Positions 1 through 64,000 of a DNA stretch of 64,000 bases are shown here, in pieces (position 1 is the first letter of the stretch; every line of letters starts with the position of its first letter). The stretch is taken from the NCBI GenBank assembly GCA_019694465.1, contig JAIBBV010000006.1:18843-82842 (forward strand). Reading direction: 5' to 3'. The notes beneath the pieces were generated by a model that was given only the letters and a program-made list of their open reading frames with translations, was not told the DNA's origin and did not search any database. This DNA is from Oligoflexia bacterium (GTDB lineage Bacteria > Bdellovibrionota_C > UBA2361 > JAFLCA01). The translations under genes were made by a program, and so were the position numbers.

Positions 1-2
1 AT

Positions 3-845
3 GCTGGCGAGCAGTCATGTCTGAATCTAATATTTCTTATATCTCCGGATACATCTACGGGCTTTGAGATCTTTGGTGATAGCGATGAACGATTTAAGAT
101 TAAAGGTGGTAATGAACGCCTAATCGAGGAGCTAGACCAGCGGCTCGCTCGTCCTGTTTTGCTTGAACATCGCCTGGAAGCAATCACTGAAGTAAGTTCA
201 GGCTACAGACTGACTTTTTCAAAGAGCGGGTCGGGTACAGTGGAAGTTGCAGCTGATGTAGTACTACTGACTCTCCCTTTCACGATGCTGCGCCAGGTAC
301 AATTAAATGTTGAGCTGCCGCAGGTGAAATTACAGGCTATTGAGCAGCTTGGGTATGGGACCAATTCAAAGTTGCTTGTTGGCTATCATAGTCCGATTTG
401 GCGATCACAAGGACTGAGTGGCAATTTTTTCACTGACCTTGGTTTTCAATCAGGCTGGGACAATAGCCGACTACAACAGGCAGAGCATGCGGCTGGGCTT
501 ACTCTTTATTTTGGGGGTACACCCGGTGTTGCAGTGGGGCAAGGTACACCTAGTCAGCGCTTGGCCGAATTCCAAAGTGCTCTTGAGCAGCTTTACCCTG
601 GTACTGGCGAAGCTTTGAATGGCAAGGTTTCGCGCTTCCATTGGCCTACCCAGGAATTTACTCAAGGCTCTTACGCCTGCTACAAACCAGGGCAATGGAC
701 CAGTATTGCCGGAGCCGAAATACTTCCTGTAGCTGGTATCTACTTTGCTGGCGAGCATTGTAGCTATGATTTTCAGGGCTATATGAATGGAGCAGCTGAG
801 ACAGGGCGACGCGCTGCTGAGGCAATACTTGCCGCGCTTCCTTAG
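3..845 (+). CDS. flavin-containing amine oxidase family protein, C-terminal part; the 5-prime end lies outside the window
   Basis: The frame is open from the window edge, with no stop from nt 3. The translation ...FEIFGDSDERFKIKGGNERLIEEL... and the tail ...GIYFAGEHCSYDFQGYMNGAAETGRRAAEAI match the FAD-binding C-terminus of MAO/L-amino-acid-oxidase-type enzymes. Stop codon TAG ends at 845. Confidence 0.6.
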   Translation, partial: AGEQSCLNLIFLISPDTSTGFEIFGDSDERFKIKGGNERLIEELDQRLARPVLLEHRLEAITEVSSGYRLTFSKSGSGTVEVAADVVLLTLPFTMLRQVQLNVELPQVKLQAIEQLGYGTNSKLLVGYHSPIWRSQGLSGNFFTDLGFQSGWDNSRLQQAEHAAGLTLYFGGTPGVAVGQGTPSQRLAEFQSALEQLYPGTGEALNGKVSRFHWPTQEFTQGSYACYKPGQWTSIAGAEILPVAGIYFAGEHCSYDFQGYMNGAAETGRRAAEAILAALP

Positions 846-934
846 AACTATTATTTGCCTCAAAATTTATTTTGATTGAATCCTCTGCGCTTCGAAGCTA
901 GTTTTCCCAAGGGGGGCTTCATAAGGTTGGAGGT

Positions 935-1897
935 ATGCCAGTAGTTTTAGCCGCTTTGCCCTGTGAAGAAGACGCTAGTGATAGCGAAGCTATTCTTCCG
1001 GTTCCAAGTGTCGATAGTCCAAATGACTTTGCGGATGCGGTTATAGGTAATGTAGCAGCTGGATTTCACAGACTACATGCTAGAACTGATCAAGATCGCG
1101 TGAAATTTGCCATCATCGATCGGGCAATTGGTTGGGTGGGGCATGAGCTTGAAATGCATGGTGTAGCACCCAGAGCAGAAGTACTCTCACTTTTTTGCCA
1201 ACTTGTGTTGGCCTATTTTTCTGGGAATTCTTCGTCTAGATATGGATTAGATGAACTTCTGGCCCTTAAAAAAGGGGCAATTTTACCGCAGGGTGTCCCT
1301 GAGCAATTTGCTCTGCTCTTTAAGCTGTCGCAGGAGGGACAAGTTTCTGAATCTCCATTACCGCCTTCCCAACGGGCAAGTCGCGAGGCCTTAACTAGAT
1401 TTGCTAAGCAATATCAGATTCTTGGTGAGCAAATTGGGGTTGCTTCCAATTTGCGTGGGGCGGAGGCGATTGCTGCGCTTTGGGCAATTAGTGGTGTGCC
1501 ACCGCAGCTAGCTAATTCAGACACGGAACATGTTTACGTTGGCACTATAGGAAATTGCTTTGAACTTTTTCTGCATGGAGAAATTGAATGGTGGAAACCG
1601 GTAGAATTTCCTGAAGATATGGATGATGGCAATCAGGTTCAGGACCTTAAGTCCCCAAAGTTAGATCCAGCCTGTCAGGCCCTGAATGAGGAGAAGCAAC
1701 AACGAGACAGGATTCGTGATTTACTAGTGGCAGCAAGAGAAAGTGATTTTGTAGAAATCCAACTCGAGGACGGACGTACGTTCAGAGGGGCGCTGGTATT
1801 TAACCCATTTACTGGGGAAGGTCGGTTAATAAACCTCGATGAGGAATTCTCGTTTGATTTCCATTTGGAACAGGTGCAGACGGTTAAGATTTCCTAG
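935..1897 (+). CDS. hypothetical cytoplasmic protein (320 aa)
   Basis: A clean 320-aa ORF with balanced composition that fills the gap between neighbouring genes. No recognisable motif. Confidence 0.5.
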   Translation: MPVVLAALPCEEDASDSEAILPVPSVDSPNDFADAVIGNVAAGFHRLHARTDQDRVKFAIIDRAIGWVGHELEMHGVAPRAEVLSLFCQLVLAYFSGNSSSRYGLDELLALKKGAILPQGVPEQFALLFKLSQEGQVSESPLPPSQRASREALTRFAKQYQILGEQIGVASNLRGAEAIAALWAISGVPPQLANSDTEHVYVGTIGNCFELFLHGEIEWWKPVEFPEDMDDGNQVQDLKSPKLDPACQALNEEKQQRDRIRDLLVAARESDFVEIQLEDGRTFRGALVFNPFTGEGRLINLDEEFSFDFHLEQVQTVKIS

Positions 1898-1971
1898 GGT
1901 TTCTTTGATGTTGAAGCATTTACAGACACTTAGAGTCCGTTTCAAAGGCACCCCAGACAAGACATAATGGG

Positions 1972-2015
1972 CTCAAATTGCGAGCAAAGCGAAGCATTTT
2001 GCTCCATTTTGTGCG
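1972..2015 (+). repeat. copy 1 of a ~45-bp dispersed repeat with core gcgagcaaagcgaagc
   Basis: ctcaaattgcgagcaaagcgaagcattttgctccattttgtg. Related copies are at 4712-4760 and 25272-25320, all in the same orientation, each just downstream of a plus-strand gene. Confidence 0.55.
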
Positions 2016-2089
2016 GACTCTTCGCTGCCCATCTAGCGTCCACACTTTCCATAAATTTTATTGCTCCCTTTTATTAAGCAAGACCTATA

Positions 2090-4615
2090 ATGTGTCGATT
2101 TCTTTTGGAATTGATGCGACGCGCCCTATCTCTCATGCTATTGGCAGTTAGCTGCCTAATTACTCTCGCCACAGCTGCGCGAGCAGATTCCATTTCCGAT
2201 AATCCGATTGTCTTTGTTACCATGGTGCCAAATCCAGCGGACTTTGGAACATTAGCGGCGACATTTGGCAATCACACGGCTACTCCTTCTACAGCGGTGC
2301 GTGGGGGAGATTTGTGGATACGCTACCCGGATGGCTCTTTGAAAAATCTTACTAGTGCTGCCGGGTATGGGAATACTGGATTTCAGGGCGCTGGTGCCAT
2401 TGCTGTGCGGGATCCTTCCGTGCACTGGGATGGGGCAAAGGTAATCTTTAGCATGGTGGTAGGTGCACCGACTCAGCAATATCAACTTACTTCACATCGT
2501 TGGCAGTTATATGAAATTACTGGCTTGGGGGCCTCAGAAACTCCAGTAATTACGAAAGTTGCCGGTCAGCCTGCTAACTACAACAATATTTCTCCGACCT
2601 ATACCAGTGACGACTCCATCATATTTGTCTCGGATCGTCCGCGCGATGATACAGTACTGCATACATATCCGCAGCGTGATGAATATGAGTCATCGCCGGT
2701 CAATTCGGGGCTGTGGAAGCTAAATGTCGCATCGAGTGAATTAAAGCTGCTTGATCACGCTCCATCTGGAGATTTTAACCCGATCGTTGATAGTTTTGGT
2801 CGTGTAGTTTTTACGCGTTGGGATCATCTTCAGCGTGATCAGCAGAATGTTGGCGTAAGTTTTGGTGCATTTAACTACGAAAGTGAAGTTAGCAGCACTG
2901 CTTTATCATCAGCCGCAGAGGTGTTTCCCGAACCTAGATCGACGCTCGACCCCGACTACGTCTCAACTGTGAACTTGCACACATTTAATCAGTTCTTCCC
3001 GTGGATGATGAATCAGGACGGCACCGGACTTGAGACTCTCAATCATGTGGGCCGCCAGGAAATAGGGCTGTACTCGGAGCGAAGCTTTAACAACGATCCC
3101 AACGTTCAAGAGTTCTACGGACAGTACACGACTGGACAGAATCAAAATGAATTCACCATTTTCCTTCATATTAAGGAAAAGCCCACGCTTTCCGGCACGT
3201 ATGTAGGCACAAGTTGCCAGGAGTTTGGTACACACGCTAGCGGACAGATTATCTCTCTAACTGGAGCGCCCGGCCTGAATCCTGACAACATGCAGGTGAA
3301 CTACATTACGCACCCGGATACCGCGGGAGCGACGGACAATCCAAGTGCTAATCATTCTGGGTTGTACCGAGATCCACTACCACTTTCTAATGGTAAGCTA
3401 ATCGCCGCTCACACTAGCAATACAAGGCAAGATTCCAATATCGGTACGTCATCCGCGCCACTTTCGCGTTATGACTTTCGCCTAAAAGTACTTTCTCAAG
3501 GAGCAAGCTACTTTAGCGCAGGCAGTGCCTTGACATCTGGAATAACCAAGAGCATTAGTTTCTGGAATCCCGACACGTTAGTTACTTACAGTGGGCAGCT
3601 CTGGGAGCTGATGCCAGTCGAGCTTAAGAGCAGAAGCCGGCCAAGTGCTACAAGAGATGAATTGCCACCGGTCGAAGATTCTCTAATAAGTTCACTAAAT
3701 ATCGATGTGGCTGAGCTGGTAGCTTATTTGAAGGTGCAGAATTTGGCGTTGGTGGTTAGTCGAAATTTAACCATGCGCGATCGCAATGATCGTCAGCAGC
3801 CATCGAATTTACGGGTTACTGGTACAGACACACAGACGCTACCAAACTCGGGCACGATCTATGACATTTCATTTTTGCAGTTCTTTCAAGGTGATCTTAT
3901 TCGTGCTTATCAAAGTAGTAGCAGTGCTGGGCGCCGGGTCTTGGCTCAGCCCATGCATTCGGTAGCCGACGGGGTGAACATGGTAACCTCAGGAGCGCCA
4001 TTAGGGTCGGTTAAGCTTGGGGATGATGGTTCTATGGCAGCCTTCGTTCCGGCCGGGCGAGCTTTGAGTTGGCAGCTTACGGCTGAAGATGGTACTCCAG
4101 TTGTACGTGAGCGTTATTGGGTTACCTTTCAACCTGGCGAGATCCGGGTGTGCGCCTCTTGCCACGGAATAAATACCGCCGATCATATGGGCAACCCGGC
4201 TCCCCAAAATAGCCCACAGGCATTGGCAGCCTTACTTGCACATTGGAAGAACCTCCCGGCATCCTCAATCCCAAGTTATACACTTAAGGTAACTGCAAAA
4301 AAGAAGTCAACCCTGGAAAAATTTAGCGTTCTTGCTAGCGGTGGTAGTTCTTCAGCACTACTAGCCCTGCGCGCCAAACTTGGCACTTACTCCTGTAAAG
4401 GGTCTAAGAACTTTGCAAGTGGTAAGACCTCTAGAAAATTAAGTGGTAAATTCCCTTCTATTAAAGGGCTGGCCATTAAGTTTAGTCTTACGAACCAGGG
4501 CTCAACTGCAGCGCTTAAAAAGACAAGCCTTAAACTAAGCGGTCCTAGTGCCTTGAAGTTCAGCTCTAAAAAGTTGAGGTCCGCTTGTAGTGAGATGTTT
4601 GCTAGCTTCAAGTGA
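2090..4615 (+). CDS. secreted beta-propeller (PD40/TolB-like repeat) protein with a single CXXCH motif and a Lys-rich repetitive C-terminal tail
   Basis: N-terminal signal peptide (MCRFLLELMRRALSLMLLAVSCLITLATAARA). Repeated SPDG/FVSDR-like blocks typical of PD40 propeller blades. CASCHG at nt 4151-4168. The last ~110 aa are K/S/L-rich with reiterated K[FL]S units. Confidence 0.6.
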   Translation: MCRFLLELMRRALSLMLLAVSCLITLATAARADSISDNPIVFVTMVPNPADFGTLAATFGNHTATPSTAVRGGDLWIRYPDGSLKNLTSAAGYGNTGFQGAGAIAVRDPSVHWDGAKVIFSMVVGAPTQQYQLTSHRWQLYEITGLGASETPVITKVAGQPANYNNISPTYTSDDSIIFVSDRPRDDTVLHTYPQRDEYESSPVNSGLWKLNVASSELKLLDHAPSGDFNPIVDSFGRVVFTRWDHLQRDQQNVGVSFGAFNYESEVSSTALSSAAEVFPEPRSTLDPDYVSTVNLHTFNQFFPWMMNQDGTGLETLNHVGRQEIGLYSERSFNNDPNVQEFYGQYTTGQNQNEFTIFLHIKEKPTLSGTYVGTSCQEFGTHASGQIISLTGAPGLNPDNMQVNYITHPDTAGATDNPSANHSGLYRDPLPLSNGKLIAAHTSNTRQDSNIGTSSAPLSRYDFRLKVLSQGASYFSAGSALTSGITKSISFWNPDTLVTYSGQLWELMPVELKSRSRPSATRDELPPVEDSLISSLNIDVAELVAYLKVQNLALVVSRNLTMRDRNDRQQPSNLRVTGTDTQTLPNSGTIYDISFLQFFQGDLIRAYQSSSSAGRRVLAQPMHSVADGVNMVTSGAPLGSVKLGDDGSMAAFVPAGRALSWQLTAEDGTPVVRERYWVTFQPGEIRVCASCHGINTADHMGNPAPQNSPQALAALLAHWKNLPASSIPSYTLKVTAKKKSTLEKFSVLASGGSSSALLALRAKLGTYSCKGSKNFASGKTSRKLSGKFPSIKGLAIKFSLTNQGSTAALKKTSLKLSGPSALKFSSKKLRSACSEMFASFK

Positions 4616-4711
4616 AGAGAGTTAGTGTCCCGAGCCTACGAACTTGTCTCTTAAACCTATTTCCGACTCTGGACAAGAGAGCCCGCAACAAAGATTGGCT
4701 AGGCAAACCTG

Positions 4712-4760
4712 ACGGACTCGTATTGCGAGCAAAGCGAGGCAATACAACCGATTTTGTTAC
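4712..4760 (+). repeat. copy 2 of the ~45-bp repeat; contains the perfect inverted repeat tattgc(gagcaaagcgag)gcaata
   Basis: ctcgtattgcgagcaaagcgaggcaatacaaccgattttgttacg, about 100 nt downstream of the stop of the 841-aa gene. Confidence 0.55.
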
Positions 4761-4786
4761 GTACGTTAACTCTAAAATGGACAGTT

Positions 4787-5995
4787 CTAGCGGGAGGCTG
4801 CGCTGAGGCAACAGCTTGGGCTTCGCTCGCCGCTCCAGCTTGGCTTTACTCCGAGTTCAACAAATCGCTGTATGGCTTGGTAATGGGGAGTGATATCTAT
4901 CCCCTGCTGCGCAAGCCAGGAATCGCAAAAGTAAGTATGTTGATAGCGTTGGCCACCATCACATAGAACTACCACGATCGATCCTTCACTACCCTCGGCA
5001 TGCATGTCTGCTATTAGCTGTAGTGCTCCATAGAAGTTTGTACCAGTTGAGCCGCCGCACTGGCGACCTAGCACTTGTGATAGGTAACGAGTTGCTGCTA
5101 TTGAGGCTGCATCTGGAACACGCACCATTAGGTCTACTACGTCTCTAAGAAACGATCTTTCCACGCGAGGACGGCCTATTCCTTCGATTCGAGATCCGCG
5201 GGCACACCGCAGTTCGCAGTTGCCAGAAACAAAGTAATCAAAAAATACAGAATTCTCTGGGTCAACCACACAAACCCCGCAGTCGAGTCTACGGTAGCGA
5301 ATATAGCGACCAAGGGTGGCTGATGTGCCGCCGGTGCCTGCTCCACAAACAATCCAGCGCGGGATTGGATGTACCTCACTTTGCATTTGAGAAAGGATTG
5401 ATTCAGCTAGGTTGTTATTTGATCTCCAATCTGTTGCACGTTCGGCGTAAGTAAATTGATCGAGGAAAAGTCCCTTACATTGTGTGGCCAGGCGCCTCGA
5501 TTCGTCATAGACAGCGGTAGGGTCATCAATTAGGTGGCACTTGCCGCCATAAAATTCAATCTGTGAAATTTTTTCAGGCGATGTGCTCTTAGGCATCACA
5601 GCAATGAAGGGAAGCCCAAGCAGGCGCGCGAAGTAGGCTTCCGAGATGGCGGTCGATCCGCTTGAAGCTTCAACTAGTGTAGTTCGCTCATGAATCCAAC
5701 CATTACATAGACCGTATAAGAAAAGCGAGCGGGCCAGTCGATGCTTAAGGCTCCCTGTTGGATGACTGGACTCGTCTTTAAAATATAGGTGAATTTTCGG
5801 GAAAGCTGGTAGGGGATAAGGCACCAGATGAGTATCAGCAGAGCGGTTAAAGTCTGCTTCAATGATGCGGACGGCAGTATTTATCCATTCTCGAGGCTGC
5901 ATGTTTAATCCCCTGCAAAGAACTAAGTCTACTGAAAGGATGCTAACATAGAGCACCGTAGTAGTTGATTGTTTTGACACTATGTCAATTGCCAT
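4787..5995 (-). CDS. PLP-dependent cysteine synthase / cystathionine-beta-synthase family enzyme (tryptophan-synthase-beta fold; SbnA/CysK-like)
   Basis: PLP-lysine motif SLKHR, glycine loop GAGTGGT, and ...[25 protein letters not shown]... The true start is probably an internal Met (MQPREW...). Confidence 0.75.
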
Positions 5996-6226
5996 CGGCT
6001 GCGAGTTGCTTGTTACTTTCTAAGAGTCGCATGTTCGGGCGCGGCCTGGGTGCGCAGCCGATGGGTATGACAAGAGTGGTCTAGAAAGGCCCTTTACATG
6101 GAAAAATCTTAACTATTACCTATGTTTGTTTGAGTTTACAGCTATGTTATACTGGCAACTCAAATTTCTCGGCAGTTCTTTCATTACAGGTTAAATAGGG
6201 TTGATGGGGGTTAGGTATCCTAATGG

Positions 6227-8032
6227 TTGGGAAATACTGTCGAATTACGTGGTGAAATTATAGCGATGTCAGGCGATCTTGATCCAATTACAAGAGGTGC
6301 AACTAGGCGGGAGCCTACTACCACTCCTGTTCAGGAGTTAGCTAGAAGTGCTTCGCTGCGGGAACTCGGAGAGCGAGTTATCGGTGATATTTGTGCATTG
6401 TCTGCACCCACCACCGATGAAGCAGGTGTGGCCTTTGCGTTCCGTGGTTCTCTCGATTATTCCAACCCGGTGCTGGCTGCGCATGGCGTCGAGAGAGAAA
6501 ATAGACCGGTGATATGTTGCCAAAACTTTGTAGTTGATGCCTCGGCTGCACAGCTTCTCAGTACTCCGACAGGAGACGCATATCTAACATTTCTTGGAAT
6601 TGGTGCGGCGGGCCCCGATGACGTAGTACTTACGCTGAAGACTCTGCCTGGGCTCCTCGATTATTATAGAGAGATTGGGTTACTAGCGCCCAGCACAAGA
6701 GTTATTGAAGTAACACCGAAATTGGACGGTGATAAGCTTGGCTACCCGTTTACTTCTCCACTTGCGCTCCTTGCGCAGGATCAGGCGGCGCAAGCCCAAC
6801 TTGCTGAGATATCAGAGGGGAGAGGCCGCCCGATTTTGGTTGGCACGTTCTTAACCGATGAAATGCGGGCGGGATTAGCTCGTCTTGGAGTCGACTTCGT
6901 TCAGCAAACACAGCCTGCACTTACCAGCAATAAGCATTTGTTTGGGCTTGCCGGTAAGTCATTAGGGTTCGAAGTTGCACCGCAAGTGGTCATTTCTCAG
7001 CCCAATGACATTGATGCTGCCTGCACGATGACACTAGAATCTATTCGAAACAGAATAAACCGCGGAGACTTAGTTGGACCGCGCGGTTGGATTGGTGGAT
7101 GGGTAAAACTATCCGGTGGGTCGGGTGGTGACTTTGTCCAAAGCATAGTGATCGGTCCAGAAGCTATAGAGCAACTTCGCAGTGGGATGCAAGGCGGAGT
7201 TACTGGCGACGACGCAGCTTTTGGGAAAGTCGTTTCTTCTAGCGCTGCCTATCTCAGCGCTAGAGCACAAGTTGTCGCAGCGATGGATCGCGTTCGCGCT
7301 TCGGTGCAAGATGCCTTTCGATTTAATGATTATGGGCCTGGTGCTGAGGAAAGATTTTGGCCAAGGGATGCTTTTGCCCCTTCAGGCGCGGTGATTATAG
7401 TTGAGCAAGACGTGCGCGCGCGCGGCAGCATTGTGCTGAATGGCAGCAATCTAATGATCGTTAATGCAAATGGAAGTTCTACCCTCGAGGGTTGTTTTGC
7501 ACAGTTAACAGGCCCAGATGGGGACTACCGTGGAAGCATGCCATTTGATTTGGCAGACTTGGGAGCGGAGGTGCGTAGCGATCTGCAACGCCAATTCAAG
7601 GCTGTTGCAACGCTAGCGCATAGGCTAGGGCATCGTGGATACATAGGTGTGGACTTCTTTGTGGTCAAAGATGCTGAAGGTAGGGCAATTCCAATAATGA
7701 CGGAAATGAATGGTCGGATTCCTATTAGCGGGACAGCAAAGATTATAGCCGATAAACTAGGCGCGTCGGCATGGATCAATGTTAATCTAGCTGCCCCTGG
7801 GCATGAGCCGATCAAGGATATAGCGGACTTTAGGCGATTGTTCGGGGATTATGCGGTGCCTAACACTGACCCAACTGGATGTTTTGTAGTGCCACAGGCT
7901 TTCAGGACCCTGCATGGCACGGACGGCAAGATTGAGCCATCATGTGTGCTTAAGGCACTGATAGTTGGGCCTTCTGCTCAGGCATGTATAGATTTTAGGT
8001 CGCGCCTGGCGGATGAGGGATTTGGAAAATAG
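6227..8032 (+). CDS. pre-ATP-grasp / ATP-grasp domain ligase-like protein
   Basis: C-terminal ...YIGVDFFVVKDAEGRAIPIMTEMNGR... matches the ATP-grasp nucleotide-binding core. Long N-terminal domain. Starts at TTG 6227; an alternative ATG is at 6266. Confidence 0.5.
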   Translation: MGNTVELRGEIIAMSGDLDPITRGATRREPTTTPVQELARSASLRELGERVIGDICALSAPTTDEAGVAFAFRGSLDYSNPVLAAHGVERENRPVICCQNFVVDASAAQLLSTPTGDAYLTFLGIGAAGPDDVVLTLKTLPGLLDYYREIGLLAPSTRVIEVTPKLDGDKLGYPFTSPLALLAQDQAAQAQLAEISEGRGRPILVGTFLTDEMRAGLARLGVDFVQQTQPALTSNKHLFGLAGKSLGFEVAPQVVISQPNDIDAACTMTLESIRNRINRGDLVGPRGWIGGWVKLSGGSGGDFVQSIVIGPEAIEQLRSGMQGGVTGDDAAFGKVVSSSAAYLSARAQVVAAMDRVRASVQDAFRFNDYGPGAEERFWPRDAFAPSGAVIIVEQDVRARGSIVLNGSNLMIVNANGSSTLEGCFAQLTGPDGDYRGSMPFDLADLGAEVRSDLQRQFKAVATLAHRLGHRGYIGVDFFVVKDAEGRAIPIMTEMNGRIPISGTAKIIADKLGASAWINVNLAAPGHEPIKDIADFRRLFGDYAVPNTDPTGCFVVPQAFRTLHGTDGKIEPSCVLKALIVGPSAQACIDFRSRLADEGFGK

Positions 8033-9149
8033 TCTAGTGGATACTCTTTCGATTCTAGAGACACTCGTCGGGATTAAATCTGTTTTCCCAAATGAGCAGG
8101 AAGTATCTGCTTGGATCTCCCGGCGCTTGGAGACGTTAGGCTTTTCAGTTGCGAAAGTATTCACGGATAATGAGCGACCGAATCTAGTCGCTACCCTTGG
8201 TAAGGCCAAGACCTACCTTGGTTTTTATGGGCACATGGATACTGTGCCGCCAGCCGCCGATTACGTTCGAGATCCTTTTACTGTGCATAGGGATGGAGAC
8301 ATCCTTCAAGGTCTTGGTGTGTGTGACATGAAGGGAGGGCTTACCTGCATACTGCAGCTAGCTGAATGGGCGACTAAAAGGAAGCTGCCGCTAAAGCTTG
8401 TTTTTGGTGTAGATGAGGAAGATATCTCAAAAGGCGCGCACGATCTCGTAAATTCTGGATTCTTGAACGACATAGGCTTCATGATTGTCGCAGAGAGTGG
8501 CCAGATTGAAAACTTTGACCAGCCAATTAGCGTTTCCCTAGGCCGTAAAGGGCGAGTTGTATTGCAATTCCAAGTACAGGGTCGAGCCGCTCATGCTGCA
8601 GAGCCTCACAAGGGCGTAAACGCGATTGAGAAGGCTGCTCATCTTATTGGCGAATTGGGAAGTATAAATTTGGGTGCACACCGACGACTTGGATCTAGCA
8701 CTCTAGTTGTTCAGGAAATTACTGCAAGGGCTAGCTCCTTTTCGGTCCCAGACCTCTGTGAGGTGGTAGTATCGCTACTTTCTTCGCCTGGAGTTAATAG
8801 CGCTAAAATTTGTGACGATATTCGTAATTTAGCTGCGAAATTAAATATTAAATTACAAATAGCACCGAAGCCTCGACATACTCCCTATGGGGAGGCGTAT
8901 GAGATTGATACCCAGAATCAGTTTTACAGGCGGATTAGCGATGAGATTCTAACACCGCTTGGTGTAACTCCATTTTATACGCCCTCGGTTGCGGACGAGA
9001 ATGTCTTCGCGAACCGATTGAAGATACCTGTGTTAACAATGGGCGTAATTGGCGGTGGTGATCATACCAAAGATGAGTGGGCTAAACTTAGTTCATACGA
9101 AACTCTTATATCTACCTATCGCAATGTGCTAGAACTCTGGCATCAATAG
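8013..9149 (+). CDS. M20 family metallopeptidase/deacylase (ArgE/DapE-like)
   Basis: ...FYGHMDTVPP... and ...GVCDMKGG... metal-binding motifs. Length typical for ArgE/DapE. The start overlaps the upstream gene by 20 nt, consistent with an operon. Confidence 0.8.
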   Translation: MRDLENSLVDTLSILETLVGIKSVFPNEQEVSAWISRRLETLGFSVAKVFTDNERPNLVATLGKAKTYLGFYGHMDTVPPAADYVRDPFTVHRDGDILQGLGVCDMKGGLTCILQLAEWATKRKLPLKLVFGVDEEDISKGAHDLVNSGFLNDIGFMIVAESGQIENFDQPISVSLGRKGRVVLQFQVQGRAAHAAEPHKGVNAIEKAAHLIGELGSINLGAHRRLGSSTLVVQEITARASSFSVPDLCEVVVSLLSSPGVNSAKICDDIRNLAAKLNIKLQIAPKPRHTPYGEAYEIDTQNQFYRRISDEILTPLGVTPFYTPSVADENVFANRLKIPVLTMGVIGGGDHTKDEWAKLSSYETLISTYRNVLELWHQ

Positions 9150-9154
9150 CCGGC

Positions 9155-10174
9155 TTGCTACTTAACGCTATGACTACAAGTGCCAAACTTTGCCTGCTCA
9201 TCTGCGGCGGGACCATCACTATGGTGCAGGACCCGCGCACCAAGACTTTGGTGCCATCAACTGAAATAGCTGAGCTTACCAAGCAAGTGCCGGAGCTTGC
9301 GTCGATTGCAAAGATAGATTCGCTGTTCGTTACGAATATTGATTCTAGCAACATGCTACCGGATACATGGGTTCGGATTGCGGAAATCATTGTACAGCGC
9401 GCTGAGCAATACGATGGCTTTGTAGTAACACATGGTACAGACACCATGGCCTACACAGCTTCGGCCATGTCATTTTTGCTGCAGGGCCTTGGGAAGCCTG
9501 TCGTATTTACCGGCGCCCAAATGCCGATATCTGAGGAATTTGGCTCGGATGCTCGGAATAATTTGGTCTTCGCGGCCACTTTTGCCACTCAAGATATAGG
9601 TGAAGTCTGCATTTTCTTTGGGGCAGAGCTATTGCGTGCCAATAGAGCCCGCAAGTTTTCGCAATTCGATTTTGATGCATTCAAATCATTTAATACGCCG
9701 GCGATTGGTAAGATTGGGATTCGCCCTAAACTCGCCGAGCACAGAATAAGACGTGCCTTGCCGAGTCGACTCGCTACTCCACATTTAGAGCAATCTGTCT
9801 ACCTGCTGAAGTATTTTCCAGGCATGAAGGCCAGCATCATTCCATTGATTATCGCGCAAGGTTTTAGAGGGATAGTGATCGAAGGAGTGGGCGCTGGTAA
9901 TTTGCCATCTGTGCTTGATTTTGCCGGAGAGATAAAGCGTGCCACTAACAGCGGTGTCCCGGTTGTGATGACTACTCAATGCATAGTTGGTGCAGCAGAA
10001 ATGTACATTTATGAAGTTGGCAAATTTGCGGAGCAAAATGGTGCCATATCAGCTTTCGACATGACACCAGAAGCTGCTCTGACAAAGTTAATGTGGGTAC
10101 TGGGACAGACTAGTGCGATTGACGATGTGCGTAGCCTTATGCAGCGAAATCTGGCTGGGGAAATGTCTGAATAG
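9155..10174 (+). CDS. L-asparaginase, type I (cytoplasmic) family
   Basis: N-terminal ...LICGGTITM... (catalytic Thr in GGTI) and ...THGTDTMAYTA... motifs. About 330 aa. Confidence 0.8.
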   Translation: MLLNAMTTSAKLCLLICGGTITMVQDPRTKTLVPSTEIAELTKQVPELASIAKIDSLFVTNIDSSNMLPDTWVRIAEIIVQRAEQYDGFVVTHGTDTMAYTASAMSFLLQGLGKPVVFTGAQMPISEEFGSDARNNLVFAATFATQDIGEVCIFFGAELLRANRARKFSQFDFDAFKSFNTPAIGKIGIRPKLAEHRIRRALPSRLATPHLEQSVYLLKYFPGMKASIIPLIIAQGFRGIVIEGVGAGNLPSVLDFAGEIKRATNSGVPVVMTTQCIVGAAEMYIYEVGKFAEQNGAISAFDMTPEAALTKLMWVLGQTSAIDDVRSLMQRNLAGEMSE

Positions 10175-10184
10175 GCAATAACCA

Positions 10185-13100
10185 CTAGCCTTTGCTTAAT
10201 GCATCGAGTTCCCTCTGTAGACGCACTAAATTTGGATGTCCCGGAAGCAAACGTAATGCTGATGCTACGTATGGCTTTGCTTCACCGAAGCGACGCCCAT
10301 CAACAAGGTGCAGAGCAGCATGTACGTATGGCTCTGGGTTCTCTGGATTGGCTTGGATACTACTTAGTAGAGCCTTGAGCGTCGCATCCTCTGTTCGTCC
10401 TGCCGCCGGGGCCTTGTGGGCTTCCACGAAGTAGCCCACCGTGAATGCTTCATTGAAGCAAGGAGTGTCCAATTCAAAGAAAAGGCGAGGTAGCGTATCT
10501 GCAAGCAGAGCCCTTAGACCGGCATAGTTTGCTCCAAGCCGCTGCTGTTGAGATTGGATGGCATTGGCGGCACGTGCGCATTCCTGTGCCAGATGCTTGA
10601 AGAATCCACCATTAGGCGTAATTTCATTAATTTCCAGGCCACTCTTCTCGCAAAAATGCCTATACCATTGAGGTGTGTAGCCTCCGTAAAAGTGGAAGGG
10701 CAGCTGATGCAAGCCAGAACCAAGTGGCGCAGTTAATAGTAGGGTTCCGCCCGGCTTAAGGATGCGAGAAATCTCACGCAAGGCGCCTATTGGATCGGGA
10801 ATATGCTCAAATACTTCAGTGCAAATTACTGCGTCAAATGTAGCATCTGGTACAGGTATACTAACGATATCTGATACATAATCAATGTGACCATAGTCTT
10901 TGGTGCCACCCAACTTTTCACCCTCGTACTGCTTGAAATCGTGAGTTTTATATTCGCAATGTGCGAATAAGTGGCGATAAGGGCAAGTGCCTGCACCCAC
11001 ATCTAATACTTTACTGCCGGCGGGAATGCGTTTGGCCTTCTCTTGGATCCAGCGATCTCTTCCGCGTTGGTTGAAATCATAAATCTCTTCAATCGGCACT
11101 TGAGCGCTTGGTCCTACCTCCAGTCCCGGAATATTCTCTAGAATTTGAGTGGTATTGCATGCCCGAGGCTGTTCACCACCTGCCAGCACTTTGCGTAGTT
11201 GCTCACGCCAAACTTCATAAGTTGGTCGCTCGGCATCAGCAACAGTGCTTTCCCAAAGTAGAGCATCCGCTGCTTGTAGCAATTGCTCTCGTGATAGAGA
11301 GCGACTCTTGATTGCTTGAACTTCTACATTACAAAGATGGGGTTCATGCGGCCATGAATTCTGTTGTATGGATACCTGATCAAATCCAAGTGCTGCTAGC
11401 GTTCTGCGGTAACGTTCTGGAAACCAGTGATCGACATGATAAGCCCAGGAAGCGGCTTGGTCTCCAGCTAAGTGACGCACAGTCCCCATCTTTACCCGCC
11501 AGTTTGGGTGTGACAGCAGGTTACGCGCAGCGCCTTCTAGATCGGGAGTCTCAATGTGTAGTTTTCCACCACACTTGAGTGCCTCATGCCATTTTATTAG
11601 CATAGCCAGGGCAGTAACTCGGCTGAAGTGTTCAAAAACATGGTGCAGCCGAATCTCGTCTACACTTTCCTTATTCACTACCAGACGCGTAATATCTGCA
11701 AAGATATCAGCACGTATTTGCATAACATTATGCTCACTGGGTGGATAATCCACGTTGATATAACCATCAAAGTGTTGCTCCCCGCATCCCAGGTGCAGAC
11801 GTAGTGGACTTCCAGTGGCCCATAGGCCGCGTGTTGTCAGTGCTTGGTTGAAGTTCTCGCCAGAGGCTACTGTTGTTGTGTGCACGGTGCTTTTCTCCTT
11901 TTTAGTATCTGTTTTAGTGCCAACGGCTGGCCACCAGGATCGATCCTCTGGGGGCGCAGAAGCTGGGAGACGGTATGGGTCCACGGTGATTAACTTTGTA
12001 ATCCACTCGGGAGTATGTATTCCGATGGTAGCGAGAGCTGACGATAGGCTCCAAAGTACCTTCCAGCCCCCTTGAATCCCGGGGACCTCAAGCAATTCTA
12101 CTAATTCAACAATTTCCGTTGGGAGCGCCTGATGATCCGGTGCGGAGAGTGCTTGAAGAGCTAAGGTACGGTCAATTGGAACAGATAGCGCGTCACTTGC
12201 TCCAAGCTTATCTAATACAGAAAGCAGAGTGGAGAACTTTTGTCTCCCGAAAAATGCATTTGTGTGTAGTAGAATGCAGATAAACCTTGCTGCGTCAGCC
12301 TTTGTTACTAAGGGTATATTAAGCTCTGTGAACAAGTACCGAATAATACTGCCAGTTCCTTGCGGTAGTAGGGCCTGTAGTTCTTTTTCGACGGTCTGGC
12401 ATTGCTCAGCCCACGCTATCCCATAGCCCGCATTGTGTGATTGATTGGCAACCGAGGCCTGTCTATGGCTCTCCAATGGTGGTGAAGGCCTAAGTAGAGC
12501 GCTTGGTTCATCATAGCGAGGTTCGACGCCACTATCTATGAAATTTAGTACCTGAGGAATTAAACTCTCAGTGGTATGTAGCGCCATTAGTTTCTTCCGA
12601 GCGGCCTCAGATATGTTACGTGCAAATTGCTTATCATTTTGTACGCGCTCAATGTGAGCAGCCAGCTGTTCTGGGTTGGATTTTGAGTAGAAAAGAATTT
12701 CCTTTCCGTCTTCAAATAGCGCCTTGGTTCGTGGCCTGAATTCTATTTCCCATGAAATTACTGGACGTGCGGCAGCCATACCATCTATGACTCGGCTAGG
12801 TAACATGCGGCCATATTGAGGAAGATTTACAACCGCACAGCCTTCAGTTAGCCCTTCGAGCCAAAGTCCATAACAGTCGCGTCGGATCGAACGTAGCACC
12901 CTCAAGTATTCAGGAAGCATACGTTGCTCGAATGGCACTTGCCCGCTGAGTTGTTGCTCTAAGGCCCGATGCAAATTGTCGTACATCGCAGGAAGCTTAG
13001 TGAACATCTCTGGTGATGAGTCTGGCCGCACGAGCAATTTGGATAGGCGTGAATGCGCAAGCCACTCTTTACGGTCACCGTAAAGAGCACCGTAAAAAAT

Positions 13101-13655
13101 AGCTTCGGACCGCTTGGGCGCTGAAACTTCGCGCTGAATATAACGGCTGGGTACCTTTGCATTTGATAGCCACATTGAAGGTAAAGTACCTGAGCTGTTA
13201 AATCGCTCTACATCTACCTCGTCTACGGCCAGTAAGTGTGTGGCAAAACGCAGATTTCGTTCGGTATTGGCGATGCGGCGCTTTGTCCCTTCTGGGTTGG
13301 TTGTAAATTCTCGAGGGTCAGTAGCGATCGACTCGCACAGAAAGCCAAGTCGGACTGGAGCGAGGGTTGAGAGCCATTCCAGAAAATTGTCGTCGTACTG
13401 GGAGTGGCCAATATCAAACCACACCATGTCAAAGCGTTTGTTCCCAATCAGATGACGGGCAAATGTAAGCCAGGATGGTCCTTGTGAAGAAGCGAACGTA
13501 GGATGGAAGAGAGAAGGAATAGTCAGAAAATCAATCCCATGAGCTTCGAAGCCCTCCTCGAATCCAAGTCCGGTTGGATACGACCAATGACTAGCATCTT
13601 GCCAGGTGCGAAATTCAAGAGGGATGAAGAGAACTGCTGGCTTCCGTGTCGTCAT
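10185..13655 (-). CDS. multidomain glycan-modifying protein: GT-B (GT1/GT4-like) glycosyltransferase + two class-I SAM-dependent methyltransferase domains + C-terminal TPR
   Basis: N-terminal region ends with a GT-B C-terminal signature (IDGMAAARPVISWEIEF...EDGKEILFYS...). Two separate MTase motif-I stretches (LHLGCGEQHFDGYINVD and LDVGAGTCPYRHL...LKPGGTLLL). TPR-like C-terminus. Start overlaps the stop of the upstream gene (ATGA). Confidence 0.7.
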   Translation of the reverse strand: MTTRKPAVLFIPLEFRTWQDASHWSYPTGLGFEEGFEAHGIDFLTIPSLFHPTFASSQGPSWLTFARHLIGNKRFDMVWFDIGHSQYDDNFLEWLSTLAPVRLGFLCESIATDPREFTTNPEGTKRRIANTERNLRFATHLLAVDEVDVERFNSSGTLPSMWLSNAKVPSRYIQREVSAPKRSEAIFYGALYGDRKEWLAHSRLSKLLVRPDSSPEMFTKLPAMYDNLHRALEQQLSGQVPFEQRMLPEYLRVLRSIRRDCYGLWLEGLTEGCAVVNLPQYGRMLPSRVIDGMAAARPVISWEIEFRPRTKALFEDGKEILFYSKSNPEQLAAHIERVQNDKQFARNISEAARKKLMALHTTESLIPQVLNFIDSGVEPRYDEPSALLRPSPPLESHRQASVANQSHNAGYGIAWAEQCQTVEKELQALLPQGTGSIIRYLFTELNIPLVTKADAARFICILLHTNAFFGRQKFSTLLSVLDKLGASDALSVPIDRTLALQALSAPDHQALPTEIVELVELLEVPGIQGGWKVLWSLSSALATIGIHTPEWITKLITVDPYRLPASAPPEDRSWWPAVGTKTDTKKEKSTVHTTTVASGENFNQALTTRGLWATGSPLRLHLGCGEQHFDGYINVDYPPSEHNVMQIRADIFADITRLVVNKESVDEIRLHHVFEHFSRVTALAMLIKWHEALKCGGKLHIETPDLEGAARNLLSHPNWRVKMGTVRHLAGDQAASWAYHVDHWFPERYRRTLAALGFDQVSIQQNSWPHEPHLCNVEVQAIKSRSLSREQLLQAADALLWESTVADAERPTYEVWREQLRKVLAGGEQPRACNTTQILENIPGLEVGPSAQVPIEEIYDFNQRGRDRWIQEKAKRIPAGSKVLDVGAGTCPYRHLFAHCEYKTHDFKQYEGEKLGGTKDYGHIDYVSDIVSIPVPDATFDAVICTEVFEHIPDPIGALREISRILKPGGTLLLTAPLGSGLHQLPFHFYGGYTPQWYRHFCEKSGLEINEITPNGGFFKHLAQECARAANAIQSQQQRLGANYAGLRALLADTLPRLFFELDTPCFNEAFTVGYFVEAHKAPAAGRTEDATLKALLSSIQANPENPEPYVHAALHLVDGRRFGEAKPYVASALRLLPGHPNLVRLQRELDALSKG

Positions 13656-14197
13656 GAAACTCCCTTAACAGCAGTAGTTCGGTATCCATCGTCACGCTGT
13701 GATACAATGGGATCAGTGACTGGCCACCAAAGTTTTAGGTCCGGATCATTCCAGTATAATGTGAACTGCCCAGCGCGGTTGTAGTATGTGGTCTGCTTGT
13801 AGGCAAAGACTGCCTGCTCTGATAGCACCAAATGGCCGTTGCCAAAATGTGGAGGCACCAATACTTGAGAGCGATTTGTTTCAGAAAGGGTGAATGCCTG
13901 CCATTTTCTATACTGAGCGGACTTTGAGTCGTTGTTGATCACTAGTAAGTACAGAGATCCGACAAGGCAAGAAATTAGCTTCCAGGTTTCAGCGTCACCA
14001 TGCACACCACGCAGTACATTTTTGTTGGACACTGAAATGTTGTCTTGGCAGAAATGCTGATCGATTCCGGCCTCGCGGTAGAGCTTCTCGTTGTAGAGTT
14101 CGACATGCCGGCCGCGGAAATCCTCGAATTGTGTTGGTGGGCTAATCAGTAACACCCCATCCAAGTTAGTCTTTTGCACGTTAAGCTGGGTCGACAT
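13652..14197 (-). CDS. dTDP-4-dehydrorhamnose 3,5-epimerase family (RmlC-like cupin)
   Basis: FEDFRGRHVE, QDNISVSNKNVLRGVHG, KLISCLVGSLYLLVIN, VLVPPHFGNGHLVLSEQAVFAYKQTTYY and WNDPDL match RmlC motif by motif. Confidence 0.75.
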   Translation of the reverse strand: MSTQLNVQKTNLDGVLLISPPTQFEDFRGRHVELYNEKLYREAGIDQHFCQDNISVSNKNVLRGVHGDAETWKLISCLVGSLYLLVINNDSKSAQYRKWQAFTLSETNRSQVLVPPHFGNGHLVLSEQAVFAYKQTTYYNRAGQFTLYWNDPDLKLWWPVTDPIVSQRDDGYRTTAVKGVS

Positions 14198-14516
14198 GTT
14201 GCTAATATCCTGAAAATGTTGAGGTTTCTACGTGTGCGCGGCGCGTGGAACCTCTTTAGTTTGATGCAGCAGACCGGGGGAAGAAACGGGTAAATTTCAT
14301 TGCTAGCCTAGCAAAGCTCTCAATCTTTCCAGGTGTTTAGACAGGGGGCCTGACTGAGCAGCAGCAATCAAGAGATTCATGAATGTCACTCGCGGCCTAG
14401 TCGCATCGAAATTATGGGAGAGCAGTCCCTACAGATCAGTGGAAGTTGGGTTAGGTGATGGTTTGGAGCATGAGCTGTGAATCACACCAATTTGTAGCGC
14501 AAATTATTGAAAAAAT

Positions 14517-15776
14517 ATGAATCAGCCGCTCGTCAGCATTTTAATGCCTATCTATAACTGCGCTAAGTCAGGCTTGCGCGATGGCAAGTGCTATTTGAAT
14601 CATGCTTTGGAGTCGCTGCTGGCTCAAAGTTATAAAAACTTTGAGTTGCTGATTCTGGATAACAGATCCGAGGATAGTACGCCGGACATCTGTCGAAAAT
14701 ATGCCAGTGTGGACGCGCGTATTCAATTCATCACTGATACCCAGAAGCGAACAATTGACGATGCCTTTGCATATCTACCTGAGAAGATGCGCGGCGTCTA
14801 TTGCATGTGCGCGAATGATGATGACCGTTACCACCCGGAATTTGTTAGTCGCCTCGTAGAATTCTTGGAATCCAATAAGGAAATTGATCTAGTTTACCCT
14901 AACTGTGACTTTGTTGACTCAGTCGATCAGGTAACAAATGCTCGAGTAGTTACTAGCGACAGTGCTTATCAAGCGCAGCAGTCCGCCTTCACCAATTTTT
15001 GCCGCTATTCGCAACGTCGCAATCCATTACCCTTTGTCTTCGGCATGTATCGGGCTGATGTATTCAAGAAAATTCAGCCTACCACGGCTTTTGATGTGTG
15101 GGGTGCCAATGTTGATAACCTACTCATCCTAAAATTCTTTTTGATGGGATTTCGCTCAGCATTTTTGGACCAAGTCCTATTTTATTACCGCGCCAAACAT
15201 CGTCCATTGGCTCCCGAGGATCAAAATCGCGCGCGGTTCCCAAGAGATTTTCCGGACTTTGCTGCTCCAGTTGAGGTATGGTTCTACTACGTGCGGCATC
15301 AACTATATTTCAGAATAGCAGTGTTGAGAGCTCTCAAACAGTACAACACATTTTCACCAATACAGGCGCAGATCGCGCGAGCTGTCTTGAACGAATCGCT
15401 GATTCGTCACTCAATGAATCTAATGGAATGGCTAGCGAAGGACGAGACAAAAGTCGATGATGTTCAAAACGCTGGTCGTTTTGCAGCGATTCGTGAATTC
15501 GCGCAAGCAAAATTAACCGGCTTGGCTACGTTAGAGAGCCGACTTAGTGCTTCCGATTACGCACAAATTGATTCAAATCTTGCTTACGCTAAAATGCGCT
15601 CTATTGCTGCTCAGGAGCTTCTACAGCGTTTTGATTCTGTGTTGCGTTTTGCCTGGAACAAGATCGACAATAAAGAGTCTAGTGTTATTGCCGAAGTGAT
15701 GAAATTGATGTCAGAGGAACTTGAGTGCTTCCCAAAAGTTGTTGCCGCGAGTGAAGCGAGCTGTAATAACTTTTAG
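14517..15776 (+). CDS. family-2 glycosyltransferase (GT-A)
   Basis: N-terminal VSILMPIYNCAKS...LESLLAQSYKNFELLILDNRSED... is the GT2 signature. The last ~18 codons lie inside repeat copy A. Confidence 0.7.
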   Translation: MNQPLVSILMPIYNCAKSGLRDGKCYLNHALESLLAQSYKNFELLILDNRSEDSTPDICRKYASVDARIQFITDTQKRTIDDAFAYLPEKMRGVYCMCANDDDRYHPEFVSRLVEFLESNKEIDLVYPNCDFVDSVDQVTNARVVTSDSAYQAQQSAFTNFCRYSQRRNPLPFVFGMYRADVFKKIQPTTAFDVWGANVDNLLILKFFLMGFRSAFLDQVLFYYRAKHRPLAPEDQNRARFPRDFPDFAAPVEVWFYYVRHQLYFRIAVLRALKQYNTFSPIQAQIARAVLNESLIRHSMNLMEWLAKDETKVDDVQNAGRFAAIREFAQAKLTGLATLESRLSASDYAQIDSNLAYAKMRSIAAQELLQRFDSVLRFAWNKIDNKESSVIAEVMKLMSEELECFPKVVAASEASCNNF

Positions 15777-15966
15777 CGCTCGTCCGCCGGAGGCGGACCC
15801 CCGGAGGGGAAATAATTATAGCGGCTCTCTAAAGGGATACAGCTGCGCCGCAGGCGCGACATTAAGATATATCTATTACAATCAAACTCATCATCAAATG
15901 CCAGTACGTCACTGTTTTATATGCTTCCTTTCTCGCGACAATTACTTTTGGGAGTCGCTATAGAAT
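15722..15966 (+). repeat. copy A (~245 bp) of a two-copy dispersed repeat; carries a 63-bp insertion relative to copy B
   Basis: Shares gcttccc-aaagtt-ttRccgcgag...gtaataacttttagcgctcgtc...ggcgcgacattaagatat-tctattac...ttttgggagYcgctatagaa with 21671-21852. Overlaps the 3-prime end of the GT2 CDS and abuts the ATG of the next gene. Confidence 0.7.
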
Positions 15967-17116
15967 GCGCCGTTGTGCCCTCATTATTGCAGTCTTTATC
16001 TGCCTAGCGGATGTTTCTGCCTCTCCAAAGGCAAATTCATTTAAGACATCTTTGACCTATAAAAACCTCAACTTTAGCGCTCCGACAGACATCCAAGTTG
16101 CCTCAGGATCTGAGAAGCGCATGTTTGTGGCGGAACGGGCTGGCCGGATATTGGCATTTGGTCCATCCAAGAGCGCCTCTTCCTCTAGTGTATTTTTAGA
16201 TATTAGTGATCGTGTGACATCTGCTGCTGATGAGGAGGGACTATTAGGGTTTGCATTTCATCCCGACTACTCCACAAATGGGTATATTTTTGTAAATTAT
16301 ACAGCTGCCGGGCCATTACGAACAGTTATCTCGCGCTTCCAGCGTAGCGCAAGCAATGCAGCAGTTGCGGACTCCAGCACTGAGTTAGTGTTACTAGAGT
16401 TTGATCAGCCATTTTCTAATCATAATGGTGGGCAGTTGGCATTTAGTCCGGGTGGCTATTTGTATATTGCTACTGGCGATGGTGGATCAGCCGGTGATCC
16501 TAACAATAATGCCCAATCATTAGGTACTTATTTAGGGAAGATTTTACGCATTGATGTAGACTCAACTGATAGCGGCAAGAACTACGCTATACCTTCTGGA
16601 AATCCCTTTGTGAGTAACTCATCCGCCAAAGCAGAAATTTATGCCTACGGTTTTCGTAATCCCTGGCGGATTAGCTTTGACTCAGTCACCAAGAAATTGT
16701 GGGCAGCGGATGTGGGACAGGATGCTCGCGAGGAGATAGATCTTGTGGCGAAAGGGAAAAACTACGGCTGGCGGATTAGGGAGGGCAGTGCCTGTTACAA
16801 TCCAAACACTGGCTGCCGAAGTAGTGGATTAAGTAAGCCAACTTATGAGTATGGTCACGCTTTAGGCGAGTCCATAACGGGTGGATACGTGTACAGGGGA
16901 AAGAAGTTTCCGGAGCTAGTGGGCTACTATATATATGCTGATTTTATTAGTGGTACGATTTGGGCGCTCTCCTACCCCAAGGGCAAGATGGCCGCGAAGT
17001 CAACTCGCCTAGTAGATACGTCCTTATTGATATCTACATTTGGACAGAGTCGCTCAGGGGAGCTTTACTTGGCCTCGTATGGCGATGGCAGAATCTATCA
17101 GCTGGCGCGGAAGTAG
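15965..17116 (+). CDS. PQQ-dependent soluble glucose/sorbosone dehydrogenase (GSDH, YliI/Asd family), secreted
   Basis: Signal peptide. GLLGFAFHPDY, FSNHNGGQLAFSPGGYLYIATGDGGSAGDP, ILRIDVD and AYGFRNPWRISFD are hallmark GSDH beta-propeller motifs. Confidence 0.8.
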   Translation: MRRCALIIAVFICLADVSASPKANSFKTSLTYKNLNFSAPTDIQVASGSEKRMFVAERAGRILAFGPSKSASSSSVFLDISDRVTSAADEEGLLGFAFHPDYSTNGYIFVNYTAAGPLRTVISRFQRSASNAAVADSSTELVLLEFDQPFSNHNGGQLAFSPGGYLYIATGDGGSAGDPNNNAQSLGTYLGKILRIDVDSTDSGKNYAIPSGNPFVSNSSAKAEIYAYGFRNPWRISFDSVTKKLWAADVGQDAREEIDLVAKGKNYGWRIREGSACYNPNTGCRSSGLSKPTYEYGHALGESITGGYVYRGKKFPELVGYYIYADFISGTIWALSYPKGKMAAKSTRLVDTSLLISTFGQSRSGELYLASYGDGRIYQLARK

Positions 17117-17373
17117 GCCGCGTCAAGCTAGAGTGCAAAGCAAGATCAAGTAATATTTGATTAGAATACGCGGGAAGGGTAGAAATATCGCAGGATTGGC
17201 GCGTGGAAGATTCTTAAGGCAATTTTGTATAGGCTGAGGCCGACCTAGAACCCCTTAAGTCGGGCTCAAGAACGCCTGGATGGCGTTCACGCGAACTGAA
17301 ACGCGAGCGTAAGTTTGCGATGCGACGCGAAGTCTCACGCTGGTTTCGCGCGAGACGTAGCTTGGAGCATTCT

Positions 17374-17399
17374 CAAAACCACCACGGATGGTGGTTTTG
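17374..17399 (+). terminator. perfect 11-bp stem / 4-nt loop hairpin (caaaaccacca cgga tggtggttttg) between GSDH and the 883-aa gene; terminator or attenuator-like, no U-tract
   Basis: Read directly from the sequence. Lies 43 nt upstream of the ATG at 17442, whose RBS is gaggt. Confidence 0.4.
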
Positions 17400-17441
17400 A
17401 GTCAGTCTCAGGCCGTGACGTAACAGAAGAGGTAATTCTGT

Positions 17442-20093
17442 ATGCCCTCGCCGTCTTTACCATCAAAGCCAGAACCTGAGCGGCATGACACAGCTCCTAC
17501 TTTTGTGGAGCGCTCGACGCCTGCCGCAAGAGTGCCGACCGTGCCTGTAATAGATGAAAGACTTGCCTCTGCATCGGGATCCGAACGAGCTTTTTGGTTC
17601 GAAGTTAGGCGTGAGGTTATTGGTGATATACACCAGTCTCTTTTCTGTCGAATTAGTTCAGTTCGAACCATGGCGGCCTCAGAAATGATTAGGCTACTCG
17701 TGGAGATGCGTCTTACACCTGATCGTATCCCAGACATGAGAGGCTTGGCAGCTTTGGCCGCAAGGAAGCTAATTCAGCAGGCCGCAAACCCTGGCTTTCT
17801 GTGCGCCAAGCCTGAACTGCCTAAAGCGGGTCATGTATTTAGGTATATTTCGGCAACAACGCCAAAGGTCCTTTTTAATGATCGGGATTTTTCGGCGCCC
17901 GGAGCATTTTTCCAGCTTTATCAACCAAATGAAAAGGGTGTCTTAGCGGTTTGGCAGGATTCATCACCTGTGCGTGATAGAGCAAGTCTGGACGAGGTCT
18001 TTGTGTTTCTGGCTAAGCTTGAAGGTTTTGGCAGCGAGATGGTTAGACAAGTCGCTCCTGAGTTGGAAGTGGCATGTGGCAGTGAAACCTTAGGAAATAT
18101 TAGCTTCTATCTTAGTCCAGAGATCATTTCATTTAAGGCAGATGGAGCGCACAGCTTTGCCAGGCATTACTGTTTTAAGGTGCCATTTGGTGCTTTGCCA
18201 CATACCAAGGAGGAGATGCTGGCCAGGCAATTGGATATTGAACAGGGCCGACTTGTCAGGGCTACAGTCAATGTTAGTGGTCGTATAGATCCAGGATTCC
18301 TAGCCTGGGCTCAAGGTGCGGGAGTCTTAAGTGCAGGCCCTATTCCAGACGTCGAGATTCTTTACACACTTAGATTGCCAAGCGGAGCGCCATATACAAT
18401 CGCATTAAAAGAGTCCCGGCGCGGCTCCCAGGCAGAGCCAAATCCACTACATTTGTATAAGCCTGAGGACTGGGAGACAGTAAGACACCTTGGAAATTAC
18501 ATGCTGAACCCTGGGAATAGGGCACGCCTTGAGATTTTTTGTGACTTCAGGGGAGCTGCTGCTCAGGCTGCCCAGACCATGCCCAAAGTTATAGATAATG
18601 CGGAGGATGTTAAAGCCTACCTGGCTCTGCGTGAGCAATGGACTAAGGGGGTACACCAGGAGTTGTTAGCGGCGCATCGTGAATTCCGTGCGCCGATCGA
18701 GGTCGATTGGCTGGAGCAGCGTTTTTCAGAAGCGAGTACCTTTAATTCTATAGTCCAGGAGCGTTTAGACGTAATCCCTGCTAAATATCCATTCCGAACA
18801 GCTGGCTTTTTCCAACTAAATGTCGAGGAGCGTGCCGAGTTTGTTAGGCACTACGTGCCAATAATCTTCAAGGTGTGTGCCGAGGAGCGAGCCCGCATTG
18901 CCTCAGAGCAGCAGAGTGATCAGTGTTTGATGCGAGAGAGACTTGGCTATCGAGGTCCTGAGGAGGGATATCCCCTATCGCTTGATTACATGATCATGGA
19001 CATGATTATTGATTATAGAGCGCGAAAGTCATTCGTGCAGAATCGAGCCAGAGAACGTGGGCTGCGTCCCGAAGAAGTTGTAATCCCGGAACACATTGGA
19101 CGTAGATATGATCGACCGCAGCGCTTTATGGGTGTTGGTGATATCCCTAGAATATTATCTGAACGTGGCTCGCAGAGGACAGTGGAGGCCAGATTCTTTG
19201 ATCCAAAGAGTCAGCAAGTTGAAACTGTAACTGGCGAAACTGCAGTTCGAGATAAATTAAATTGTATTCTCAATGAGAATGTAGCGCGAGCACGAGTTGT
19301 AATTGGTGAATTCAAGAATTCCGCTCAATATCGACAGGGGCATGAACATCGATCTTCTCCTTGGCATAATGGGCCGCGTTTAGGGGTTTTGGTGTTGGAG
19401 GGAATTTCCCGCTCCTGTACTCAATCAGAAAATCAGCTAAATGATGCAATTTCTGCCACGGCACGTGCCCTGGCACGCCTCACAATGTCGCGGGCAGGCG
19501 AACCGAAAGTGGCACGGGAGCGAATAGGGGCAGAGGCAGCCAAGCATGACAGGCTAATTGGTACCTTACGTGAGGCTGCTGATAGATCCAAGATTGCGCT
19601 CGTTGAACTAACCAATTATGTGTTGCGCGACTATAGTCAGACTGCCTTTGTGCGTGTCGAGGAAATACTTGATTACGATGTAATTCGTTTCGCCTGTTCA
19701 ATTGGTGCCGATTGTCGCCCTATACTATCAGAGGAGCAAATGAAGCGTGAAGGGCGGACCCGGATGACACACTCGGAGCAGCTTGGCGGGAAGAATATGT
19801 ATGGTGGGGGATTTCTTCTCGTAGGTAGGCATTTTGAAGTGTTTCACGATGCGCGCGAGTGGAGGGCATTTGCGGACGGGTTTGAGCAACGTGAGCTACA
19901 GCCCTGGCGTGCCTTAAAGATTACAAATGATTCAGGACACTACTTCCCTGGACTGAATACTCTTCAGTTCACATCAAACTGCATCTTCAAGGAGTTAGAT
20001 GTTATTGGGATTGATCATTCAGGATGTGTCGTTGCTGACGCTCTTAGTCCAGGGATTAGGACTGCGAGCCTGATAAGACTAGTAGACCTATAG
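17442..20093 (+). CDS. large orphan hypothetical protein (883 aa) with a Ser/Pro-rich N-terminus
   Basis: Long uninterrupted ORF with a good RBS. No signal peptide or TM segment and no recognisable catalytic motifs. Lies between the two repeat copies. Confidence 0.55.
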   Translation: MPSPSLPSKPEPERHDTAPTFVERSTPAARVPTVPVIDERLASASGSERAFWFEVRREVIGDIHQSLFCRISSVRTMAASEMIRLLVEMRLTPDRIPDMRGLAALAARKLIQQAANPGFLCAKPELPKAGHVFRYISATTPKVLFNDRDFSAPGAFFQLYQPNEKGVLAVWQDSSPVRDRASLDEVFVFLAKLEGFGSEMVRQVAPELEVACGSETLGNISFYLSPEIISFKADGAHSFARHYCFKVPFGALPHTKEEMLARQLDIEQGRLVRATVNVSGRIDPGFLAWAQGAGVLSAGPIPDVEILYTLRLPSGAPYTIALKESRRGSQAEPNPLHLYKPEDWETVRHLGNYMLNPGNRARLEIFCDFRGAAAQAAQTMPKVIDNAEDVKAYLALREQWTKGVHQELLAAHREFRAPIEVDWLEQRFSEASTFNSIVQERLDVIPAKYPFRTAGFFQLNVEERAEFVRHYVPIIFKVCAEERARIASEQQSDQCLMRERLGYRGPEEGYPLSLDYMIMDMIIDYRARKSFVQNRARERGLRPEEVVIPEHIGRRYDRPQRFMGVGDIPRILSERGSQRTVEARFFDPKSQQVETVTGETAVRDKLNCILNENVARARVVIGEFKNSAQYRQGHEHRSSPWHNGPRLGVLVLEGISRSCTQSENQLNDAISATARALARLTMSRAGEPKVARERIGAEAAKHDRLIGTLREAADRSKIALVELTNYVLRDYSQTAFVRVEEILDYDVIRFACSIGADCRPILSEEQMKREGRTRMTHSEQLGGKNMYGGGFLLVGRHFEVFHDAREWRAFADGFEQRELQPWRALKITNDSGHYFPGLNTLQFTSNCIFKELDVIGIDHSGCVVADALSPGIRTASLIRLVDL

Positions 20094-20157
20094 AGAACTA
20101 AGACGGCTCCAACTAATTTTATCAGAAAGTTGAGCCGTCCTAAGTTCGATGCAATGA

Positions 20158-20658
20158 TTAGTAGACACTGTTGGTCGATGTGGATGTATCTTTCGATTTA
20201 GCGCTATCTTGTCGGGTGGTGCTTGCCACTCCGAGTAGGTCACTATTCCGACTCTGACGGCTTACTTCCAAAGTCTTGGTTAGTGTTCCTTCGGCAGGGC
20301 TTTCGGTATTCATGCTGCCCTTAATCTTGGCGCCATCCTCTACGCAAATGCGGGGAGCAGTAACGTTCCCAAGCACTTTACCAGAACTGTGAACGATGAC
20401 TTGTTCACTACCAAAAAGGTCGCCTGTAACTTCGCCCTCCACATGAATGACCACACCATAGATGTGAGCGCGTACTTTACCTGTCTTTGCAACCGTTACT
20501 ATGTTCTTTTTGAGGTTGATGGTTCCTTCTACTGAGCCCTCGACTAAAATGTCCTCGTCGCCAGTAATTTCACCTTGAACTGAAATTGATACGCCTATTG
20601 TCGCCTGAGTTTTTGAAGGAGTCGTGGTTCCGCCAGCTCCTTGATTATTTTCCCACAT
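20158..20658 (-). CDS. bactofilin (DUF583) cytoskeletal polymer protein
   Basis: Repetitive beta-helical segments (VQGEITGDEDILVEGSVEGTINLKKNIVTVAKTGKVRAHIYGVVIHVEGEVTGDL...) with disordered N- and C-terminal tails. Confidence 0.75.
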   Translation of the reverse strand: MWENNQGAGGTTTPSKTQATIGVSISVQGEITGDEDILVEGSVEGTINLKKNIVTVAKTGKVRAHIYGVVIHVEGEVTGDLFGSEQVIVHSSGKVLGNVTAPRICVEDGAKIKGSMNTESPAEGTLTKTLEVSRQSRNSDLLGVASTTRQDSAKSKDTSTSTNSVY

Positions 20659-20687
20659 GCTGCTGCTCCATTGTTAAATCGACATCG

Positions 20688-21629
20688 CTACATTTGGATT
20701 CGATCAAGCCAATTCTCGATGCGCGTAAGGGTCCAAAAAATGCCCACCAAGGAGAGGGACCAAAAACTAAGTAGGGCCACGAAGATAGACCCCGATGAAA
20801 CGATGTCTCGCTCCGAGTATCCATCGATAAATTGTGACCAACGAGGTGCGCAAGTTTCATTCCCTAAATTCACCTCTTTATCTAGCTTAGAAAGCTGACC
20901 TAGTAATTGGCCGAGCCCAGGCGCGTGCCCGGCATTACTCGCTGAAATTGTTGTACGAATGAGGCGTAGGAGCCGCCGATAGTGTGCTGACCGCATGCGC
21001 CAAAGGCAACGCAGCGGACTTGCCAAGTAATTGCAGAATTTACGAAGTGGGGGCGGCGAGTTGCTCAAACGTCCGCTTAGCAGCGACAAAGCTAGCTCCG
21101 CGGTGCTGCGGCATAGGATCGCTTCGAATGTCTTAGACCTCTCAGGTGTAGCTAATTGAATCGGATCAACTTTTATATTTCCTGTTCGATCAAGGTAAAT
21201 GTTTTCAGCATTTATGAGGAAGCCGTCTACATTGTTGCTCAGTAGGAAGCGTGATGCTTTAAGTACGGCAATACAAATTTGTAACGACTCAGAAACACTG
21301 AAAACAGTACAGCGAGACAAGTCGGCCAGGCTAATCCCGCGCAGGGACTCGCACGAGATAGCCAAAATGTTGTCTATTTTGTGAACCTCATATGGACAAA
21401 GCACATGTGGATTCTTTAATACACTGAGCTTAGCTACGATCTGCTTAATATCATCTTCACAGGTGTCACCGATTGAAGTGCGATCAATTAATTTTAGACC
21501 AACATAGACTTGTAGTGATTTTAGAGCGTTGCGTTCCTTGTGATCTGAGGCAAGGTAAAGGGCAGCAATCTCATTATGTCTTAGACATTCGAGCAGTTCG
21601 AATCTGTCAGCAAGCAGCGCATTTGTCAC
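20688..21629 (-). CDS. membrane-anchored protein-kinase-like protein, predicted catalytically dead (pseudokinase), C-terminal TM helix
   Basis: Kinase subdomain-like blocks are present (ALK for the VAIK Lys; LKNPHVL; ILAISCESLRGISLADL; LINAENIYLDRTGNIKV). It lacks the Gly-rich loop, HRD and DFG. Hydrophobic C-terminus IFVALLSFWSLSLVGIFWTL. Confidence 0.45.
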   Translation of the reverse strand: MTNALLADRFELLECLRHNEIAALYLASDHKERNALKSLQVYVGLKLIDRTSIGDTCEDDIKQIVAKLSVLKNPHVLCPYEVHKIDNILAISCESLRGISLADLSRCTVFSVSESLQICIAVLKASRFLLSNNVDGFLINAENIYLDRTGNIKVDPIQLATPERSKTFEAILCRSTAELALSLLSGRLSNSPPPLRKFCNYLASPLRCLWRMRSAHYRRLLRLIRTTISASNAGHAPGLGQLLGQLSKLDKEVNLGNETCAPRWSQFIDGYSERDIVSSGSIFVALLSFWSLSLVGIFWTLTRIENWLDRIQM

Positions 21630-21670
21630 AGGTGGGAGCTCCGCTTAATTATGATGCTAGCTGTTAGTTA

Positions 21671-21852
21671 GAGCGCTTCCCGAAAGTTATTACCGCGAGC
21701 AGAACGAGCGGTAATAACTTTTAGCGCTCGTCGGCCAGAGGCGCGACATTAAGATATGTCTATTACGTTCAACTTATCATCCTATGCCGGTACATCAATG
21801 TTTTAGATGCCCCGTTCTCTCTTCGCGATTATTTTTGGGAGCCGCTATAGAA
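21671..21852 (+). repeat. copy B (~182 bp) of the two-copy repeat; contains an 11-bp inverted repeat gttattaccgc(N11)gcggtaataac
   Basis: Aligns with 15722-15966 (see copy A). Intergenic, upstream of the pseudokinase gene start. Confidence 0.7.
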
Positions 21853-21958
21853 GTTACAGCTGGAAATCGCGTAAATTCTGGAGTTTAGCCTATGTTGCAG
21901 CCCCTCGAGGCGCGATGATAGTTCTTAGACGCCAGGTATTTGGAATTTCAAATGCGAA

Positions 21959-23053
21959 TCACACTAGGAGTAAGCTTGGCACCTCCAGTGCGCCATCATA
22001 ATTGGATATCGAAATTGGCCAGCTTGGACTAGGCACTTGTTCCGCCCAGCCTTGAATAGCGCCTTCACTAACAAGCAATCTAGATTCAAGGCGATACTGC
22101 GCAGCAACATTCAATATCTCGTTAATAATCAATGAGCGTAACTGATCCTGCGTGAGCTTTTCCCGTTGGCCCAAAGCGTTGAAGCCCCACTGCTCGCGAT
22201 ACATTCGGATAGTAGGCTCGATAATGCCATTATAGTCACGCCATGTAGCTTGATCGGCAGCGCGTGCGCGTTCACTTTCGAAGCTGTTAAATGAGTACAG
22301 CTCAGACCAAAGTCGTACTGCAGCCCTACCAGCGCCGAAGAATGCATCTGCTTCCTCCTGTAGATTTGCTCTGCGCTTAGCCATTTCCTCTCCAAAGCCT
22401 GACAGCGAGTTAGGATCGCACCAACGCTGACATTGAAATACCGTTAAGTAATCCATGTCGCCGAGAATAAACACAATTTGAACCGGATAGTTTAACTTTT
22501 GCTGAATGTCTCTCAGAGCACTCCAGCCCTTTATTTTTGTTCTATCACTGAAGTTGTCGACGCGTACTGTTTCGCCTGGTGCGAGCTTGTTTAATCGCCA
22601 GGCATCAAAGCCAGCAATAACATCCGTATTCTTCTCCAGACACTGAGATACTGCGATGGTTATAGGCCGGCGCTCCTGTCTAGCTGCTTCTATGGCTTTT
22701 AGGACAGCTCCCCAGGTGGTATTCACAGTTGGGTATTTGGTCAATCGACTCAAATCAACAGTTAAATTCGCGGCGTCCTCTGATGCCCAGACCTGCGGGA
22801 ATGCTGCCCGTAAAAAGTCTGTTTCTTTAAGGGCTTCATCGAAACGTCCTGCAGCTACTGCATTGCTCCACCCTTGTATGAAGCGGGCCGCACGTTGGGA
22901 AGCGCTCAGTTGCTGCCAGACATTATCGGGGCAGGTTCTTGTAAGCGAGGCCGAAGCAATTACCGCTTCAGCCCATTGCAGGTCCTCAGCTGCAACGCTT
23001 CGCACTTGTACGGCTTGTGCTCTAAGTGATTGAACGTAGAGTTCTTTGAACAT
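21959..23053 (-). CDS. hypothetical protein (365 aa)
   Basis: The ORF extends to 23206, but the ATG at 23053 (MFKELYV...) has an AGGA RBS 8 nt upstream. No recognisable domain. Confidence 0.5.
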   Translation of the reverse strand: MFKELYVQSLRAQAVQVRSVAAEDLQWAEAVIASASLTRTCPDNVWQQLSASQRAARFIQGWSNAVAAGRFDEALKETDFLRAAFPQVWASEDAANLTVDLSRLTKYPTVNTTWGAVLKAIEAARQERRPITIAVSQCLEKNTDVIAGFDAWRLNKLAPGETVRVDNFSDRTKIKGWSALRDIQQKLNYPVQIVFILGDMDYLTVFQCQRWCDPNSLSGFGEEMAKRRANLQEEADAFFGAGRAAVRLWSELYSFNSFESERARAADQATWRDYNGIIEPTIRMYREQWGFNALGQREKLTQDQLRSLIINEILNVAAQYRLESRLLVSEGAIQGWAEQVPSPSWPISISNYDGALEVPSLLLV

Positions 23054-23266
23054 AACTATCCTTCGCGCTTCCTGAAGAGCGTGGCTGTTACTGGATGTGC
23101 AGCAGGTAAAACTACCTAACTGATTGCCAGAATTAAAAAAGAAATATGTAAGCGGGAAAGTAGATTTGGTGCTTAGAGCACCATATGCGCGTGATGACTT
23201 GCGCAACCAAAGGACATGTCAGAGTAAATGAATGACATGCAAGTGAGAATAACAGTGTGAGTAGAC

Positions 23267-24139
23267 CTAGTCAAGATGGGTCTGAGGACTTGGATTTCTA
23301 ATTGAGCTCAACACGACGCTACTCATGATCAATAGTCCGCCAAGGAGCTGCGCTGCAAGCAATTGCTCATGATAGATCATAGCGCCAAAGCTCATTCCAA
23401 TTAGAACTTCTAGCGTTAGAACAATACTGCCCAGACTAGGTGCTATTCGTCCAAATGCGTAGTTTAATAAAAAGGCATTCATGCCCTGCTGAAATACAAG
23501 TATTAAGCCAATTTTCCAGCCCAAATTGTTGATGGCTAGTAGCCACTCAGCTATTAAGCCTTTGCTTTGCACCCATAGCAGTAGGAGCGCGGCGGAAATT
23601 GCGTTTCCTAGACAGGCCAATTGTGTATCCCTTAAGTTGCTAGCATGAAGTGGTCGAAGGATTTGAGCTAATGAAATGAAAAGCCCAGAGAGGATTGCGC
23701 ACATGGCAGCATAGTCGAACGTGAAAGACCCGCCTGTTAGCAGCAACACCCCTAATGAGGCGAGTAGTAGGCCTAGAAAAAGAGAAAGGTTGGCCTTCTC
23801 CCGCCATACAAATACTGACCATGCCCCGCCCCATGGAAGAGCGCTCAAAGCGGCTGCATTGGCAAGACTACCATGCTGTACAGCCTCGAAGAAGAAGTAT
23901 CCCCCCAAGCACCACCCGAGCGCTCCACGCGCCAACAAAATTCCAATATCCAGTCTTGGAACTGATTCTAAGCGAAGTGTTGGTAGGAGGCACAGGCATC
24001 CAGCTGTCGCCTGCGTGAGTAGCCATGCCGGCGGGGCAAAGGAAATACCAAATTCACGAGTTAGGCAGCCCGTGCCGGCGAAACTAGTGGCGACTATGCA
24101 TAGGGCTAGAATGGGAAGAGTACTTGAATTGGCCTTCAT
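23267..24139 (-). CDS. EamA/DMT superfamily transporter (about 10 TM segments)
   Basis: Two tandem 5-TM halves and Gly/Leu-rich hydrophobic stretches typical of EamA exporters. Confidence 0.65.
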   Translation of the reverse strand: MKANSSTLPILALCIVATSFAGTGCLTREFGISFAPPAWLLTQATAGCLCLLPTLRLESVPRLDIGILLARGALGWCLGGYFFFEAVQHGSLANAAALSALPWGGAWSVFVWREKANLSLFLGLLLASLGVLLLTGGSFTFDYAAMCAILSGLFISLAQILRPLHASNLRDTQLACLGNAISAALLLLWVQSKGLIAEWLLAINNLGWKIGLILVFQQGMNAFLLNYAFGRIAPSLGSIVLTLEVLIGMSFGAMIYHEQLLAAQLLGGLLIMSSVVLSSIRNPSPQTHLD

Positions 24140-24219
24140 GCCTCCAGTATGCCAAAATATGCATATTGTAGCATTTCACCGTATATTTACGACAATAAAG
24201 CAGCATATAATGTCGCATT

Positions 24220-25200
24220 ATGCCATTAAGTGAGCGTGAACGAATAGTGCTGGGCGCGTGTGAGCTGGATGCTGAAGTCTCGATGCAGGAGATAGCACGG
24301 CGTACTGGGTATCGCGCGCACCAGGTAGCGTACGTTTTACGCTCGCTAAAGGATCGAAAAGCGGTTCGGATTAGACCGTTTGTGAATCTCATGGCGCTAG
24401 GCTACTCCGACTACGGCGCATTCTTTTCTCTTGCCAGTAAAAGTCCACAGGCTAGACGCGCCATTGAAGCGCGCATAATGAAGCATCCGAATGTAGCCTG
24501 GTGTGGCAAGATGGTGGGGGAGTATCAATATGGACTCTCTATTGTGGTGCATCAGACAAACGAATTGGAAGCATGCTTTGAGCATCTCGAGGGGCGTAAC
24601 GAAGAAGTGGTGGCTAGAAAAGTAATATGCCCGCGCATGCGCTTTCGACTTTTTCCACGAAAATATCTCTCCCGTTATGCGCCGAAGCTAGAAAGAGTCT
24701 TTGGACATATGTCAGGCGCGGTAGCTGTAGATGATCTCGATAAGCGAATTTTGTATACACTCGATCAGCTAGAAGATTACTCATTACGCCGAGTGGCTCA
24801 AATACTATCTGTGAATGTTAGAACGGTCGAACGAAGAGTTCAGTGCCTGCGCGAGGCCGGAATACTGCCTGGGTTTTTCTATGATATTCAGCCCTCAACT
24901 CTGGGGGTGGAAACATATCGGGTGCTGGTTACCTGGGCTGGAGCTGGTCAGGGTAGCCGAGTAGATTTGCTAGAATTCTGTAGGGCACATCGGCAGGTGG
25001 TATTCTTAAATGAAGAGTTCGGACGTTGGGACTTTGAAATCGGGATTGAAACCGGACGCGCCTCAGATGTCTCTACTTTTAATGAGGAACTCACCGATCG
25101 ATTTGGCTCTTCTATCTCAGATCTTTCGGTGATGGCCGAAGTAAGCACGCTTAAGTGGAGCTTTTTTCCCTTCAAAATGAGTTTGAAGCCTGCAAAGTAA
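24220..25200 (+). CDS. tandem-fused Lrp/AsnC family transcriptional regulator (two HTH + RAM modules)
   Basis: Two repeats of an AsnC-type HTH (…MQEIARRTGYRAHQVAYVLRSL… and …LRRVAQILSVNVRTVERRVQCLRE…), each followed by a RAM-like effector domain. Confidence 0.65.
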   Translation: MPLSERERIVLGACELDAEVSMQEIARRTGYRAHQVAYVLRSLKDRKAVRIRPFVNLMALGYSDYGAFFSLASKSPQARRAIEARIMKHPNVAWCGKMVGEYQYGLSIVVHQTNELEACFEHLEGRNEEVVARKVICPRMRFRLFPRKYLSRYAPKLERVFGHMSGAVAVDDLDKRILYTLDQLEDYSLRRVAQILSVNVRTVERRVQCLREAGILPGFFYDIQPSTLGVETYRVLVTWAGAGQGSRVDLLEFCRAHRQVVFLNEEFGRWDFEIGIETGRASDVSTFNEELTDRFGSSISDLSVMAEVSTLKWSFFPFKMSLKPAK

Positions 25201-25271
25201 ACGCTTTAGATAAACCTAGCTTCATCCACTTTTTGTCAAAACTCTCTCGCGCAGGGTTTATATTTGGCGGG

Positions 25272-25320
25272 CTCGTATCGCGAGCAAAGCGAAGCAATCC
25301 GCGTAATATTGTTAAGCACT
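25272..25320 (+). repeat. copy 3 of the ~45-bp repeat
   Basis: ctcgtatcgcgagcaaagcgaagcaatccgcgtaatattgttaagc, about 70 nt downstream of the Lrp/AsnC gene stop. Confidence 0.55.
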
Positions 25321-25343
25321 GTTTCAGAAAAGCTGGCGCTGAT

Positions 25344-26249
25344 TTAAGTGCGTGGCTTTTTAAAAACTCTTTGCGCGTTGTCTATGATGCAAGTAACTGA
25401 TGGATTACGAATCTGCCTGGCTAACGAGATTGCGTAGAATTTTTCTGAAATTCCTTTTAAAATAAGAACTGGGCGCGCCTGATATTGAGCTTCTAACTCT
25501 TTGGCTATGATCAGCGGAGCTGGAAATAACCCGTGCCCAGCGCGACCAAAAATTTTCATTAGCGCACTATCTTCGAATTCTCCTGCAACGATTGGTGAAA
25601 TGCCACGTTTGTTGAACCAGAAATCAATTTCCCTTCTTAAGGCAGTGTTGCTGGTTGGGAGCAGGATCGGCAGTTTGCCTAGATCGCTCTCACGAAGCTG
25701 CTTATCTTTCGCTACAGCCCTAATTCCATACAAAGCAACAGCGCTTTCGCCTAACAAATGGTTATAGGCGCGAACGCTAACGTGAGCCGGGACGGGAGAA
25801 TCGCTTATGACCAGGTCCAGCCTATGCAGAGCTAACTCAGCCAGCAACTGCTCGGGTGCGTCCTCCAGGCACGTTAACGCATGTTTCTCGTTCAATGAGA
25901 AAATTGGCTCAATCAGACGATGTGCCACAAATTTTGGTACTACATCAGCAATCCCGATAGACAGGCGAATGGTTGAAGTAGTTGGTCTCTCACGCATTAC
26001 AGCCAACAATTCCTGACCTACAGAAAAGATTTGCTCCGCATAGCGCGCTGCGATTGAGCCGTGCTCGGTTAGCACTAGTCGGCGGCCGTCCTTCTCGAAC
26101 AACTTATGGCCTATGTTATCTTCTAGGTCCTTAATTTGGGCGCTGATAGTCGGTTGCCTTAGCTTAAGTTCGCGCGCCGCATCTGAAACACTTCCGTGCC
26201 GTGCTACAGTCCAGAAATACAGGAGGTGATGATAATTCAACCAATCCAT
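25344..26249 (-). CDS. LysR-family transcriptional regulator (NhaR-like)
   Basis: N-terminal MDWLNYHHLLYFWTVARHGSVSDAARELKLRQPTISAQIKDLE is the NhaR-type LysR HTH. LysR substrate-binding domain follows. Confidence 0.8.
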   Translation of the reverse strand: MDWLNYHHLLYFWTVARHGSVSDAARELKLRQPTISAQIKDLEDNIGHKLFEKDGRRLVLTEHGSIAARYAEQIFSVGQELLAVMRERPTTSTIRLSIGIADVVPKFVAHRLIEPIFSLNEKHALTCLEDAPEQLLAELALHRLDLVISDSPVPAHVSVRAYNHLLGESAVALYGIRAVAKDKQLRESDLGKLPILLPTSNTALRREIDFWFNKRGISPIVAGEFEDSALMKIFGRAGHGLFPAPLIIAKELEAQYQARPVLILKGISEKFYAISLARQIRNPSVTCIIDNAQRVFKKPRT

Positions 26250-26275
26250 CGAGAAGAATCCGTTCGTGAGTTAGC

Positions 26276-26584
26276 TCAAATATCCAGGGTTACTACTTCT
26301 AGTAGAATTAGCACCAGCGGCAGAAGAAAAAAAGCTGCTACTAAGTGCGCAGTGCGACCACGGTTTACAGCTGCCACTAGGCCGCCCAAGCTTACAAGCG
26401 CTGCAGCGGCGGATGTAAGCCCAAGACCAAGTTGCAGTGAAAATGAGCCAGGTATGCGAATGCCCCACAAAAATGGATCGCGTGCTTGAGATACAATTAT
26501 TAGCCGAATGCAAGCGAAGGCTAGTGAAATCCCAAAGTAGGAAAATGCTAGCAGTAGTGTGGGAGATGGCACTTTTAGTTTCAT
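26276..26584 (-). CDS. small 3-TM membrane protein, hypothetical
   Basis: Hydrophobic 102-aa ORF immediately upstream of, and co-directional with, the LysR gene (27-nt gap). Confidence 0.3.
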   Translation of the reverse strand: MKLKVPSPTLLLAFSYFGISLAFACIRLIIVSQARDPFLWGIRIPGSFSLQLGLGLTSAAAALVSLGGLVAAVNRGRTAHLVAAFFLLPLVLILLEVVTLDI

Positions 26585-26800
26585 TTTATAGATTACCGAC
26601 TACTTTGTTAAGATTTGCTATTCAGGTTTTGTGGCCCGACTTGGTGCTGTCAAATACATAGAAATAATCTAAGAGCTTGCAAAATATTATCTATTTTTCA
26701 ATACATCGCGATCGGCGCTATCCTAAATGCGACCCTAAAAGTTGGATCTAGCAGCTTCACAAAGTAAAGGCGCTACACATAAAACAGCAGGAGTAAGTAT

Positions 26801-27145
26801 ATGCGATTACTAATTAGTTGCCAAAAGAAACTATCGTCATCGGCTCTCATGCAGCATATAGAACGCCGACTGCATTTTGCCCTTGATAGATTCTCAGGGC
26901 TGGTTCGAGAAGTCAAAGTGAGAGTCTTTGACGAGAATGGCCCTAAGGGCGGCGCTGATAAGGTGGTAAGAGCGGTAGTGCTGCTTGAAAACGGCGAGGG
27001 TATTCGTATTGAGTCACGTGGCGCAGATCTCTATGGGACGGCTGATTGGCTGGCTGACAGGCTTAAAGCCGCTATTGCACGAGCCTGTGAACGGCGGAAG
27101 GGCTGGCGCAGCACACGGATCGGGCGGGAAATGGAATGGGCCTGA
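26801..27145 (+). CDS. hpf: ribosome hibernation promoting factor / ribosome-associated inhibitor (HPF/YfiA family)
   Basis: Pattern ...VRAVVLLENGEGIRIESRGADLYGTADWLADRLKAAIARACERRKG matches the HPF beta-alpha-beta fold consensus (…AEatv.v.G…a…DmYaAID.l.dkLerQL.K…). Confidence 0.55.
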   Translation: MRLLISCQKKLSSSALMQHIERRLHFALDRFSGLVREVKVRVFDENGPKGGADKVVRAVVLLENGEGIRIESRGADLYGTADWLADRLKAAIARACERRKGWRSTRIGREMEWA

Positions 27146-27247
27146 GTCCGGATAAACTGGACCGCGAACAAAAGGAGAATCGCTGGTCGGGATTAATAGA
27201 GCCAGGCAAGGCGTGTTGACAGGAAGATAGGTAGAAAGTCCTAATTA

Positions 27248-28126
27248 TTGGAAGAGGCAATAAAGACTATGAGTAATCAAATTCGCACATTCGTACTTTT
27301 GGGGGCGCTGAGTGCACTATTGATTGCGATTGGCGGCTTACTTGGCCCAGGCTATGTACTGCCATTCACAATATTCGCTGTGCTAATGAACCTCGGCGCA
27401 TACTACTTCTCTGACAGTATCGTGTTGAGAATGCATGGGGCGCGAGAGGTTAGCCCGAGCGAAGGTGGACGCCTATATAGCATTGTGCAAGAGCTCTCCC
27501 AGCGGGCACAACTTCCGATGCCGCGCGTTTATATTATTCCGTCTGCTGAGGCTAATGCTTTTGCTACAGGTAGAAATCCAGAGCATGGTGTTGTCGCCGT
27601 AACAGAGGGAATACTACGCATACTCGACGAACGTGAACTAAGGGGCGTGATAGCCCATGAGCTAGCGCACATCAAGAATCGTGACATTCTGATTTCTACC
27701 ATTGCAGCGATCGGAGCCGCTGCCATAAGCAGTCTAGCCCAAGCCCTGCAGTTCGCGGCTCTGTTTGGTTCGCGTGATTCTGAGAGTCAACAAGGTGGAG
27801 CTGTGCAAAGTTTAGCATTAATCATCCTCGCACCGCTGGCTGCAACGCTCTTGCAAATGGGGATCTCCCGATCGCGCGAGTATATGGCAGACAGATTAGG
27901 TGCGGAGATTTGTGGCGACCCCGAGGGCCTCGCGCGTGCCCTAGAGCGCTTACATAGACGTACAGAGATGGTTGAGTCTCAATTTCAACCAGCGACGGCG
28001 AGCTTGTACATAGTAAATCCTTTCGCTGCAGCGGGTGGGATCTTACATTTATTCTCAACTCATCCGCCGGTGGAACGGCGCATCGAATTGTTGCAAGCAA
28101 TGATGCGTGGACAAGTGGCAGCTTAA
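27248..28126 (+). CDS. htpX: zinc metalloprotease HtpX (M48)
   Basis: N-terminal TM helices, HELAH zinc motif (…IAHELAHIKNRD…) and typical HtpX length. Confidence 0.85.
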   Translation: MEEAIKTMSNQIRTFVLLGALSALLIAIGGLLGPGYVLPFTIFAVLMNLGAYYFSDSIVLRMHGAREVSPSEGGRLYSIVQELSQRAQLPMPRVYIIPSAEANAFATGRNPEHGVVAVTEGILRILDERELRGVIAHELAHIKNRDILISTIAAIGAAAISSLAQALQFAALFGSRDSESQQGGAVQSLALIILAPLAATLLQMGISRSREYMADRLGAEICGDPEGLARALERLHRRTEMVESQFQPATASLYIVNPFAAAGGILHLFSTHPPVERRIELLQAMMRGQVAA

Positions 28127-28143
28127 GCAGGTAGGTAAGGATA

Positions 28144-29172
28144 ATGGACATACTTTTCCCATTCGTTGAGTACTGGAATTTTTACCTAGGTTTTTTGGTC
28201 TTCGTAGTTTGTCTACTGGCCCTGGATTTAGGCGTTTTTCATAAAAACGATCACGTTATTTCCATCAAAGAAGCGTTAGGCTGGAGTGTGCTGTGGATAT
28301 CCTTGGCGCTACTCTTCAACCTGGCGTTCTACTTTTACGCGTTGGATAAATTTTCCACACACCCCGTGTTGACGACGCAGCCTGGCTTTGACCCTGCCGC
28401 TAATGCAAGTCGTGTTTCGCTAGAGTTCTTAACTGGATTTCTTATTGAGAAGTCCCTTTCTATAGATAATCTTTTCGTCTTTGTTGTCATTTTCACATTC
28501 TTCCGAATACCGGCACAGTACCAACATCGTGTCCTTTTCTTCGGCATTATCGGCGCTCTTCTTTTCCGCGCTCTTTTCATTGCAGCCGGTTCGGTGCTGA
28601 TGAAATACCATGCCTTGGTGGTGTTTTTCGGTGTGTTGCTGATGCTGACAGGCATTAAGCTATTTTTTGCCCCTGAAAAGGGTCCCAATTTGGAGAAGAA
28701 CTGGGCTTGGCGCTTTCTGAAACGTTTCGTGCCTATGACCAGCACGCTGCATGGGAAAAAATTTGTAGTACGTGAAAATGGACGACGTGTTGCCACGCCC
28801 CTACTTTTGGCGCTGATACTGGTTGAGGTGTCTGATGTGATCTTTGCGGTTGATTCTGTGCCAGCAATTTTTGCATTAACCAACGAACCGCTAATTGTGT
28901 TTACTTCGAATGTGTTTGCAATTTTGGGTTTGCGCTCCCTGTATTTCCTCTTAGCTGGTATGTATGAACGCTTTCACTTATTGAAGTATGGCCTTGGTGT
29001 AATTCTTGTCTTTGTTGGCCTCAAGATGGTTTGGCTGAACGAAGCCTTTGGCGGCAAATTTCCGATTAGCTGGTCTTTGGGATTCATCCTCTCGGTATTG
29101 GCACTGTCGATCGGGTTGTCGTTCAGACTTTCCGTAGATCGCAGCTCACGAAAGTTGAGTTCAGGGCGCTAG
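28144..29172 (+). CDS. TerC family integral membrane protein
   Basis: EKSLSIDNLFVFVVIF… and repeated TerC hydrophobic modules. Confidence 0.8.
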   Translation: MDILFPFVEYWNFYLGFLVFVVCLLALDLGVFHKNDHVISIKEALGWSVLWISLALLFNLAFYFYALDKFSTHPVLTTQPGFDPAANASRVSLEFLTGFLIEKSLSIDNLFVFVVIFTFFRIPAQYQHRVLFFGIIGALLFRALFIAAGSVLMKYHALVVFFGVLLMLTGIKLFFAPEKGPNLEKNWAWRFLKRFVPMTSTLHGKKFVVRENGRRVATPLLLALILVEVSDVIFAVDSVPAIFALTNEPLIVFTSNVFAILGLRSLYFLLAGMYERFHLLKYGLGVILVFVGLKMVWLNEAFGGKFPISWSLGFILSVLALSIGLSFRLSVDRSSRKLSSGR

Positions 29173-30311
29173 TTTTCTATCCCTTGTATAGCCCCTGACC
29201 GCACTTGTAAAAGCGTTGGGGTGCGCGGAACTCCTCCCGTGGGATCGAAGCTAATTGTGCCAGAGGCTCCAGCATAGTTATGAATTGCCTGTAACTGCTC
29301 ACGAATTTTATCGGGCGCTAAGCTATTTGCTAATTCTGCCGCTCGCGCGTACAGATGTATGGCATCGTAGGCGGTATCAGAGGAGATGCCAGGCTTCTTT
29401 CCAAAGGCATCTTGAAAGCGACTTTTAAACCAATTTTGTGATTCAGGGTAACGTCCGAAGACTACTCCCTCCAATGTTCCTGAGGCAGCGGTGAGAGTAG
29501 TTTCATCAACTAGAACCGATAGCACAGGGCCATCGAAACCCAGCCCTCTCAGTTGCTTGGCGGCATTGCCTTCTTGATCGCCTAGGCACGTAAAGAGTAT
29601 TGCCTGCGGTTGCGCTCTGATGAGTCTGGTTGCCTCAGCATTTAGCAGATTCTGTGTAGGCACAGGCTCTTCCATCGCGACTACCTGCCCACCAAGACCA
29701 ACCAACTCCTCACTAAATGCAGCAGCCTGAGTTTGTGACCACTGTTGTGTGGCACTCATGATCGCAACACGCTTCAGTTCATGTTCATAAGCATAGTGTG
29801 CCAGGCGACGCGCGATTCCTTCGTCGTGCGGCCAGGTATTGAATAGATTTGGAGAGGCTTCGTTGAAATTCTTTACTCCAAGCGATGGGGAAATCATCAA
29901 AAACTCAGTATCGCGCTCAGCAAGTGGGGCAAGCGCGAGTCCAGCAGGCGTCCAGGTTGGACCCAGGAAAAGTGAAATCCCTTCATTTCGACGTAAATGA
30001 TGGAAGGCGTTTATAGCTTCAGTTGGCTGCTCCTCCTGACTGTCTTGAGGCACTAGCTCAATTTTACGGCCTAACACTCCACCAGTACGGTTAAGCTCCT
30101 CCACTGCAAGTAGGGCCCCTCGCAGTGACTCATTGCCCCACTCGGCGCATATGCCAGTCAGGCAAAGCACTGCTCCAATGCGGATGTTGGCAGAATCCCT
30201 AGCAGTGGAGCCCCCAGATACTAGGCGCTCACGCCAGGACCAGAGCAGCAGCGAGGATCCAGCGATAGCCAAACTGGTGACGGTTATTAGTAATGAGTTG
30301 CTCACGCGCAT
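29169..30311 (-). CDS. periplasmic substrate-binding protein, LivK/Peripla_BP_6 family (orphan, no permease genes adjacent)
   Basis: Signal/anchor sequence, then …IGAVLCLTGICAEWGNESLRGALLAVEELN… typical of type-I periplasmic binding proteins for amino acids/amides. Confidence 0.6.
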   Translation of the reverse strand: MRVSNSLLITVTSLAIAGSSLLLWSWRERLVSGGSTARDSANIRIGAVLCLTGICAEWGNESLRGALLAVEELNRTGGVLGRKIELVPQDSQEEQPTEAINAFHHLRRNEGISLFLGPTWTPAGLALAPLAERDTEFLMISPSLGVKNFNEASPNLFNTWPHDEGIARRLAHYAYEHELKRVAIMSATQQWSQTQAAAFSEELVGLGGQVVAMEEPVPTQNLLNAEATRLIRAQPQAILFTCLGDQEGNAAKQLRGLGFDGPVLSVLVDETTLTAASGTLEGVVFGRYPESQNWFKSRFQDAFGKKPGISSDTAYDAIHLYARAAELANSLAPDKIREQLQAIHNYAGASGTISFDPTGGVPRTPTLLQVRSGAIQGIEN

Positions 30312-30427
30312 AAGGCCTCCTTTGTCTTGAGGCTGATGTTACGTGAGTCAAAAAAGTAATGTCGTAGTTATATAATTGTCTCTATTATATAGTAGATATA
30401 ATATACTGATATAGTTATATTATTTAG

Positions 30428-30469
30428 TGTCGATAAATTGCGACATTATGCTGTCGATGAACTGTCGAC
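30428..30469 (+). promoter_or_regulatory. cluster of TGTCGA/TCGACA half-sites (tgtcg-N8-cgaca; tgtcga-N5-tgtcgac) in an AT-rich divergent promoter region; candidate operator for the adjacent TrmB-family regulator
   Basis: Read directly. Preceded by a ~60-bp TATA-rich tract at 30362-30425. Confidence 0.35.
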
Positions 30470-31241
30470 GTTAGGCTTGACTATGATCGAGAATTTGCTC
30501 CAAGAAATTGGTTTCTCTGAAAAGGAGACCAAAGTGTATTTGCTGCTGGCCGAGGCCGGCAAATCAACTGTGCAGTTGCTAGCGCGACGGGCCGGCATGC
30601 CGCGCACAACCGCATACTCGGTGCTGGAAAACTTGCAGCAACGTGGCCTTGTGTCTGCAGAACATAAGCATGGGACCACCTTCTATGTTATTCAGCAGGC
30701 CAGTGCGCTTCTAAGAATGGTTAACAAGGAACAGGAAGCTCTCAAGCGTAAGGAGGCCAAGACTAAAGAGCTTGTGGAGCTAATAAAGCCATACTTTAAA
30801 TCGAAGTTCTTTAGCGTACCACGCATCCAATTTTTCGAAGGTCATATGGCAATTGAAAACTTGTTATATGACCACACTAAAGAGTGGCTTAATGCGGTGT
30901 ATCAAACCGATTGGACTTGGTGGGGATACCAGGATCATACTTTTGTAGAGCACTATCGCGAATGGCTTGAATGGGTTTGGCAGATCAAGAACCCACAAAT
31001 GAAGATCTGGCTATTGTCAAACCAGGCCAGTACCCCGACCGAGAAGGACATAAATGTGGGCAATCGGATAATCAAGCCCATCGCCCAGGGCAATGATTTT
31101 AATAGCACTGTTTGGGTAGCCGGAGACTTTGTAATAATGCTTATGACCCGAGAAGAGCCATACTACGCATTCCAGCTGCGTGATGCAGTATTTGCTGGAA
31201 ATATGCGCTTCGTCTTTAAATTGCTCTGGAATGCTCTTTAG
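30438..31241 (+). CDS. TrmB-family transcriptional regulator
   Basis: N-terminal HTH (…LQEIGFSEKETKVYLLLAEAGKSTVQLLARRAGMPRTTAYSVLENLQQRGLV…) typical of TrmB. The likely true start is ATG 30483. Confidence 0.6.
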   Translation: MRHYAVDELSTLGLTMIENLLQEIGFSEKETKVYLLLAEAGKSTVQLLARRAGMPRTTAYSVLENLQQRGLVSAEHKHGTTFYVIQQASALLRMVNKEQEALKRKEAKTKELVELIKPYFKSKFFSVPRIQFFEGHMAIENLLYDHTKEWLNAVYQTDWTWWGYQDHTFVEHYREWLEWVWQIKNPQMKIWLLSNQASTPTEKDINVGNRIIKPIAQGNDFNSTVWVAGDFVIMLMTREEPYYAFQLRDAVFAGNMRFVFKLLWNAL

Positions 31242-31331
31242 CGAGACTCTGAATACCAGTGCACAACACTAACGATGCGAGCAGCATCTCCTGCAATTAC
31301 TACTCAACGGTATTTACAAGACAGCTATTTG

Positions 31332-31796
31332 CTACTTGCCATTGTTACGCACAGGTATTACCAGCACTGGACATGGGGCTGATAGGAGAACCTTTTGCAC
31401 AGTACTGCCAAGGACAAGACTAGCTAGTGCGCCGTGGCCGCGCGTGGCTATTACGATCAAATCACAGTTGTGACGTCTAGCATAATCTGTAATTTCCACG
31501 CCCTCTGAGCGCGAGGAAATTAGGACATGCGTCGAAACTTTCTGGCTGTGGAACTTCTCACTGGCTAACTTAGTCAAGCGCTTCTCAGATCCAGCCATGA
31601 CCTGGGCACGATACTCGTCAATTTTCTCTGGTACTGGCACATATTCGAGTAATGAAGGAGGTACCTCCCAATCAGGTACTACTGTTAGGAGCGTAATTGC
31701 TGAGCCTTCCATTTTGGCTTGATAGGCAGCAATGTCAAAGGCTGCCATGGAAGCGTCAGAGAAGTCGGTGGTTACTAGAATGTGCTTATAGTGCAT
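31332..31796 (-). CDS. universal stress protein (UspA family)
   Basis: …ILVTTDFSDAS…LLTVV… and C-terminal …VIATRGHGALASLVLGSTVQKVLLSAPCPVLVIP ATP-binding motif. Confidence 0.8.
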   Translation of the reverse strand: MHYKHILVTTDFSDASMAAFDIAAYQAKMEGSAITLLTVVPDWEVPPSLLEYVPVPEKIDEYRAQVMAGSEKRLTKLASEKFHSQKVSTHVLISSRSEGVEITDYARRHNCDLIVIATRGHGALASLVLGSTVQKVLLSAPCPVLVIPVRNNGK

Positions 31797-32199
31797 GCAG
31801 CCCCCGTAGTTAACTAGAACCTATCTCATTAATACACTTTGAGGCAGGTTTTTGGATTGCTAGGCCCAACAAATCGGGCTTGCAATATGAAGTGGGCCTT
31901 CGTCTTCAGTGCTTCTTAGGCCCTTCTAATCGACAATACAACTACTAGCATATCCACTACTTGAGATAATGCCCATACCCTGATAATTCAAGACCTAAGC
32001 TCATAATATGCTGTCGTGAGAGTTAACTTAAATGCATTGAGTTTGGCCTAGTTCACTAGCTCAGAACATGCACTGATTGGCCTGCATTGTTTGCGTTTAA
32101 TTGTTCATTCTTGTATCGCGCATTCAAATATGAGCCGGCGACAGCATACTGCAATTGTTAAATGCATTCGCGGGTAACCTTAATTATACGGTACTTTTT

Positions 32200-32409
32200 A
32201 TGCGATACATCAAGCTTTCCATTCTTGTTGCTTTGACATTCCTCCTCTCAAGCTGCGGTGGGGGCGGTTCGCATGCCGTGTATGTGAATCGTAGTACTAC
32301 ACTGGGGCAAGAGCTCAATGACCTGCAATCAGCGCTGCAGAAAGGTGTTGTAACTGAAGATGAGTATAAAGAGCAGCGAGCAAAGTTGCTGCGTGGGCAA
32401 GACTCATAA
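32200..32409 (+). CDS. small lipoprotein with SHOCT-like C-terminal motif
   Basis: Lipobox LLSSC after an MRYIKLSILVALTF signal. C-terminal …LNDLQSALQKGVVTEDEYKEQRAKLL resembles the SHOCT (short C-terminal) domain. Confidence 0.45.
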   Translation: MRYIKLSILVALTFLLSSCGGGGSHAVYVNRSTTLGQELNDLQSALQKGVVTEDEYKEQRAKLLRGQDS

Positions 32410-32704
32410 GGACTACTGTCAGTCAGTTTAATGTGTAGTGTCGTGATGTAGGAATGGCTTGGTCCATCATCAGCCACGTTTGCAAAATGGATAGCTTGCT
32501 ATGACCCTATATCCATAGGTAGGTTACCTTTCTGCATCTCGTTGGGCGAGCCCAGCATGCCTAGCGTCCTGGCGTGCCTGCAGACCAGCTAAGCAACTAA
32601 CTATGAAAGTTTTTTAGCTAGGGCTCGTCTCTGCCGGCATGCGCGATACGCAGTCCGTATCTTGAACTTTCTGTAGGGGATGTCAGAAGGGGAGTAAAAG
32701 AGTA

Positions 32705-32741
32705 GCGGGAGTAATAAGTCTTTAAGACTTACCACTCCCGC
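32705..32741. other. 37-nt compound palindrome (gcgggagt aa taagtctt t aagactta cc actcccgc) in a 560-bp non-coding gap between convergent genes
   Basis: Read directly. Two nested 8-bp inverted repeats with no flanking U-tract. Confidence 0.5.
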
Positions 32742-32970
32742 CGGGTGGCGATGCGGGGGTTTGGTGTGTGGTCATTTCTGTAAGCGTGCATCTTGCGCAC
32801 CCGCAATAATAGTATGCATGCTTTTTTCGCGAATGTCACATATTTGAATAAACTTTTTTTATGTATCGCTGATGGATGTAAGTCCTTGAATTACCTGATG
32901 AATAGTCTTGGCGATGGGAGCCAATTTCTAGGTAAAATTATGAGGCAAGCACGATGATAATGTGTGCCGA

Positions 32971-33990
32971 TCATGGTCCCGTTAAAGGCTGGGCCAGCCC
33001 GCCAAGAAGGGCTGCCAAGTCTCTATCAGAAGCCTCGCTCAGCATCGCTAGGGCGTCATAGGGCTCTCCCTGCAGCCCAAGAATCTGGGCGATAGCAGGT
33101 TCAGTTGCATGACCTGCTCGCTTAAGCGCTCGAATCTCTTCGCGCAGCACATCGCCTCCAATTGCCAGCAGTCTTGCGGTGACAACTAGATGTAGATAAG
33201 CGCGTTGCTCCTCGACTTGGATACTAGAAGCGAATAGCTCAATCTCAAATTTTGACAATCGAAAGCCACAAACAACTGAAGCATCGTTTCTTTGCCGAAC
33301 AAAAAAGTTATCAAGGCTTCCAAAGTTAGCGCGAGCTACTTGGGAGAATCTCTCGAGGTTGGGAGCGTAGCAAATGATATCTACGTCACTGTTGGGCGTA
33401 TCTATATCTAAGCAAATCGTGCTTACCACTACAGGGTTGAATTCGGAAAGCAGTTCTAAAAGTTTATGATCGACAAGTGCATCGTGCATGGCGCGCTGCC
33501 GATTGTTCCCTGACTTTAGGTAAGAAATATCGCTCCAGTTGCGCGACGCAATTTGTGCACAGTTTTCACGGCTAACAGCGCTTAGGGGGCGAAGGCACTC
33601 TGTACTTTCAAAAATGTGATCATCCGGCCAGGTGATGCCAACGGCGATAGCCTGTTGCTTTAACTGAGCAAGGTCGTCTACTCGGCGGTATGCCCACCTT
33701 CGCCAGCGTGGGACTGCTAGCGACCACCAGCTCCAAGCCGCAACGATGCTGGTTAGAAACACAATCAATCCAAGCCAACTGTAGTCACGGGAGATCTCTC
33801 CTTGCTCGATATAAGTCGAAAATATCCAAAGTGGGCAAGAAAGATAAACTAGAACTGGAACGTTAACCCAGATTAGCCCAAACCAAATAGCCTTGCCTAC
33901 CGATAAGGTCCTGCTGACATTCCTAGTTTCTTGAGGTTGAGGGGTGTCCATCTCGATTGGAGAATATCTTGATATGCACATCAGAGCCAA
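32971..33990 (-). CDS. membrane-anchored hypothetical protein (2 N-terminal TM helices) with a possible nucleotidyltransferase-like C-terminal domain
   Basis: A hydrophobic N-terminal pair, then …VVSTICLDIDTPNSDVDIICYAPN… resembling a pol-beta-type NTase acidic motif. Weak. Confidence 0.4.
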   Translation of the reverse strand: MALMCISRYSPIEMDTPQPQETRNVSRTLSVGKAIWFGLIWVNVPVLVYLSCPLWIFSTYIEQGEISRDYSWLGLIVFLTSIVAAWSWWSLAVPRWRRWAYRRVDDLAQLKQQAIAVGITWPDDHIFESTECLRPLSAVSRENCAQIASRNWSDISYLKSGNNRQRAMHDALVDHKLLELLSEFNPVVVSTICLDIDTPNSDVDIICYAPNLERFSQVARANFGSLDNFFVRQRNDASVVCGFRLSKFEIELFASSIQVEEQRAYLHLVVTARLLAIGGDVLREEIRALKRAGHATEPAIAQILGLQGEPYDALAMLSEASDRDLAALLGGLAQPLTGP

Positions 33991-34121
33991 TTTTTGAGAC
34001 TTCTTTGTGCAAGAAAAGGTAACGTCATATTTGAAAATGCAGGGTTAAATTTCTATGAACTATTGAGTATACTTGAACGCGTTGATTCTAGCGAAAACAT
34101 TCGTGCGGGGATGGTACAAAT

Positions 34122-34796
34122 TTGTTGTTGGCAAAATATATTATGAATAAAAAGAGACTGCACATTCTAACCGATACTGACTCGCTTGTGTCGGAGTATT
34201 TAGCTGAATTGCGAAATATAAGGATTCAAGGGAATAGAGAGCGATTTCGGCAAAACTTACGGCGCATAGGAATATGCCTAGCTTACGAAATAAGTAAGCA
34301 ACTGAAATACACTAAACAAAACGTGCGTACGCCGCTTGGATCCAAGGTTTGCAGTGTGATTGGGCAACAGCCTGTAGTTGGATCAGTACTGCGGGCCGGA
34401 GTCGCGCTTCACGAGGGACTACTAGAGATGTTCCCTGATGCGGACAACGCCTTTGTTGGGGCATACCGACAGGAAGGGTCGGCAAAAGTTGCGGTTAAGC
34501 TAGATTATGTGGGCGCCCCGAAACTAAGGGGTCGTGTACTAATTTTTGGAGACCCTATGCTGGCCTCTGGAACCTCTATGATCCAGGCATTGCGTGCCGT
34601 TATGCGGTTTGGACAGCCCAAAGCACTTTACCTAGCTGCTGTTATTGCCAGCAGGCAAGGAGTAGCCCGCGTACTTAAGGAATTTCCTGAGGCGAATCTG
34701 TGGGTTGGGGCTATGGATCCCAAACTGGACGCTAAGGCCTATATAGTGCCGGGCCTGGGGGACGCTGGCGATCTGGCATTTGGGCCAAAAGTTTAA
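34122..34796 (+). CDS. upp: uracil phosphoribosyltransferase
   Basis: …VLIFGDPMLASGTSM… PRPP-binding loop and C-terminal …YIVPGLGDAGDLAFGPK, the UPRTase signature. Confidence 0.85.
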   Translation: MLLAKYIMNKKRLHILTDTDSLVSEYLAELRNIRIQGNRERFRQNLRRIGICLAYEISKQLKYTKQNVRTPLGSKVCSVIGQQPVVGSVLRAGVALHEGLLEMFPDADNAFVGAYRQEGSAKVAVKLDYVGAPKLRGRVLIFGDPMLASGTSMIQALRAVMRFGQPKALYLAAVIASRQGVARVLKEFPEANLWVGAMDPKLDAKAYIVPGLGDAGDLAFGPKV

Positions 34797-34864
34797 CGAG
34801 AGTTTAATGTAGTTTTTTTCAACACCTGCCTCCCCTTCTCGATTACTAATTAGGAAGGGGTCGC

Positions 34865-35653
34865 ATGTACGCAGAAACCGTGAGCACAGAAGCACACAAG
34901 AGTCGCCGAGACGCGCTAATCGAAGAGTACCGTAACTATGTTAGTGCGGTGGTTGGGCATTTGATCTCGAGCATGGGGCTGCCACGAAGTTGCTCAGACG
35001 AATTTATTGCAGCAGGCTATTTGGGTCTAGTAGAGGCAGCTGAGCGCTTTGACTTTTCATCCGGGTATCCATTTAAGAACTTTGCTTTCTTGCGCATTCG
35101 CGGCGCAATTATAGATAGCATCCGCGAGTGCTCTGAATTAACCGGCAAAGCCTACCGCTATGCACGAGCGCTCAAGGCGGCCCAGGAAATGCGTGAAGAT
35201 GACGAAGCTTTAGCCACACTTTCTGCCAGTGGTTTCAATGTAAACAGTCAAGTTACCCTCAATGCTGTGATGGGTTACCTAGGCCAGAGTGTGGTAGCGA
35301 ATCGTCTGAATGTGGTGAGTTTCCACGGCCTCTTAAATGCTGAACCAGGTGTTGAAGCTAGCCCGGAGGCCAATTTCCTGCGCCGTGAGGATATTGAGAA
35401 AATGCGAATTTTGGTGCGCGAGTTGCCGAAGCGTGAGCGCACTGTCGTTGAGGAGTTCTACTTCAAGGGGCGCCCTTTCATAGAAATTGGCCAGAAGATG
35501 GGGGGCTACTCAAAGTCTTGGGTTTCGCGGGTGCATTCCAGCGCACTTAAGGCCCTTTTAGAGGCTTATAGTAAGATTCAGGAACTACAAGAGAAGCCCT
35601 GCCCTAAAGTATCCAATTCAAACGGGCGTACTAAGAAAAAGTCTCGCGCTTAA
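34865..35653 (+). CDS. sigma-70 family alternative sigma factor, group 3 (FliA/WhiG sigma-28-like)
   Basis: Region 2 (…DEFIAAGYLGLVEAAERFD…FKNFAFLRIRGAIIDSIRE…) and region 4.2 (…IEIGQKMGGYSKSWVSRVHSSALKAL…). About 260 aa with no region 1.1. Confidence 0.7.
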   Translation: MYAETVSTEAHKSRRDALIEEYRNYVSAVVGHLISSMGLPRSCSDEFIAAGYLGLVEAAERFDFSSGYPFKNFAFLRIRGAIIDSIRECSELTGKAYRYARALKAAQEMREDDEALATLSASGFNVNSQVTLNAVMGYLGQSVVANRLNVVSFHGLLNAEPGVEASPEANFLRREDIEKMRILVRELPKRERTVVEEFYFKGRPFIEIGQKMGGYSKSWVSRVHSSALKALLEAYSKIQELQEKPCPKVSNSNGRTKKKSRA

Positions 35654-35817
35654 GGCAACATCGTAGCCGCTACTCGTAAATAATTTGCAGACCGCAGATC
35701 CTAAGCTGAGCCTAGGGGCAGGCAGGAGAATTGTCGATTACTAGATATGTTACAATGTGCTAAACACCCATCATAACTAAGGAGGGAAGTTTATGTGTCG
35801 CTATTAAGGCATGTTGT

Positions 35818-36201
35818 ATGGCTCACAAGATACTTAGTTACTTGCTGCTAGTTCTCCTTGCATCTCTAGCGCAAGTACAGCCAACCTACGCACAGGCAAA
35901 AACATCTGTTTTGACTCTGCCCATGCATGTGGAAGACTCAAATATACCAGTCCTAATTGGACTCCCCGGGACTGCTACCATGGCAGCCAGTGCCGGCAGA
36001 TATAGTAGCGTACTGCTTAGACATCAAGATATTGCGATTTGTCCGCCTTGTGAATGTACGTTAGCGATAGATGATTCGATTGATTTATACGTACGGATTT
36101 GCATCACCGCGCGTTGCCCGAGCTCAAATTTTCAAGATGATTGGGCGAGATTTTGTAGCGATTACATATCGCGGAATACAGCCTGGCAGCGAATCAATTA
36201 G
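35818..36201 (+). CDS. small secreted Cys-rich hypothetical protein
   Basis: Signal peptide MAHKILSYLLLVLLASLAQVQPTYAQA; 8 Cys in the mature part. Fits the gap between the sigma factor gene and convergent cysNC. Confidence 0.35.
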   Translation: MAHKILSYLLLVLLASLAQVQPTYAQAKTSVLTLPMHVEDSNIPVLIGLPGTATMAASAGRYSSVLLRHQDIAICPPCECTLAIDDSIDLYVRICITARCPSSNFQDDWARFCSDYISRNTAWQRIN

Positions 36202-36277
36202 TCGCGCCAAACAGATCGAGTCCAGCTGGAGGCGCTGAATAGCACTCGACCCAATGCGCCAAGCGCAAGTTCCACCA

Positions 36278-38182
36278 TCAACTAATCGCAATAATTCTGG
36301 CGACACATTCGGTAATCGTTGAATTTGCTGTGTCGAGTTTAAGCGCTGGATTAAGCGGTGGTTCATACGGGGAACCGATGCCTGTGAATTCAGGGATTTC
36401 CCCTTTCCGCGCCTTTTTGTAGAGGCCATGCGGGTCGCGCGCCTCACATACTTGCAGTGGTACATCCAAGTAAATCTCGACGAAACGTTCGCTGCCAATT
36501 ATGCTGCGAGCAGCAGCACGGTCTCTCCTAAATGGTGATACCAAGCTACAAATCACGCTCATGCCAGCTTCGTTAAAAAGTTTGGCCACTTCAGCCGTTC
36601 GACGCACATTCTCCCCGCGGTCCTCAATCGAGAACCCCAAATCCCTGTTAAGCCCGCTTCGAAGATAATCACCATCCAAGTGGAATATTGGAATTTTTTT
36701 ATCAAATAACGCACGTTCCAGGGCTCTGGCTATGCTCGATTTCCCTGAACCCGATAAGCCTGTAAGCCAGTACGTCTTAGCTCGAACGCCGGAGAGTTCC
36801 TCACGCTCTGCTTGCTCCACCAGTTTTGTATCGATATGTAGGTTTCTAGCTTGCTCGGCCGACTGGCGACGTAGCAATTGATTGGCCCAATAATCATTTC
36901 CGAGAGAATCGATGATCATTCCTGCCCCAACTGTATTATAGCTGATGGGATCTATTAGGATGAAGCTGCCCATGGCGCGGTTTCTCTCATACGGATCTAT
37001 CCACATAGGTTTGGTAGATTTGATAGTCCATCGAGCGATTTCATTCAATTGCATCCCGCCTCCGGGGAGACACTTGAGAGAAGAGCAATCAATCTTATAT
37101 TTGCAATTCTGAAGTATTACTTTGCTGTCGAAGGAGGCATGTTTAAGCAATAGAGTCAGGCCAGCATCGACATGATCCGCGCTCATCCAAATGATCATGG
37201 CGTCAAGCTCGCTGCGGGTCTCTGGAATATTATTGGAATCCACGAGAATTGATCCCCTTCCGACATCTAGATGGCGGTCGAGTACAACAGTCACGGATTT
37301 GCCAGCGCAGGCTTGCTCATATTGCTGCATTGTGCCGTCGATTCCAAGTTGCACTAATTGATGAATGCGCGCCTTGGTCTGACTGGGGAGAACAGTTACC
37401 TCGCAACCAACCCGCAATACACCTGAACAAACCTTGCCACCATAGCCCCTGAATGTTGCGCTTGGGTTTATTGTGCACTGGATGGGCACACGTAAGTCCA
37501 GCTGATTTAGATCGCTCTCGACTGGCGCAGTCTCTAAAATTTCGAGTACTGTTGACCCCTGATACCAGGGCATTTTTCTGCTGTTAACAGCGACATTGTC
37601 TCCGTGCAAGGCAGATATGGGGATGAAGGATAGCATGCCAAGGTTCAAATGATTCGCAAACGCAAGAAAATCCTTATTAATCTGATCGAATACTTCCTGC
37701 CGATAATCCACGAGATCCATTTTATTGACGGCCACAATTACTCGAGGAACACGCATTAGAGCTGAGATGAACGCATGGCGCTTCGTTTGCGGGAGGACGC
37801 CCTTGCTCGCGTCGATAAGTATGATAGTGAGCTCAGCGTTTGACGCTGCCGTCGCCATGTTACGGGTGTACTGCTCATGGCCAGGACTATCCACTAAAAT
37901 GAAACGCCGCTTGAGGGTAGAGAAGTAACGATAGGCAACGTCAATAGTAATGCCCTGCTCTTGTTCAGCTTTAAGCCCATCGGTAACTAATGCGAAGTCC
38001 AAAAGCGACGAGGTATTTCGTTTAGAACGTGCTTGCAGAGAGCTAAGCTGGTCGTCGAATAGGGCTCCCGTGTCGTAAAGTAACCTTCCTAGCAGGGTAG
38101 ATTTTCCATCATCAACAGATCCAGCTGTTGAAAAGCATAATAACTCTTGTCGTAGGGGGCTGGCTGAATCCGAGAGTAGCAT
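36278..38182 (-). CDS. cysNC: bifunctional sulfate adenylyltransferase subunit 1 (CysN GTPase) / adenylylsulfate kinase (CysC)
   Basis: N-terminal GTPase motifs (GSVDDGKST, DSPGH, NKMD). C-terminal APS kinase P-loop (GLSGSGKSS) and …FVEIYLDVPLQVCEARDPHGLYKKARKGEIPEFTGI…. Confidence 0.9.
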   Translation of the reverse strand: MLLSDSASPLRQELLCFSTAGSVDDGKSTLLGRLLYDTGALFDDQLSSLQARSKRNTSSLLDFALVTDGLKAEQEQGITIDVAYRYFSTLKRRFILVDSPGHEQYTRNMATAASNAELTIILIDASKGVLPQTKRHAFISALMRVPRVIVAVNKMDLVDYRQEVFDQINKDFLAFANHLNLGMLSFIPISALHGDNVAVNSRKMPWYQGSTVLEILETAPVESDLNQLDLRVPIQCTINPSATFRGYGGKVCSGVLRVGCEVTVLPSQTKARIHQLVQLGIDGTMQQYEQACAGKSVTVVLDRHLDVGRGSILVDSNNIPETRSELDAMIIWMSADHVDAGLTLLLKHASFDSKVILQNCKYKIDCSSLKCLPGGGMQLNEIARWTIKSTKPMWIDPYERNRAMGSFILIDPISYNTVGAGMIIDSLGNDYWANQLLRRQSAEQARNLHIDTKLVEQAEREELSGVRAKTYWLTGLSGSGKSSIARALERALFDKKIPIFHLDGDYLRSGLNRDLGFSIEDRGENVRRTAEVAKLFNEAGMSVICSLVSPFRRDRAAARSIIGSERFVEIYLDVPLQVCEARDPHGLYKKARKGEIPEFTGIGSPYEPPLNPALKLDTANSTITECVARIIAIS

Positions 38183-39075
38183 TAAAAATACCCCTCCCGC
38201 TTTTTTAGCTCCATCGACGCATCTTGGTCATAATCAATCACGCGAGTTTTTCTCTCTGACACACGCGTGTCCTGTAATTCGGCAATAATTTTTGGCACTG
38301 TGTCGGCCTCTGATACTACCGCTCCGGTGCATGGCATGCATCCCAAGGTACGGAAGCGACAACGAAGAGCTACGGGGGACTCATTCGATTTGAGCGGTGC
38401 AAAAGATGTAATTGGGATTAGCATGTTTCCGCGCTGTAACACCTGCCTGATCCTTGAGAAATATAATGAAGCGACGGGAATTCGCTCACGGAGAATATAT
38501 TCCCAAATATCAATTTCGGTCCAATTTGAGAGAGGAAAGGCGCGAATAGACTCGCCCAGCCGCACCTTTCCATTGAGCAGGCTCCAAAGCTCAGGTCGTT
38601 GATTTCTTGGTTCCCACTGTCCGAACTGGTCACGAAATGAAAATACACGCTCTTTAGCTCTAGAGCGTTCTTCTTCGCGCCTTGCACCTCCGATCGCAGC
38701 GTCAACCTTATGCAGGCGAAGTGCCTCAAGTAGCGCTTGGGTTTTAAGTAGGCGACAGCAATGTTCAGTGCCTAACTCGAAAGGGTTGGCTCCATCCGCG
38801 ATGGCGCGTTCATTTCGATAAACTATCAACTCTGCTCCCGCGGTCCTACAAGTTTCGTCACGGAACTCATACATCTCGGGGAACTTGAAGCCTGTGTCGA
38901 TGTGTAACAAGGGAAATGGAATTTTTCCCGGAGCGAAAGCTTTCTGGGCCAAGCGCAGTAGCACAGAAGAATCCTTGCCGACGGAATACAGCATTATAGG
39001 TCGAGCGAACTGAGCGACAATCTCACGAAAAATATATATGCTTTCGGCCTCCAGCCTATCGAGATGACTTTCCAT
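38182..39075 (-). CDS. cysD: sulfate adenylyltransferase subunit 2 (CysD)
   Basis: …IMLYSVGKDSSVLLRLAQKAF…PFPLLHIDTGFKFPEMYEFRDE… PAPS-reductase-like fold. Its stop overlaps the cysNC start. Confidence 0.9.
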   Translation of the reverse strand: MESHLDRLEAESIYIFREIVAQFARPIMLYSVGKDSSVLLRLAQKAFAPGKIPFPLLHIDTGFKFPEMYEFRDETCRTAGAELIVYRNERAIADGANPFELGTEHCCRLLKTQALLEALRLHKVDAAIGGARREEERSRAKERVFSFRDQFGQWEPRNQRPELWSLLNGKVRLGESIRAFPLSNWTEIDIWEYILRERIPVASLYFSRIRQVLQRGNMLIPITSFAPLKSNESPVALRCRFRTLGCMPCTGAVVSEADTVPKIIAELQDTRVSERKTRVIDYDQDASMELKKREGYF

Positions 39076-39154
39076 GCCAGTTCTATAGCTCAGAGGTTCT
39101 ATATAAAACAGGGTTCATTTAAAAGTTCCTTAAAGCGCTAGAGTTTCCCAGAAA

Positions 39155-40339
39155 TTAACTTGCTAGTTGTACTTGACGCTCCCAGCGACAGGAGTAGTCA
39201 GCAGCAACAAAGCCGATAAAGGTGTTGTGTTGGTGCTCTAAGAATAATTGGAGTGGTATCTCAAGCGTGTATCCAAAAAACGATTCACTCGCATTAGGCA
39301 GGAAGTTCGGGTATGCCTTCCTTACATCTACGCGTTCCATGGTGCAGATATTATGAGCGAGTACCCGATCATTGCTACGGAGATATACAAAAGCCGGTGC
39401 CAATCCACTTGCTGATTCAAAGCACCAACCTCCAATACTAATATTACCTGGAGAGTAAAGCACAGAATCAATCGCAAATATGACGGAAGGCTGCGAGCCG
39501 GAATGGAGCGGCTGTATTTGTGGCAGGCCTTGATGAGTGCTGGGGGGGACTGGGGCATCTAAGCTGCCATCAGAATCCTGTTGCTTTGATAAGAAATGCT
39601 CCAATATGAATTCAATCAACTCGTAGTCAGGCGCATTTGCAGCCCGTACGTCATTTAAATCTTGTTCGCTAATTTCAAAGTCTCGATTTGCTCCCGAATT
39701 TACCACCTTGTCAGCACTGGGCGGGTTAAAATGTACACCTAAAAGCGGTGACAGTCGGCGCATACTCTCGGCTAAGTGCTCCGTAATCCCTACGAACGCA
39801 AAGTGATTCAAGATTGTCTTTCGAGCAAGCTTAATTTCCCTTGAACCAATCTGCTTTGGCTGTTCCTCAAGAAAAGCGCGAGTTAGTGCGTTTGAGTTCT
39901 CTGGAAATTCGGGGGATAAACAAAAGTCTCGAAAGTTCAATGGAGAGTTTGAATGACGCCAAAAATTTCGCCCATCAAACCTTAGCGTTGAATGGAAATA
40001 GTCAGATACAAGACGACGCAGGGGATCCCGCACAAATGAAATAAGCTTAAAACCATCAAACTGACAGCAGTCTCGTAAGCCCAGATGGCCAGAAATAAAA
40101 CGTATTGACTGGCGCGAAGTTGGACTAAGCGCGTTCCAGGCTCTGAGACTGCAGTTCTCGGCTCCGTAAAACTGAGCAAATTGCCCGGGTGTAAGGTGCT
40201 TATGGATTGCACTAAGAAACCACTTGCCGGCTGTTTTCGGGATATGCATGAAGCAAAATTTAGAATTCATGTTCGTGTGGTTACCTTTCAGCAACATGCT
40301 TGGTTGATTCACAGAGATACTGGGATCCACCAACATCAA
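39155..40339 (-). CDS. PAPS-dependent sulfotransferase (Sulfotransfer_2-like) with a ~150-aa C-terminal extension
   Basis: 5-prime-PSB motif …MHIPKTAGKWF… and 3-prime-PB-like …RDPLRRLVSDYFH… In an operon upstream of cysD/cysNC on the same strand. Confidence 0.65.
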   Translation of the reverse strand: MMLVDPSISVNQPSMLLKGNHTNMNSKFCFMHIPKTAGKWFLSAIHKHLTPGQFAQFYGAENCSLRAWNALSPTSRQSIRFISGHLGLRDCCQFDGFKLISFVRDPLRRLVSDYFHSTLRFDGRNFWRHSNSPLNFRDFCLSPEFPENSNALTRAFLEEQPKQIGSREIKLARKTILNHFAFVGITEHLAESMRRLSPLLGVHFNPPSADKVVNSGANRDFEISEQDLNDVRAANAPDYELIEFILEHFLSKQQDSDGSLDAPVPPSTHQGLPQIQPLHSGSQPSVIFAIDSVLYSPGNISIGGWCFESASGLAPAFVYLRSNDRVLAHNICTMERVDVRKAYPNFLPNASESFFGYTLEIPLQLFLEHQHNTFIGFVAADYSCRWERQVQLAS

Positions 40340-40869
40340 CGGTCCGACCAGAGTGATCAGGGGCTACAGGCGTAAGCAGGCAACAAATAGTCACAAGGGC
40401 GACCTGGCTGTAAAAATAGCTTGCCTGATATGCAGTCGATTTCATGTTCATCTTCTCTGGATTGAAACAATCATTGAGAGAAGGTCGTAAGGCCCTTAAC
40501 CCGGAGGATCGGGGGATCTATTGAATTTTTATCAACCAACATCAATTTCTTCCGAGTGATTGAGGGGCGCGCACCCCGAGGCCCCAGTAGTTATTAGCAG
40601 GCCCATTATCAACACAACACAGTGGTTGGTCAATCTTTTAGGCAATAAATGATGATGAAAATTGCAAGCGCGGCTAATGGTTCAAAAATTGTAAAACCTA
40701 TTCAATGCGCTTAAGCCACTGGAAGATAGTAAAGAACGCATAACTTGCTGGTGTTTCAGCGCCTGTTTCGAGTCTTCCTTGAAAGGCAATTGGAGACGGC
40801 TAGGAGAAGTCTGAACAATCTAAAGACATTTTTTTCAACACTTGCCATTGGCTACCGATAAGCTCATGT

Positions 40870-41664
40870 GTGCCTTTAACAAAGGGCTTAAGCATGAAAG
40901 CTCGCGCAAAATTTGCATGTGTCGTAACTCGCCTGTCCGTCCTACTTGGCCTACTTTTCCTATGTAGTTGTCGCGAGACAATAGTTCACAATCTTTCAGA
41001 GCGGGACGCCAATCGCCTACTAACGCGCCTGCATGATGTGAGTATAGAGGCCACTAAAGAGAAGCAGCCCGATGGAAATTGGAGTATTGCGACTACTGAG
41101 GACGAGGCACTGCGCGCGATTAAGTTTCTAGATGATGCGCGCTTTTTTAGGCGTGAGGAGCTGCCTCAAGACAACGAAGAGTCGGTATTGGCTAGTCCCG
41201 AAGAACGGCGCGCTCGCACAAACCGCTTATTAGCGCGTGAGTTGGAAGCCAGTATCCGTAGCATCGATGGTATTCTGGAAGCGCACGTACACCTAAACAT
41301 ACCGCCCTTAGATCCAATTTTTGGCACAGTAGCGAGCCTTCAGCATGGCTCAGGCAGCGTGGTGGCAACTGTTGCACCGGGGAATAAGGTCATGGTTGGT
41401 GATTTGCAGGCACTTGTGTCTGGAGCGACTGGAATAGCTCCTAAGGATGTGAGTGTCCTGCTCGCGGATGGAGACATCGCTAGGGATGGCTTATTGCAGC
41501 CAAAGTCGCATGAAGTTGGGAATGAATCTACGTCATGGTGGGCAGCGGTCCTGTTGCGCAGGGAAGTAGTGTTGCTAATTGGGGTCGGACTCCTGCTGCT
41601 AGGTTTTGCTTTGCTGCATGCTTTACAAACATCACGAGGAGTGAGTTCGGAGGTGGCCCAGTGA
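40870..41664 (+). CDS. sctJ: type III secretion inner-membrane ring lipoprotein SctJ (YscJ/PrgK/EscJ family)
   Basis: Lipobox LLFLCSC, YscJ-family core (…LLTRLHDVSIEATKEKQPDGNWSIATTEDEALRAIKFL…ILEAHVHLNIPP…) and C-terminal TM helix. The likely start is ATG 40894. Confidence 0.8.
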   Translation: MPLTKGLSMKARAKFACVVTRLSVLLGLLFLCSCRETIVHNLSERDANRLLTRLHDVSIEATKEKQPDGNWSIATTEDEALRAIKFLDDARFFRREELPQDNEESVLASPEERRARTNRLLARELEASIRSIDGILEAHVHLNIPPLDPIFGTVASLQHGSGSVVATVAPGNKVMVGDLQALVSGATGIAPKDVSVLLADGDIARDGLLQPKSHEVGNESTSWWAAVLLRREVVLLIGVGLLLLGFALLHALQTSRGVSSEVAQ

Positions 41665-41864
41665 GTGAGCCAGAGCCAAATGAAACACGCGCGCAATGGG
41701 AAGAAAAGTTTTTGGCCGCTTTGTTCCTGCATGGCTTGCGACTGCGAGTCAATTGCTTGGCAGGGATAGATAAGGAACGGGTCAGCGCTTTAGCTCGTGA
41801 TATCGAAGATATGCCAGAAGCATGGGCCATGGATTGGGCGCTTAGCCGATTCGACTACAGGTGA
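41661..41864 (+). CDS. small T3SS-associated ORF, translationally coupled to sctJ (GTGA overlap)
   Basis: In frame with listed ORF 41535-41864. GTG at 41661 overlaps the sctJ stop. 67 aa with no recognisable motif. Confidence 0.3.
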   Translation: MSEPEPNETRAQWEEKFLAALFLHGLRLRVNCLAGIDKERVSALARDIEDMPEAWAMDWALSRFDYR

Positions 41865-41868
41865 GCAA

Positions 41869-42795
41869 ATGGGATTGAGGGCTAAATTAATTCAAGACAG
41901 CTGCGTCAATGATGCCGGACTATTAGAGGAATTTATTAGCGAGCTAGCTGGCTATCTGCTTGGATGCTCCGCCAAAGCATATATATCAGATTGTGTATGT
42001 CGCACGATGCAAAGCAACGTATGGGTCTGCCTACGGCAGCAGGGTGGGGCCGCCTTCATGCTAGGTATCCCAGCCCAAACTGAGATAGACCGCGAAGTAT
42101 TTCAATTTTCATGTTTAGCCCGTGTAATGGCGTTCCTCTCAAATACTGGCCGGAATGAAGTAATTCTCCCAAATATTGAGCTAGATTCTGGCTGCAGGAC
42201 ATGGCAGGTGGACATACTTGCCAGCCAGAATTCGACCCTTCTCTCACAATGGACATTGTGCAGACACTCTGCGGCTAAATGTCTTGATAGCGAGAAACAT
42301 GGGCGCGTAGCTTACCCACAGCGTCTCAGGGCAGAAATCGGAATCAAGTTAGGTGCCACTACATCGCTTCAGCGCCGCTATGAACTTAGCAGGTTGAGTT
42401 GGTTTTTGAGGACCAGCGAAGTGGAATGGTCGCTTAAATGTGATGGCACTAATCAATTTTATGTAAGTGGAGAAAACAGCATGAGCAGTGATCGCCTGAA
42501 GCTAGAGATAATGATTGGAAGCGTGGAGATAGGGCTAGAGGAGTTTTCGGCTCTTCGCCCCGGTTGCCGACTTGCACTTGAGATAGGTGCTCCGATTGAA
42601 GGCACCCTATGTGTAAACGGGGTGGCGTGGGCAGCTGTACAGCTGGAGTTTGGTCCTAATGCCAATGAAATTAGGATATTAGAAATGTTGGATTTGACAC
42701 TGCGTAAGGCTGAACTGCCGGAAATGGCAACACTCGCTGAGATATTCCGATTAGATGATCAGACATCCTCAAACGAGAAAGACGCTAGAAGTTGA
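41869..42795 (+). CDS. sctQ: type III secretion cytoplasmic-ring protein SctQ (YscQ/HrcQ; SpoA/FliN-like C-terminal domain)
   Basis: C-terminal …LKLEIMIGSVEIGLEEFSALRPGCRLALEIGAPIEGTLCVNGVAWAAVQLEFGPNANEIRILEM is a SpoA domain. ATG 41869 has the RBS aggtga and directly follows the upstream stop; the listed ORF starts at 41797. Confidence 0.6.
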   Translation: MGLRAKLIQDSCVNDAGLLEEFISELAGYLLGCSAKAYISDCVCRTMQSNVWVCLRQQGGAAFMLGIPAQTEIDREVFQFSCLARVMAFLSNTGRNEVILPNIELDSGCRTWQVDILASQNSTLLSQWTLCRHSAAKCLDSEKHGRVAYPQRLRAEIGIKLGATTSLQRRYELSRLSWFLRTSEVEWSLKCDGTNQFYVSGENSMSSDRLKLEIMIGSVEIGLEEFSALRPGCRLALEIGAPIEGTLCVNGVAWAAVQLEFGPNANEIRILEMLDLTLRKAELPEMATLAEIFRLDDQTSSNEKDARS

Positions 42796-42907
42796 CTCAA
42801 AGATAGCTTCTAGTCGCGCCAAGGATGGCGCGGCAAACGCCGAAGGCGTTTGTAGCGAGGCGAGGCATGGGCACTTTGGGACCCATGCCGAGCTCGAAGC
42901 GAATTAA

Positions 42908-42927
42908 AAATGGGCAGGAGCCCATTT
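42908..42927 (+). terminator. 8-bp stem / 4-nt loop hairpin (aaatgggc agga gcccattt) followed by TT, between sctQ and the needle/rod-like gene; attenuator or terminator-like
   Basis: Read directly. A second 7-bp inverted repeat gcatggg…cccatgc lies at 42865-42888. Confidence 0.35.
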
Positions 42928-42958
42928 TTGAAATGACTTGTACTAAAGGAGAGACAAT

Positions 42959-43258
42959 ATGGAATCAGTAAATGGCAATGATGCAGCGGCAACAATTTCT
43001 AGCTTAGGATACTCACGATTTCTTCCCGAGCCGACTAGCCGGCTATCTTCAGTTTTTAGCAGCATACTACAGGGGATAACTGGAGCAGCCAAAAGTGCAT
43101 CCGGACTCTTCTCCGGTATTGATTCCGGTTACGTCGAGTTGCTCAATAAGCAAATCGAATCGCAACAGCAGATGCAGCTAGTCTCAATGGAATCAAACGT
43201 AGAGAAATCGAAGCACGAAACTCAGATGGCAGCTATTCGTAACGTACGGGTGGGATAA
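42959..43258 (+). CDS. small T3SS needle / inner-rod family protein (SctF/SctI-like)
   Basis: 99 aa; Ser/Ala-rich N-terminus. The C-terminal …LVSMESNVEKSKHETQMAAIRNVRVG fits the needle/rod C-terminal pattern (h..SN..K……IRN[IFV]). Sits between sctQ and sctV with a strong RBS (aaaggagag). Confidence 0.4.
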   Translation: MESVNGNDAAATISSLGYSRFLPEPTSRLSSVFSSILQGITGAAKSASGLFSGIDSGYVELLNKQIESQQQMQLVSMESNVEKSKHETQMAAIRNVRVG

Positions 43259-43289
43259 TTCGGCAACTGAATTCAGCCAGAGGCGGCAT

Positions 43290-45155
43290 ATGAAACAGTT
43301 GATGGTACCTGGAGTGCTGGTCGCAATTGTGGCGAGTATGCTACTCCCGTTGCCGCCTCTAGCGCTTGATTTTCTGATAGTTGCCAACCTAGTCCTGGCA
43401 TTCGTTCTGTTGGCATCAACTGTTTATATCGCCGAGCCAATGAAACTGTCCTCTTTGCCGACAATATTACTGCTCGCCACCTTGTATAGGCTGGCACTTA
43501 ATATTTCTACATCTCGGCAGATTCTTTCACATGGCGAAGCTGGGCAGGTGATTGAGGCGTTTGGAGCAATAGTTATTCAGGGAAATATCTTAGTCGGTCT
43601 GGTTGTATTCATGATCGTATCGATTGTGCAGTTTGTTGTAATCGCAAAGGGCGCTGAACGAGTCGCGGAGGTTACAGCTAGATTTACTCTGGATGCTTTG
43701 CCCGGAAAGCAGATGTCGATCGATGCAGATGTGCGCGCTGGGCTACTAGATGGGGCTGGTGCACAGGCCAAACGCCAAGAGCTGCAAATTGAGTCACGTT
43801 TTTATGGCGCCCTAGATGGGGCAATGAAGTTTATTAAGGGAGATGCTCTGGCTGGGTTGGTGATAGTGGTGCTGAACCTTTGTGGTGGGTTTGGTGTGGG
43901 CGTTGCCATGCAGGGCATGAATCTTAAGCAAGCTGTGACACATTATTCGGTCCTGAGTGTTGGTGATGCGCTTGTCGCGCAGCTTCCAGCTCTGCTTAAT
44001 GCCTTGGCGGCTGGAGTGATAGTAACCCGCGTTTCTCGCGGCGATGGCACTTCACTAGCGAATGAGCTTCCCATGCAGCTTGGGCAGTTGCGTGTTGTTA
44101 AGTTCCTCACAGCTGGATTGGCTGCTGTATGTGCATTTTTGCCCGGCATGCCGACACTTCCATTTCTGATGTTCGGCTTGCTCATGTTGATTATGGCTTG
44201 TGTGCACCAGGCGGCGCAGGAGGAAGTGCCTCTCTGCGCTGATCGGTTTAATCCTAAGGCAGTGCCACTCATAGGATTGGAGTTCGGCACTGAAATTTCG
44301 AAGACTTTGCAGGGGCATGGGAAGGATCTTGTGCGCGCTATCGATGGGGCACGCGAGAGATTGTACGCTTCTACCGGGGTGCTAGTGCCGACCCCCGATG
44401 TGATTAGAGTTGACAAGCTAGGCAGCGCATTTTGCCTGTGCCTGCGTGGCATAGAGGTGGCACGCGAGTCGGCGCAAGGAACAGTGGCAGAGGTAGTATC
44501 GGCTGTTGGCAATTTAGTTCAGGCCGCCCTGATCAAGCATCAGTTAGAGCTCGTTGATGACAGGATGACACGCGCTCTTTTGGATATCCTGGAGCGCGAG
44601 GCGCCCGAGTTGGTTTCGTCAGTTGTGCCCGGCATAGTGAGCATCACGCAGATTAGCATGATTCTCAAGGAGCTGCTGCGCGAGGGAGTGCGAATTAGAA
44701 ACTTTGACCTGATTCTTCAGGCCCTTGCTGAACATGGACCAAAAGCACGCAATGAACGCGCGCTTTTAGAGGAAGTGAGAGTATCGTTGAGCCGCTCCCT
44801 ATGCGCGGACCTTGTAGACTCACAAGGACGCATAGCTTGCTATGAAGTGGCACCATTATTTGATGTTTGGCTAGTAGCAGCAGAGAAAGAAGGCAAAGCA
44901 ATTGATCCACTCTTAATTGCTAAGCTGGCAAACGAAATAAGTGCTGCTGCTGTAAATTGCGGTCCAGTGGTTGTAGTAGTGTCGAAAGGAGGACGGGCCT
45001 ACCTGCGGGATTGCCTTAAGCTACGACAAATATCGGCGACGCTCTTAGCATATGAGGAGATACCTATTGACCTCAGCATAGTCTCACAAGGCAGACTTGG
45101 GTCGTGCATAGCAGAGGAGGAGCATGAAACGATTGTTCAAGCCCTTGCTGCTTAG
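43290..45155 (+). CDS. sctV: type III secretion export-gate protein SctV (FHIPEP family; YscV/InvA/FlhA homologue)
   Basis: N-terminal TM domain is near-identical in pattern to YscV (…LLPLPPLALDFLIVANL…FGAIVIQGNILVGLVVFMIVSIVQFVVIAKGAERVAEVTARFTLDALPGKQMSIDADVRAGL…GAMKFIKGDALAGLVIV…). Context with SctJ (not FliF) argues for a non-flagellar system. Confidence 0.9.
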   Translation: MKQLMVPGVLVAIVASMLLPLPPLALDFLIVANLVLAFVLLASTVYIAEPMKLSSLPTILLLATLYRLALNISTSRQILSHGEAGQVIEAFGAIVIQGNILVGLVVFMIVSIVQFVVIAKGAERVAEVTARFTLDALPGKQMSIDADVRAGLLDGAGAQAKRQELQIESRFYGALDGAMKFIKGDALAGLVIVVLNLCGGFGVGVAMQGMNLKQAVTHYSVLSVGDALVAQLPALLNALAAGVIVTRVSRGDGTSLANELPMQLGQLRVVKFLTAGLAAVCAFLPGMPTLPFLMFGLLMLIMACVHQAAQEEVPLCADRFNPKAVPLIGLEFGTEISKTLQGHGKDLVRAIDGARERLYASTGVLVPTPDVIRVDKLGSAFCLCLRGIEVARESAQGTVAEVVSAVGNLVQAALIKHQLELVDDRMTRALLDILEREAPELVSSVVPGIVSITQISMILKELLREGVRIRNFDLILQALAEHGPKARNERALLEEVRVSLSRSLCADLVDSQGRIACYEVAPLFDVWLVAAEKEGKAIDPLLIAKLANEISAAAVNCGPVVVVVSKGGRAYLRDCLKLRQISATLLAYEEIPIDLSIVSQGRLGSCIAEEEHETIVQALAA

Positions 45156-45723
45156 GGCAGCGCTAGTGTCACTGATCATAAGCGTAACGGCATGCTCACC
45201 AACCATAATTCTCCCTAGTTTGGAGGAACGACGAAGGGCCATCTCGTTGGTTGATGAAGGAACCCTGCAGCTACGCCAAGGAGAGCTTTCTAGTGCGGAG
45301 GCTTCTTTTAGGGTTGCCTATGACTTGGCTTACCTCCCTCAGGCCTTGGATGGCTTGGGTTGTGTGGCACTACGGCGTCAAGACTTCAAAAATGCTGAAA
45401 AGTTTTTTCGAGGTGCATTGGAACTTGATCCAACATATATACAGGCACTTGCTAACCTTGCTTTTCTGCTCGAAGAGCAGGGTAACAGCAAAAAAGCGGA
45501 GCAGTTGTATCGAAAGAGTGTGGAGTTGGACCCGGCGAATGCTGGGGTAAGAAATAACTTCGCAGTTAATTTGGCTCACGGGCCGCATCAACACTTGGCA
45601 CTTGAGCAGTTCCAAGCTGCCCTTGTCTTGAGCGGTAATCCAGCAATTCGGGACAATCGTGCGCTAGCGCTCATGGAGACAGAGCAGGACCTAGCGCTAA
45701 AACCTAAAATTGATCATAATTAA
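45124..45723 (+). CDS. TPR-repeat lipoprotein, T3SS-linked
   Basis: Signal plus lipobox (…LIISVTAC). About 4 TPR units (…AEKFFRGALELDPTYIQALANLAFLLEEQGNSKKAEQLYRKSVELDPANA…). The RBS gaggagg and ATG overlap the sctV 3-prime end. Confidence 0.6.
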   Translation: MKRLFKPLLLRAALVSLIISVTACSPTIILPSLEERRRAISLVDEGTLQLRQGELSSAEASFRVAYDLAYLPQALDGLGCVALRRQDFKNAEKFFRGALELDPTYIQALANLAFLLEEQGNSKKAEQLYRKSVELDPANAGVRNNFAVNLAHGPHQHLALEQFQAALVLSGNPAIRDNRALALMETEQDLALKPKIDHN

Positions 45724-45736
45724 CGGGAGTACAGCC

Positions 45737-46051
45737 ATGGGTGCTAGAACAAAACATAAACTTAAGACTGTAAAGTCACCAGGTGTCAAACGAGAGGTAC
45801 GGCGAAAGTCACAACCTCAGCCACAGCGAATGGGCGCTAGTATCTGGTCTGCTCAAGTGGCTGAGCTCGTAGGGCGCGACTTCGCCAGTACTGAAGCAGC
45901 GATAGCTGCCGTTTGTAGTGGTGTACTCGATCGCTTAGGTGTACAAGGGCAGGAGCGCGCAGAGCAAGAAAAGTTTATGCTTGATCTGATTGAGACTGAT
46001 CCAGAGTTGCGAGGAGTCCTTTTACAGAGTCTAAGAGTTAGGAAGCGCTGA
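45737..46051 (+). CDS. small basic hypothetical protein (104 aa)
   Basis: ATG 45737 with RBS gggag. Lys/Arg-rich N-terminal half. No motif. Confidence 0.35.
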   Translation: MGARTKHKLKTVKSPGVKREVRRKSQPQPQRMGASIWSAQVAELVGRDFASTEAAIAAVCSGVLDRLGVQGQERAEQEKFMLDLIETDPELRGVLLQSLRVRKR

Positions 46052-46879
46052 TGCATCAGCGCTTCCATCAGCTTGATCTTGAGCCTGATCTTCCGTAGCT
46101 GATGTTTCTTTATTTGAGGAGTTTGCGGCTTCCGTTGGCCTTGGCACTTTAACTCCCTTACGATCCCCTAGGCGTTTCCGCAAACGCCCGAGTCTTGTGG
46201 CTGGCCCATTTTGGCGTTCCAGGCAGAAATCTAGAATCGCTTGAGCTAACTTTTCTTCGCCCCCTTGTGCGAAAGTCTTTGCCAGCTCTACGGCGCGTTT
46301 GAAGCCCATAACTTTTTTGCCCAGCTCTCGCTGAGCTGTCTCGAACTGCCGGGCCTGTTTCATAGTTTGTGCCAGGCGATCCAGATTGCTCATCGCTAGT
46401 GAAACAAGAGCCTCATTGCGATTCTTTGCATACAAGATGGCTTCCGACAGTGGTTCGCCCTTAGTAGCCATGGCAATACTACTATCGAGAGTATCTCCGG
46501 CAAATGGTTTTACTATAAATCCGCGCGCGCCAATAACCAACAAGTTGAACACGTCATCGACGCTGGGCTCAGATGATGAAGGCAGCGCTATAATCTTCTC
46601 ATCGCATGCGAGTACTGCCGTGAGGAATTCAGACGCTGGCATGGTGGATTTTTTAGCTTCAAAAATGACATGTGTAATCGGTCGCTCGGCAAGCTTTTGC
46701 AAAGCCATAGCGTGGTTGGGAGCGTCCCAAACCGAGGGATATCCAAGTGAAGCCAGAGTTTGCTTGAAGGTGTTGCGAGTGGTGGCGTCCGATTCAACAA
46801 CCAGGATCTGCGCTCTGTCCTTGTCGAGACTCGACATGACAGGTGCGCCGCCATTGGCTAAAAAGTCCTGGTAGTTCAT
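46031..46879 (-). CDS. atypical receiver-domain protein (pseudo-receiver: phospho-acceptor Asp replaced by Glu) with coiled-coil C-terminal extension
   Basis: CheY-like fold markers (…ILVVESDATTRN…ITHVIFEAKKSTMP…IVKPF…). The D57-equivalent position aligns to E. C-terminal 130 aa is charged and helical. Confidence 0.5.
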   Translation of the reverse strand: MNYQDFLANGGAPVMSSLDKDRAQILVVESDATTRNTFKQTLASLGYPSVWDAPNHAMALQKLAERPITHVIFEAKKSTMPASEFLTAVLACDEKIIALPSSSEPSVDDVFNLLVIGARGFIVKPFAGDTLDSSIAMATKGEPLSEAILYAKNRNEALVSLAMSNLDRLAQTMKQARQFETAQRELGKKVMGFKRAVELAKTFAQGGEEKLAQAILDFCLERQNGPATRLGRLRKRLGDRKGVKVPRPTEAANSSNKETSATEDQAQDQADGSADASALPNS

Positions 46880-47117
46880 GCTCCCCTTACAACGGTCTTT
46901 TGGCGTGGCTCACCATTGAGTCTACACTCTACAAATGCGCCACCCGATCGCCACTCGCCGTAACTAGTCTACCCCTTAATATCGCCTAAATTACTGAACT
47001 TCTTTATGTTTTGTGCTTGTATAGCAGACCGACTAAGCCACTGTAATTGCTGCTATTCCTATCCCTTTTTTATGACGACAGCAAAAGTAAGGGCCTTGTA
47101 GCCTGCTGACGCTAGGA

Positions 47118-47885
47118 TTGTGTCTTGCCCACAGGATAGCTATGAGTACAGCCGCAAATGAAAAACGCACTATTCTTGTCGCTGATGATGACGCAGACAC
47201 ACGCGCCATTGTCACAAGCGCGATTCAGATGCTTGGGCATAACAGTGTCGAAGCCGCTGATGGTAGGCAGGCTTTATCTCTGTCACGTGAACTGGGGATA
47301 GATTTGGCTGTGCTAGATATCATGATGCCGGAAGTAAATGGTAACGAAGTTTGCCAAAGTATTAAGCAAAGTGAGTTCGGACCATACATTCCAGTTTTGA
47401 TGTTGACTGCCCGCGACAATGTCAAAGACAAAGTGAGTTCATTGGATGGTGGTGCAGATGACTATCTAACTAAACCATTTCATTACCAAGAGTTGCAGGC
47501 GCGCATACGCGCGTTGCTCAGAGTTCGTGAACTGAATGAGCGGCTACGTTCACAGAACGATCAACTAAAGGCGATGCAAGCAACGATAGTTTCACAAGAG
47601 CGGCAACTGCTAGTTAATCAATTAGCCGGTACAGCTGCGCATCAGTTAGGGCAACCATTGTCAGCGATTCTATTAAATTGTCACGTGATCGAAACTTTGC
47701 CAGCCGGGGATCCTCGCGCTCAGCGCTCCCTGGCTGCTATCAAGCAAGATGCAAAACGAATGGCTGAAATGATCGAACGTCTAAGATCCGCCGATGCTTC
47801 TAAGACTCAATCGTATCACGGTAAAACTGCGATTTTGGAGCTCGACGACACAGAAAAAACAGATACAAATAAAACTGCACAATAA
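47118..47885 (+). CDS. response-regulator receiver fused to a HisKA-like dimerization/phosphoacceptor domain, no HATPase domain
   Basis: Canonical REC (…ILVADDDADTR…LAVLDIMMPEVNGNEV…VLMLTAR…DDYLTKPF…), then a coiled coil and an H-box-like …LAGTAAHQLGQPLSAIL… The protein ends after ~80 further residues with no ATP-binding G-boxes. Confidence 0.65.
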   Translation: MCLAHRIAMSTAANEKRTILVADDDADTRAIVTSAIQMLGHNSVEAADGRQALSLSRELGIDLAVLDIMMPEVNGNEVCQSIKQSEFGPYIPVLMLTARDNVKDKVSSLDGGADDYLTKPFHYQELQARIRALLRVRELNERLRSQNDQLKAMQATIVSQERQLLVNQLAGTAAHQLGQPLSAILLNCHVIETLPAGDPRAQRSLAAIKQDAKRMAEMIERLRSADASKTQSYHGKTAILELDDTEKTDTNKTAQ

Positions 47886-48019
47886 ACTAAACGGGCCTTC
47901 CCGATCCGAAGATTCAAGGGAAAGCCCGCCAAAACCTATTCACATCCTGTTAAATACCTACATGTAACCCTAAAGAAGCTTGCTCGTTCGCGCAAGAGGG
48001 TATTTTCTCTCTCGCCAGT

Positions 48020-48667
48020 TTAGATCACCTCAGCGGCGCGTTGCGCAAGAAGTTTGGCACGAATAATTTGTCGCTTGCCTGTGAAGTCGTCCCAATATGT
48101 TTGAAGACGTTTGCGAAGCATCAGGCGAGAACGATGTAACCTAGACTTTACCGCCGGAATCGAGAGATCTAAAATCTCACTTACTTCTTGATTGGAGAGA
48201 CCATCAACATCGCGCAGCACAAACACTGCTCTGTATTGATCAGGAAGCTTGTTCAATGCGGCTTCAATAATGTCTCGCATTTCTTTATTGATCGAGAGTA
48301 AGTCTGAACGATTTCCGAAAGATACTTCGCGATCTAAACACTGTTGCTTAACAGCAGGCGCCAAATCTTCAATAGCAACTGTATTGTTTTGTTTGCGCTT
48401 ACGTAACTTCATGAATGCAGCGTTCACGATGATGCGATATAGCCAGCTGGAGAAGGCTGAGTTGCCTTTGAAGCCATCGAGCTTCTGATACAGGGTGGTG
48501 AAAACATCCTGCAGTACTTCTTCGGCATCTTCCTGGTTTCGGGTGAAGCGCATGGCAAGGTTGTAGATCTTTGACTCATAGCGCTCGAGCAACTCTTCAA
48601 AGGCTTCCATTGAGCCTTTGCGGAATTTGGCAATGAGGGTCGCATCAGTAATTTTTTTCTCTTTCAT
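48020..48667 (-). CDS. ECF (sigma-24/RpoE-like) sigma factor
   Basis: Region 2 (…AEEVLQDVFTTLYQKLDGFKGNSAFSSWLYRIIVNAAFMKLRKRKQ…) and region 4 (…RAVFVLRDVDGLSNQEVSEILDLSIPAVKSRLHRSR…). Confidence 0.85.
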   Translation of the reverse strand: MKEKKITDATLIAKFRKGSMEAFEELLERYESKIYNLAMRFTRNQEDAEEVLQDVFTTLYQKLDGFKGNSAFSSWLYRIIVNAAFMKLRKRKQNNTVAIEDLAPAVKQQCLDREVSFGNRSDLLSINKEMRDIIEAALNKLPDQYRAVFVLRDVDGLSNQEVSEILDLSIPAVKSRLHRSRLMLRKRLQTYWDDFTGKRQIIRAKLLAQRAAEVI

Positions 48668-48961
48668 GGCACGTATTCCTGAAGTGTTGTGCTTTGCCTG
48701 GCTGATACATACTTCTAGCCAGCGACTGAGGTGTCTGCTGTTGGCCTAGCCCAACCGCTCCTCACGACGCCCTCTTTTGTGCCACATAGCGGGGTTAGGG
48801 TTGCCACGAACTGGTAACAACTTTGTAATAAAACTGTAAAAACGCCTGGTTCGGATGCGTTGGGTGCCAGAAACATCGGTTGAAAGCCGAAGCTTCTTGC
48901 TATATTTGCTCCGGTAAGGTGGCTAAGCTTGTAGCACTTGGATCAGTGCTAATCGACTGCG

Positions 48962-49804
48962 TTAAACAGTACCGACTTGAGCGGGACTGCCGGCGGCGCG
49001 TGTGGCAGTGTAGTCTGACTCACTAATCTTATGGTGACGAACTTTGAACACCATAATGTCGCGAAACATGCGCAACGCATCAAGGATCAAATTCACCTTT
49101 GAGCCAGGCACGTTCTTCCAGTTGATTGGAACTTCCACGATTTTCATCCTGGCCTTTCGCGCAATGTACAGAACTTCGACATCAAAGCTAAAGCCGTCAC
49201 TTTGTTGCCGCTCGAACAAGAAACGCGCTGCTGGGCCAGTGAACAACTTGAAACCGCATTGCGTGTCGGCAACAGATGGAAGAACTAACATGTTCACACA
49301 GAAATTGAAGGCTCTTCCTAAAAACTTCCTATACCAGCGTGTGATTACTTTAGTATCTGTAGAGGCTAACGCGCGGGAGCCGATGACGACCTCCGCTCCT
49401 TTGGAGAGCTCGGCTTCCAAGCGCTCCACTTCACGGAAGGGAGTGGAACCATCTGCATCAGCAAACAATACTGCTTTACCATGAGCAGTTAACATACCAA
49501 GACGTACGGCGTGACCCTTACCATAATTACGTGGAACTCGAATTAATGAGATCTGAGGCCGGATGCGCTCGAATTTCTTAACAACATCAATGGTCATATC
49601 GTTGCTGCCATCATCAACGACGATAATCTCGTAGGAGATGCCGCGCGTATCCAGATAGTCGACCATATCAATTAGAGTCGGTGGTAAGCGCCACTCTTCA
49701 TTAAATGCTGGCACAACTACGGACAGATCTACGGCGCGATCTGAGGGAGTTTGCTGATCTAGCCAACGCTCAACATCGTGATGTGAGTGCTTCTGTTGTG
49801 TCAT
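48962..49804 (-). CDS. polyprenol-phosphate glycosyltransferase (GT2; DPM1/ArnC/GtrB-like)
   Basis: …LSVVVPAFNEE…YEIIVVDDGSNDMT…GKGHAVRLGM…FADADGSTP… are classical GT2 polyprenyl-phosphate sugar transferase motifs. Confidence 0.8.
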   Translation of the reverse strand: MTQQKHSHHDVERWLDQQTPSDRAVDLSVVVPAFNEEWRLPPTLIDMVDYLDTRGISYEIIVVDDGSNDMTIDVVKKFERIRPQISLIRVPRNYGKGHAVRLGMLTAHGKAVLFADADGSTPFREVERLEAELSKGAEVVIGSRALASTDTKVITRWYRKFLGRAFNFCVNMLVLPSVADTQCGFKLFTGPAARFLFERQQSDGFSFDVEVLYIARKARMKIVEVPINWKNVPGSKVNLILDALRMFRDIMVFKVRHHKISESDYTATRAAGSPAQVGTV

Positions 49805-50783
49805 CTTGAATTGCTCTAATGCTGGCCTTCCAAGTGAGCATAATAATTGCGCCTGGAATCCCTACGACTAGGTATTGGATGATATGTTGCGCAATCACCA
49901 TAGTCAAAGCGAGTTCCTTAGGTATGCCCACCGATACCAGTACTGAAGTAGCTATAGCTTCAATTACGCCAATTGCACCAGGGGCGCTTGGAATCAGTGA
50001 GCTAAAATTGACCGCCACCATAAAGAGTACGCACTCGGATAGTGACAAATGAGCACCGAATGCCCAGGTGACTGTTACGTATACAAAAAGTTCAATCGAC
50101 CAAATTACAAGCGACCATAATGCGACTGGCAGAAACTGGCGCAGTGAACATAGAGGTGATAGTCCCTCCAGGAACACTTGCAGTTTGCCAAAAACATAGT
50201 GCGAGGCGTTGTGATTTATTCGCGCATTTAGCTTCCCGACCGTATTTAGCAGCTGTCGACGCATGAGGAGCGTGGCTATGACAGCTGCCGTTGCTCCCGC
50301 AAAAAGTAGCGCTACGTAGGAGAGGTTCTCCGAGAGTCGAGCGTCGCCAAGATGGAAGGAAAAGACTACGAAAAATACGCTTAAAGTAAGACCATCGACT
50401 AGTCGCTCGCTAGCGATGGTTGCGAGGACCAAAGTGCGTGATTCGCCAGAGGTACGGGAGCCCATATGGGCTCTAACAAGCTCACCCGCACGTGCGGGCA
50501 GAACGTTGTTCATAAAAAAGCCTAACACCAACACGCGAGCGGCTTGAATAAAATCCAGAGTTGGCTTGGGAAACAAGGACTGCCAACGGCGCGAGCGCAT
50601 GAGGTAGGAAAGACAGGTTAAGGCGACAGCTAAGCACAACCAAGTGGGTTGGGCGCTTCCCATGTGTTGTAGGAGAGTGTTCCAGTCGACGCCTCGAAAT
50701 GCTCCGTAGAGTGCTACAAGAGTAATTAGCCAAGGCGCGAGTCGCAGCGTGATTCTGATTACCGGATTACTGCTTAGTGACAC
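49770..50783 (-). CDS. flippase-like / lysylphosphatidylglycerol-synthase-TM-region family membrane protein (TIGR00374-like)
   Basis: 8-TM protein beginning …RLAPWLITLVALYGAFRGVDWNTLLQHM… Overlaps and is co-oriented with the GT2 gene, the usual GtrA/B-type pairing. Confidence 0.55.
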   Translation of the reverse strand: MSLSSNPVIRITLRLAPWLITLVALYGAFRGVDWNTLLQHMGSAQPTWLCLAVALTCLSYLMRSRRWQSLFPKPTLDFIQAARVLVLGFFMNNVLPARAGELVRAHMGSRTSGESRTLVLATIASERLVDGLTLSVFFVVFSFHLGDARLSENLSYVALLFAGATAAVIATLLMRRQLLNTVGKLNARINHNASHYVFGKLQVFLEGLSPLCSLRQFLPVALWSLVIWSIELFVYVTVTWAFGAHLSLSECVLFMVAVNFSSLIPSAPGAIGVIEAIATSVLVSVGIPKELALTMVIAQHIIQYLVVGIPGAIIMLTWKASIRAIQDDTTEALTSRC

Positions 50784-50951
50784 AAATGCTCGCCTGGACA
50801 GACAAAAACTTGATAATTACATGGGTACAATAAAGCGCAACCCAGACACGTCTATATCAAGTTAAGGCCCTGGCGCCAAGTGTAGGCGGCTGTGGGCTAT
50901 ATATTTGCTTTCATAGGGGCAACCAAATCGCCAGACTCCGGGTCACAGCGC

Positions 50952-51626
50952 CTAAGACGCTGGTTTTTCCGACATAATATCTCTAGCGATACAGCTCGCC
51001 AGGTCTCGGACCAGGCCGGCAGTATCCATGATAGTAGGGTCTTCCTTGGCCAGGTAAATGGAGCTCAGCTCAGAATTAACACCGCGCCTATATGAACTTG
51101 CAGTGGTTACGCCAGACCAGAGGGTGATGCCAGACTCAGCCTCGATAAGTTTTGTTTCCGCGCTCAGTTTATCTAAGGAAACTATTGGCTGAACTTTTCC
51201 AACCAGTATCAAATCATATCCGGCATCGCGACCGGCAGCGATGGCACCAAAATTACCCGTGGCAAACTCATCCTTCTTGGAGGGCCAGTCTTGGCGATTA
51301 AGAACCTCGACTATGGGGATCGTGTCGAGATCTACTATTTCACTGCGTACCTGCCAGGCTAGCTCGTTGCCCAGACCTGGCATTTCTGTCCCACGCGAGG
51401 CAAGGTTTGCCGGGGTTGAAAATGGAATAATCCCCAGTCGTACTGGAGCACTTGAGTCATAACGGCTACTTAGGTAGTCCGCAACAACGTTGCGCAAGTA
51501 TGCACGGGAATTGCATCGATCAAGAACGTACTGTTGTGTCAGCGAGCAGCTGACCAGACCAAGGATGGTGGAAAGTGTCAGAAGTTTGACACCAACGACG
51601 GTAAAACGGCGCAGGCTTAATAGCAT
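50952..51626 (-). CDS. lipoprotein, CsgG/LpoB/FlgO-like fold (hypothetical)
   Basis: Lipobox LVSCS, then …VRLGIIPFSTPANLASRGTEMPGLGNELAWQVRSEIV…, the pattern shared by CsgG/LpoB/FlgO-type lipoproteins. Confidence 0.4.
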   Translation of the reverse strand: MLLSLRRFTVVGVKLLTLSTILGLVSCSLTQQYVLDRCNSRAYLRNVVADYLSSRYDSSAPVRLGIIPFSTPANLASRGTEMPGLGNELAWQVRSEIVDLDTIPIVEVLNRQDWPSKKDEFATGNFGAIAAGRDAGYDLILVGKVQPIVSLDKLSAETKLIEAESGITLWSGVTTASSYRRGVNSELSSIYLAKEDPTIMDTAGLVRDLASCIARDIMSEKPAS

Positions 51627-51656
51627 AAGTATCCGTTATTCATAGGATCGACTGTC

Positions 51657-52439
51657 ATGAACTTGAACAAAACATCTACTCGCTGGACTAAACTTCTTCA
51701 ATTTACATGCCATCTATGCGCCATTGTGCTGGTTATGGCATTTGGGTCTGCTTGTAGTAAACGCTATAGCGATGTTCCAGCCTATTCACCATTCCCAATG
51801 GGCGACTATGACAATGAGTCTGCCGGTCGCTTTAAGACTTCTTACATTGTAGACCAAATCGATCACTATTATCGAGGTACAAATCCAGGTCCGATTGGTG
51901 TGACTACCTTTGTTAATGTCGATGACCTCTATTCAACTTCTACCTTTGGTCGCATGTATGCCGAGCAGGTTATGAGCGAATTGGCAATGCGCGGGTTTGA
52001 TGTGATTGAGCTTAGACATGCCGACACATTGCAATTCATGTCGGGGCGCGGTGAATTTGCGATGTCGCGCGATGTTAGTTCAGTGCGACCAGCTCGCCAA
52101 TTGGGCGGAGTAGTCGTAGGTACTTATGTGGTTTCCCCGGTACGCGTATACGTAAACGCACGACTCTTAGATCCAACTACATCAGTCGTATTGTCGGCAG
52201 GTTCGGTTGAAATGTCGAAGAGCGGTGAATTATCACGCTTGCTACGCGGGGGGGCTTTCCCAGCAACTCTTGAGCGTATCCCTGTTCGTCACGTAGGAAT
52301 TTCAACCTATCCAATGAACCTTGGGCCTTCAGAAACAGGACGTTTGTATGATTTGGAGGAGAGCGGTGGCAGTTCCACGCAGTGGCATAATGGCGGAGTT
52401 GAGCCAAAGTTTGCCCCACCTAAGGGTGCTAAGAACTAG
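51657..52439 (+). CDS. lipoprotein, same CsgG/LpoB/FlgO-like family, divergent from the previous gene
   Basis: Lipobox FGSACS, then …IGVTTFVNVDDLYSTSTFGRMYAEQVMSELAMRGFDVIELR…. Confidence 0.4.
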   Translation: MNLNKTSTRWTKLLQFTCHLCAIVLVMAFGSACSKRYSDVPAYSPFPMGDYDNESAGRFKTSYIVDQIDHYYRGTNPGPIGVTTFVNVDDLYSTSTFGRMYAEQVMSELAMRGFDVIELRHADTLQFMSGRGEFAMSRDVSSVRPARQLGGVVVGTYVVSPVRVYVNARLLDPTTSVVLSAGSVEMSKSGELSRLLRGGAFPATLERIPVRHVGISTYPMNLGPSETGRLYDLEESGGSSTQWHNGGVEPKFAPPKGAKN

Positions 52440-52524
52440 GGGAAAGTCGAATATCCCAACTGCTACACTGGCCCAATCTCATCAATACGAAGCGGGCCTT
52501 GTCGTCAGTATCTATGGGATTCTT

Positions 52525-52899
52525 CTAGTGTAAACTAAATGCGCTTGAACCACCACCTCGGTCGCCTAACCCTTTCCATTCGCGCTCGCGTGGTGAGGTT
52601 TTGCCGCGACAATAGGGGTTGTTTCGATTTTGCGATTTGGAGCAGTTAGCATAAACTCCTGATTCCTCGTTAACTAAGAATCCGAGACCTATTGAGCGCA
52701 CTGTTTCCGGGAAATACTTAGCGCCGACCATCGCAGCAACGAAGAAGCCCAATAGCCCGGCTACTGACCAGCCAATAATTCTTACCAAGCGCATATCGCT
52801 GCTGGTTAGCCCAAAGCGGGCTGCGAGTTCGTTCTTAGGAGTAGTAGGCGTATTCTCAGGCATAGGCATTGAAGTTTGCCTAAAATACTCCCTAGCCAA
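52525..52899 (-). CDS. small membrane protein, hypothetical
   Basis: One TM helix (…IIGWSVAGLLGFFVAAMVGA…) and a Gly/Arg-rich C-terminus. Weak. Confidence 0.3.
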   Translation of the reverse strand: MAREYFRQTSMPMPENTPTTPKNELAARFGLTSSDMRLVRIIGWSVAGLLGFFVAAMVGAKYFPETVRSIGLGFLVNEESGVYANCSKSQNRNNPYCRGKTSPREREWKGLGDRGGGSSAFSLH

Positions 52900-52997
52900 T
52901 ATTGCCGCAATTACTTTGAATGTTAGTCAGCATCCTGGGAGCCCGTATACACTTTAATTGGTGTATTCCAATCTTTGAATTGAGTTAAGAACGAAGT

Positions 52998-53708
52998 TTG
53001 GATAAAGTTCCTCGAGAATTATATGTGGGGAGAATGACCTTGGAAGACCTAACCACAACTCACTTGTGGGTGTGCTCATACCCTTACGTGGATAGCACCC
53101 TTTTTGTTGTTCCTCCAGCAGTGTTGGGTGATAGCTCTGCTCGCACAGCGGTGGCGATCTACGATGCGGATGGGAATACGGCTAATGAAGTTGACCTTGA
53201 GTTCCCTTCAAATCAGATTGGAATCATCGAGTTGGAATCCATAATGGGTGGGTGCAAGCTTGAGGCTGGGATCAAGCATGGACATGCTGTTGTTCAGTCG
53301 CCGGTTGGGTACTCACATTTTTGTCGTATCCACACACGTGAGGGCGCCGCTCTGATAGGAGCTCCCGCTTCTTTGACTGCCGATCATAGTTCTTTTTTCC
53401 CCATTACCTTTGACGAGGGACGCCAGTACTTCCTGGCTTTCGTAAATGAGACACGCAGTACAGCAAATGTTAAATGCCGCCTCTTCTGCGGGAAGCGTTC
53501 GCCAGAGACATTGTTGACCATTCCTCCTCTCGGCTCGCGTGTAATTCATGTGGAGACTGAGTTTCCTGATTATGCTGGCGGCGATACGGGCAAACAGCTG
53601 CAGGGTTATGTGCGTATAAGCACAAAATCTGAAGGCAGGATTGGAGTACAGTTGATTGAACGACACGCCACAAAGTCAGAAGGCGGGGTATTTAGCGCGG
53701 TAGGTTGA
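52998..53708 (+). CDS. hypothetical protein; paralog of the next gene
   Basis: C-terminal block FVNETRSTANVKCRLFCGKRSPETLLTIPPLGSRVIHVETEFPDYAGGD aligns with IVNASGEAYAPKIRVRRRLTGGDGEIELLAIDPLGPSAVIEVDLGEQFAPGD of 53710-54465. Confidence 0.45.
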   Translation: MDKVPRELYVGRMTLEDLTTTHLWVCSYPYVDSTLFVVPPAVLGDSSARTAVAIYDADGNTANEVDLEFPSNQIGIIELESIMGGCKLEAGIKHGHAVVQSPVGYSHFCRIHTREGAALIGAPASLTADHSSFFPITFDEGRQYFLAFVNETRSTANVKCRLFCGKRSPETLLTIPPLGSRVIHVETEFPDYAGGDTGKQLQGYVRISTKSEGRIGVQLIERHATKSEGGVFSAVG

Positions 53709-53709
53709 A

Positions 53710-54465
53710 ATGATTCAGAACGTGCAGTGGCTTACATTTTGTATTTCAAATGCTGTAACGCGTAGTATCGTACACTTTTTCCCATCCGCGGCTAACGTGG
53801 CCGCACCTTACTCGGCTGATTGTGCTTTAACTCTCTTTGGTCGGGACTTTCAGCGAAAAACTGTGCGACTCGAAGGAGCGCGCTTTGGCCAGCCTGATGG
53901 TTTAAGAGTGGAAGATGCTTTTCCACAATTGCAGGAGGGTACAAGTGGCTTCTTTGGTCTTGAGTTCAGTATGTCCACAACTCAACCGCGCGCAGATATA
54001 TTGTCGTCAAGTTGTCTGGTAGAGCTCTCCTCACGCGGGCACTCGTGTCGATTCAGGCCACGCCAGGCTGCTCTGCCGGAAGGCACAGTAGCAGCACGTC
54101 CAACCAAGAATTATGGACCACTTCCAGCGGTTGGCATCAAGGACGCGTTTTGTACGACCTCCCTGGTGATTGTGAACGCATCAGGCGAAGCATATGCCCC
54201 GAAGATCCGAGTGCGTCGTCGCCTGACTGGGGGAGACGGAGAAATAGAATTGTTAGCGATCGATCCACTTGGACCTAGCGCAGTAATCGAAGTGGATTTA
54301 GGCGAGCAGTTTGCTCCTGGCGATGCCACTCCGCAGGAGCAAAGTTGGGGATTAGTGCGAACTGGCGGGATATGGTTGCAAGAAGAACCGCCCAAAGACG
54401 CTGCTTTGTTCCTGATGTATCGCGATGTGGTTACACGGCGTCCCATGTCGGTGATGACTTTCTGA
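53710..54465 (+). CDS. hypothetical protein, paralog of 52998-53708
   Basis: See the shared C-terminal block above. A 2-nt intergenic gap indicates co-transcription. Confidence 0.45.
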   Translation: MIQNVQWLTFCISNAVTRSIVHFFPSAANVAAPYSADCALTLFGRDFQRKTVRLEGARFGQPDGLRVEDAFPQLQEGTSGFFGLEFSMSTTQPRADILSSSCLVELSSRGHSCRFRPRQAALPEGTVAARPTKNYGPLPAVGIKDAFCTTSLVIVNASGEAYAPKIRVRRRLTGGDGEIELLAIDPLGPSAVIEVDLGEQFAPGDATPQEQSWGLVRTGGIWLQEEPPKDAALFLMYRDVVTRRPMSVMTF

Positions 54466-54482
54466 GTTGAGGCGTTAGCTTT

Positions 54483-55274
54483 ATGAAGATTTCTGTGTTT
54501 GTGCCATTTGGGTCGCAGAGCCAAGAATCTGGGCTCATGTATCTTTTGGCAAATTACCTCAAGGCATTTTTCCCAGAAGTAGTTCAGCTCCGTTGTAATG
54601 GTGCTTTTTCTTTGTGCGACAGAGATGCTGATTCTAGCTGGACCCGTAATATTGTTAGCTGTTTTACATGCATGAACGATCAGCGCGCACTTAGCTCATG
54701 GAGCGGGATTCCAGTGCAAGACCTTTCCTCCTTTTTATCTCCGGATGATATAAGCCAGACTAAGCGTTGGGCTTTGGCGCTTACTCCCGCCAATTTTCAG
54801 CAAGCTGCTTTAGGCTCGACTAAGATTTTTGAACTATGTCGCGAGTCCTTTATGAACAGATTCGGTTTCACAGAGCCGGATCCGGCGAATAAGAACCACG
54901 AGCAGTTCTTGCGTCGTTTGCTATTGGCGACAGCGCGAATGGTCCTTGCGGCTAGGCGTTATCATATGAAGTTTGCGCCTGATTTGAGTTTGATTAGTGG
55001 CGGCGGGGATTTCCTAACCCGCACTTTCCAAAGCGAAGCGCGCGCTTGTGGCCGTGATGTGGCTTTATTCCATTGGGAAGTGGCCCAGCGAGCTATTCAG
55101 ATCCATCATCCGCGCGAAAGGAAAATGCTGGCCTGTGAGTTGGTTCCCGAGGGAATACGTGGAATGCGCTCAGATACAAAAACTTGGCCGCACGAATTGG
55201 TTACAATTATGGCAGAAATTATGAAATTTCTGGATCTTGAAGGCGGGCAACTTCGCTTGCCTATCGCGCAGTAG
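54483..55274 (+). CDS. hypothetical protein with CX7C…CXXC motif
   Basis: 263-aa ORF with an RBS; …LRCNGAFSLCDRD…SCFTCMND… No other motif. Confidence 0.45.
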   Translation: MKISVFVPFGSQSQESGLMYLLANYLKAFFPEVVQLRCNGAFSLCDRDADSSWTRNIVSCFTCMNDQRALSSWSGIPVQDLSSFLSPDDISQTKRWALALTPANFQQAALGSTKIFELCRESFMNRFGFTEPDPANKNHEQFLRRLLLATARMVLAARRYHMKFAPDLSLISGGGDFLTRTFQSEARACGRDVALFHWEVAQRAIQIHHPRERKMLACELVPEGIRGMRSDTKTWPHELVTIMAEIMKFLDLEGGQLRLPIAQ

Positions 55275-55300
55275 TAAGGCTGCTCTGAGGTTATTGGCAC

Positions 55301-55846
55301 ATGGCTGTGAGCGGAAAACTTCCCGAAGATAGTTGGGTTTGGGGGAAAGAAAAGATTATATGGGGTTTTGACCCCCAGCATAAGTATACCCTAAAGATAC
55401 TTGAGCCGCGGCCTGGGCGTGAGGGCTGTTTAAGTTTACAGTACCATGATGAGAAGAGTGAAAGCTGGGTTTGCCTAAGGGGGTCAGCTTGGATTCTCTT
55501 GGTAGTGGACGGAAAAGTTTGTACGCGCATTCTCCATCCGGGCGATATTCAAAATGTGCCTCAGGGGATTTTGCATAGAATCACAGCGATTGAGCCGGGT
55601 ACCCAGATTCTAGAGCCCTCGACACCTGACCGGCATACGGCTAACAAGCAGGTTCCTAAAGATGTTGTGCGTCTTCATTGCTATCATGGCCGGCCTGTAA
55701 GTCAGGCGCGTGACAACGCAGAAAAGGCATTAGTTTCTGAAGCAGTTATGGCTAGCGATAAGGCCATGGCCGACATTGCAGCCGGAGAGGCTCCAGCTGA
55801 GTTGAATGTCCAGATTTTATCCAAACACGGGGCGTTCACTATTTAG
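55301..55846 (+). CDS. cupin-domain protein related to the C-terminal domain of type II mannose-6-phosphate isomerase / GDP-mannose pyrophosphorylase
   Basis: …ILEPRPGREGCLSLQYHDEKSESWVCLRGSAWILLVVDGKVCTRILHPGDIQNVPQGILHRI… matches the ManC C-terminal cupin consensus (PG..lSlQ.H..R.EhW.vv.G.a.v…ge…ip.g..Hr). Confidence 0.6.
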   Translation: MAVSGKLPEDSWVWGKEKIIWGFDPQHKYTLKILEPRPGREGCLSLQYHDEKSESWVCLRGSAWILLVVDGKVCTRILHPGDIQNVPQGILHRITAIEPGTQILEPSTPDRHTANKQVPKDVVRLHCYHGRPVSQARDNAEKALVSEAVMASDKAMADIAAGEAPAELNVQILSKHGAFTI

Positions 55847-56688
55847 TACAATCACAAGCAGCGGCGCGTGATTAAGGGCATCCAGTAGTTACTAAGAGTG
55901 CGTAATAAAATTAAGCGTATCGCTTCGCTCGTAAAACGAACCCGTCAGGCTTGCCTAGAGCATTCTTGTTGCGATTTCTAAATAGCAGTTCTGGATGTCC
56001 TCTACTTAAACGCAATAAGGTCAGACCGAGCCGTGCTTAGATGCCATTTGAGGACTAGCAAACCTGAGAGTAAGCCTAGGTCCTCATTCAATACTGGCCC
56101 AACCTCATTGCGCTTAAGATTGGTGATTTACCTAACAGACAAGTTTTACTCTAGTTGCTCTGCGGCCAGCTTCCTTGGCGGCTCACAGCACTCGCATTTG
56201 GCCGAGCAGGTTACTTCGGAGTGTATATATATAACCTCAGAACGTCCGTTCATTTGGACCGTGGTAATTGGGTCCCCAACACTTGTGGTAAAGCGCGCAT
56301 TGAATGGGTCGCATTTTGCTGCGCATTTGGCCTGCAAACTCGCCGGGTCGAGCTTAGCCGCTCCAGCAGAGATGCCATAAGAATTCTATGCGGTCGACAT
56401 AAGTCTGATCCCCATGAGGAGCTTCTGGAGCAGGTGGAACTTATTGAGGGTTTCCTTAATTATATGGAGGCTGCCGAGGATGTCGAGGTTGCGCCTAGCT
56501 CGGCTGCGGAACGAATGGGTTTTCCAGAATTAGGGGAAGAGTCCTAGCAATTTGCCATTTTGTAGGGTTGGGACGGACTCCTAAATGCTGACGGCAATAC
56601 TCACTTCATTTTGCTGCGTAATACATAGTAAATGCGCTGTTGGGCTCGGAAGAGGCCGCTAGGTGTGCCTGGTCCTAAGACCTTACCT

Positions 56689-57183
56689 TTATTTGGCCAC
56701 TGATATTGAAAGAGGTATGGCAGCAAGTTTAGGGAGCCTCTGCATTATTTGCTCTGCTTGCTCCTTGGTAAATATTGCAGTTTTTTTATCGGAGGCATTC
56801 TTGTTGACGACAACAGAATTTACCTTTGCAGAGCCGTCCACTAGTTTTGTGAACACATCTCTCAAGTGCAGCGGCATGTACATGGAACCTGACGGTATGC
56901 GCTCTTCATCAGTGTACACAGTAACTGCTAGGTCCTCACTGAAGTCTCTCATGATGGAGGAGTAATGATAGATTGGAGTGAAGTCTGTGCCTCGCACTTC
57001 GCCGTAGTTTTCAAGCGAGGGAGCTAATTTGCTATTCAGCGAATCAAGGCTAGATGGTTCTAGCTCTACAAATACCGGATCCCTATCTTCAATCCACTTG
57101 TTAATTGCTTCCTGGCCCTGGCACCCAAGGATCCAAAGGCTTAAGAAGGTAAGCGAAATAACTTTCATCCCGTGCATGCCCAA
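56689..57183 (-). CDS. secreted hypothetical protein
   Basis: Signal peptide (MKVISLTFLSLWILGC). Co-oriented, with a 3-nt gap to the upstream gene. Confidence 0.45.
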   Translation of the reverse strand: MGMHGMKVISLTFLSLWILGCQGQEAINKWIEDRDPVFVELEPSSLDSLNSKLAPSLENYGEVRGTDFTPIYHYSSIMRDFSEDLAVTVYTDEERIPSGSMYMPLHLRDVFTKLVDGSAKVNSVVVNKNASDKKTAIFTKEQAEQIMQRLPKLAAIPLSISVAK

Positions 57184-57186
57184 TTT

Positions 57187-57795
57187 CTATTTAAGCCAGA
57201 ATTCCATCACTTCCATTGGGTTGTTTTCTGAATATAGCCAATGCCCTTGTACCGCATTGGTAGAGAAGTTGGCTTCCATATGTGACATGGGAATTGCTAT
57301 ACGATTCCCTGACTGGGTTCTGAAGTTTGGAAAGTCTATTCTTCCATCTGAGACCTTTTTGAAGCTTGGATGTCCACCACCCAAAGCATTCCACAGAGCA
57401 GATATCTCCTGCTCCACCTGACTTGCGCGTTGGGGGGTGTAGCCATGTTGTGTGCCGACAAAGGCCGCAGATATTTTCTGAACATACTCTTCGTCTCCTA
57501 CAGTTATGTTTATTCCGCCAGCAAAATCAGCCCCACGCTTCTGATCAAGTTTGCTTGTAAATGAGATGGTTCGCGGGGAGTTCACTGTGCCTAACTCGCC
57601 TTCGAAGCCCACGGAGCTAAGGTAGTGATGAATGGCGATTGGGGTGCCAAGTGGATCGTCCGAGGAAATAGCGTAGCGTGCAGAGCTAAATCCAAAAAGA
57701 GCTAGGGCAGAATTATGAATGCCGGTGCTCCACCCCAACGCTAAAATCCCAACAAGTACCAATAGTCGTTTCATGTGATCGACTCGAAATTGCAA
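57187..57795 (-). CDS. secreted hypothetical protein
   Basis: Signal peptide (MKRLLVLVGILALGWS…). No motif. Confidence 0.45.
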   Translation of the reverse strand: MQFRVDHMKRLLVLVGILALGWSTGIHNSALALFGFSSARYAISSDDPLGTPIAIHHYLSSVGFEGELGTVNSPRTISFTSKLDQKRGADFAGGINITVGDEEYVQKISAAFVGTQHGYTPQRASQVEQEISALWNALGGGHPSFKKVSDGRIDFPNFRTQSGNRIAIPMSHMEANFSTNAVQGHWLYSENNPMEVMEFWLK

Positions 57796-57990
57796 ATAGA
57801 CATCTACAGTGTGGAAATCGGTTGTTTTGACAAATTACTAAACCAGGCATTCGATGCGATTATTACGCAAATTGCTTCGACGCTGAGTAAGACAGAAGTT
57901 ATAAATACGTGTAGTGATGGAAAGTTCGCAGTAAAGTTACTAAGCTTTGTGGTCCTAAATTGGATAGGGAACCTTTAGAATGTTCCGGTC

Positions 57991-58620
57991 TTAGAGTGAA
58001 CTCTTGTCCGCATTTCCAATTTGTACAAGTGTCGCTGTATCTGCTCTGAAGCGGCAAGCGTCATGTACCGAGCACTTGCGGCATTTAGTCGGATGCGGTG
58101 CTGCTTTGGCTGGCGCACCGGCAAGAATCTCATGCATTTCGTCTATCATTTTCTGTAGCCAAGCCTGACGATCGGGTGTGTTCTCAATCTTGAAGCGTCG
58201 GCAGCTGGGACCCAGAATTAAATAACCATAAGGCGGACGTTTGCCCTCAAATTCTTCCACTAAGCGCATGTAAACTAGTAATTGCGCTACATAGCGGTCT
58301 CGAATCTTACGGGCAAGCGGCTTGCGCTCAACGGGTATTATATACCCATTTTCACAAATGAGAGCGTCTGGAACCCCAGCTAATCCTTGCATCTCCGAGA
58401 CATACTTACGTACTGGCAAGGTCTTGCTGCCATCTATACTGACTGCCCCGGACTTTACATCGATACCAGCTTCCGTGCGTTTCGTCTTGGCAAAGCTGGT
58501 AACAGCATCGAGAACGATCAGAGCAGCTACCGAAATTATTAGTAACAAAACCAGATTGGTGTCGGCGGCCGCGATATCCACGAGCAAATCATATACGTAT
58601 TGACGAATCTGCTCGCGCAT
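57991..58620 (-). CDS. C-terminal portion of a Cas4-like PD-(D/E)xK nuclease (N-terminal TM helix; D…E-x-K, QxxxY and C-x2-C-x5-C motifs)
   Basis: …GVPDALICENGYIIPVERKP… (D/E/K), …RDRYVAQLLVYMRLV… (QxxxY) and …TKCRKCSVHDAC… (three Fe-S Cys). Begins 6 nt after, and in the same frame as, the TGA that ends the upstream ORF. Confidence 0.5.
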   Translation of the reverse strand: MREQIRQYVYDLLVDIAAADTNLVLLLIISVAALIVLDAVTSFAKTKRTEAGIDVKSGAVSIDGSKTLPVRKYVSEMQGLAGVPDALICENGYIIPVERKPLARKIRDRYVAQLLVYMRLVEEFEGKRPPYGYLILGPSCRRFKIENTPDRQAWLQKMIDEMHEILAGAPAKAAPHPTKCRKCSVHDACRFRADTATLVQIGNADKSSL

Positions 58621-58626
58621 CGTGCC

Positions 58627-58932
58627 TCACAGCAAAATGTAAATTGCGATGCACAAGAGCATCAGTAGAAGCAGTGCACGCGCAGCACGTCCGAAGTAGA
58701 CCGCTTCCTCATATCCTTGCGCCCATGATTTGTGCAGCGCCATGCCGCGAGTGCTGGATTGATCGTGAGTTGTTCTTACTTTTTCAATGGCTGAAAGCCG
58801 CCAAGATTCAGGGCATACTGTGTAGGCACCGATCTCCCCGGCCGAAAGTATGTATCGATTGTAGTCCGATTTGCGAGCCATGGAGTGGTCCACTAAAGTT
58901 GAAAGAACGAGCGTAAAGCATAAGGCGCCCAA
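58627..58932 (-). CDS. N-terminal portion of the same Cas4-like nuclease (motif I with the first Fe-S cysteine) ending in a TM helix; separated from the C-terminal portion only by an in-frame TGA
   Basis: …YILSAGEIGAYTVCPESWRLSAIEK… matches the Cas4/DUF83 N-terminal motif (aromatic-x-x-C-P-[RE]-x-[WY]-R-L). Hydrophobic C-terminus ALLLLMLLCIAIYILL, then TGA. Confidence 0.45.
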   Translation of the reverse strand: MGALCFTLVLSTLVDHSMARKSDYNRYILSAGEIGAYTVCPESWRLSAIEKVRTTHDQSSTRGMALHKSWAQGYEEAVYFGRAARALLLLMLLCIAIYILL

Positions 58933-59039
58933 TCAGCGCCTACTTAGAAGTTATGTTAGGTTGCGCCCATGTCGCAGCATGTGCAAATTGCTAATTTTGT
59001 GCGTGATAATATGCCGTAATTACTGAGGAAATTGGAGGA

Positions 59040-59552
59040 TTACTGAGCGCCACGCAGCCGCTGAACTATCTTCATCAAGATTGAGGAAATACCACCCACA
59101 TCCGACTCCACCTGGCTTCCCATTTGCGCGAGCTGTTGTAGGGCAGCGGCTTCCTGTTTTTGCTTTAAGTCAGGAGCTGTCCAAAGCTCGTCTTGGCGCG
59201 ACTCTGCTTGGGGTATATGCGCAGTCTCAATTATATATTGCGCTTCCGGAGCCTGATTATTTGTAAGTCTCCAGAAGGCGTAGCGTGCACAAGCAGTCAA
59301 AAATTCGCAACGGAGTGCGTAGCGTGGCTCCGAACCAACCGCCTTCACGCGAAGAATAAAATCATGTTTAGGCTCAAGTAAGAAGCTGTGACCCAATGTT
59401 TCTTCCCAAACTCGACGCGCTCTGTAGGCAGATAGCTGGTCACAGTAGAGTCCTTCGAGCGTTATTCTCTCGGGGTCAAAGCAAACACCCTCGGAGTATG
59501 CAAACTCATCAACAAGTTCAACTACCTGTGATTCACTACCGTCCTTCCCCAT
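59040..59552 (-). CDS. hypothetical protein (170 aa), upstream gene of the Cas4-like locus
   Basis: Clean ORF on the same strand. No motif. Confidence 0.4.
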   Translation of the reverse strand: MGKDGSESQVVELVDEFAYSEGVCFDPERITLEGLYCDQLSAYRARRVWEETLGHSFLLEPKHDFILRVKAVGSEPRYALRCEFLTACARYAFWRLTNNQAPEAQYIIETAHIPQAESRQDELWTAPDLKQKQEAAALQQLAQMGSQVESDVGGISSILMKIVQRLRGAQ

Positions 59553-60081
59553 ACCTCTTGAAACTCTCTGCGATTCCTACCACTTAGGTCATATATCGTC
59601 TGATTTCGATGCTGGCTTAACGAAAGCCTTTCAGGTCTGGACGTCGCTGCTCAGCATTTGCATCGATCTCATACTTAGTCCAAAAGTACTTAAGTCCTTG
59701 GAGATACGCACACTTTTGTCGCTGCTTAGCAGTAGCTCTAATGTCGCTGGTATTGAGCTTGGCAAGGATGAGATGGCTGCTAACCCAAACTGCGAGGTTT
59801 GCTCCCCACATGCCTTGTGCTATAACCCCTTGTCCTTGATGGCTTTCGGAGCCTGCCTCTCGGCACAGGTCTTTGCGACCTAGAATGGAGCTTATCGTAA
59901 CAATGTTTATGCTCTTGGTGCGGGAAGGTGGTGATCTCTTGGCTGTTCCAGATTCAGCGGGTGCGCTTTACAATACTTCCGTCGATCAGCTGGCAATGGC
60001 CCCACTATTTTTTCCGGGAAAGCCTTATCAAAAAAGTAGCAAAGCGCATTTACAGCATTAATGAACAAAAGGTGAAGTTGC

Positions 60082-60849
60082 ATGCGAGGCGATAGAGGAT
60101 TTCGAGGTAGGTCACGTAATGGTGGTGGCGGAGGCGGCGGACGCGGTGGTCGTCGTGGTGGACGCGGTCACGGCGGCGGTCATGGTGGAGGCCACGGTGG
60201 CGGCGGATACGGCGGTGGACGCGGCGGTCGTCGTCGTGGTGGCCGTGGTCGTTCCGGCGGAATGCGCGCAGGTGCAGAGAGCGGAAATCAGCGTGAGAGG
60301 ATAGCGATTGAGAGCGGATTTTTGGTTCTGATTGACCAGTTCATGTTGGCCAATCCGCAATTTATTGAGCGGTTGTCTCAGCTTATTGATTCAGATCCAG
60401 CTCAAAAGGACGTATTGATCGAAGAGTACGGTGGTTGTGTCGTCGAGCTTGAGCCTGGCACATATCGTATCGAGCGCGATCCATTCGCTTATTCTATTGT
60501 TGTTCACCCTGAAGGCGTGCGCATCAATCAAACTGAACTAAGTGAGCGGGCCAAAGATACTCAGAAGCGGTTGTTTGTTGATACACGTTGCTTGGCGATG
60601 ATTGATCGCGAGCTTCTTGACGACAGCAGCTTGCTCGAAAAGTACCAACAGCTGTGGTTCGGCGGTCAAGATAAAGCTTGTCGCGACTTGTTGCGCGACA
60701 ATGGCGGTGCTGTGCGCTATGGATTCCAGCGCAACGGAGATGAGCTTGGCGTCTATACTATCCCTGACGAGCAGGTACTCTGCTTGTGGCCAGACGTAGC
60801 TGAAAAGCTAGATGACGCCCCAGCCGAAGAAGCAGCGGTAAGCGAGTAG
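60082..60849 (+). CDS. protein with N-terminal Gly/Arg-rich (RGG/GGH/GGY) low-complexity region and a C-terminal globular domain
   Basis: The first ~65 aa are almost entirely G/R/H/Y (RGRSRNGGGGGGGRGGRRGGRGHGGGHGGGHGGGGYGGGRGGRRRGGRGRSGG). The DNA shows the matching ggY-cgY repeats. The remainder is a conventional-composition domain. Confidence 0.5.
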   Translation: MRGDRGFRGRSRNGGGGGGGRGGRRGGRGHGGGHGGGHGGGGYGGGRGGRRRGGRGRSGGMRAGAESGNQRERIAIESGFLVLIDQFMLANPQFIERLSQLIDSDPAQKDVLIEEYGGCVVELEPGTYRIERDPFAYSIVVHPEGVRINQTELSERAKDTQKRLFVDTRCLAMIDRELLDDSSLLEKYQQLWFGGQDKACRDLLRDNGGAVRYGFQRNGDELGVYTIPDEQVLCLWPDVAEKLDDAPAEEAAVSE

Positions 60850-60998
60850 CCGCGAAGCGCTCTGCTCCGTTAAGTGCTCCTGTGTGGAATTTTTCAACGG
60901 CATTGCGCCCTATGCATGCCGCGCGAGCATATTCCTAGGACTAATCTAAAAAAGCCCCGATGCGGGGGACTGTATTGCCTCGCTCTAAAAGACTATCT

Positions 60999-62753
60999 CT
61001 AGTTATTAGTTGCGCTTGGCGGAGAGAAAGTGGTGCCACGATTCCATGCATTTGGATCGCGCACGTTTGCTTTGACTATGAACTCCTCCATTTTCGGAAG
61101 GTAGTCGCGCTTCCAGAATGCGTCTTGCCAGCCATAACTCCTGTAGGTTCGGGTGCGTTCATCTCTCTCTGACAGCTTGAAAATATTTTCGCCAGGAAAA
61201 GACCCTTCTATGCCCATAGTTTCAGCTATGCTTCGGGCCACATCTACTGTGCTAACCGGGGCCTGAGAAATACTTAGGGGGCTAGTGAGAGATGCGTGCG
61301 GTGCCTTAACTAAAAGTAAGGGCATTGCTTGCTCAAGGATTGGGAATCCTGATGGTCTCTTAAAAGGCATGTAGTGTAAGGAATGCCCATGATCGGCCAC
61401 TACCAAAATCATGCTGCTATCAAAAACGGAGTGCTTTTTCATTTCTTCGAAGATTTCGCCAATTATATGTAGCGTACAAATGGCCTGATCTTCGTACAGC
61501 TCACGTTCCGAGGCGCCGACGCGTGTGACAGGACCACAACTTGGGCTGAACCTAAATGGTGGGTGAGGTAGTAGGAGATGGATAAATTTGAAAGTGGGCT
61601 GAGTCGCAGTATTACCAATAGCCCGTGCGAAACCTTCACCAACATGGAAAGAATCGAATAGCGCGCGTGGCGTTCCAGACCTAATAAAATAGCGCTGCAA
61701 GAACCAGCGCTCGTTGGCATAGAGCTGGACCTTGACTGGCTGCGGGCTTACTCGGAACAGTGCTACGTCGAGCAGCTCCATAAGGTCGCGCAATTCCATG
61801 TGCGACGTGTCTTTTGAAAGTACCTTATTCAGCGAGTAACAGGGTAGTTTTGTTCTGGCGCAAAGCTGTGGCAAGGTGACAAGTGCAGCTTGGTATCCTT
61901 GAGCGATGGCTCGCATTGGTAAGGATTCTTCTTGTAGTACGCTTTGCCAGAACTTCCTAAGAGGGAGTGAATTATCGTACTGCTTGCCAGTTAGCAAGGC
62001 CGGGATACTTGGAGCGGTAGTAGAGAAAGCTGACAACATATTTTGATAATACGTGAACCCAGCAAAGTGCGAGCGAAGGTCGGGTGATTGCTCCAGCGCA
62101 GCGTCAAAAGCGGGTGCTAGAAATGAGTCCAGTACGAACACCAGTACATTCTTTTCGGGAGAAAACTCGTATACATGCTCAATTGGGCTTGGGCGAGGCT
62201 CTTGCCAGAGCGGTACATCTTTGGAAAAGGCCTGAAGTAGTTGAACCGAGAGGGCTATGACAACTATGAACGGTGAGCTACGTCGACCAAATTGCTGCAT
62301 AGCCACTGGTCTTATCAGGGCTACCAGCAGGACGCCGACCCAGATCAAGCTATCCACATATCCAGCTAGCTTGAAATTCTCCCAAGCAATAGGCTCCCCG
62401 CTTAAAATTCCGTAGTCCCAGACCAAAAGGCTACTTTGTGCATAGGTAAGCACAACCAGCGCAACTACGATCGCAATTATGGCAATGAAAAGTCGGTATG
62501 GGAGGCAGGAGATAAGAACAGCCAGACCGAAAGTTCCAAGGACTAAAGGGACGATTGCATGCTGCAGCATGTTCCAAAAGGCCGTTCCGAATTCAGCATC
62601 GTTGGCAGCATAAATTTGAAATGGCGTTATGAAACCAATTATAAGTAGTAGTACAACTAAGTGCCCAGCAGTTTCCGCAAACCGTGCAAGGAAGGAGCCT
62701 CTATTAGTGAATCCATGCATAGGCGCGCACACTTTGGGTACCTGCATTGGCAC
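60999..62753 (-). CDS. membrane-anchored sulfatase-like hydrolase/transferase (alkaline-phosphatase superfamily; LtaS/EptA/OpgB-like)
   Basis: N-terminal ~5 TM helices, then …NVLVFVLDSF… (nucleophile region) and …MILVVADHGHSL… (metal-binding) motifs. Confidence 0.7.
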   Translation of the reverse strand: MPMQVPKVCAPMHGFTNRGSFLARFAETAGHLVVLLLIIGFITPFQIYAANDAEFGTAFWNMLQHAIVPLVLGTFGLAVLISCLPYRLFIAIIAIVVALVVLTYAQSSLLVWDYGILSGEPIAWENFKLAGYVDSLIWVGVLLVALIRPVAMQQFGRRSSPFIVVIALSVQLLQAFSKDVPLWQEPRPSPIEHVYEFSPEKNVLVFVLDSFLAPAFDAALEQSPDLRSHFAGFTYYQNMLSAFSTTAPSIPALLTGKQYDNSLPLRKFWQSVLQEESLPMRAIAQGYQAALVTLPQLCARTKLPCYSLNKVLSKDTSHMELRDLMELLDVALFRVSPQPVKVQLYANERWFLQRYFIRSGTPRALFDSFHVGEGFARAIGNTATQPTFKFIHLLLPHPPFRFSPSCGPVTRVGASERELYEDQAICTLHIIGEIFEEMKKHSVFDSSMILVVADHGHSLHYMPFKRPSGFPILEQAMPLLLVKAPHASLTSPLSISQAPVSTVDVARSIAETMGIEGSFPGENIFKLSERDERTRTYRSYGWQDAFWKRDYLPKMEEFIVKANVRDPNAWNRGTTFSPPSATNN

Positions 62754-62939
62754 CAGCTGCTGTAGGCTAATACTTCGAGATGCTTAAGTAAATTCTTGCG
62801 TGAACCGACAGCATAATTGCGATAAGATGCTGCCTGTCAGGGCCAGACTACTCCTACACTGAGTAGTACTTTTTGGGGAAATACACCATTGTCGGGAACT
62901 ATTCCTGACCGACTCAATCGATTCAGCGTCGGGTGCTTC

Positions 62940-64000
62940 GTGGCCTATGCGGGCATCGTTGCCCTTACCTATACCGCATTGTGGCAGGAAGGGCATGGAA
63001 TGGTGGTATGGCCAGCGTTTGGCTGCCTACTCTCACTATTAATCCGACTCCCACGACGAGCTTGGCCGGTCTTGATTGCGGGGGCCTTCGCTGTTCATGT
63101 GCTTGCTGCCTTGGCAGTATCCGTTTCTATCTATGGAGCTCTTGGTATTGCCGCAGCTGAGGTAGTTGCAGTTTATATCTGTGCAACACTTGTGATCCGC
63201 GAGACCGAGGGGCGCATCCATTTTGGGACCCTGCGAGAACTAGCTCGTTTCGCCGGCGCTGTCATAGTTGCCGGCATAGCTTCCGGATTGGTCATGGCCG
63301 TCCCCTCGTTTGAGCTCTATGAGCCCCATCATTTTGTATTTCAATGGGTCAATTGGTTCTGTGCCATAGTGTTGTCGGCCTTTCTTGTCGGTCCAGTGCT
63401 TTTGAGATGGGGCGAACTCTCCGAGGTACCGCCGACCTGGGAGCGAGTAATTGAATTTAATCTTTCTTTCCTCACATTACTCCTAGTCTCACTTGGCCTT
63501 TTTCAGCCAGCAGTTATGGCCTGGAGAATAGGTACTGAGTACCTCTTTGTGCCGCCGCTAATAGCAGTGTGGATTGCGCTTAGGTTCGGGGTTCGAGGTG
63601 GGACTTTGGCCACTGTAGCGATCGCAGCAATTTCTTCAATTAATTATCCACCAGCGCGCTTGGTCTTTGATTTTAGCGATCGAAATTATCTGACCTGGAT
63701 GCAGGCGTATATTGGGTCAACAATTTTGTTCTCGCTTCCTCTCGGAGTATTGGTTGCAGAACGTTCCCGTGTAGCAAAAATTCGCAAGCTTGAAACGCGT
63801 GTTTATCAGCTTATGTCTTCAGGTGCGTCGCTCGGGGCAGTACTTGATGCGTTAATTCGGGGATTAGAAAGCCATGCCTCGGATATGCTGTGTTCGGTAC
63901 TGATTTATTCTTCTGAGTCAAAGCGATTACTACATGGGGCAGCCCCAAGTTTGCCAGCCGAATATAACAATGCTGTAGATGGAGTCGAGATTGGACCAAT
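62940..64000 (+). CDS. MASE1-domain membrane sensor with a GAF domain beginning at the window edge; partial, with the 3-prime end outside the window
   Basis: Open frame (codon phase 0) from 62826 to the window end with no ATG before 62997; candidate starts are GTG 62940 and ATG 62997. …VVWPAFGCLLSLLIRLPRRAWPVLIAGAFAVHVL… is a MASE1 start; about 8 TM helices. …LGAVLDALIRGLESHASDMLCSVLIYSSESKRLLHGAAPSLPAEY…GVEIGP begins a GAF domain. Absent from the ORF track because it has no stop in the window. Confidence 0.55.
   Translation, partial: MAYAGIVALTYTALWQEGHGMVVWPAFGCLLSLLIRLPRRAWPVLIAGAFAVHVLAALAVSVSIYGALGIAAAEVVAVYICATLVIRETEGRIHFGTLRELARFAGAVIVAGIASGLVMAVPSFELYEPHHFVFQWVNWFCAIVLSAFLVGPVLLRWGELSEVPPTWERVIEFNLSFLTLLLVSLGLFQPAVMAWRIGTEYLFVPPLIAVWIALRFGVRGGTLATVAIAAISSINYPPARLVFDFSDRNYLTWMQAYIGSTILFSLPLGVLVAERSRVAKIRKLETRVYQLMSSGASLGAVLDALIRGLESHASDMLCSVLIYSSESKRLLHGAAPSLPAEYNNAVDGVEIGP

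What the first reader, a model, noticed from the sequence alone, without database searches (positions are those of the whole stretch)
4787..10174. Divergent PLP-enzyme / ATP-grasp / M20 / asparaginase cluster suggests an undescribed amino-acid-derived small-molecule pathway
A cysteine-synthase-fold PLP beta-replacement enzyme (SLKHR, GAGTGGT) is transcribed divergently from a tightly packed three-gene operon. The operon genes overlap or are almost contiguous. They encode a 601-aa protein with a C-terminal ATP-grasp core (GVDFFVV…EMNGR) and a ~400-aa N-terminal pre-grasp region, an M20 ArgE/DapE-type deacylase, and a type I asparaginase-fold amidohydrolase. None is in a canonical housekeeping context; no cysE/cysM neighbours and no arg or dap genes are nearby. 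This enzyme mix (SbnA-like beta-substitution, ATP-dependent amide ligation, deacylation or amide hydrolysis) is what is seen in diaminopropionate- or dipeptide-type natural-product routes and in specialised amino-acid salvage. The substrates are not deducible from sequence.
Basis: partly seen in the sequence, partly recalled or inferred. Interest (0 to 1): 0.65.

Follow-up and report, generated by a model that had tools for sequence, protein, structure and literature searches.

The report
Uncharacterised ATP-grasp ligase plus M20 hydrolase pair
The four genes are real, but only two of them, a previously unclassified ATP-dependent amide ligase and the metal-dependent amide hydrolase that follows it, travel together across bacteria. 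So this is probably a small make-and-break module for an amino-acid conjugate and not a four-enzyme natural-product pathway.

Summary
All four ORFs exist where stated, in a metagenome-assembled Oligoflexia genome. They are a PLP fold-type II enzyme (minus strand), a 588/601-aa protein, an M20 hydrolase that overlaps it, and a type I asparaginase 5 nt downstream.

The four-gene pathway is not supported. I examined 14 genomic contexts of the 588-aa protein's family, counting the window. No context outside the window has a PLP gene or a type I asparaginase nearby. The PLP enzyme scores as a Cds1-type L-cysteine desulfhydrase (573 bits), not SbnA (133) or CysK (104-149).

The conserved unit is the pair. 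An M20 gene abuts or overlaps the ligase gene in 11 contexts, and a cut-off 12th shows a gene start at the same spacing. Ligase and M20 divergence correlate (r = 0.93). In the two remaining contexts, which do not group together in a rough NJ tree, a beta-aspartyl-peptidase-type Ntn hydrolase replaces the M20.

The 588-aa protein matches no Pfam or NCBIfam model. Its structure model (pLDDT 82) is a full-length ATP-grasp ligase closest to PGM1, BesA and LdmS, and the catalytic motifs are conserved.

The nearest precedent is the Staphylococcus hmrA/ldmS operon (M20D peptidase plus L-Asp–L-Met ligase).

The likely function is ATP-dependent synthesis, and hydrolysis, of an Asp/Glu-donor amide, possibly with lysine. 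Substrates remain inferred.

The parts
6266..8032 (+). ATP-grasp carboxylate-amine ligase of an undescribed family (588 aa; the ORF extends to a TTG at 6227). It is the core of the module.
   Evidence: No Pfam, NCBIfam, PADLOC or PHROG hit. AF2 model pLDDT 82.4, pTM 0.84. Best Foldseek PDB hits are 8ynd, BesA 8yi6, PGM1 3wvq and LdmS 7r8q, at E 1e-14 to 1e-11 and target TM about 0.7. The family profile hits BesA at 5.5e-6, LdmS at 9e-5 and PGM1 at 9e-5. Only 10 close relatives turned up in the word-index search of 5.8e9 proteins, and 133 representatives among 1.84e9.
6932..6934 (+). Lys223 (the N-N-K motif), invariant across 55 family members. I infer it is the phosphate-binding Lys at the start of the central domain.
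   Evidence: Invariant column in A3. It aligns with the PGM1 'sSKAAFR' segment. The functional role is inferred from general ATP-grasp knowledge.
7100..7132 (+). W279-V-K281-L-S-G-G-S-G-G-D289: the ATP-binding Lys strand plus the glycine-rich lid loop.
   Evidence: W279, K281, G287, G288 and D289 are invariant or at least 90% conserved. The segment aligns with PGM1 'vILKQDYGSGSDG'.
7154..7360 (+). Helical insertion (about residues 297-365) between the central and C domains. The window protein has about 22 extra residues here.
   Evidence: Helices H298-309, H316-325 and H327-353; pLDDT dips to 59 around residues 310-320. The closest homologues have a gap here.
7520..7537 (+). G419-D-Y421-R-G423-S424 loop. 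It aligns with the L-Asp-recognition loop of LdmS (Y252-N-G-N255) and with G-Q-Y-W-G-C of BesA.
   Evidence: G419, Y421, G423 and S424 are invariant in the 10 close homologues (A1). In the 55-member alignment (A3) G419 is invariant, G423 is at least 90% conserved, and Y421 and S424 are consensus residues only. The roles of LdmS Y252 and N255 come from PMC9486568. My count of the PDB chain gives an offset of 9 from the paper's numbering, which reproduces D288, D301, N303 and R305.
7703..7717 (+). E480-M-N482-G-R484: the Mg2+-binding and catalytic E/D-x-N-x-R motif of ATP-grasp enzymes.
   Evidence: N482 and R484 are invariant and E480 is at least 90% conserved across 55 members. The motif aligns with LdmS D301, N303 and R305; R305A is inactive.
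8013..9149 (+). M20A (ArgE/DapE/CPG2-like) di-metal amidohydrolase, overlapping the ligase gene by 20 nt (translational coupling is inferred). It is the second core component.
   Evidence: Matches PF01546 and PF07687. It falls below every NCBIfam equivalog cutoff (best is DapE, 141 bits against 289). The metal and catalytic residues H74, D105, E135/E136, E161 and H351 are invariant in 9 partner sequences. Its orthologues follow the ligase gene in 10 further contexts. Partner identities are 43-73% where the ligases are 23-67% identical, with r = 0.93.
9155..10174 (+). Type I (cytosolic/archaeal-type) L-asparaginase. It is probably co-transcribed, but it is found next to the pair only in this lineage.
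   Evidence: TIGR00519 scores 327 bits, above the 260 cutoff. GatD scores 284, below 324, and the GatD N-terminal domain is absent. The GGT20I and HGT95D motifs are present. It starts 5 nt after the M20 stop. It is not found next to the ligase in any of 13 other contexts.
5903..6265 (.). Divergent intergenic region, with presumed promoters for the ligase operon and the PLP gene.
   Evidence: No Rfam match at E<=1 in this region. No sigma-70 consensus site falls in it. No riboswitch was found upstream of the pair in 9 related loci.
4787..5902 (-). Cds1-type PLP-dependent L-cysteine desulfhydrase homologue. It is a neighbour and is not supported as part of the module.
   Evidence: NF052478 Cds1 scores 573 bits (cutoff 600), against 133 for SbnA and 104-149 for the CysK models. 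The best PDB sequence hits are CBS and SbnA, only at E about 1e-26 to 1e-24. No PALP gene occurs near the ligase in any other context.

Best explanation
The conserved functional unit is a two-gene module, not four genes.

Gene 1 (6266-8032) is an ATP-grasp carboxylate-amine ligase from a sparsely distributed, unclassified family related to the PGM1, BesA and LdmS ligases. By the standard ATP-grasp mechanism it phosphorylates a carboxylate with ATP-Mg to form an acyl-phosphate. The phosphate-binding and catalytic residues are K223, K281, the glycine-rich loop, D463, E480, N482 and R484. An amine then attacks the acyl-phosphate to give an amide.

Gene 2 (8013-9149) overlaps gene 1, so translational coupling is likely. 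It is a catalytically intact di-metal M20A amidohydrolase. It most likely hydrolyses that same class of amide, acting either on the ligase product or on the compound that supplies a ligase substrate. Together they would form a make-and-break or salvage pair, like hmrA/ldmS in Staphylococcus.

The most likely chemistry is inferred, not shown. The acyl donor would be an acidic amino acid (Asp or Glu, possibly through the side-chain carboxylate). The acceptor would be an amino acid, with lysine or a related diamino acid as the best guess.

In this Oligoflexia lineage a type I asparaginase has been appended to the operon. It probably interconverts Asn and Asp around the same pool.

The divergently transcribed PLP gene is a Cds1-type cysteine desulfhydrase and is most likely an unrelated neighbour.
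For: Shown:
1. Fold and motifs of an ATP-grasp ligase over the whole length.
2. Ligase-M20 adjacency, with overlap or a gap of at most about 45 nt, in the window and in the contexts of P0004, P0005, P0006, P0008, P0009, P0011, P0015, P0062 and loci L005 and L013. A cut-off P0003 contig shows a gene start at the same spacing.
3. The reverse test. Starting from a Roizmanbacteria M20 (P0187), the abutting upstream 515-aa gene is a family member (hhalign probability 100%, E 2e-72).
5. Pairwise identities of ligases and their M20 partners correlate (r = 0.93 over 28 pairs). The partner M20s form a tight group of 43-73% identity, whereas an unrelated M20 in L007 is 28% identical to the window's M20.
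6. All M20 metal and catalytic residues are invariant.

Supporting the Asp/Glu-donor inference:
- Two ligases that do not group together in a rough NJ tree of 13 sequences (P0027, P0098) are followed by a PF01112 Asparaginase_2 / beta-aspartyl-peptidase-type Ntn hydrolase instead of an M20. In the one whose sequence I could read (L011, next to P0098) the GTVGAVA nucleophile motif is intact.
- The window adds an asparaginase.
- LdmS uses L-Asp as its acyl donor (PMC9486568). BesA joins L-Glu and propargylglycine in a gamma-glutamyl dipeptide, so Glu is presumably its donor (PDB molecule name; product in the abstract listed).
- The LdmS Asp-recognition loop Y252-x-G-N255, and S309, align with Y421-x-G423-S424 and S488. 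All of these are invariant in the 10 close homologues; across 55 family members only G423 reaches 90% conservation.
- Beta-aspartyl is 3-aminosuccinyl. A DapE-like N-succinyl-amino-acid hydrolase and an isoaspartyl peptidase could therefore plausibly share such a substrate (chemical reasoning).

Supporting lysine weakly:
- The M20A relatives are DapE, ArgE and LysK.
- Two divergent CPR loci keep the order ligase-M20-class I LysRS (ligases 33% identical, LysRS 41%).
Against: - No substrate is shown; everything about Asp/Glu and Lys is inference from neighbours and remote alignment at 11-15% identity.
- A ligase and a hydrolase for the same bond would form a futile cycle unless they are regulated, and I found no riboswitch or regulator in the window.
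- The M20 clade looks larger (at least 281 clusters at 90% identity at E<1e-40) than the ligase family (133 representatives at 50% identity). The two counts use different clustering, so this is only a hint that some M20s act without the ligase.
- The asparaginase link rests on one lineage plus a non-homologous analogue in two others.
- The aaRS neighbours may simply reflect dense small genomes.
- Contexts came from only 14 loci, several from related Bdellovibrionota, so the r = 0.93 is inflated by shared phylogeny.
Confidence: 0.55

Rival explanations
1. One reading: all four genes form one amino-acid-derived small-molecule pathway. The PLP enzyme performs an SbnA-like beta-replacement to make a diaminopropionate-type building block. 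The ligase then ligates it, and the M20 and asparaginase trim it.
For: The genes are physically clustered. The PLP gene is divergently transcribed from the operon across a 270-360 nt spacer. The PLP enzyme belongs to the same fold-type II superfamily as SbnA (TIGR03945, E 1e-38; PDB SbnA, E 1e-24).
Against: The PLP enzyme scores 573 bits on the Cds1 cysteine-desulfhydrase model against 133 for SbnA (cutoff 350). Cds1 converts Cys to H2S and pyruvate. No PALP gene and no type I asparaginase occur in 13 other contexts of the ligase family. No SbnB-like partner and no transporter, NRPS or tailoring genes flank the cluster; the neighbours are polysaccharide genes.
Confidence: 0.07
2. A protein or peptide modification cycle. 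The ligase adds amino acids to a protein or peptide terminus, as RimK, tubulin-tyrosine ligase or PGM1 do. The M20 acts as the carboxypeptidase that removes them. The target may be linked to translation.
For: The closest structures include the peptide ligases PGM1 and 8ynd. Weak TTL and RimK Pfam hits appear in a few members. The partner profile resembles carboxypeptidase G2 (E 8e-38). Translation genes lie directly downstream in three contexts: class I LysRS twice, once with a tRNA-binding protein, and a GluRS-type gene.
Against: I noticed no conserved small precursor or target ORF next to the pair, but I did not search for one. The alternative partner is a beta-aspartyl-peptidase-type enzyme, whose family acts mainly on small isoaspartyl peptides and Asn. 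The aligned substrate loop resembles that of the free-amino-acid ligases LdmS and BesA.
Confidence: 0.12
3. A protect-and-release logic as in the LysW/LysX/LysK amino-group carrier system, or gamma-glutamyl protection in BesA and butirosin pathways. The ligase masks an amino group, enzymes encoded elsewhere modify the intermediate, and the M20 releases the final amino acid, for example lysine.
For: An ATP-grasp ligase, an M20 hydrolase and a lysine connection also occur together in the LysX/LysK system (established knowledge). The window M20 hits the [LysW]-lysine hydrolase model weakly (E 3e-20). Class I LysRS lies downstream in two loci. BesA is the top profile hit.
Against: LysK scores 72.8 bits against a cutoff of 363. 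The Pfam annotations and ORF lists of the 14 contexts show no LysZ/Y/J-type kinase, reductase or aminotransferase gene; I did not search specifically for a small LysW-like carrier. RimK-type Pfam similarity appears in only 1 of 55 members, at E 0.08. The tight two-gene unit with variable surroundings argues that no intermediate steps belong to it.
Confidence: 0.1
4. Peptidoglycan-peptide salvage or remodelling in host-dependent bacteria. The M20 (DapE-like) and the ligase (Ddl- or Asl-like) cut and re-join cell-wall stem-peptide or cross-bridge components, for example D-iso-Asx-Lys.
For: The family occurs in Bdellovibrionota/Oligoflexia and in CPR lineages (Roizmanbacteria, Peregrinibacteria; the M20 clade also in Levy- and Daviesbacteria). 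From established knowledge, the D-aspartate ligase of Enterococcus is an ATP-grasp enzyme that makes a beta-Asp-epsilon-Lys bond.
Against: No mur, ddl, racemase or cell-wall genes are consistently adjacent. No signal peptides or periplasmic hints were examined. The ligase has no detectable similarity to Ddl-type Pfam models.
Confidence: 0.08

Closest known systems
Staphylococcus hmrA/ldmS operon: M20D metallopeptidase HmrA plus ATP-grasp L-aspartate-L-methionine ligase LdmS (SAOUHSC_02373; PDB 7r8p/7r8q; PMC9486568)
   Same: It is a two-gene operon that pairs an ATP-grasp L-amino-acid ligase with an M20 metallopeptidase. LdmS is among the best structural hits and profile hits (E 9e-5). The Mg and catalytic residues D288, D301, N303 and R305 align with D463, E480, N482 and R484, and the Asp-recognition loop Y252-x-G-N255 aligns with Y421-x-G-S424. 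The physiological role of the pair is unresolved there too.
   Different: The gene order is reversed: here the ligase comes first. The peptidase is M20A (ArgE/DapE/CPG2-like), not M20D. The ligase is 480-620 aa with a helical insertion, against 406 aa for the LdmS PDB chain, and 11% identical in the structural alignment. No S-box element was found. The taxa differ: Bdellovibrionota and CPR against Firmicutes. The product is unknown.
BesA (L-propargylglycine-L-glutamate ligase, PDB 8yi6) and PGM1-type ATP-grasp peptide ligases (3wvq, 8ynd)
   Same: These are the best structural matches over the full length (E 1e-14 to 1e-12, target TM 0.63-0.74) and the best profile matches (BesA 5.5e-6, PGM1 9e-5, 8ynd 3.6e-4). 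They share the three-domain architecture and the G-x-Y-x-G loop.
   Different: Identity is only 13-15%. Pfam PGM1_C hits 1 of 55 family members, at E 0.07. Those enzymes sit in Streptomyces natural-product clusters without a dedicated M20 partner. This family has an extra helical insertion and a disordered N-terminus.
LysX / LysK of the LysW amino-group carrier pathway (ATP-grasp ligase plus M20 hydrolase in lysine biosynthesis)
   Same: The logic is the same: an ATP-grasp enzyme forms an amide to an amino acid's amino group and an M20 enzyme hydrolyses it. There is also a lysine connection, suggested by class I LysRS neighbours.
   Different: LysK and the other equivalog models are far below cutoff. 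The context annotations show no LysZ/Y/J-type genes, and I did not search for a LysW-like carrier. The ligase is not RimK/LysX-type.
Cds1 (Rv3684) L-cysteine desulfhydrase of Mycobacterium tuberculosis (for the PLP gene only)
   Same: NF052478 aligns end to end (model positions 1-351 of 354) at 573 bits. The PLP lysine motif SLKHR and the GAGTGGT phosphate loop are present. The enzyme converts Cys to H2S and pyruvate (PMC8389258).
   Different: The score is just under the curated cutoff of 600. The phylum is different. The activity is untested. There is no evidence that it works with the ligase operon.

Membership tests
ATP-grasp superfamily | Three-domain ATP-grasp fold (N, central and C domains) | tested here: met
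   AF2 model pLDDT 82, pTM 0.84. 343 PDB chains match at E<=1e-3, and all 50 listed are ATP-grasp enzymes, aligned over about 515-560 columns for most.
ATP-grasp superfamily | ATP-binding lysines, a glycine-rich loop and the E/D-x-N-x-R Mg/catalytic motif | tested here: met
   K223, G288, N482 and R484 are invariant. K281, G287, D289, D463 and E480 are at least 90% conserved in 55 members. They align with LdmS D288, D301, N303 and R305.
ATP-grasp superfamily | ATP-dependent carboxylate-amine ligation through an acyl-phosphate | not testable with these tools
   This needs an enzyme assay.
PGM1 / BesA / LdmS-like amino-acid and peptide ligases | Significant sequence-profile similarity to characterised members | tested here: met
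   The profile of 55 members hits BesA at 5.5e-6, LdmS at 9e-5, PGM1 at 9.2e-5 and 8ynd at 3.6e-4, ahead of the biotin carboxylases.
PGM1 / BesA / LdmS-like amino-acid and peptide ligases | A match to the curated family models (Pfam PGM1_C and pre-ATP-grasp) | tested here: not met
   The window protein has no Pfam hit. PGM1_C hits 1 of 55 members, at E 0.07.
hmrA/ldmS-type operon | An ATP-grasp ligase gene adjacent to and co-oriented with an M20 peptidase gene, conserved across taxa | tested here: met
   11 contexts show adjacency, plus one probable. Co-divergence r = 0.93.
hmrA/ldmS-type operon | The peptidase belongs to the M20D subfamily, and the operon is under S-box/CymR sulfur-amino-acid control | tested here: not met
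   The partner is closest to DapE, CPG2 and ArgE, that is M20A. No S-box or other riboswitch was found in the window or in 9 loci. CymR and CodY sites were not tested.
LysW/LysX/LysK amino-group carrier system | LysK and LysX orthology, with LysW carrier and LysZ/Y/J genes in the neighbourhood | tested here: not met
   [LysW]-lysine hydrolase scores 72.8 bits against a cutoff of 363. Pfam RimK hits 1 of 55 members, at E 0.08. The context annotations list no LysZ/Y/J-type gene. A LysW-like small carrier gene was not searched for.
   133 bits against a cutoff of 349.95. No SbnB-like gene among the neighbouring ORFs.
Cds1 L-cysteine desulfhydrase | A full-length match to NF052478 above its cutoff | tested here: inconclusive
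   573.4 bits against a cutoff of 600, covering model positions 1-351 of 354. This is four times the score of the next model.
Assimilatory cysteine synthase CysK/CysM | A score above the equivalog cutoffs | tested here: not met
   The CysK models score 104-149 bits against cutoffs of 351-387, and CysM scores 90 against 394-413.
Type I L-asparaginase | TIGR00519 above its cutoff, both Pfam domains, and the catalytic Thr motifs | tested here: met
   326.8 bits, above 260.5. PF00710 and PF17763 match. GGT20I and HGT95D are present.
GatD (Glu-tRNAGln amidotransferase subunit) | A score above cutoff, the N-terminal GatD domain, and a GatE partner | tested here: not met
   283.7 bits, below 324. The alignment starts at model position 63 and PDB residue 94, so the N domain is absent. 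No GatE-like match among the neighbouring ORFs scanned.
DapE / ArgE equivalogs | A score above the equivalog or subfamily cutoffs | tested here: not met
   The best is PRK08588 at 141 against 289. The TIGR01910 DapE-ArgE subfamily scores 121.7 against 217.6. General M20 membership and the metal ligands are met.

The most novel reading that the evidence does not exclude
The ligase-hydrolase pair is a minimal 'dipeptide buffer' of host-dependent bacteria (Bdellovibrionota and CPR/Patescibacteria). The ligase would trap imported amino acids as an omega-linked conjugate, for example beta-aspartyl-lysine or gamma-glutamyl-lysine. The M20 enzyme, or in some lineages an isoaspartyl-type Ntn hydrolase, would release them on demand, in some CPR directly upstream of lysyl-tRNA synthetase. 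This would be a polymer-free functional analogue of cyanophycin storage, made by a new ATP-grasp family.
Probability: 0.15. Interest if true: 0.7.

Novelty: new variant of a known kind. Interest (0 to 1): 0.42.

Why it matters
The ligase belongs to a family that none of the curated libraries available here (Pfam, NCBIfam, PADLOC, PHROGs) recognises. The family is rare, with about 130 clusters at 50% identity among 1.8 billion representatives. The few members whose source organism could be named come from Bdellovibrionota/Oligoflexia and candidate-phyla-radiation bacteria. These lineages depend on other cells, and their amino-acid economy is poorly understood. The ligase is almost always welded to an amide hydrolase.

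A defined product would do three things:
- give a function to a conserved gene pair currently labelled 'hypothetical protein + DapE-like';
- correct likely mis-annotation of these M20 genes as succinyl-diaminopimelate desuccinylase in genomes that may lack the DAP pathway;
- shed light on the unexplained ligase/peptidase pairing first seen in hmrA/ldmS.

This is not a new kind of system, and the four-gene 'pathway' that prompted the finding is not real.

Tried and rejected
- Curated family searches. Pfam and NCBIfam on the ligase found nothing. PADLOC and PHROGs also found nothing, so there is no sign of a defence or phage role.
- PDB sequence search with the 10-sequence profile gave only noise. 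It worked only after widening to 55 members.
The genome and metagenome scans with the narrow alignment each returned only one locus. A third homologue search with the wide alignment did not reach beyond the first ten proteins. A tblastn search of plasmids found no match.
- A tandem duplicated pair in L007 was tested and rejected. The upstream 598-aa protein is unrelated to the ligase, and its M20 is only 28% identical to the window's M20.
- A third conserved downstream gene was tested and rejected. The 616-, 568- and 545-aa genes after the M20 in L001, L003 and L005 are unrelated to each other, and the L001 and L003 genes are unrelated to the ligase.
- The AMP-binding gene upstream in three Bdellovibrionota contexts is an acetoacetate-CoA ligase in the one locus I could check, L001. 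I treat it as lineage synteny.
- Riboswitch or leader search. Nothing was found in the window region or in 9 loci. The sigma-70 and terminator scans were uninformative.
- An ACT-domain neighbour homologue was searched for in the window and not found.
- Literature searches for a described ATP-grasp/M20/isoaspartyl system in these taxa found none.

Full report
**What is in the sequence**

The window comes from a metagenome-assembled Oligoflexia genome. The 588-aa protein is 100% identical to NCBI 'MAG: hypothetical protein K1X79_02410 [Oligoflexia bacterium]'.
- 4787..5995 (-): a fold-type II PLP enzyme (PF00291, E 4e-48; SLKHR and GAGTGGT present).
- 6227/6266..8032 (+): a 601/588-aa protein with no Pfam or NCBIfam match.
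- 8013..9149 (+): an M20 hydrolase with a dimerisation domain. It overlaps the previous gene by 20 nt.
- 9155..10174 (+): a type I asparaginase starting 5 nt after the M20 stop (TIGR00519, 327 bits, cutoff 260).

Base composition is even across the region. The surroundings are ordinary chromosomal genes: an amine oxidase, a protein containing an HZS-alpha domain, a glycosyltransferase-methyltransferase fusion, rmlC and a GT2. Further away lie GSDH, EamA, LysR, M48, TerC, CysNC/CysD with a sulfotransferase, and FlhA.

**The 588-aa protein is a complete ATP-grasp ligase of an unclassified family**

- Abundance. A word-indexed search of 5.8 billion proteins found only ten relatives at 38-50% identity, all unnamed. 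An exhaustive profile search of 1.84 billion cluster representatives found 133 at E<=1e-3, of which 67 were at E<=1e-30.
- Structure. An AlphaFold2 model built on the ten-sequence alignment is confident (pLDDT 82.4, pTM 0.84) apart from the first ~60 residues. Foldseek against the PDB puts PGM1-type ATP-grasp peptide ligases first: 8ynd and 3wvq, then BesA 8yi6 and LdmS 7r8q. These hits have E 1e-14 to 1e-11, target-normalised TM 0.63-0.74 and 11-15% identity, aligned over about 515-557 columns. Biotin carboxylases and PurK follow.
- Sequence profile. A 55-member family profile reaches the same four proteins at sequence level: BesA 5.5e-6, LdmS 9e-5, PGM1 9.2e-5 and 8ynd 3.6e-4. Individual members give only sporadic weak ATP-grasp Pfam hits.
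- Catalytic residues. Invariant or near-invariant residues are K223, W279, K281, G287-G288-D289, E380, Q413, G419, G423, D463, E480, N482 and R484. By alignment, D463, E480, N482 and R484 correspond to LdmS D288, D301, N303 and R305. In LdmS these are the Mg2+ ligands, the cation site and the essential catalytic arginine.

The whole protein from about residue 60 is the ATP-grasp fold, with a helical insertion at about residues 297-365. That insertion is ~22 residues longer in the window protein than in its closest relatives.

**The conserved unit is ligase + hydrolase, not four genes**

I obtained 14 distinct genomic contexts of family members, counting the window.
- Adjacency. An M20 gene follows the ligase gene, overlapping, abutting or within about 45 nt, in 11 contexts: the window, P0004, P0005, P0006, P0008, P0009, P0011, P0015, P0062, L005 and L013. 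A cut-off P0003 contig shows a gene start at the same spacing.
- Reverse test. Starting from a Candidatus Roizmanbacteria M20 (P0187), the gene abutting it upstream is a 515-aa family member (hhalign probability 100%, E 2e-72).
- Contig fingerprints.
- Co-divergence. The partner M20s are 43-73% identical to one another where the ligases are only 23-67% identical, and the two sets of pairwise identities correlate (r = 0.93, 28 pairs). Shared phylogeny inflates this figure, but it fits inheritance as a unit.
- Catalytic competence. All M20 metal and catalytic residues (H74, D105, E135/E136, E161, H351) are invariant.
- Subfamily. The M20 is of the M20A type, equally distant from DapE, carboxypeptidase G2 and ArgE, and below every NCBIfam equivalog cutoff.
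- Missing partners. None of the 13 other contexts has a PALP gene or a type I asparaginase.

**A partner swap gives a chemical hint**

In two family members, P0027 and P0098 (the latter's cluster includes a Candidatus Peregrinibacteria protein), the gene after the ligase is not an M20. It is a PF01112 Asparaginase_2 enzyme.
- The one I could read, in L011 next to P0098, matches PF01112 at E 2e-61. Its best NCBIfam model is beta-aspartyl-peptidase, and the GTVGAVA autoprocessing nucleophile motif is intact.
- In a rough NJ tree of 13 ligases the two do not group together, so the swap may have happened more than once.

The window itself adds a non-homologous type I asparaginase after the M20. 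Three kinds of evidence then point to an acidic amino acid (Asp or Glu), possibly through its side-chain carboxylate, as the acyl donor.
1. LdmS uses L-Asp as its carboxylate substrate. BesA joins L-Glu to propargylglycine in a gamma-glutamyl dipeptide, so Glu is presumably its donor.
2. The LdmS Asp-recognition elements Y252-x-G-N255 and S309 align with Y421-x-G423-S424 and S488. All of these are invariant in the ten close homologues. Across 55 members only G423 reaches 90% conservation.
3. Beta-aspartyl is 3-aminosuccinyl. A DapE-like N-succinyl-amino-acid hydrolase and an isoaspartyl peptidase could therefore plausibly share such a substrate. This is chemical reasoning, not a test.

A weaker hint points to lysine or a related diamino acid as the amine. 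The M20A relatives are DapE, ArgE and LysK. Two divergent CPR loci keep the order ligase-M20-(tRNA-binding protein)-class I LysRS, although their ligases are 33% identical and their LysRS 41%. A third context has a GluRS-type gene after the M20.

**The PLP gene**

It scores 573 bits, end to end, on NCBIfam NF052478 'L-cysteine desulfhydrase Cds1' (cutoff 600). It scores 104-149 on the CysK models, 133 on SbnA and 125 on CBS. PDB relatives are remote. Cds1 (Rv3684) converts cysteine to H2S and pyruvate (PMC8389258). The enzyme is therefore neither an assimilatory CysK/CysM nor SbnA-like. It is never syntenic with the ligase elsewhere, so I treat it as a neighbour.

One coincidence is worth recording. 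The only characterised ligase + M20 operon, hmrA/ldmS, is tied to sulfur amino-acid metabolism. I found no evidence that this extends to the window.

**Closest precedent and how the module likely works**

The Staphylococcus hmrA/ldmS operon pairs an M20D Met-X carboxydipeptidase with the ATP-grasp L-Asp-L-Met ligase LdmS. Its authors note the paradox of making and breaking dipeptides and leave the physiological role open (PMC9486568).

The module here has the same logic with different parts:
- a much larger and very divergent ligase;
- an M20A partner, or an Ntn hydrolase, instead of M20D;
- the opposite gene order;
- no S-box or other riboswitch;
- different phyla.

Shown: the fold, the catalytic motifs, the synteny, the co-divergence and the intact hydrolase sites.

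Inferred: that the ligase makes an amide by the acyl-phosphate mechanism; that the hydrolase acts on that amide or supplies a ligase substrate; and that Asp/Glu and perhaps Lys are involved.

In several Bdellovibrionota-type loci a ~216-257-aa protein with a C-terminal ACT domain sits immediately upstream of the ligase, in either orientation. It is a candidate amino-acid-sensing regulator of the pair. The window has no homologue.

**Verdict**

The four-gene pathway interpretation fails its own synteny test. What remains is a genuine, uncharacterised ligase-hydrolase module of modest interest. It is a new variant of a known kind (an ATP-grasp L-amino-acid-ligase-type enzyme paired with an amidohydrolase). 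It is rare in sequence space, and the few members that could be named come from host-dependent bacteria.

Limits:
- Substrates are untested.
- Two fold libraries were unavailable.
- I could not inspect model coordinates, so no pocket analysis was possible.

Noticed in passing
L001:9218-9880(+); L003:8990-9640(-); L005:6997-7770(-); L006:84-725(-); also the P0003 and P0004 contexts: A ~216-257-aa protein with a C-terminal ACT domain (PF13840, best E 3e-6) lies immediately upstream of the ligase gene in six Bdellovibrionota-type contexts, in either orientation. It has no PDB sequence match. It is a candidate amino-acid-binding regulator of the ligase-M20 pair. It is absent from the window.
   Followed up: partly
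L009:2613-4148; L013:7120-7455 and 7557-9878; the P0009 context: Class I lysyl-tRNA synthetase (TIGR00467) follows the ligase-M20 pair in two divergent CPR loci, once behind a Trbp111-like tRNA-binding protein. A GluRS-type gene follows the M20 in another context. This is either a functional hint (lysine supply or translation) or an effect of gene-dense genomes.
   Followed up: partly
L011:9140-10009, L012:5529-6398, and the P0027 context: An Asparaginase_2 (beta-aspartyl-peptidase-type Ntn hydrolase) replaces the M20 as the gene after the ligase in two family members that do not group together in a rough NJ tree. The GTVGAVA nucleophile motif is intact in the L011 copy, the only one whose sequence I could read.
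   Followed up: yes
L007:1288-4437: Just upstream of the ligase-M20 pair there is a second, unrelated M20 gene (28% identical to the window's M20). A 598-aa protein with only a faint DUF4908 hit precedes it. It looked like a tandem duplicate of the pair but is not.
   Followed up: yes
L003:12853-14559: The 568-aa protein downstream of the M20 has weak YheC/D-type ATP-grasp similarity (E 2e-4) but is not a paralogue of the ligase family (hhalign probability 1%).
   Followed up: partly
window 7154-7360: The window's ligase carries about 22 extra residues, at lower model confidence, in the helical insertion compared with its closest homologues. P0002 and P0010 have insertions at the same place.
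   Followed up: no
window 36278-40339 (-): A fused CysN/CysC (GTPase + APS kinase), CysD (PAPS_reduct domain) and a sulfotransferase-family protein lie in a row. This looks like PAPS production for sulfation and not assimilatory sulfur metabolism.
   Followed up: no
window 159-4615 (+): A flavin amine oxidase (cut by the window edge), a 320-aa protein with no family match, and an 841-aa protein with a hydrazine-synthase-alpha middle domain (PF18582, E 3e-10) are co-oriented upstream and convergent with the PLP gene.
   Followed up: no
window 10185-14197 (-): A 1156-aa fusion of a glycosyltransferase-like domain with a class I SAM methyltransferase domain is followed by rmlC. With the GT2 at 14517-15776 it forms a polysaccharide locus next to the operon.
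   Followed up: no
M20 clade: Sources label many close relatives of the partner M20, several of them from named CPR genomes (Roizman-, Levy-, Daviesbacteria), as 'succinyl-diaminopimelate desuccinylase'. Yet the window's M20, their close relative, scores far below the DapE cutoffs, and relatives of this clade sit next to the ligase in every context examined. These labels are probably mis-annotations.
   Followed up: partly

Follow-up and report, generated by a model that had tools for sequence, protein, structure and literature searches.

The Correia elements of Neisseria (CREE/NEMIS) are small and non-coding, carry terminal inverted repeats of ~25-30 nt, and lie between genes or overlap gene ends in either orientation to their neighbours. 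Long and internally deleted forms coexist, possible TA flanks are found, and these elements can change the 3' ends of ORFs and adjoin start codons from upstream. The REP/BIME and ERIC/IRU repeats of proteobacteria are built on one short motif in alternating orientations with linkers between; they are intergenic, often just past a gene, contain no ORF and can form long hairpins in mRNA. The Rickettsia palindromic elements (RPE) are palindromic repeats read within protein-coding genes, and in MITE-flanked composites, such as the integron mobilisation units and the paired MITEs of class 1 integrons in Acinetobacter and Enterobacter, two direct MITEs surround a few kb of genes.

Here, we analyzed two direct repeats, copies A and B, in an Oligoflexia metagenome-assembled genome (MAG); the window is the whole 64-kb stretch of DNA studied. 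The repeat resembles the described systems in the features listed above, and it departs from each of them. When compared with Correia elements, it has no sequence similarity, is larger (182-300 nt), has the terminal motif repeated additional times in its interior, and shows no IHF-site match by eye. Unlike REP/BIME, its single motif is not itself palindromic and has no GTAG-type head, and the window yielded no gene for a RAYT (Y1 transposase) and only 2 copies of the repeat in 64 kb, whereas REP is typically very abundant; on these grounds, and with no Y1/HUH transposase domain in the window, a REP/BIME system with RAYT is not supported. In contrast to RPE, the element gives only a 17-residue C-terminal tail and a stop, with no in-frame internal insertion. 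Unlike MITE-flanked composites, no target duplication flanks the pair, the copies are old and diverged, and the cargo consists of ordinary chromosomal genes conserved in a relative. Our literature search retrieved nothing relevant on MITEs in Bdellovibrio or Bdellovibrionota.

Results

The alignment of A and B in direct orientation gave 82% identity (151/184 aligned columns), and BLAST within the window recovered a left segment (15723-15795 versus 21671-21743, 85% over 73 nt, E 2e-18) and a right segment (15852-15965 versus 21739-21852, 81% over 115 nt, E 2e-24). The pair is genuine, with a similarity well beyond chance. Homology stops sharply at both edges, and two 25-26-mers specific to the element, searched with up to 3 mismatches, matched only the A and B sites in the 64 kb and gave 0 matches in the shuffled sequence. 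The longest exact run between the copies was 22 nt, and the 33 mismatches comprised 22 transitions and 11 transversions, a spectrum consistent with old neutral decay. Thus, the formal alignment bears out the original prediction that two repeats bracket a 5.7-kb block. The statement that A ends at the ATG of the sugar dehydrogenase gene (GSDH) was also accurate, as the homology limit, 15965, is the A of this ATG. Copy B had been described as intergenic with an inverted repeat, and indeed its arms are exact, 14 nt long, 100% complementary and spaced by 11 nt; it is located 41 nt upstream of the GTG start of the kinase-like gene and follows the stop codon of a 415-aa ORF by 106 nt, both genes being on the minus strand. 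The features of the locus are listed in Table 1.

Table 1. Coordinates of the repeat copies, their parts and the neighbouring genes in the window
Feature	Position	Strand	Remarks
GT2 glycosyltransferase gene, 419 aa	14517..15776	+	Pfam PF00535; translation
Copy A, long form	15722..15965	+	244 nt; aligned with B and the L009 copy
Hairpin 1 of A (5' terminal repeat and adjacent inverted copy)	15723..15781	+	Inverted pair; consensus structure columns 5-63, alignment A5
GC-rich hairpin GTCCGCC-GGA-GGCGGAC	15782..15798	+	Shared by A and L009; in B, fused or changed through the deletion
Segment missing in B, present in L009	15796..15851	+	70% identical between A and L009
3' terminal inverted repeat of A	15932..15965	+	Inverted pair 15730-15751 / 15932-15953, 86% complementary
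GSDH (PQQ-dependent sugar dehydrogenase), first gene of the block	15965..17116	+	Pfam PF07995; 77% homolog P0019 in syntenic contig L001
Rest of the block	17442..21629	mixed	883-aa protein without family (+), bactofilin (-), 313-aa kinase-like protein (-)
Copy B, deletion derivative	21671..21852	+	182 nt; aligned with A
Hairpin 1 of B	21671..21729	+	Perfect arms 21683-21696 / 21708-21721

In line with the proposal that other genomes should be searched, another MAG (Bdellovibrionales, Bdellovibrionota) was found to carry a third copy, whose 5' and 3' ends are those of A and B. This copy, L009 or copy C, was 84.7% identical to A over 111 nt and allowed a three-way alignment. Its setting is unrelated, between a GT87 gene and an AAA_14/DUF4143 gene, and its flanks matched nothing in the window; hence, the three copies occupy three unrelated sites in two MAGs. 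Copy C contains the ~56-63 nt missing from B, indicating that the indel is a deletion in B, and not the 63-bp insertion in A that had been proposed. In the 5' module, identities were 82% for A-B, 85% for A-C and 86% for B-C, so A resembles B no more than either of them resembles C. The AT-rich core is common to A and B alone (83%, versus 38-39% with C); shared ends with a swapped core are a common pattern among MITE subfamilies. Copy A has a gene end on one side and a gene start on the other, both on the same strand; copy B is flanked by a divergent start and a convergent end, and copy C by two divergent starts. The orientation of the element is independent of its neighbours.

The terminal inverted repeats are ~28 nt long, with AGCGCTTCCCRAAAGTTATTRCCGCGAG as the approximate consensus of the motif. 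In the long form (A and L009), this motif is followed 11 nt on by an inverted copy of the 5' arm, giving a hairpin of ~59 nt, and then come the GC-rich hairpin, the outer portion of the motif again in forward orientation, the AT-rich core and the inverted 3' terminal copy; the internal repetition of the motif is found in both A and L009. In A, the inverted pair of hairpin 1 is 15734-15748 / 15760-15774, with the GT2 stop codon placed in the 3' arm, and an internal inverted copy of the 3' terminus (15817-15834) pairs with 15945-15962 (83% complementary). The complementarity of the A ends extends over 22 nt and that of the L009 ends is 87% over 23 nt, while those of B were visible by eye and in the fold and were not reported by the repeat finder. 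In the minimum-energy fold, the two element ends pair in A and in B. These terminal repeats, the main clue to the identity of the element, had been missed in the original prediction. Copy B lost ~60 nt, the internal forward motif copy included, and is the shortest of the three (L009, ~300 nt). It contains at least 2 stops in all six frames, indicating that no reading frame is conserved between copies. In agreement, an 80-aa ORF spanning A is not conserved between copies and had no real homolog among 1.84 billion representative proteins; the one marginal match (E 6.5e-4, 8 stretches) is probably low-complexity and uninformative.

The GT2 gene ends within copy A, as originally stated: codon E403 begins at 15723, and the last 17 codons (~18 in the earlier estimate) and the TAG, 15723-15776, are inside the repeat, so that the C-terminal end reads ...EELECFPKVVAASEASCNNF*. 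The NCBI annotation of the MAG contains the identical 419-aa product (P0001). The ORF now extends 17 codons into the element and ends at the element's own TAG, and a tail of this kind is an ordinary consequence of MITE-like elements. The nearest homologs are two-domain GT2 proteins of 722-726 aa, and significant homology ends at residue 309. Because these homologs carry a second GT2 domain, the gene may have been truncated at copy A. The linker showed weak collinear similarity to one homolog up to the element boundary (24/2000 shuffles reached the score), and similarity to a second homolog was not significant (393/2000 shuffles). No second GT2 domain was detected in the window by tblastn with P0002 and P0003, and none is present to the right of B.

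At the other end of A, the start of GSDH is backed by a signal-peptide-like N-terminus that is common to the 77% homolog. A GGGAG motif lies at 15950-15954, in the 3' terminal repeat of A and 10 nt upstream of the ATG; since GSDH starts directly after the 3' end of the element, the nearest Shine-Dalgarno-like motif is element-borne. The relative with the 77% GSDH (L001) conserves the gene order of the block, and the 168 nt that precede its GSDH contain no repeat. However, this relative is distant (~71% nucleotide identity in coding DNA), so the absence rules out nothing beyond an anciently conserved leader. The contig of this relative covers 168 nt of sequence ahead of GSDH and stops ~52 nt upstream of the kinase-like start, near the point at which B starts in the window. 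The right-hand junction, with the 415-aa gene beside the block, is not conserved there, and synteny between the window and the relative is broken at many nearby places. GT2-GSDH adjacency in four distant relatives (L002-L005) was discarded, because the GT2 there is different and unrelated, and the junction is not orthologous.

The GC content is flat across the four-gene block and equal to that of the flanks. The window contains no tRNA genes, and no transposase, integrase or recombinase Pfam domain was found among its ORFs of at least 150 aa (overlapping ORFs omitted). Judged by its composition and gene order, the block is ancestral, ordinary chromosome, and its bracketing by A and B is most likely incidental, e.g., the outcome of two nearby insertions. 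Of the two explanations originally offered, an insertion or recombination footprint holds insofar as A and B are copies of a transferable module, but the block is not foreign-looking. A regulatory or terminator module captured as coding sequence describes what happened at the 3' end of GT2, but a role as leader or terminator of one particular gene is not supported, because the three known copies differ in position relative to gene starts and ends.

Further copies were searched for in several collections. Two element patterns gave 0 matches, one against genome_contigs and one against metagenome_contigs, and two patterns gave 0 matches in viral contigs; distant blastn against plasmid and phage collections found no match. 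A locus from the genome scan (L008) was a chance match, as were 10 loci from a second metagenome scan with the 3' end (L010-L019), which matched only the 19-22-nt pattern and had no covariance-model match either. Neither the window nor a set of 19 loci yielded additional copies with the covariance model of the hairpin module, against which the D2 repeat scored only 10.4 bits.

Discussion

We give a probability of about 0.6 to the reading that A and B are old copies of a mosaic palindromic repeat, non-autonomous and MITE-like. The element would have spread in trans by a transposase binding the terminal motifs, an enzyme not encoded in the window. The small size without coding capacity and the terminal inverted repeats are those of a MITE in all three copies. 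If the element is taken as GAGCGC...CGC, TA flanks both sides of B and C, and the left flank of A is TT; A and B share TATAGAA beyond the GAGCGC boundary, and the ends can be placed only to within a few nt. A transposase with matching ends was looked for in the window and not found, and the terminal repeats match nothing else there. It also counts against this reading that only two copies are present in 64 kb, 6 kb apart and in the same orientation, unlike the prediction for random dispersal of a low-copy family. Moreover, host-level selection on a structure could instead be the reason why the 5' module is 82-86% conserved in two different MAGs.

Such selection is the core of the alternative in which the host maintains the repeat as a structural module like REP/BIME or ERIC, or as a structured RNA, and the repeat is not currently a transposon, its hairpin being kept for a role as single-stranded RNA or DNA, e.g., as a 3'-end mRNA stabiliser or a processing or protein-binding site. 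We regard this as unlikely, although it accounts for several observations. Hairpin 1 is paired in 93.5% of cells over the three copies, versus 32-46% with slid partners, and two pairs show an AU/GU/GC series, but covariation in the three sequences was no better than in shuffles (301/500 reached the observed value). All five one-sided transitions in the main stem (5/5) produce G.U on the plus strand and A.C on the minus strand, an asymmetry that comes from 5 events (two-sided p ~0.06), and the folding energies of the whole element are roughly equal on both strands. The 5' module is as similar within the genome as between genomes, and the hairpin-tip motif GCGAGYRRARCGAR occurs just downstream of plus-strand genes in 4/5 cases in the window and on the plus strand in 5/5; however, this motif was defined post hoc from these same sequences, B is antisense to both neighbour genes, and the covariance model found no more hairpin modules in the 64 kb. 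The promoter and terminator scan found nothing inside A or B, with totals below shuffle expectation, and Rfam gave no relevant match at E <=1 for window positions 14000-24000 or L009. A related and improbable reading takes the 5' module, composed of the ~59-nt hairpin and the GC hairpin, as a strand-specific functional unit, either a functional RNA or a single-stranded DNA hairpin recognised by an enzyme of the HUH type (IS200/IS605- or RAYT-like), and the direct pair could then mobilise the bactofilin, kinase-like and GSDH block; if true, it would amount to a mobile-repeat system not yet described, in two groups, Oligoflexia and Bdellovibrionales, that are poorly studied.

It is quite unlikely that A and B form a composite, MITE-flanked unit that moved the four-gene block, or recombined to place it, truncating GT2. 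The same-orientation copies do enclose exactly the gene set conserved as a unit in the relative, whose contig ends near the start of B and whose right-hand junction differs, and the second domain of the GT2 homologs is missing from the window, with linker similarity to one homolog reaching the element boundary. Nevertheless, there is no matching target duplication outside A-left and B-right, and with 82% identity and a longest exact run of 22 nt the copies are old and would serve homologous recombination poorly. The GC of the block equals that of its flanks, the breakpoint beside B says little because synteny is broken at many nearby places, A and B are mutually no closer in the 5' module than to C, no remnant of the second GT2 domain lies to the right of B, and the linker similarity failed with the second homolog. 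Origins tied to this locus are very improbable. The proximity and direct orientation of the copies, and the overlap of A with a gene 3' end like the variable repeat of a diversity-generating retroelement, would agree with B having arisen locally, by segmental duplication of the region between GT2 and GSDH, or with attL/attR, integron attC or retroelement repeats. The L009 copy, which has identical limits but lies in unrelated surroundings in a different genome, contradicts local duplication. The retroelement was rejected because mismatches are not confined to adenines (8 in B or 10 in A of the 33) and no reverse transcriptase domain was found; island att sites and attC, because there is no tRNA gene, integrase or IntI in the window, GC is flat and the cargo is conserved in the relative, and the hairpin also appears to depart from the R''/L''...L'/R' layout of attC.

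The main value of the MITE-like reading lies in annotation. It would account for the odd 17-residue tail of GT2 in this MAG and for the 244-nt structured sequence that GSDH has in place of a normal upstream region, and it would be wrong to annotate the four genes between the copies as an island. The three aligned copies with defined ends are a first seed for a repeat family in uncultured Bdellovibrionota, and repeats of this kind break up assemblies from short reads and can indicate where polysaccharide gene clusters have been rearranged. Also in favour of the MITE-like reading, this genome has at least one more family of short, dispersed intergenic repeats, with 4 copies in the window.

The Repeat Element and Its Anatomy

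The direct repeats A and B, which bracket a block of four genes (GSDH, an 883-aa protein, bactofilin, and a 313-aa kinase-like protein), are most plausibly a pair of decayed copies from a MITE-like repeat family of Bdellovibrionota that had not been described before; the finding is useful for annotation and not surprising. Formal alignment by repeat search, MAFFT, and BLAST bore out the pairing made in the original prediction: positions 15723-15795 and 21671-21743 were 85% identical (E 2e-18 within the window), positions 15852-15965 and 21739-21852 were 81% identical (E 2e-24 within the window), and identity overall was 82%, with 151 of 184 aligned columns in agreement. When 25-26-mers specific to the element were searched in the window with up to three mismatches, they matched the A and B sites only, and shuffles gave 0 matches. 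An unfiltered search of the entire 64 kb with a covariance model of the 5' module detected no third copy in the window.

Each copy carries terminal inverted repeats that had been overlooked. Those of A are 86% complementary and, by eye, extend to about 28 nt, with 22/28 positions matching; the ~28-nt terminal motif of the element has a consensus of about AGCGCTTCCCRAAAGTTATTRCCGCGAG. In their minimum-energy folds, both A and B pair the 5' end with the 3' end across the entire element. The 5' arm also pairs with its own inverted copy 11 nt further on, generating a hairpin of ~59 nt (hairpin 1), after which comes a GC-rich hairpin. A also has the outer terminal motif internally, in forward orientation, and this copy is 83% complementary to the 3' terminus. 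Given the terminal repeats, the inverted copy, and the internal copy, the element is a mosaic, in which a single ~28-nt motif recurs in alternating orientations around an AT-rich core. The inverted repeat already noticed in B was confirmed, with perfect 14-nt arms and an 11-nt spacer, and each of the six frames of B is interrupted by two or more stops. The Rfam search gave no relevant match to the element, and a consensus scan found no promoter-like or terminator-like sites inside A or B.

Coordinates of the repeat copies and associated features (window positions, unless contig L009 is indicated)
Feature	Position	Strand	Remark
Copy A	15722-15965		Direct repeat with B
Copy B	21671-21852		Direct repeat with A
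Hairpin 1 of A	15723-15781	+	5' arm and inverted copy
Hairpin 1 of B	21671-21729	+	5' arm and inverted copy
Terminal inverted repeats of A	15730-15751 / 15932-15953
Internal motif copy in A	15817-15834		Compared with 3' terminus 15945-15962
GGGAG motif	15950-15954		Within A
Copy C	L009, roughly 1149 to 850	-	About 300 nt, between divergent GT87 and AAA_14/DUF4143 genes
Partial motif copy inside C	L009, 905-954		Extra, inverted
Further region of the polysaccharide cluster	10185-14197		Left of the GT2 ORF
GT2 ORF	14517-15776		PF00535
883-aa protein	17442-20093
313-aa 'pseudokinase'	20688-21629
D2 copy	1965-2019	+
D2 copy	4710-4764	+
D2 copy	25265-25319	+
D2 copy	55894-55973	-
D1 repeats	60120-60260		Inside ORF 60082-60849
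Cas4-like nuclease ORF	57991-58620	-
841-aa protein	2090-4615	+

A Third Copy in Another Bdellovibrionota Genome

A degenerate 21-mer of the 5' terminal repeat, scanned over one genome per GTDB species, led to copy C on a 1,984-bp contig (L009) of the 'uncultured Bdellovibrionales bacterium' MAG (CAZJXY01, SRP173033_co3_101). This match to the element is genuine; it is 84.7% identical to A over 111 nt and 87.7% identical to B over 73 nt, it scores 105 bits with the covariance model, and the 3' terminal repeat is also found in it. The scan matches on L008 and L010-L019 were discarded as chance, since only the search pattern agrees. The flanks of C have no counterpart in the window, and the same element boundaries recur in this unrelated setting; therefore, the boundaries belong to the element itself rather than to the GT2 and GSDH genes, and a local duplication of the GT2-GSDH intergenic region was removed from consideration. 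The 63-bp insertion that A had been claimed to carry was not borne out, because the segment missing from B is in C, where it is 70% identical to A, and the indel is thus a deletion in B. The 5' modules are about equidistant (A-B 82%, A-C 85%, and B-C 86%), whereas the AT-rich core is common to A and B only, with 83% identity versus 38-39% with C. MITE subfamilies typically look so, with ends in common and different cores. Inside C, parts of the 5' terminal motif and of the hairpin loop occur once more in inverted orientation (AGCGCTTCCCAAAA, GCGAGCGGAGCGAG in reverse), which suggests a second element, nested or rearranged.

Overlap with the GT2 Gene and the Start of GSDH

A single copy of the element provides both the 3' end of the GT2 ORF and the region immediately upstream of GSDH. 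The ORF enters the repeat at codon 403 and terminates at the element TAG, within the 3' arm of hairpin 1 of A, and the NCBI annotation gives an identical 419-aa product (P0001). The original prediction placed the last ~18 codons and the stop of this gene in A; tail and stop are indeed encoded by the repeat, with the count corrected to 17 codons plus the stop. As it also proposed, A ends at the GSDH start, with homology reaching 15965, the first base of the ATG, and a GGGAG motif lies 10 nt before this codon.

The two nearest homologs of the GT2 product, at 42% and 40% identity, are proteins of 722-726 aa with two GT2 domains and a linker, and both sit in O-antigen-like clusters, followed by methyltransferase genes. 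Significant homology to them stops at residue 309, and the MAFFT alignment showed the C-terminal extension of the window protein to be collinear with their linker as far as the element boundary. The linker local score was reached by 24 of 2000 shuffles for one homolog (P0002) and by 393 of 2000 for the other (P0003), and no second GT2 domain survives in the whole window. GT2 is therefore a possible but weakly supported case of a two-domain gene cut short at the element. It lies at the right-hand end of a polysaccharide cluster, which includes an RmlC-type epimerase and a 1156-aa glycosyltransferase-methyltransferase fusion and apparently stops abruptly at the element.

The Block in a Relative

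A relative (Logan sample SRR23459707) has a GSDH of 77% amino-acid identity, and its coding DNA is about 71% identical at the nucleotide level. Its 5,690-bp contig L001 holds just the block, i.e., GSDH, an 869-aa protein, bactofilin, and the kinase-like gene, ordered as in the window. In the empty-site comparison suggested for an insertion footprint, this relative thus has the block, and no repeat similarity was found in the 168 nt upstream of its GSDH. As A and B are 82% identical versus ~71% for orthologous coding DNA, the element, if neutral, would be younger than the split between both organisms, and the block would be older. Another contig of this sample, L006, carries a 63% ortholog of the 415-aa gene right of B, then a different gene and no repeat; this breakpoint carries little information because synteny of the two genomes has many other breaks in the neighbourhood.

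L001 starts 168 nt ahead of GSDH and extends to about 52 nt upstream of the kinase-like start, near the position where B begins in the window, and its end sequences had no match elsewhere among the sequences compared. That the contig ends there could mean that the relative's genome has repeats as well. The 883-aa protein belongs to no Pfam family, and the only match of the 313-aa 'pseudokinase', to Pkinase, was below threshold (E 0.015, 15 bits); both adjoin bactofilin in L001 too.

Mobility or Selected Structure

A composite, MITE-flanked unit moving the block keeps some probability, as A and B are direct and bracket exactly the conserved genes, and the ends of L001 fall close to the repeat positions; however, A and B lack a target duplication on their outer sides, and their longest exact run of 22 nt marks them as old copies. 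In the MITE-like reading that we prefer, the element would have spread by transposition in trans, and the bracketing of the block would be incidental. A live rival to it is a selected, strand-specific structure, that is, an RNA-level or structural element rather than a MITE. Over the three copies, 93.5% of the cells of hairpin 1 are paired, and two pairs show AU/GU/GC series. The main stem has five one-sided transitions, each of which yields G.U on the + strand but A.C on the - strand. Nevertheless, covariation measures from these three sequences were not above the shuffle control (301/500), the strand bias stems from five events (two-sided p about 0.06), and whole-element folding energies were similar on both strands.

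A diversity-generating retroelement was excluded: only 8-10 of the 33 mismatches between A and B involve adenine, 22 are transitions and 11 transversions, and the scanned ORFs contain no reverse transcriptase. Readings of A and B as island att or integron attC sites were rejected with every accessory feature missing, i.e., the GC content of the block is flat, the window has 0 tRNA genes, and the scanned ORFs contain no integrase. No transposase, integrase, or reverse-transcriptase domains were detected in the scanned window ORFs of at least 150 aa.

Other Features of the Window

The window also holds four copies of another dispersed repeat, the intergenic family D2, which is about 60-80 nt long and has the core CCTGACGGGCTCGTATTGCGAGCAAAGCGARGCAATAC...ATTTTGTTACGCAC. 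The tip of the D2 hairpin, GCGAGCAAAGCGAG, is similar to the hairpin 1 loop in the A/B element, and the post-hoc motif GCGAGYRRARCGAR has five matches in the window, all on the + strand; D2 scores only 10.4 bits with the covariance model of the A/B hairpin module, and a relationship between both families is unproven. The D1 family comprises degenerate GGY/CGY-rich repeats arranged in tandem (periods of 9-27 nt), which point to a Gly/Arg-rich low-complexity protein segment. A Cas4-like PD-(D/E)XK nuclease ORF was observed, for which no CRISPR context was seen. Another protein, of 841 aa, matched the hydrazine-synthase-alpha middle domain.

Follow-up and report, generated by a model that had tools for sequence, protein, structure and literature searches.

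A putative glycan-sulfation operon inserted beside a partial type III secretion-like cassette in an Oligoflexia bacterium

Does a sulfotransferase gene that lies back to back with genes of a type III secretion system (T3SS)-like apparatus serve that apparatus, or does it belong to a sulfation module of its own? The question is raised by a 64-kb stretch of DNA (hereafter the window, meaning the whole stretch that was analysed) from a predatory-type (Oligoflexia/Bdellovibrionota) bacterium. Three open reading frames lie there on the minus strand in the order sulfotransferase, cysD and cysN-cysC fusion (cysNC), as the initial annotation had it, and all three exceed curated family thresholds.

The identities first given to the two sulfate-activation genes are borne out at those thresholds. 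cysD (38182..39075, minus strand) encodes an ATP sulfurylase small subunit of 297 aa, which scored 171.9 bits against PF01507, 437.4 bits against TIGR02039 (cut-off 396.6) and 439.5 bits against NF003587. The 634-aa product of cysNC (36278..38182, minus strand) reached 770.5 bits with the NCBIfam model of bifunctional CysN/CysC (NF004035, cut-off 715). Its Pfam architecture is GTP_EFTU (146.5 bits), GTP-eEF1A_C and APS_kinase (206.7 bits), the GTPase part occupying aa 1 to about 440 (36863-38182) and the APS kinase part aa about 455-634 (36281-36820), and the motifs GSVDDGKST, DSPGH, NKMD and GLSGSGKS are visible. The start of cysNC overlaps the stop of cysD by one base (TAATG), preceded by the Shine-Dalgarno sequence GGGAGGGG, and no terminator-like site was found in the 79-bp spacer between the sulfotransferase gene and cysD. 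The sulfotransferase gene is the first of a compact co-oriented unit, and the three genes probably form one operon expressed as a single transcript. The region upstream of the operon (40271..40830, no strand assigned) has no assigned role, no match in Rfam and no counterpart in related loci; it contains one sigma-70-like site (40633-40605, minus strand), no more than expected by chance. The operon does diverge from sctJ as described earlier, but the gap is about 620 bp (from ATG 40270 to the sctJ ATG at 40894) rather than 530 bp.

The sulfotransferase gene (39155..40270, minus strand) almost certainly starts at ATG 40270, giving 371 aa: the NCBI gene model (P0001, 371 aa, 100% identical) has this start, and P0003 and P0004 have matching N-termini; relatives begin 4-6 residues ahead of the first strand. 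The TTG at 40339, which would give 394 aa, is a mechanical ORF start. The sole Pfam match of the protein is Sulfotransfer_2 (PF03567), with a modest score of 32.4 bits (gathering score 22, E = 1.4e-7). The catalytic domain (aa 1-233; 39572..40270, minus strand) is supported by an AF2 model, Foldseek and the family profile, and pLDDT is mostly >90 over these residues when the model is built with a 90-sequence MSA. Both motifs originally noted in the protein, IPKTAGK as the 5'-PSB and RDPLRRLVS as 3'-PB-like, are present: HIPKTAGK (Lys12) and RDPLRRLVS (Arg81, Ser89) occupy columns of the 90-sequence family alignment that are invariant or nearly so, and Gly61-His62 is the remaining key element. 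PAPS sulfotransferases require three residues, a basic one in the 5'-PSB, a serine in the 3'-PB and, between these two, a histidine that acts as base (PMC6637879); here the catalytic triad Lys12/Ser89/His62 aligns with PKTAS / HGH / RDPIERLVS of HS2ST. Indeed, the closest solved folds are those of the animal heparan-sulfate (HS) 2-O- and 6-O-sulfotransferases: Foldseek against the PDB gave HS2ST (4ndz/3f5f) and HS6ST (5t03) as best matches (E = 1e-8 to 1e-6, probability 1.0), and the family profile matched HS6ST at 1.2e-26 and HS2ST at 3.3e-20 with PKTA(G/S), the GH His and RDPxxRxxS aligned. Unlike these animal enzymes, which are Golgi type II membrane proteins and share 15-19% identity with it, the protein has no signal peptide, is predicted to be cytoplasmic and carries an additional C-terminal domain. 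By sequence and modelled fold, the gene is predicted to encode a genuine PAPS-type sulfotransferase, Sulfotransfer_2 / HS2ST-like.

The C-terminal extension, at first put at ~150 aa, exists but is somewhat shorter, about 140 aa made up of a ~30-aa linker and a ~108-aa beta domain. The Q/S/P-rich linker (aa 234-262; 39485..39571, minus strand) has pLDDT <50 and lacks secondary structure in both models. The domain that follows (aa 263-371; 39158..39484, minus strand) is, judging from repeat homology, a Big_7-like Ig/beta-sandwich domain of a type repeated in cell-wall hydrolases: it matches the 5-7 tandem repeats of amidase/glucosaminidase proteins carrying Pfam Big_7 and keeps their GW, R-DV and YP motifs. 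The single-sequence model is beta-rich here, and the match of the domain in the PDB, to amidase 8c4d, is marginal (E = 0.0035).

The reading that we consider probable is that the three-gene operon, which was inserted beside sctJ, makes PAPS for the O-sulfation of a glycan acceptor, and that the adjacency is incidental. A similar supply line operates in rhizobia, where NodP is CysD and NodQ a CysN-CysC fusion, both encoded by extra gene copies on the symbiosis plasmid, and the PAPS goes to a dedicated carbohydrate sulfotransferase, NodH, whose acceptor is a lipochitooligosaccharide. NodH belongs to another sulfotransferase family, whereas the present protein matches only Sulfotransfer_2 in Pfam. 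Published work treats the clustering of sulfotransferase genes with genes for PAPS synthesis as a hallmark of biomolecule sulfation (PMC11641403, PMC8743553, PMC9417993). In Campylobacter jejuni HS:19, 'cluster VI' (cysD-cysN-permease-cysC-putative sulfotransferase) likewise brings a sulfotransferase and an APS kinase together with a CysD/CysN heterodimer as sulfurylase in a small cluster without reductive-branch genes, and its authors propose sulfation of surface glycans or proteins (PMC8743553). That cluster, as putative in function as the present operon, has a separate cysC and a sulfate permease and lies by capsule/LOS genes, whereas here CysN and CysC are fused, there is no transporter and the operon sits between a sigma factor gene and a T3SS-like cassette. 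The capsular locus of Vibrio sp. KMM 8419 also unites cysN, cysD and cysC, demonstrably second copies, with carbohydrate sulfotransferases, but does so among 80 genes including glycosyltransferases and a Kps ABC exporter (PMC11641403), in contrast to three genes without adjacent glycosyltransferases. Xanthomonas RaxST with RaxP/RaxQ had been named as a further precedent. RaxST, a tyrosyl-protein sulfotransferase modelled on TPST2, does rely on CysD / CysNC-type enzymes, but these are described as core housekeeping enzymes encoded outside raxX-raxSTAB (PMC6637879), and it is therefore no example of the arrangement.

How far do these precedents carry over? The earlier view that the operon arrangement is a signature of sulfation holds for the linkage of sulfotransferase and PAPS genes, but not for the CysN-CysC fusion by itself, because 14 Bdellovibrionota-type loci have cysD-cysNC without this sulfotransferase and flanked by sulfatases (17 of 101 neighbours). 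The conserved pair occurs without this sulfotransferase family in 41 related loci. Being so widespread in the phylum, cysD-cysNC may therefore serve mainly assimilation, that is, general sulfate activation (APS/PAPS for cysteine), with the sulfotransferase riding on the transcript of a dual-use rather than dedicated module. The sulfatases resemble sulfate scavenging, the Xanthomonas enzymes are described as housekeeping (PMC6637879), and M. tuberculosis CysDNC is a branch point feeding both routes (PMC4373884). We nevertheless regard this possibility as rather unlikely. The reported lack of cysH/cysIJ nearby was confirmed and widened: no PAPS-reductase or sulfite-reductase family was found among ORFs of at least 150 aa in the 64-kb window, searching the window with a CysD profile revealed no paralogue resembling cysH, and the Bdellovibrionota loci have no cysH, cysI or cysJ family at a distance of 10 kb or less from cysD. 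The sulfotransferase gene, moreover, heads the unit, and the nearest relative of CysNC is only 56% identical, versus relatives at 69-94% for neighbouring genes, a divergence compatible with an extra, acquired copy.

If the operon is dedicated to sulfation, what does it sulfate? Instead of a glycan, the enzyme could modify a lipid, a sterol/hopanoid, a protein tyrosine or a small metabolite, again with PAPS made in cis. Bacteroides thetaiotaomicron BT_0416, which like the present sulfotransferase lies directly beside a PAPS-biosynthesis cluster (BT_0411-0415), sulfates cholesterol; that activity was shown experimentally (PMC9417993), whereas the present one is predicted, and so the same linkage can serve a sterol acceptor. 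Nor does any glycosyltransferase adjoin the operon, the nearest being at 48962-49804 and 10185-15776. A non-glycan acceptor nonetheless seems quite improbable, since glycan O-sulfotransferases outrank cytosolic SULTs and TPST in both fold and sequence matching, the C-terminal domain has counterparts in cell-wall hydrolases, and glycosyltransferases and ABC-2 exporters of polysaccharides predominate among the neighbours of relatives. Among 123 neighbours within 2.2 kb of sulfotransferase relatives in 33 metagenomic loci were 12 GT1, 8 GT2 and 5 GT4 glycosyltransferases, 9 Sulfotransfer_1 and 6 Sulfotransfer_3 proteins, 6 ABC-2 transporter pairs, 2 Wzt_C, 2 Wzy_C and 2 APS kinases; an APS kinase was nearby in 5 of 80 loci of relatives. 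The nearest full-length relative, P0004, adjoins giant GT2/GT1 proteins, UDP-galactopyranose mutase and methyltransferases.

A glycan-sulfating operon could still be tied to secretion, and the initial annotation had raised this possibility from its position. The neighbouring genes are indeed T3SS-like, but form a partial cassette: an SctJ/YscJ-FliF-family lipoprotein with a lipobox (40894..41664, plus strand, alternative start GTG 40870; PF01514 44 versus 24.4 bits, TIGR02544 83.8 bits, below the cut-off of 161.95), homologous to the related loci L047/L048 from 40969 on; a protein of ~308 aa (41869..42795, plus strand) whose C-terminal domain weakly resembles SpoA (FliN/SctQ-like) domains (FliMN_C E = 0.03; FliN 8umd at E = 0.0098 with a three-sequence profile; a weak precomputed FliMN_C match in the L130 orthologue); a 621-aa FHIPEP export-gate protein of the SctV/FlhA family (43290..45155, plus strand; PF00771 534.8 bits; hrcV 482.9 and FlhA 470.6 bits, both under cut-off; NCBI name FlhA); and a TPR lipoprotein (45124..45723, plus strand; TPR families), conserved in position in L047, L048 and L130. 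A fuller system is not seen, as ATPase, SctRSTU and secretin are missing in every locus seen. At its left edge the interrupted cassette has a FliA/WhiG-like sigma factor gene (34865..35653, plus strand; Sigma70_r2 + r4; TIGR02479 83.2 bits, below the cut-off of 189.6). In three independent relatives (L048/L049, a 153-kb JGI contig and L130) the sigma gene directly precedes sctJ, at a spacing of at most about 90 bp or with overlap, whereas here the interval is about 5.2 kb and holds orf127, cysNC, cysD and the sulfotransferase gene. Window positions 27840-35503 align collinearly with L048 74-7692, and 40969-48676 with L048 7841-15333; 35654-40869 has no match anywhere in L048. This marks the operon as an insertion specific to the lineage, and it adjoins sctJ because this segment came to lie between the sigma-28-like gene and the cassette. 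The segment also contains orf127 (35818..36201, plus strand), which encodes a small, Cys-rich protein bearing a signal peptide; the gene is convergent with cysNC and has no match in Pfam or NCBIfam and no counterpart in L048.

The sctJ gene, in turn, retains its own proximal promoter-like element, which it has in common with the sigma gene (TTTTTCAACACTTGCC...ACCGATAA; 40831..40861, plus strand, just upstream of sctJ) and which resembles a sigma-28 site (TCAA-N15-ACCGATAA). The 16-nt core of the element has exactly two copies in the window (0.01 expected), the other lying ahead of the sigma gene at 34815-34830; the same motif precedes sctJ in L047, and the element is absent from the sulfotransferase side. 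Although the operon does run divergently from sctJ and the sulfotransferase would be cytoplasmic, like T3SS substrates before export, co-regulation with and service to the T3SS-like apparatus, for example by sulfating a secreted substrate or envelope glycan, is very improbable given the insertion, the separate promoter-like element, the incomplete cassette, the absence of SctJ or SctV from all 43 cysNC-related loci and of any sulfotransferase relative above 29% identity among 1.84 billion cluster representatives. The suggested coupling is thus not upheld: the adjacency is incidental, and the operon is a fairly ordinary sulfation module, not a part of a secretion system.

In the glycan-sulfation reading that we favour, CysD and the GTPase CysN would convert sulfate and ATP to APS, which the fused CysC domain would phosphorylate to PAPS. 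The co-transcribed cytoplasmic sulfotransferase would then use its Lys12/His62/Arg81/Ser89 set to move the sulfo group from PAPS onto a carbohydrate hydroxyl. The likeliest acceptor is an intermediate of a polysaccharide or glycoconjugate of the cell surface, and the Big_7-like Ig domain of the enzyme may plausibly aid glycan binding or positioning of the enzyme.

Three co-oriented open reading frames lie on the minus strand within 36278-40339 of the window, in the order proposed by the initial annotation: a sulfotransferase gene (39155-40270), cysD (38182-39075) and cysNC (36278-38182), each above its family threshold. The cysD stop and cysNC start overlap by 1 nt (TAATG), with GGGAGGGG just ahead, and a spacer of 79 bp, in which a terminator scan revealed no terminator-like site, separates the sulfotransferase gene from cysD. 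The sulfotransferase gene is thus physically linked to the genes for PAPS synthesis. CysD (297 aa) scored 437.4 bits against TIGR02039 (threshold 396.6) and 434.9 bits against NF009214 (cut-off 413). CysNC (634 aa) comprises GTP_EFTU, GTP-eEF1A_C and APS_kinase domains, scored 770.5 bits against NF004035, the NCBIfam model for bifunctional CysN/CysC (cut-off 715), and has intact nucleotide-binding motifs in its translation (G1 GSVDDGKST, G3 DSPGH, G4 NKMD and the kinase P-loop GLSGSGKS). The NCBI gene model of the database protein identical to the sulfotransferase (P0001, 'MAG: sulfotransferase family protein [Oligoflexia bacterium]') is 371 aa long and, like the two full-length relatives of the protein, starts a few residues ahead of the first beta strand; we therefore place the start at ATG 40270 rather than at TTG 40339. 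With this start the divergent gap to sctJ (ATG 40894) widens from the 530 bp first reported to about 620 bp.

The sulfotransferase passed the Pfam model PF03567 (Sulfotransfer_2) with 32.4 bits (gathering threshold 22, E = 1.4e-7), and neither Sulfotransfer_1 nor Sulfotransfer_3 matched it at E <= 0.01, in line with the subfamily that had been proposed. The two motifs described earlier, HIPKTAGK and RDPLRRLVS, are both present in the translation. Searched exhaustively with HMMER, 1.84 billion cluster representatives yielded 1,671 relatives at E <= 0.001; E <= 1e-30 was reached solely by the protein itself, and the next best matches were 29% and 26% identical. In an alignment of 90 sequences His9, Gly15, Gly61, Arg81, Pro83, Ser89 and Asp215 were invariant, and Lys12 and His62 were conserved in at least 90%. 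As quoted in PMC6637879, the Negishi rule requires of a PAPS sulfotransferase that its 5'-PSB contain a basic residue and its 3'-PB a Ser, with a His or Glu acting as the base between the two. This set is complete here, the catalytic residues being Lys12 (HIPKTAGK, 5'-PSB), His62 (GH) and Arg81/Ser89 (RDPLRRLVS, 3'-PB).

The closest structural neighbours are enzymes that act on heparan sulfate. The family profile matched the zebrafish 6-O-sulfotransferase HS6ST (5t03) at 1.2e-26 and the chicken 2-O-sulfotransferase HS2ST (4ndz/3f5f) at about 1e-20, and the PKTA(G/S), GH and RDPxxRxxS motifs align with those of both. AF2 modelled residues 1-233 confidently (pLDDT mostly >90) when given the 90-sequence alignment; the mean pLDDT from the single sequence was 42.9. 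In the alignment-based model the protein is predicted to have the sulfotransferase fold (P-loop-like alpha/beta), and Foldseek placed 4ndz, 3f5f and 5t03 at the top of the PDB matches to the catalytic domain (probability 1.0), HS2ST and HS6ST ranking above cytosolic SULTs and TPST. Since the protein carries no N-terminal signal sequence, it should be cytoplasmic, that is, located in the compartment where PAPS arises.

The catalytic domain is followed by a Q/S/P-rich linker (aa 234-262) and a C-terminal domain (aa 263-371) that is beta-rich in AF2 models. The model built with the alignment resolved the catalytic domain only, because just three sequences cover the C-terminus. In sequence searches the C-terminal domain matched five to seven tandem repeats in proteins of 850-1080 aa, which carry Amidase_3 or Glucosaminidase catalytic domains together with Pfam Big_7 repeats; GW, R-DV and YP motifs are common to the domain and the Big_7-type repeats. 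A profile of the domain gave a marginal match in the PDB, to N-acetylmuramoyl-L-alanine amidase only, and Pfam returned nothing meaningful for the isolated C-terminus. The combination of sulfotransferase and Ig domain was found, among the 1.84 billion cluster representatives, in the window protein and its two distant full-length relatives (P0003 and P0004) only. We infer that the Ig domain serves in glycan binding or in positioning the enzyme.

To what kind of acceptor the family is tied can be judged from its genomic neighbours. A scan of metagenomes with the family alignment yielded 80 loci, and in the 33 of these that span 8 kb or more the genes lying within 2.2 kb of the sulfotransferase gene were counted (n = 123). 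Among them were glycosyltransferases (GT1 12, GT2 8, GT4 5), further sulfotransferases (Sulfotransfer_1 9, Sulfotransfer_3 6), export components (ABC-2 pairs 6 + 6, Wzt_C 2, Wzy_C 2) and APS kinase (2). Since families of polysaccharide biosynthesis dominate, the sulfotransferase family is glycan-associated; it is sometimes tied to PAPS supply, with an APS kinase nearby in 5 of the 80 loci. The P0004 gene itself adjoins genes for multi-GT2/GT1 proteins of 881 and 1746 aa, UDP-galactopyranose mutase and methyltransferases. Neither cysD nor cysN occurred near the relatives in any of the 80 loci, and the exact sulfotransferase-cysD-cysNC operon was seen neither there nor among the loci recovered with CysNC (below).

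The operon is not embedded among genes for acceptor biosynthesis: its immediate neighbours are orf127, the gene for a sigma-28-like factor (34865-35653) and the SctJ cassette, and glycosyltransferase genes of the window lie more than 8 kb away. At 10185-15776 there are genes for a 1156-aa fusion of a GT1-like domain and a SAM-methyltransferase, a dTDP-4-dehydrorhamnose 3,5-epimerase (RmlC) and a GT2. About 24 kb separate these candidates for polysaccharide biosynthesis from the sulfotransferase gene, and they recall the GT/methyltransferase context of P0004. Elsewhere in the window we noted a protein of 584 aa in which residues 377-515 form a partial Sulfatase-family domain (60999-62753, minus strand) and an 841-aa protein with a match to the HZS_alpha middle domain (2090-4615, plus strand).

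We favour, as the probable function of the operon, PAPS-fed O-sulfation of a carbohydrate acceptor. CysD and CysN would form APS, the fused CysC would convert APS to PAPS, and the presumably co-transcribed cytoplasmic sulfotransferase would O-sulfate the acceptor, for example a surface polysaccharide or a glycoconjugate intermediate. NodPQ/NodH is a comparable arrangement. The operon also works like the Bacteroides BT_0411-0416 genes, cluster VI of C. jejuni HS:19 (PMC8743553) and the Vibrio locus for sulfated CPS (PMC11641403). The RaxPQ/RaxST precedent invoked by the initial annotation is not a close analogue, because the Xanthomonas PAPS enzymes are described as housekeeping genes outside the raxST cluster (PMC6637879).

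An assimilatory or dual-use role of the operon, which is compatible with glycan sulfation, seems to us rather unlikely. Scanning contigs of species-representative genomes with CysNC yielded 43 loci, the best from Bdellovibrionota/Bdellovibrionales MAGs at 50-56% identity, and cysD-cysNC was kept as a pair in 41 of them; the window's sulfotransferase family was in none. Since the pair is common across the phylum, it is by itself no sulfation signature; of the signature claimed originally, what stands is the linkage of a sulfotransferase to the PAPS genes. Formylglycine-type sulfatases made up 17 of the 101 neighbouring ORFs in 14 Bdellovibrionota-type cysD-cysNC loci, which points to a connection of sulfate activation with the scavenging of sulfate esters in these bacteria; the sulfatases often stand on both sides of the pair (L004-L015, L018, L020). 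The 25 commonest families listed for these 14 loci included no recurrent sulfotransferase, cysH or sulfite-reductase family. Consistent with the earlier remark that cysH and cysIJ are not nearby, no cysH, cysI/cysJ or sir family turned up among ORFs of 150 aa or longer anywhere in the window, which also has no second PAPS_reduct-like ORF, and a CysD-profile search detected no cysH-like ORF in the window or in these 14 loci.

That the sulfotransferase acts on something other than a glycan has a precedent in Bacteroides BT_0416 (PMC9417993); given the neighbours of the family and its likeness to HS2ST and HS6ST, we regard this as improbable.

The operon stands next to genes that resemble those of type III secretion, and a coupling of the two had been proposed. 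Rightwards from the operon, the window encodes an SctJ/YscJ-FliF lipoprotein (sctJ, 40894-41664), the product of a small ORF, a ~308-aa protein whose C-terminus weakly resembles SpoA/FliN, a protein of 99 aa, an FHIPEP protein of 621 aa and a TPR lipoprotein. As a set, these fall short of an injectisome. The SctJ-like protein scored 83.8 bits against TIGR02544 (cut-off 161.95), and the FHIPEP protein scored 482.9 bits against hrcV (cut-off 692.25) and nearly as much, 470.6 bits, against FlhA, missing both cut-offs; the cassette passes the broad Pfam models YscJ_FliF and FHIPEP only, below the SctJ/SctV equivalog level. No SctN ATPase, SctR/S/T/U or secretin SctC was found in the 64-kb window. 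In four related loci (L047, L048, L130 and a 153-kb JGI contig) the ~10 kb around the cassette likewise contained neither an ATPase nor SctRSTU/FliPQR-FlhB nor a secretin; such genes may be located in other parts of the genome.

The cassette is itself conserved in Bdellovibrionota (window 34865-46051, broken by 35654-40869; L047 336-5237; L048 7084-12825; L130 7022-12687). It consists of genes for the sigma-28-like factor, the SctJ-like lipoprotein, a 63-76-aa protein, a FliN/SpoA-like protein of about 305 aa, a 96-99-aa protein, an FHIPEP protein of about 620 aa, the TPR lipoprotein and a protein of about 100 aa. More than 100 such FHIPEP proteins (about 600-660 aa, 45-69% identity) are in public data. 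Genes for a GT2, an LPG_synthase_TM, a 224-aa and a FlgO-like protein are kept downstream (window 48962-52439; L047 8001-11432), the GT2/LPG_synthase_TM pair also in the 153-kb contig. The cassette may represent a minimal gate for export, a derivative of the flagellum or part of a dispersed T3SS. A literature search on T3SS in Oligoflexia/Bdellovibrionota returned nothing describing it, and such an apparently minimal T3SS-like cassette, headed by a gene for a sigma-28-like factor and found across Bdellovibrionota, may be a more interesting lead than the sulfation operon.

Synteny contradicts the proposed coupling. In relatives, whose FHIPEP proteins are 55% (L048/L049), 53% (153-kb JGI contig) and 47% (L130) identical to that of the window, the gene order is M48 - TerC - ... 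- Usp - UPRTase - sigma - SctJ, then small - ~305 aa - ~97 aa - FHIPEP - TPR, and between the sigma gene and sctJ there is either an overlap or a gap of no more than about 90 bp. By tblastx, window 27840-35503 is collinear with L048 74-7692 and window 40969-48676 with L048 7841-15333; 35654-40869 has no counterpart in L048. The adjacency of sigma gene and sctJ in relatives and the missing L048 match mark the segment of about 5.2 kb at the sigma/sctJ junction, orf127-cysNC-cysD-sulfotransferase, as a lineage-specific insertion, and it is by insertion that the operon came to stand beside the T3SS-like genes. Genes flanking the operon on the cassette side (40894-55274) have relatives at 69-94% identity in L047, the closest related locus, whereas the closest relative of CysNC among 5.8 billion cluster representatives is 56% identical, a pattern that fits a sister lineage in which the operon is missing or has not been sampled. 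In L047 only 335 bp of contig precede sctJ, and this stretch matches neither side of the window.

Within the insert, orf127 (35818-36201, plus strand) is convergent with cysNC; its product is small and rich in Cys and has a signal peptide, with no family match and no counterpart in the syntenic relatives. Flanking repeats are limited to one 12-nt near-repeat, GCGCTTAAGGCA / GCGCTTAAGCCA, at 35646-35657 and 40707-40718, the first copy of which spans the stop codon of the sigma gene; it is probably due to chance and could be a remnant of target duplication. No integrase or tRNA was noticed as a sign of a mobile element. Recent foreign acquisition finds no support in the GC3 or codon usage of the inserted genes, neither of which stands out, and flanking repeats are unconvincing. 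Compared with L048, the window also has a Peripla_BP_6 protein and a TrmB-like regulator in place of ExoD-PheT-PheS (29169-31241), and a DUF4269 gene between Usp and UPRTase (32477-33990); the region around the operon is evidently a hotspot of rearrangement.

The window contains exactly two copies of a 16-nt element, TTTTTCAACACNTGCC, against 0.01 expected by chance. Both are on the plus strand: one at 34815-34830, upstream of the sigma gene, and one at 40831-40846, directly upstream of sctJ, where it runs into ACCGATAA, a sigma-28-like -10 box. The second copy with its extension resembles a promoter of the FliA type, TCAA-N15-ACCGATAA; with one mismatch allowed, the match to the sigma-28 consensus is not by itself statistically significant, whereas the duplicated 16-nt core is. 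The motif also lies upstream of sctJ in L047 (123-138) and is not conserved in more distant relatives. Since it stands at both genes and has no copy on the sulfotransferase side, the control region of sctJ is compact and has its element in common with the sigma gene. The other ~560 bp upstream of the sulfotransferase gene showed no RNA family and no significant promoter match; Rfam found no RNA family in the whole window or, searched permissively, in the divergent region, and scans for sigma-70 promoters and terminators gave counts not above those of shuffled sequences. These results argue against shared divergent control without amounting to proof.

Against co-regulation of sulfation and secretion, as first suggested, stand the position of the sigma gene beside sctJ in relatives and the lack of SctJ and SctV in all 43 CysNC loci, and we consider a coupling of the operon to the cassette very unlikely. 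That the operon was recruited to sulfate a component or cargo of a poorly understood minimal export apparatus, with the conserved 99-aa protein or a glycan carried by a surface filament or sheath as conceivable targets, is likewise very unlikely; if true, it would be the first link of sulfation with type-III-like export in predatory Bdellovibrionota.

The operon is, then, a real and fairly ordinary sulfation module with a rare sulfotransferase-Ig architecture. The concept of a sulfotransferase linked to PAPS genes is already well established; two-domain enzymes in which an HS2ST-like catalytic domain is joined to a Big_7-like Ig domain are rare, and this one may interest those seeking polysaccharide sulfotransferases. 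We know of no report of a sulfated surface glycan or glycoconjugate in Bdellovibrionota, and literature searches found none. If carbohydrate sulfation is indeed what the operon carries out, an uncultured Oligoflexia lineage would make a sulfated surface glycan or glycoconjugate.
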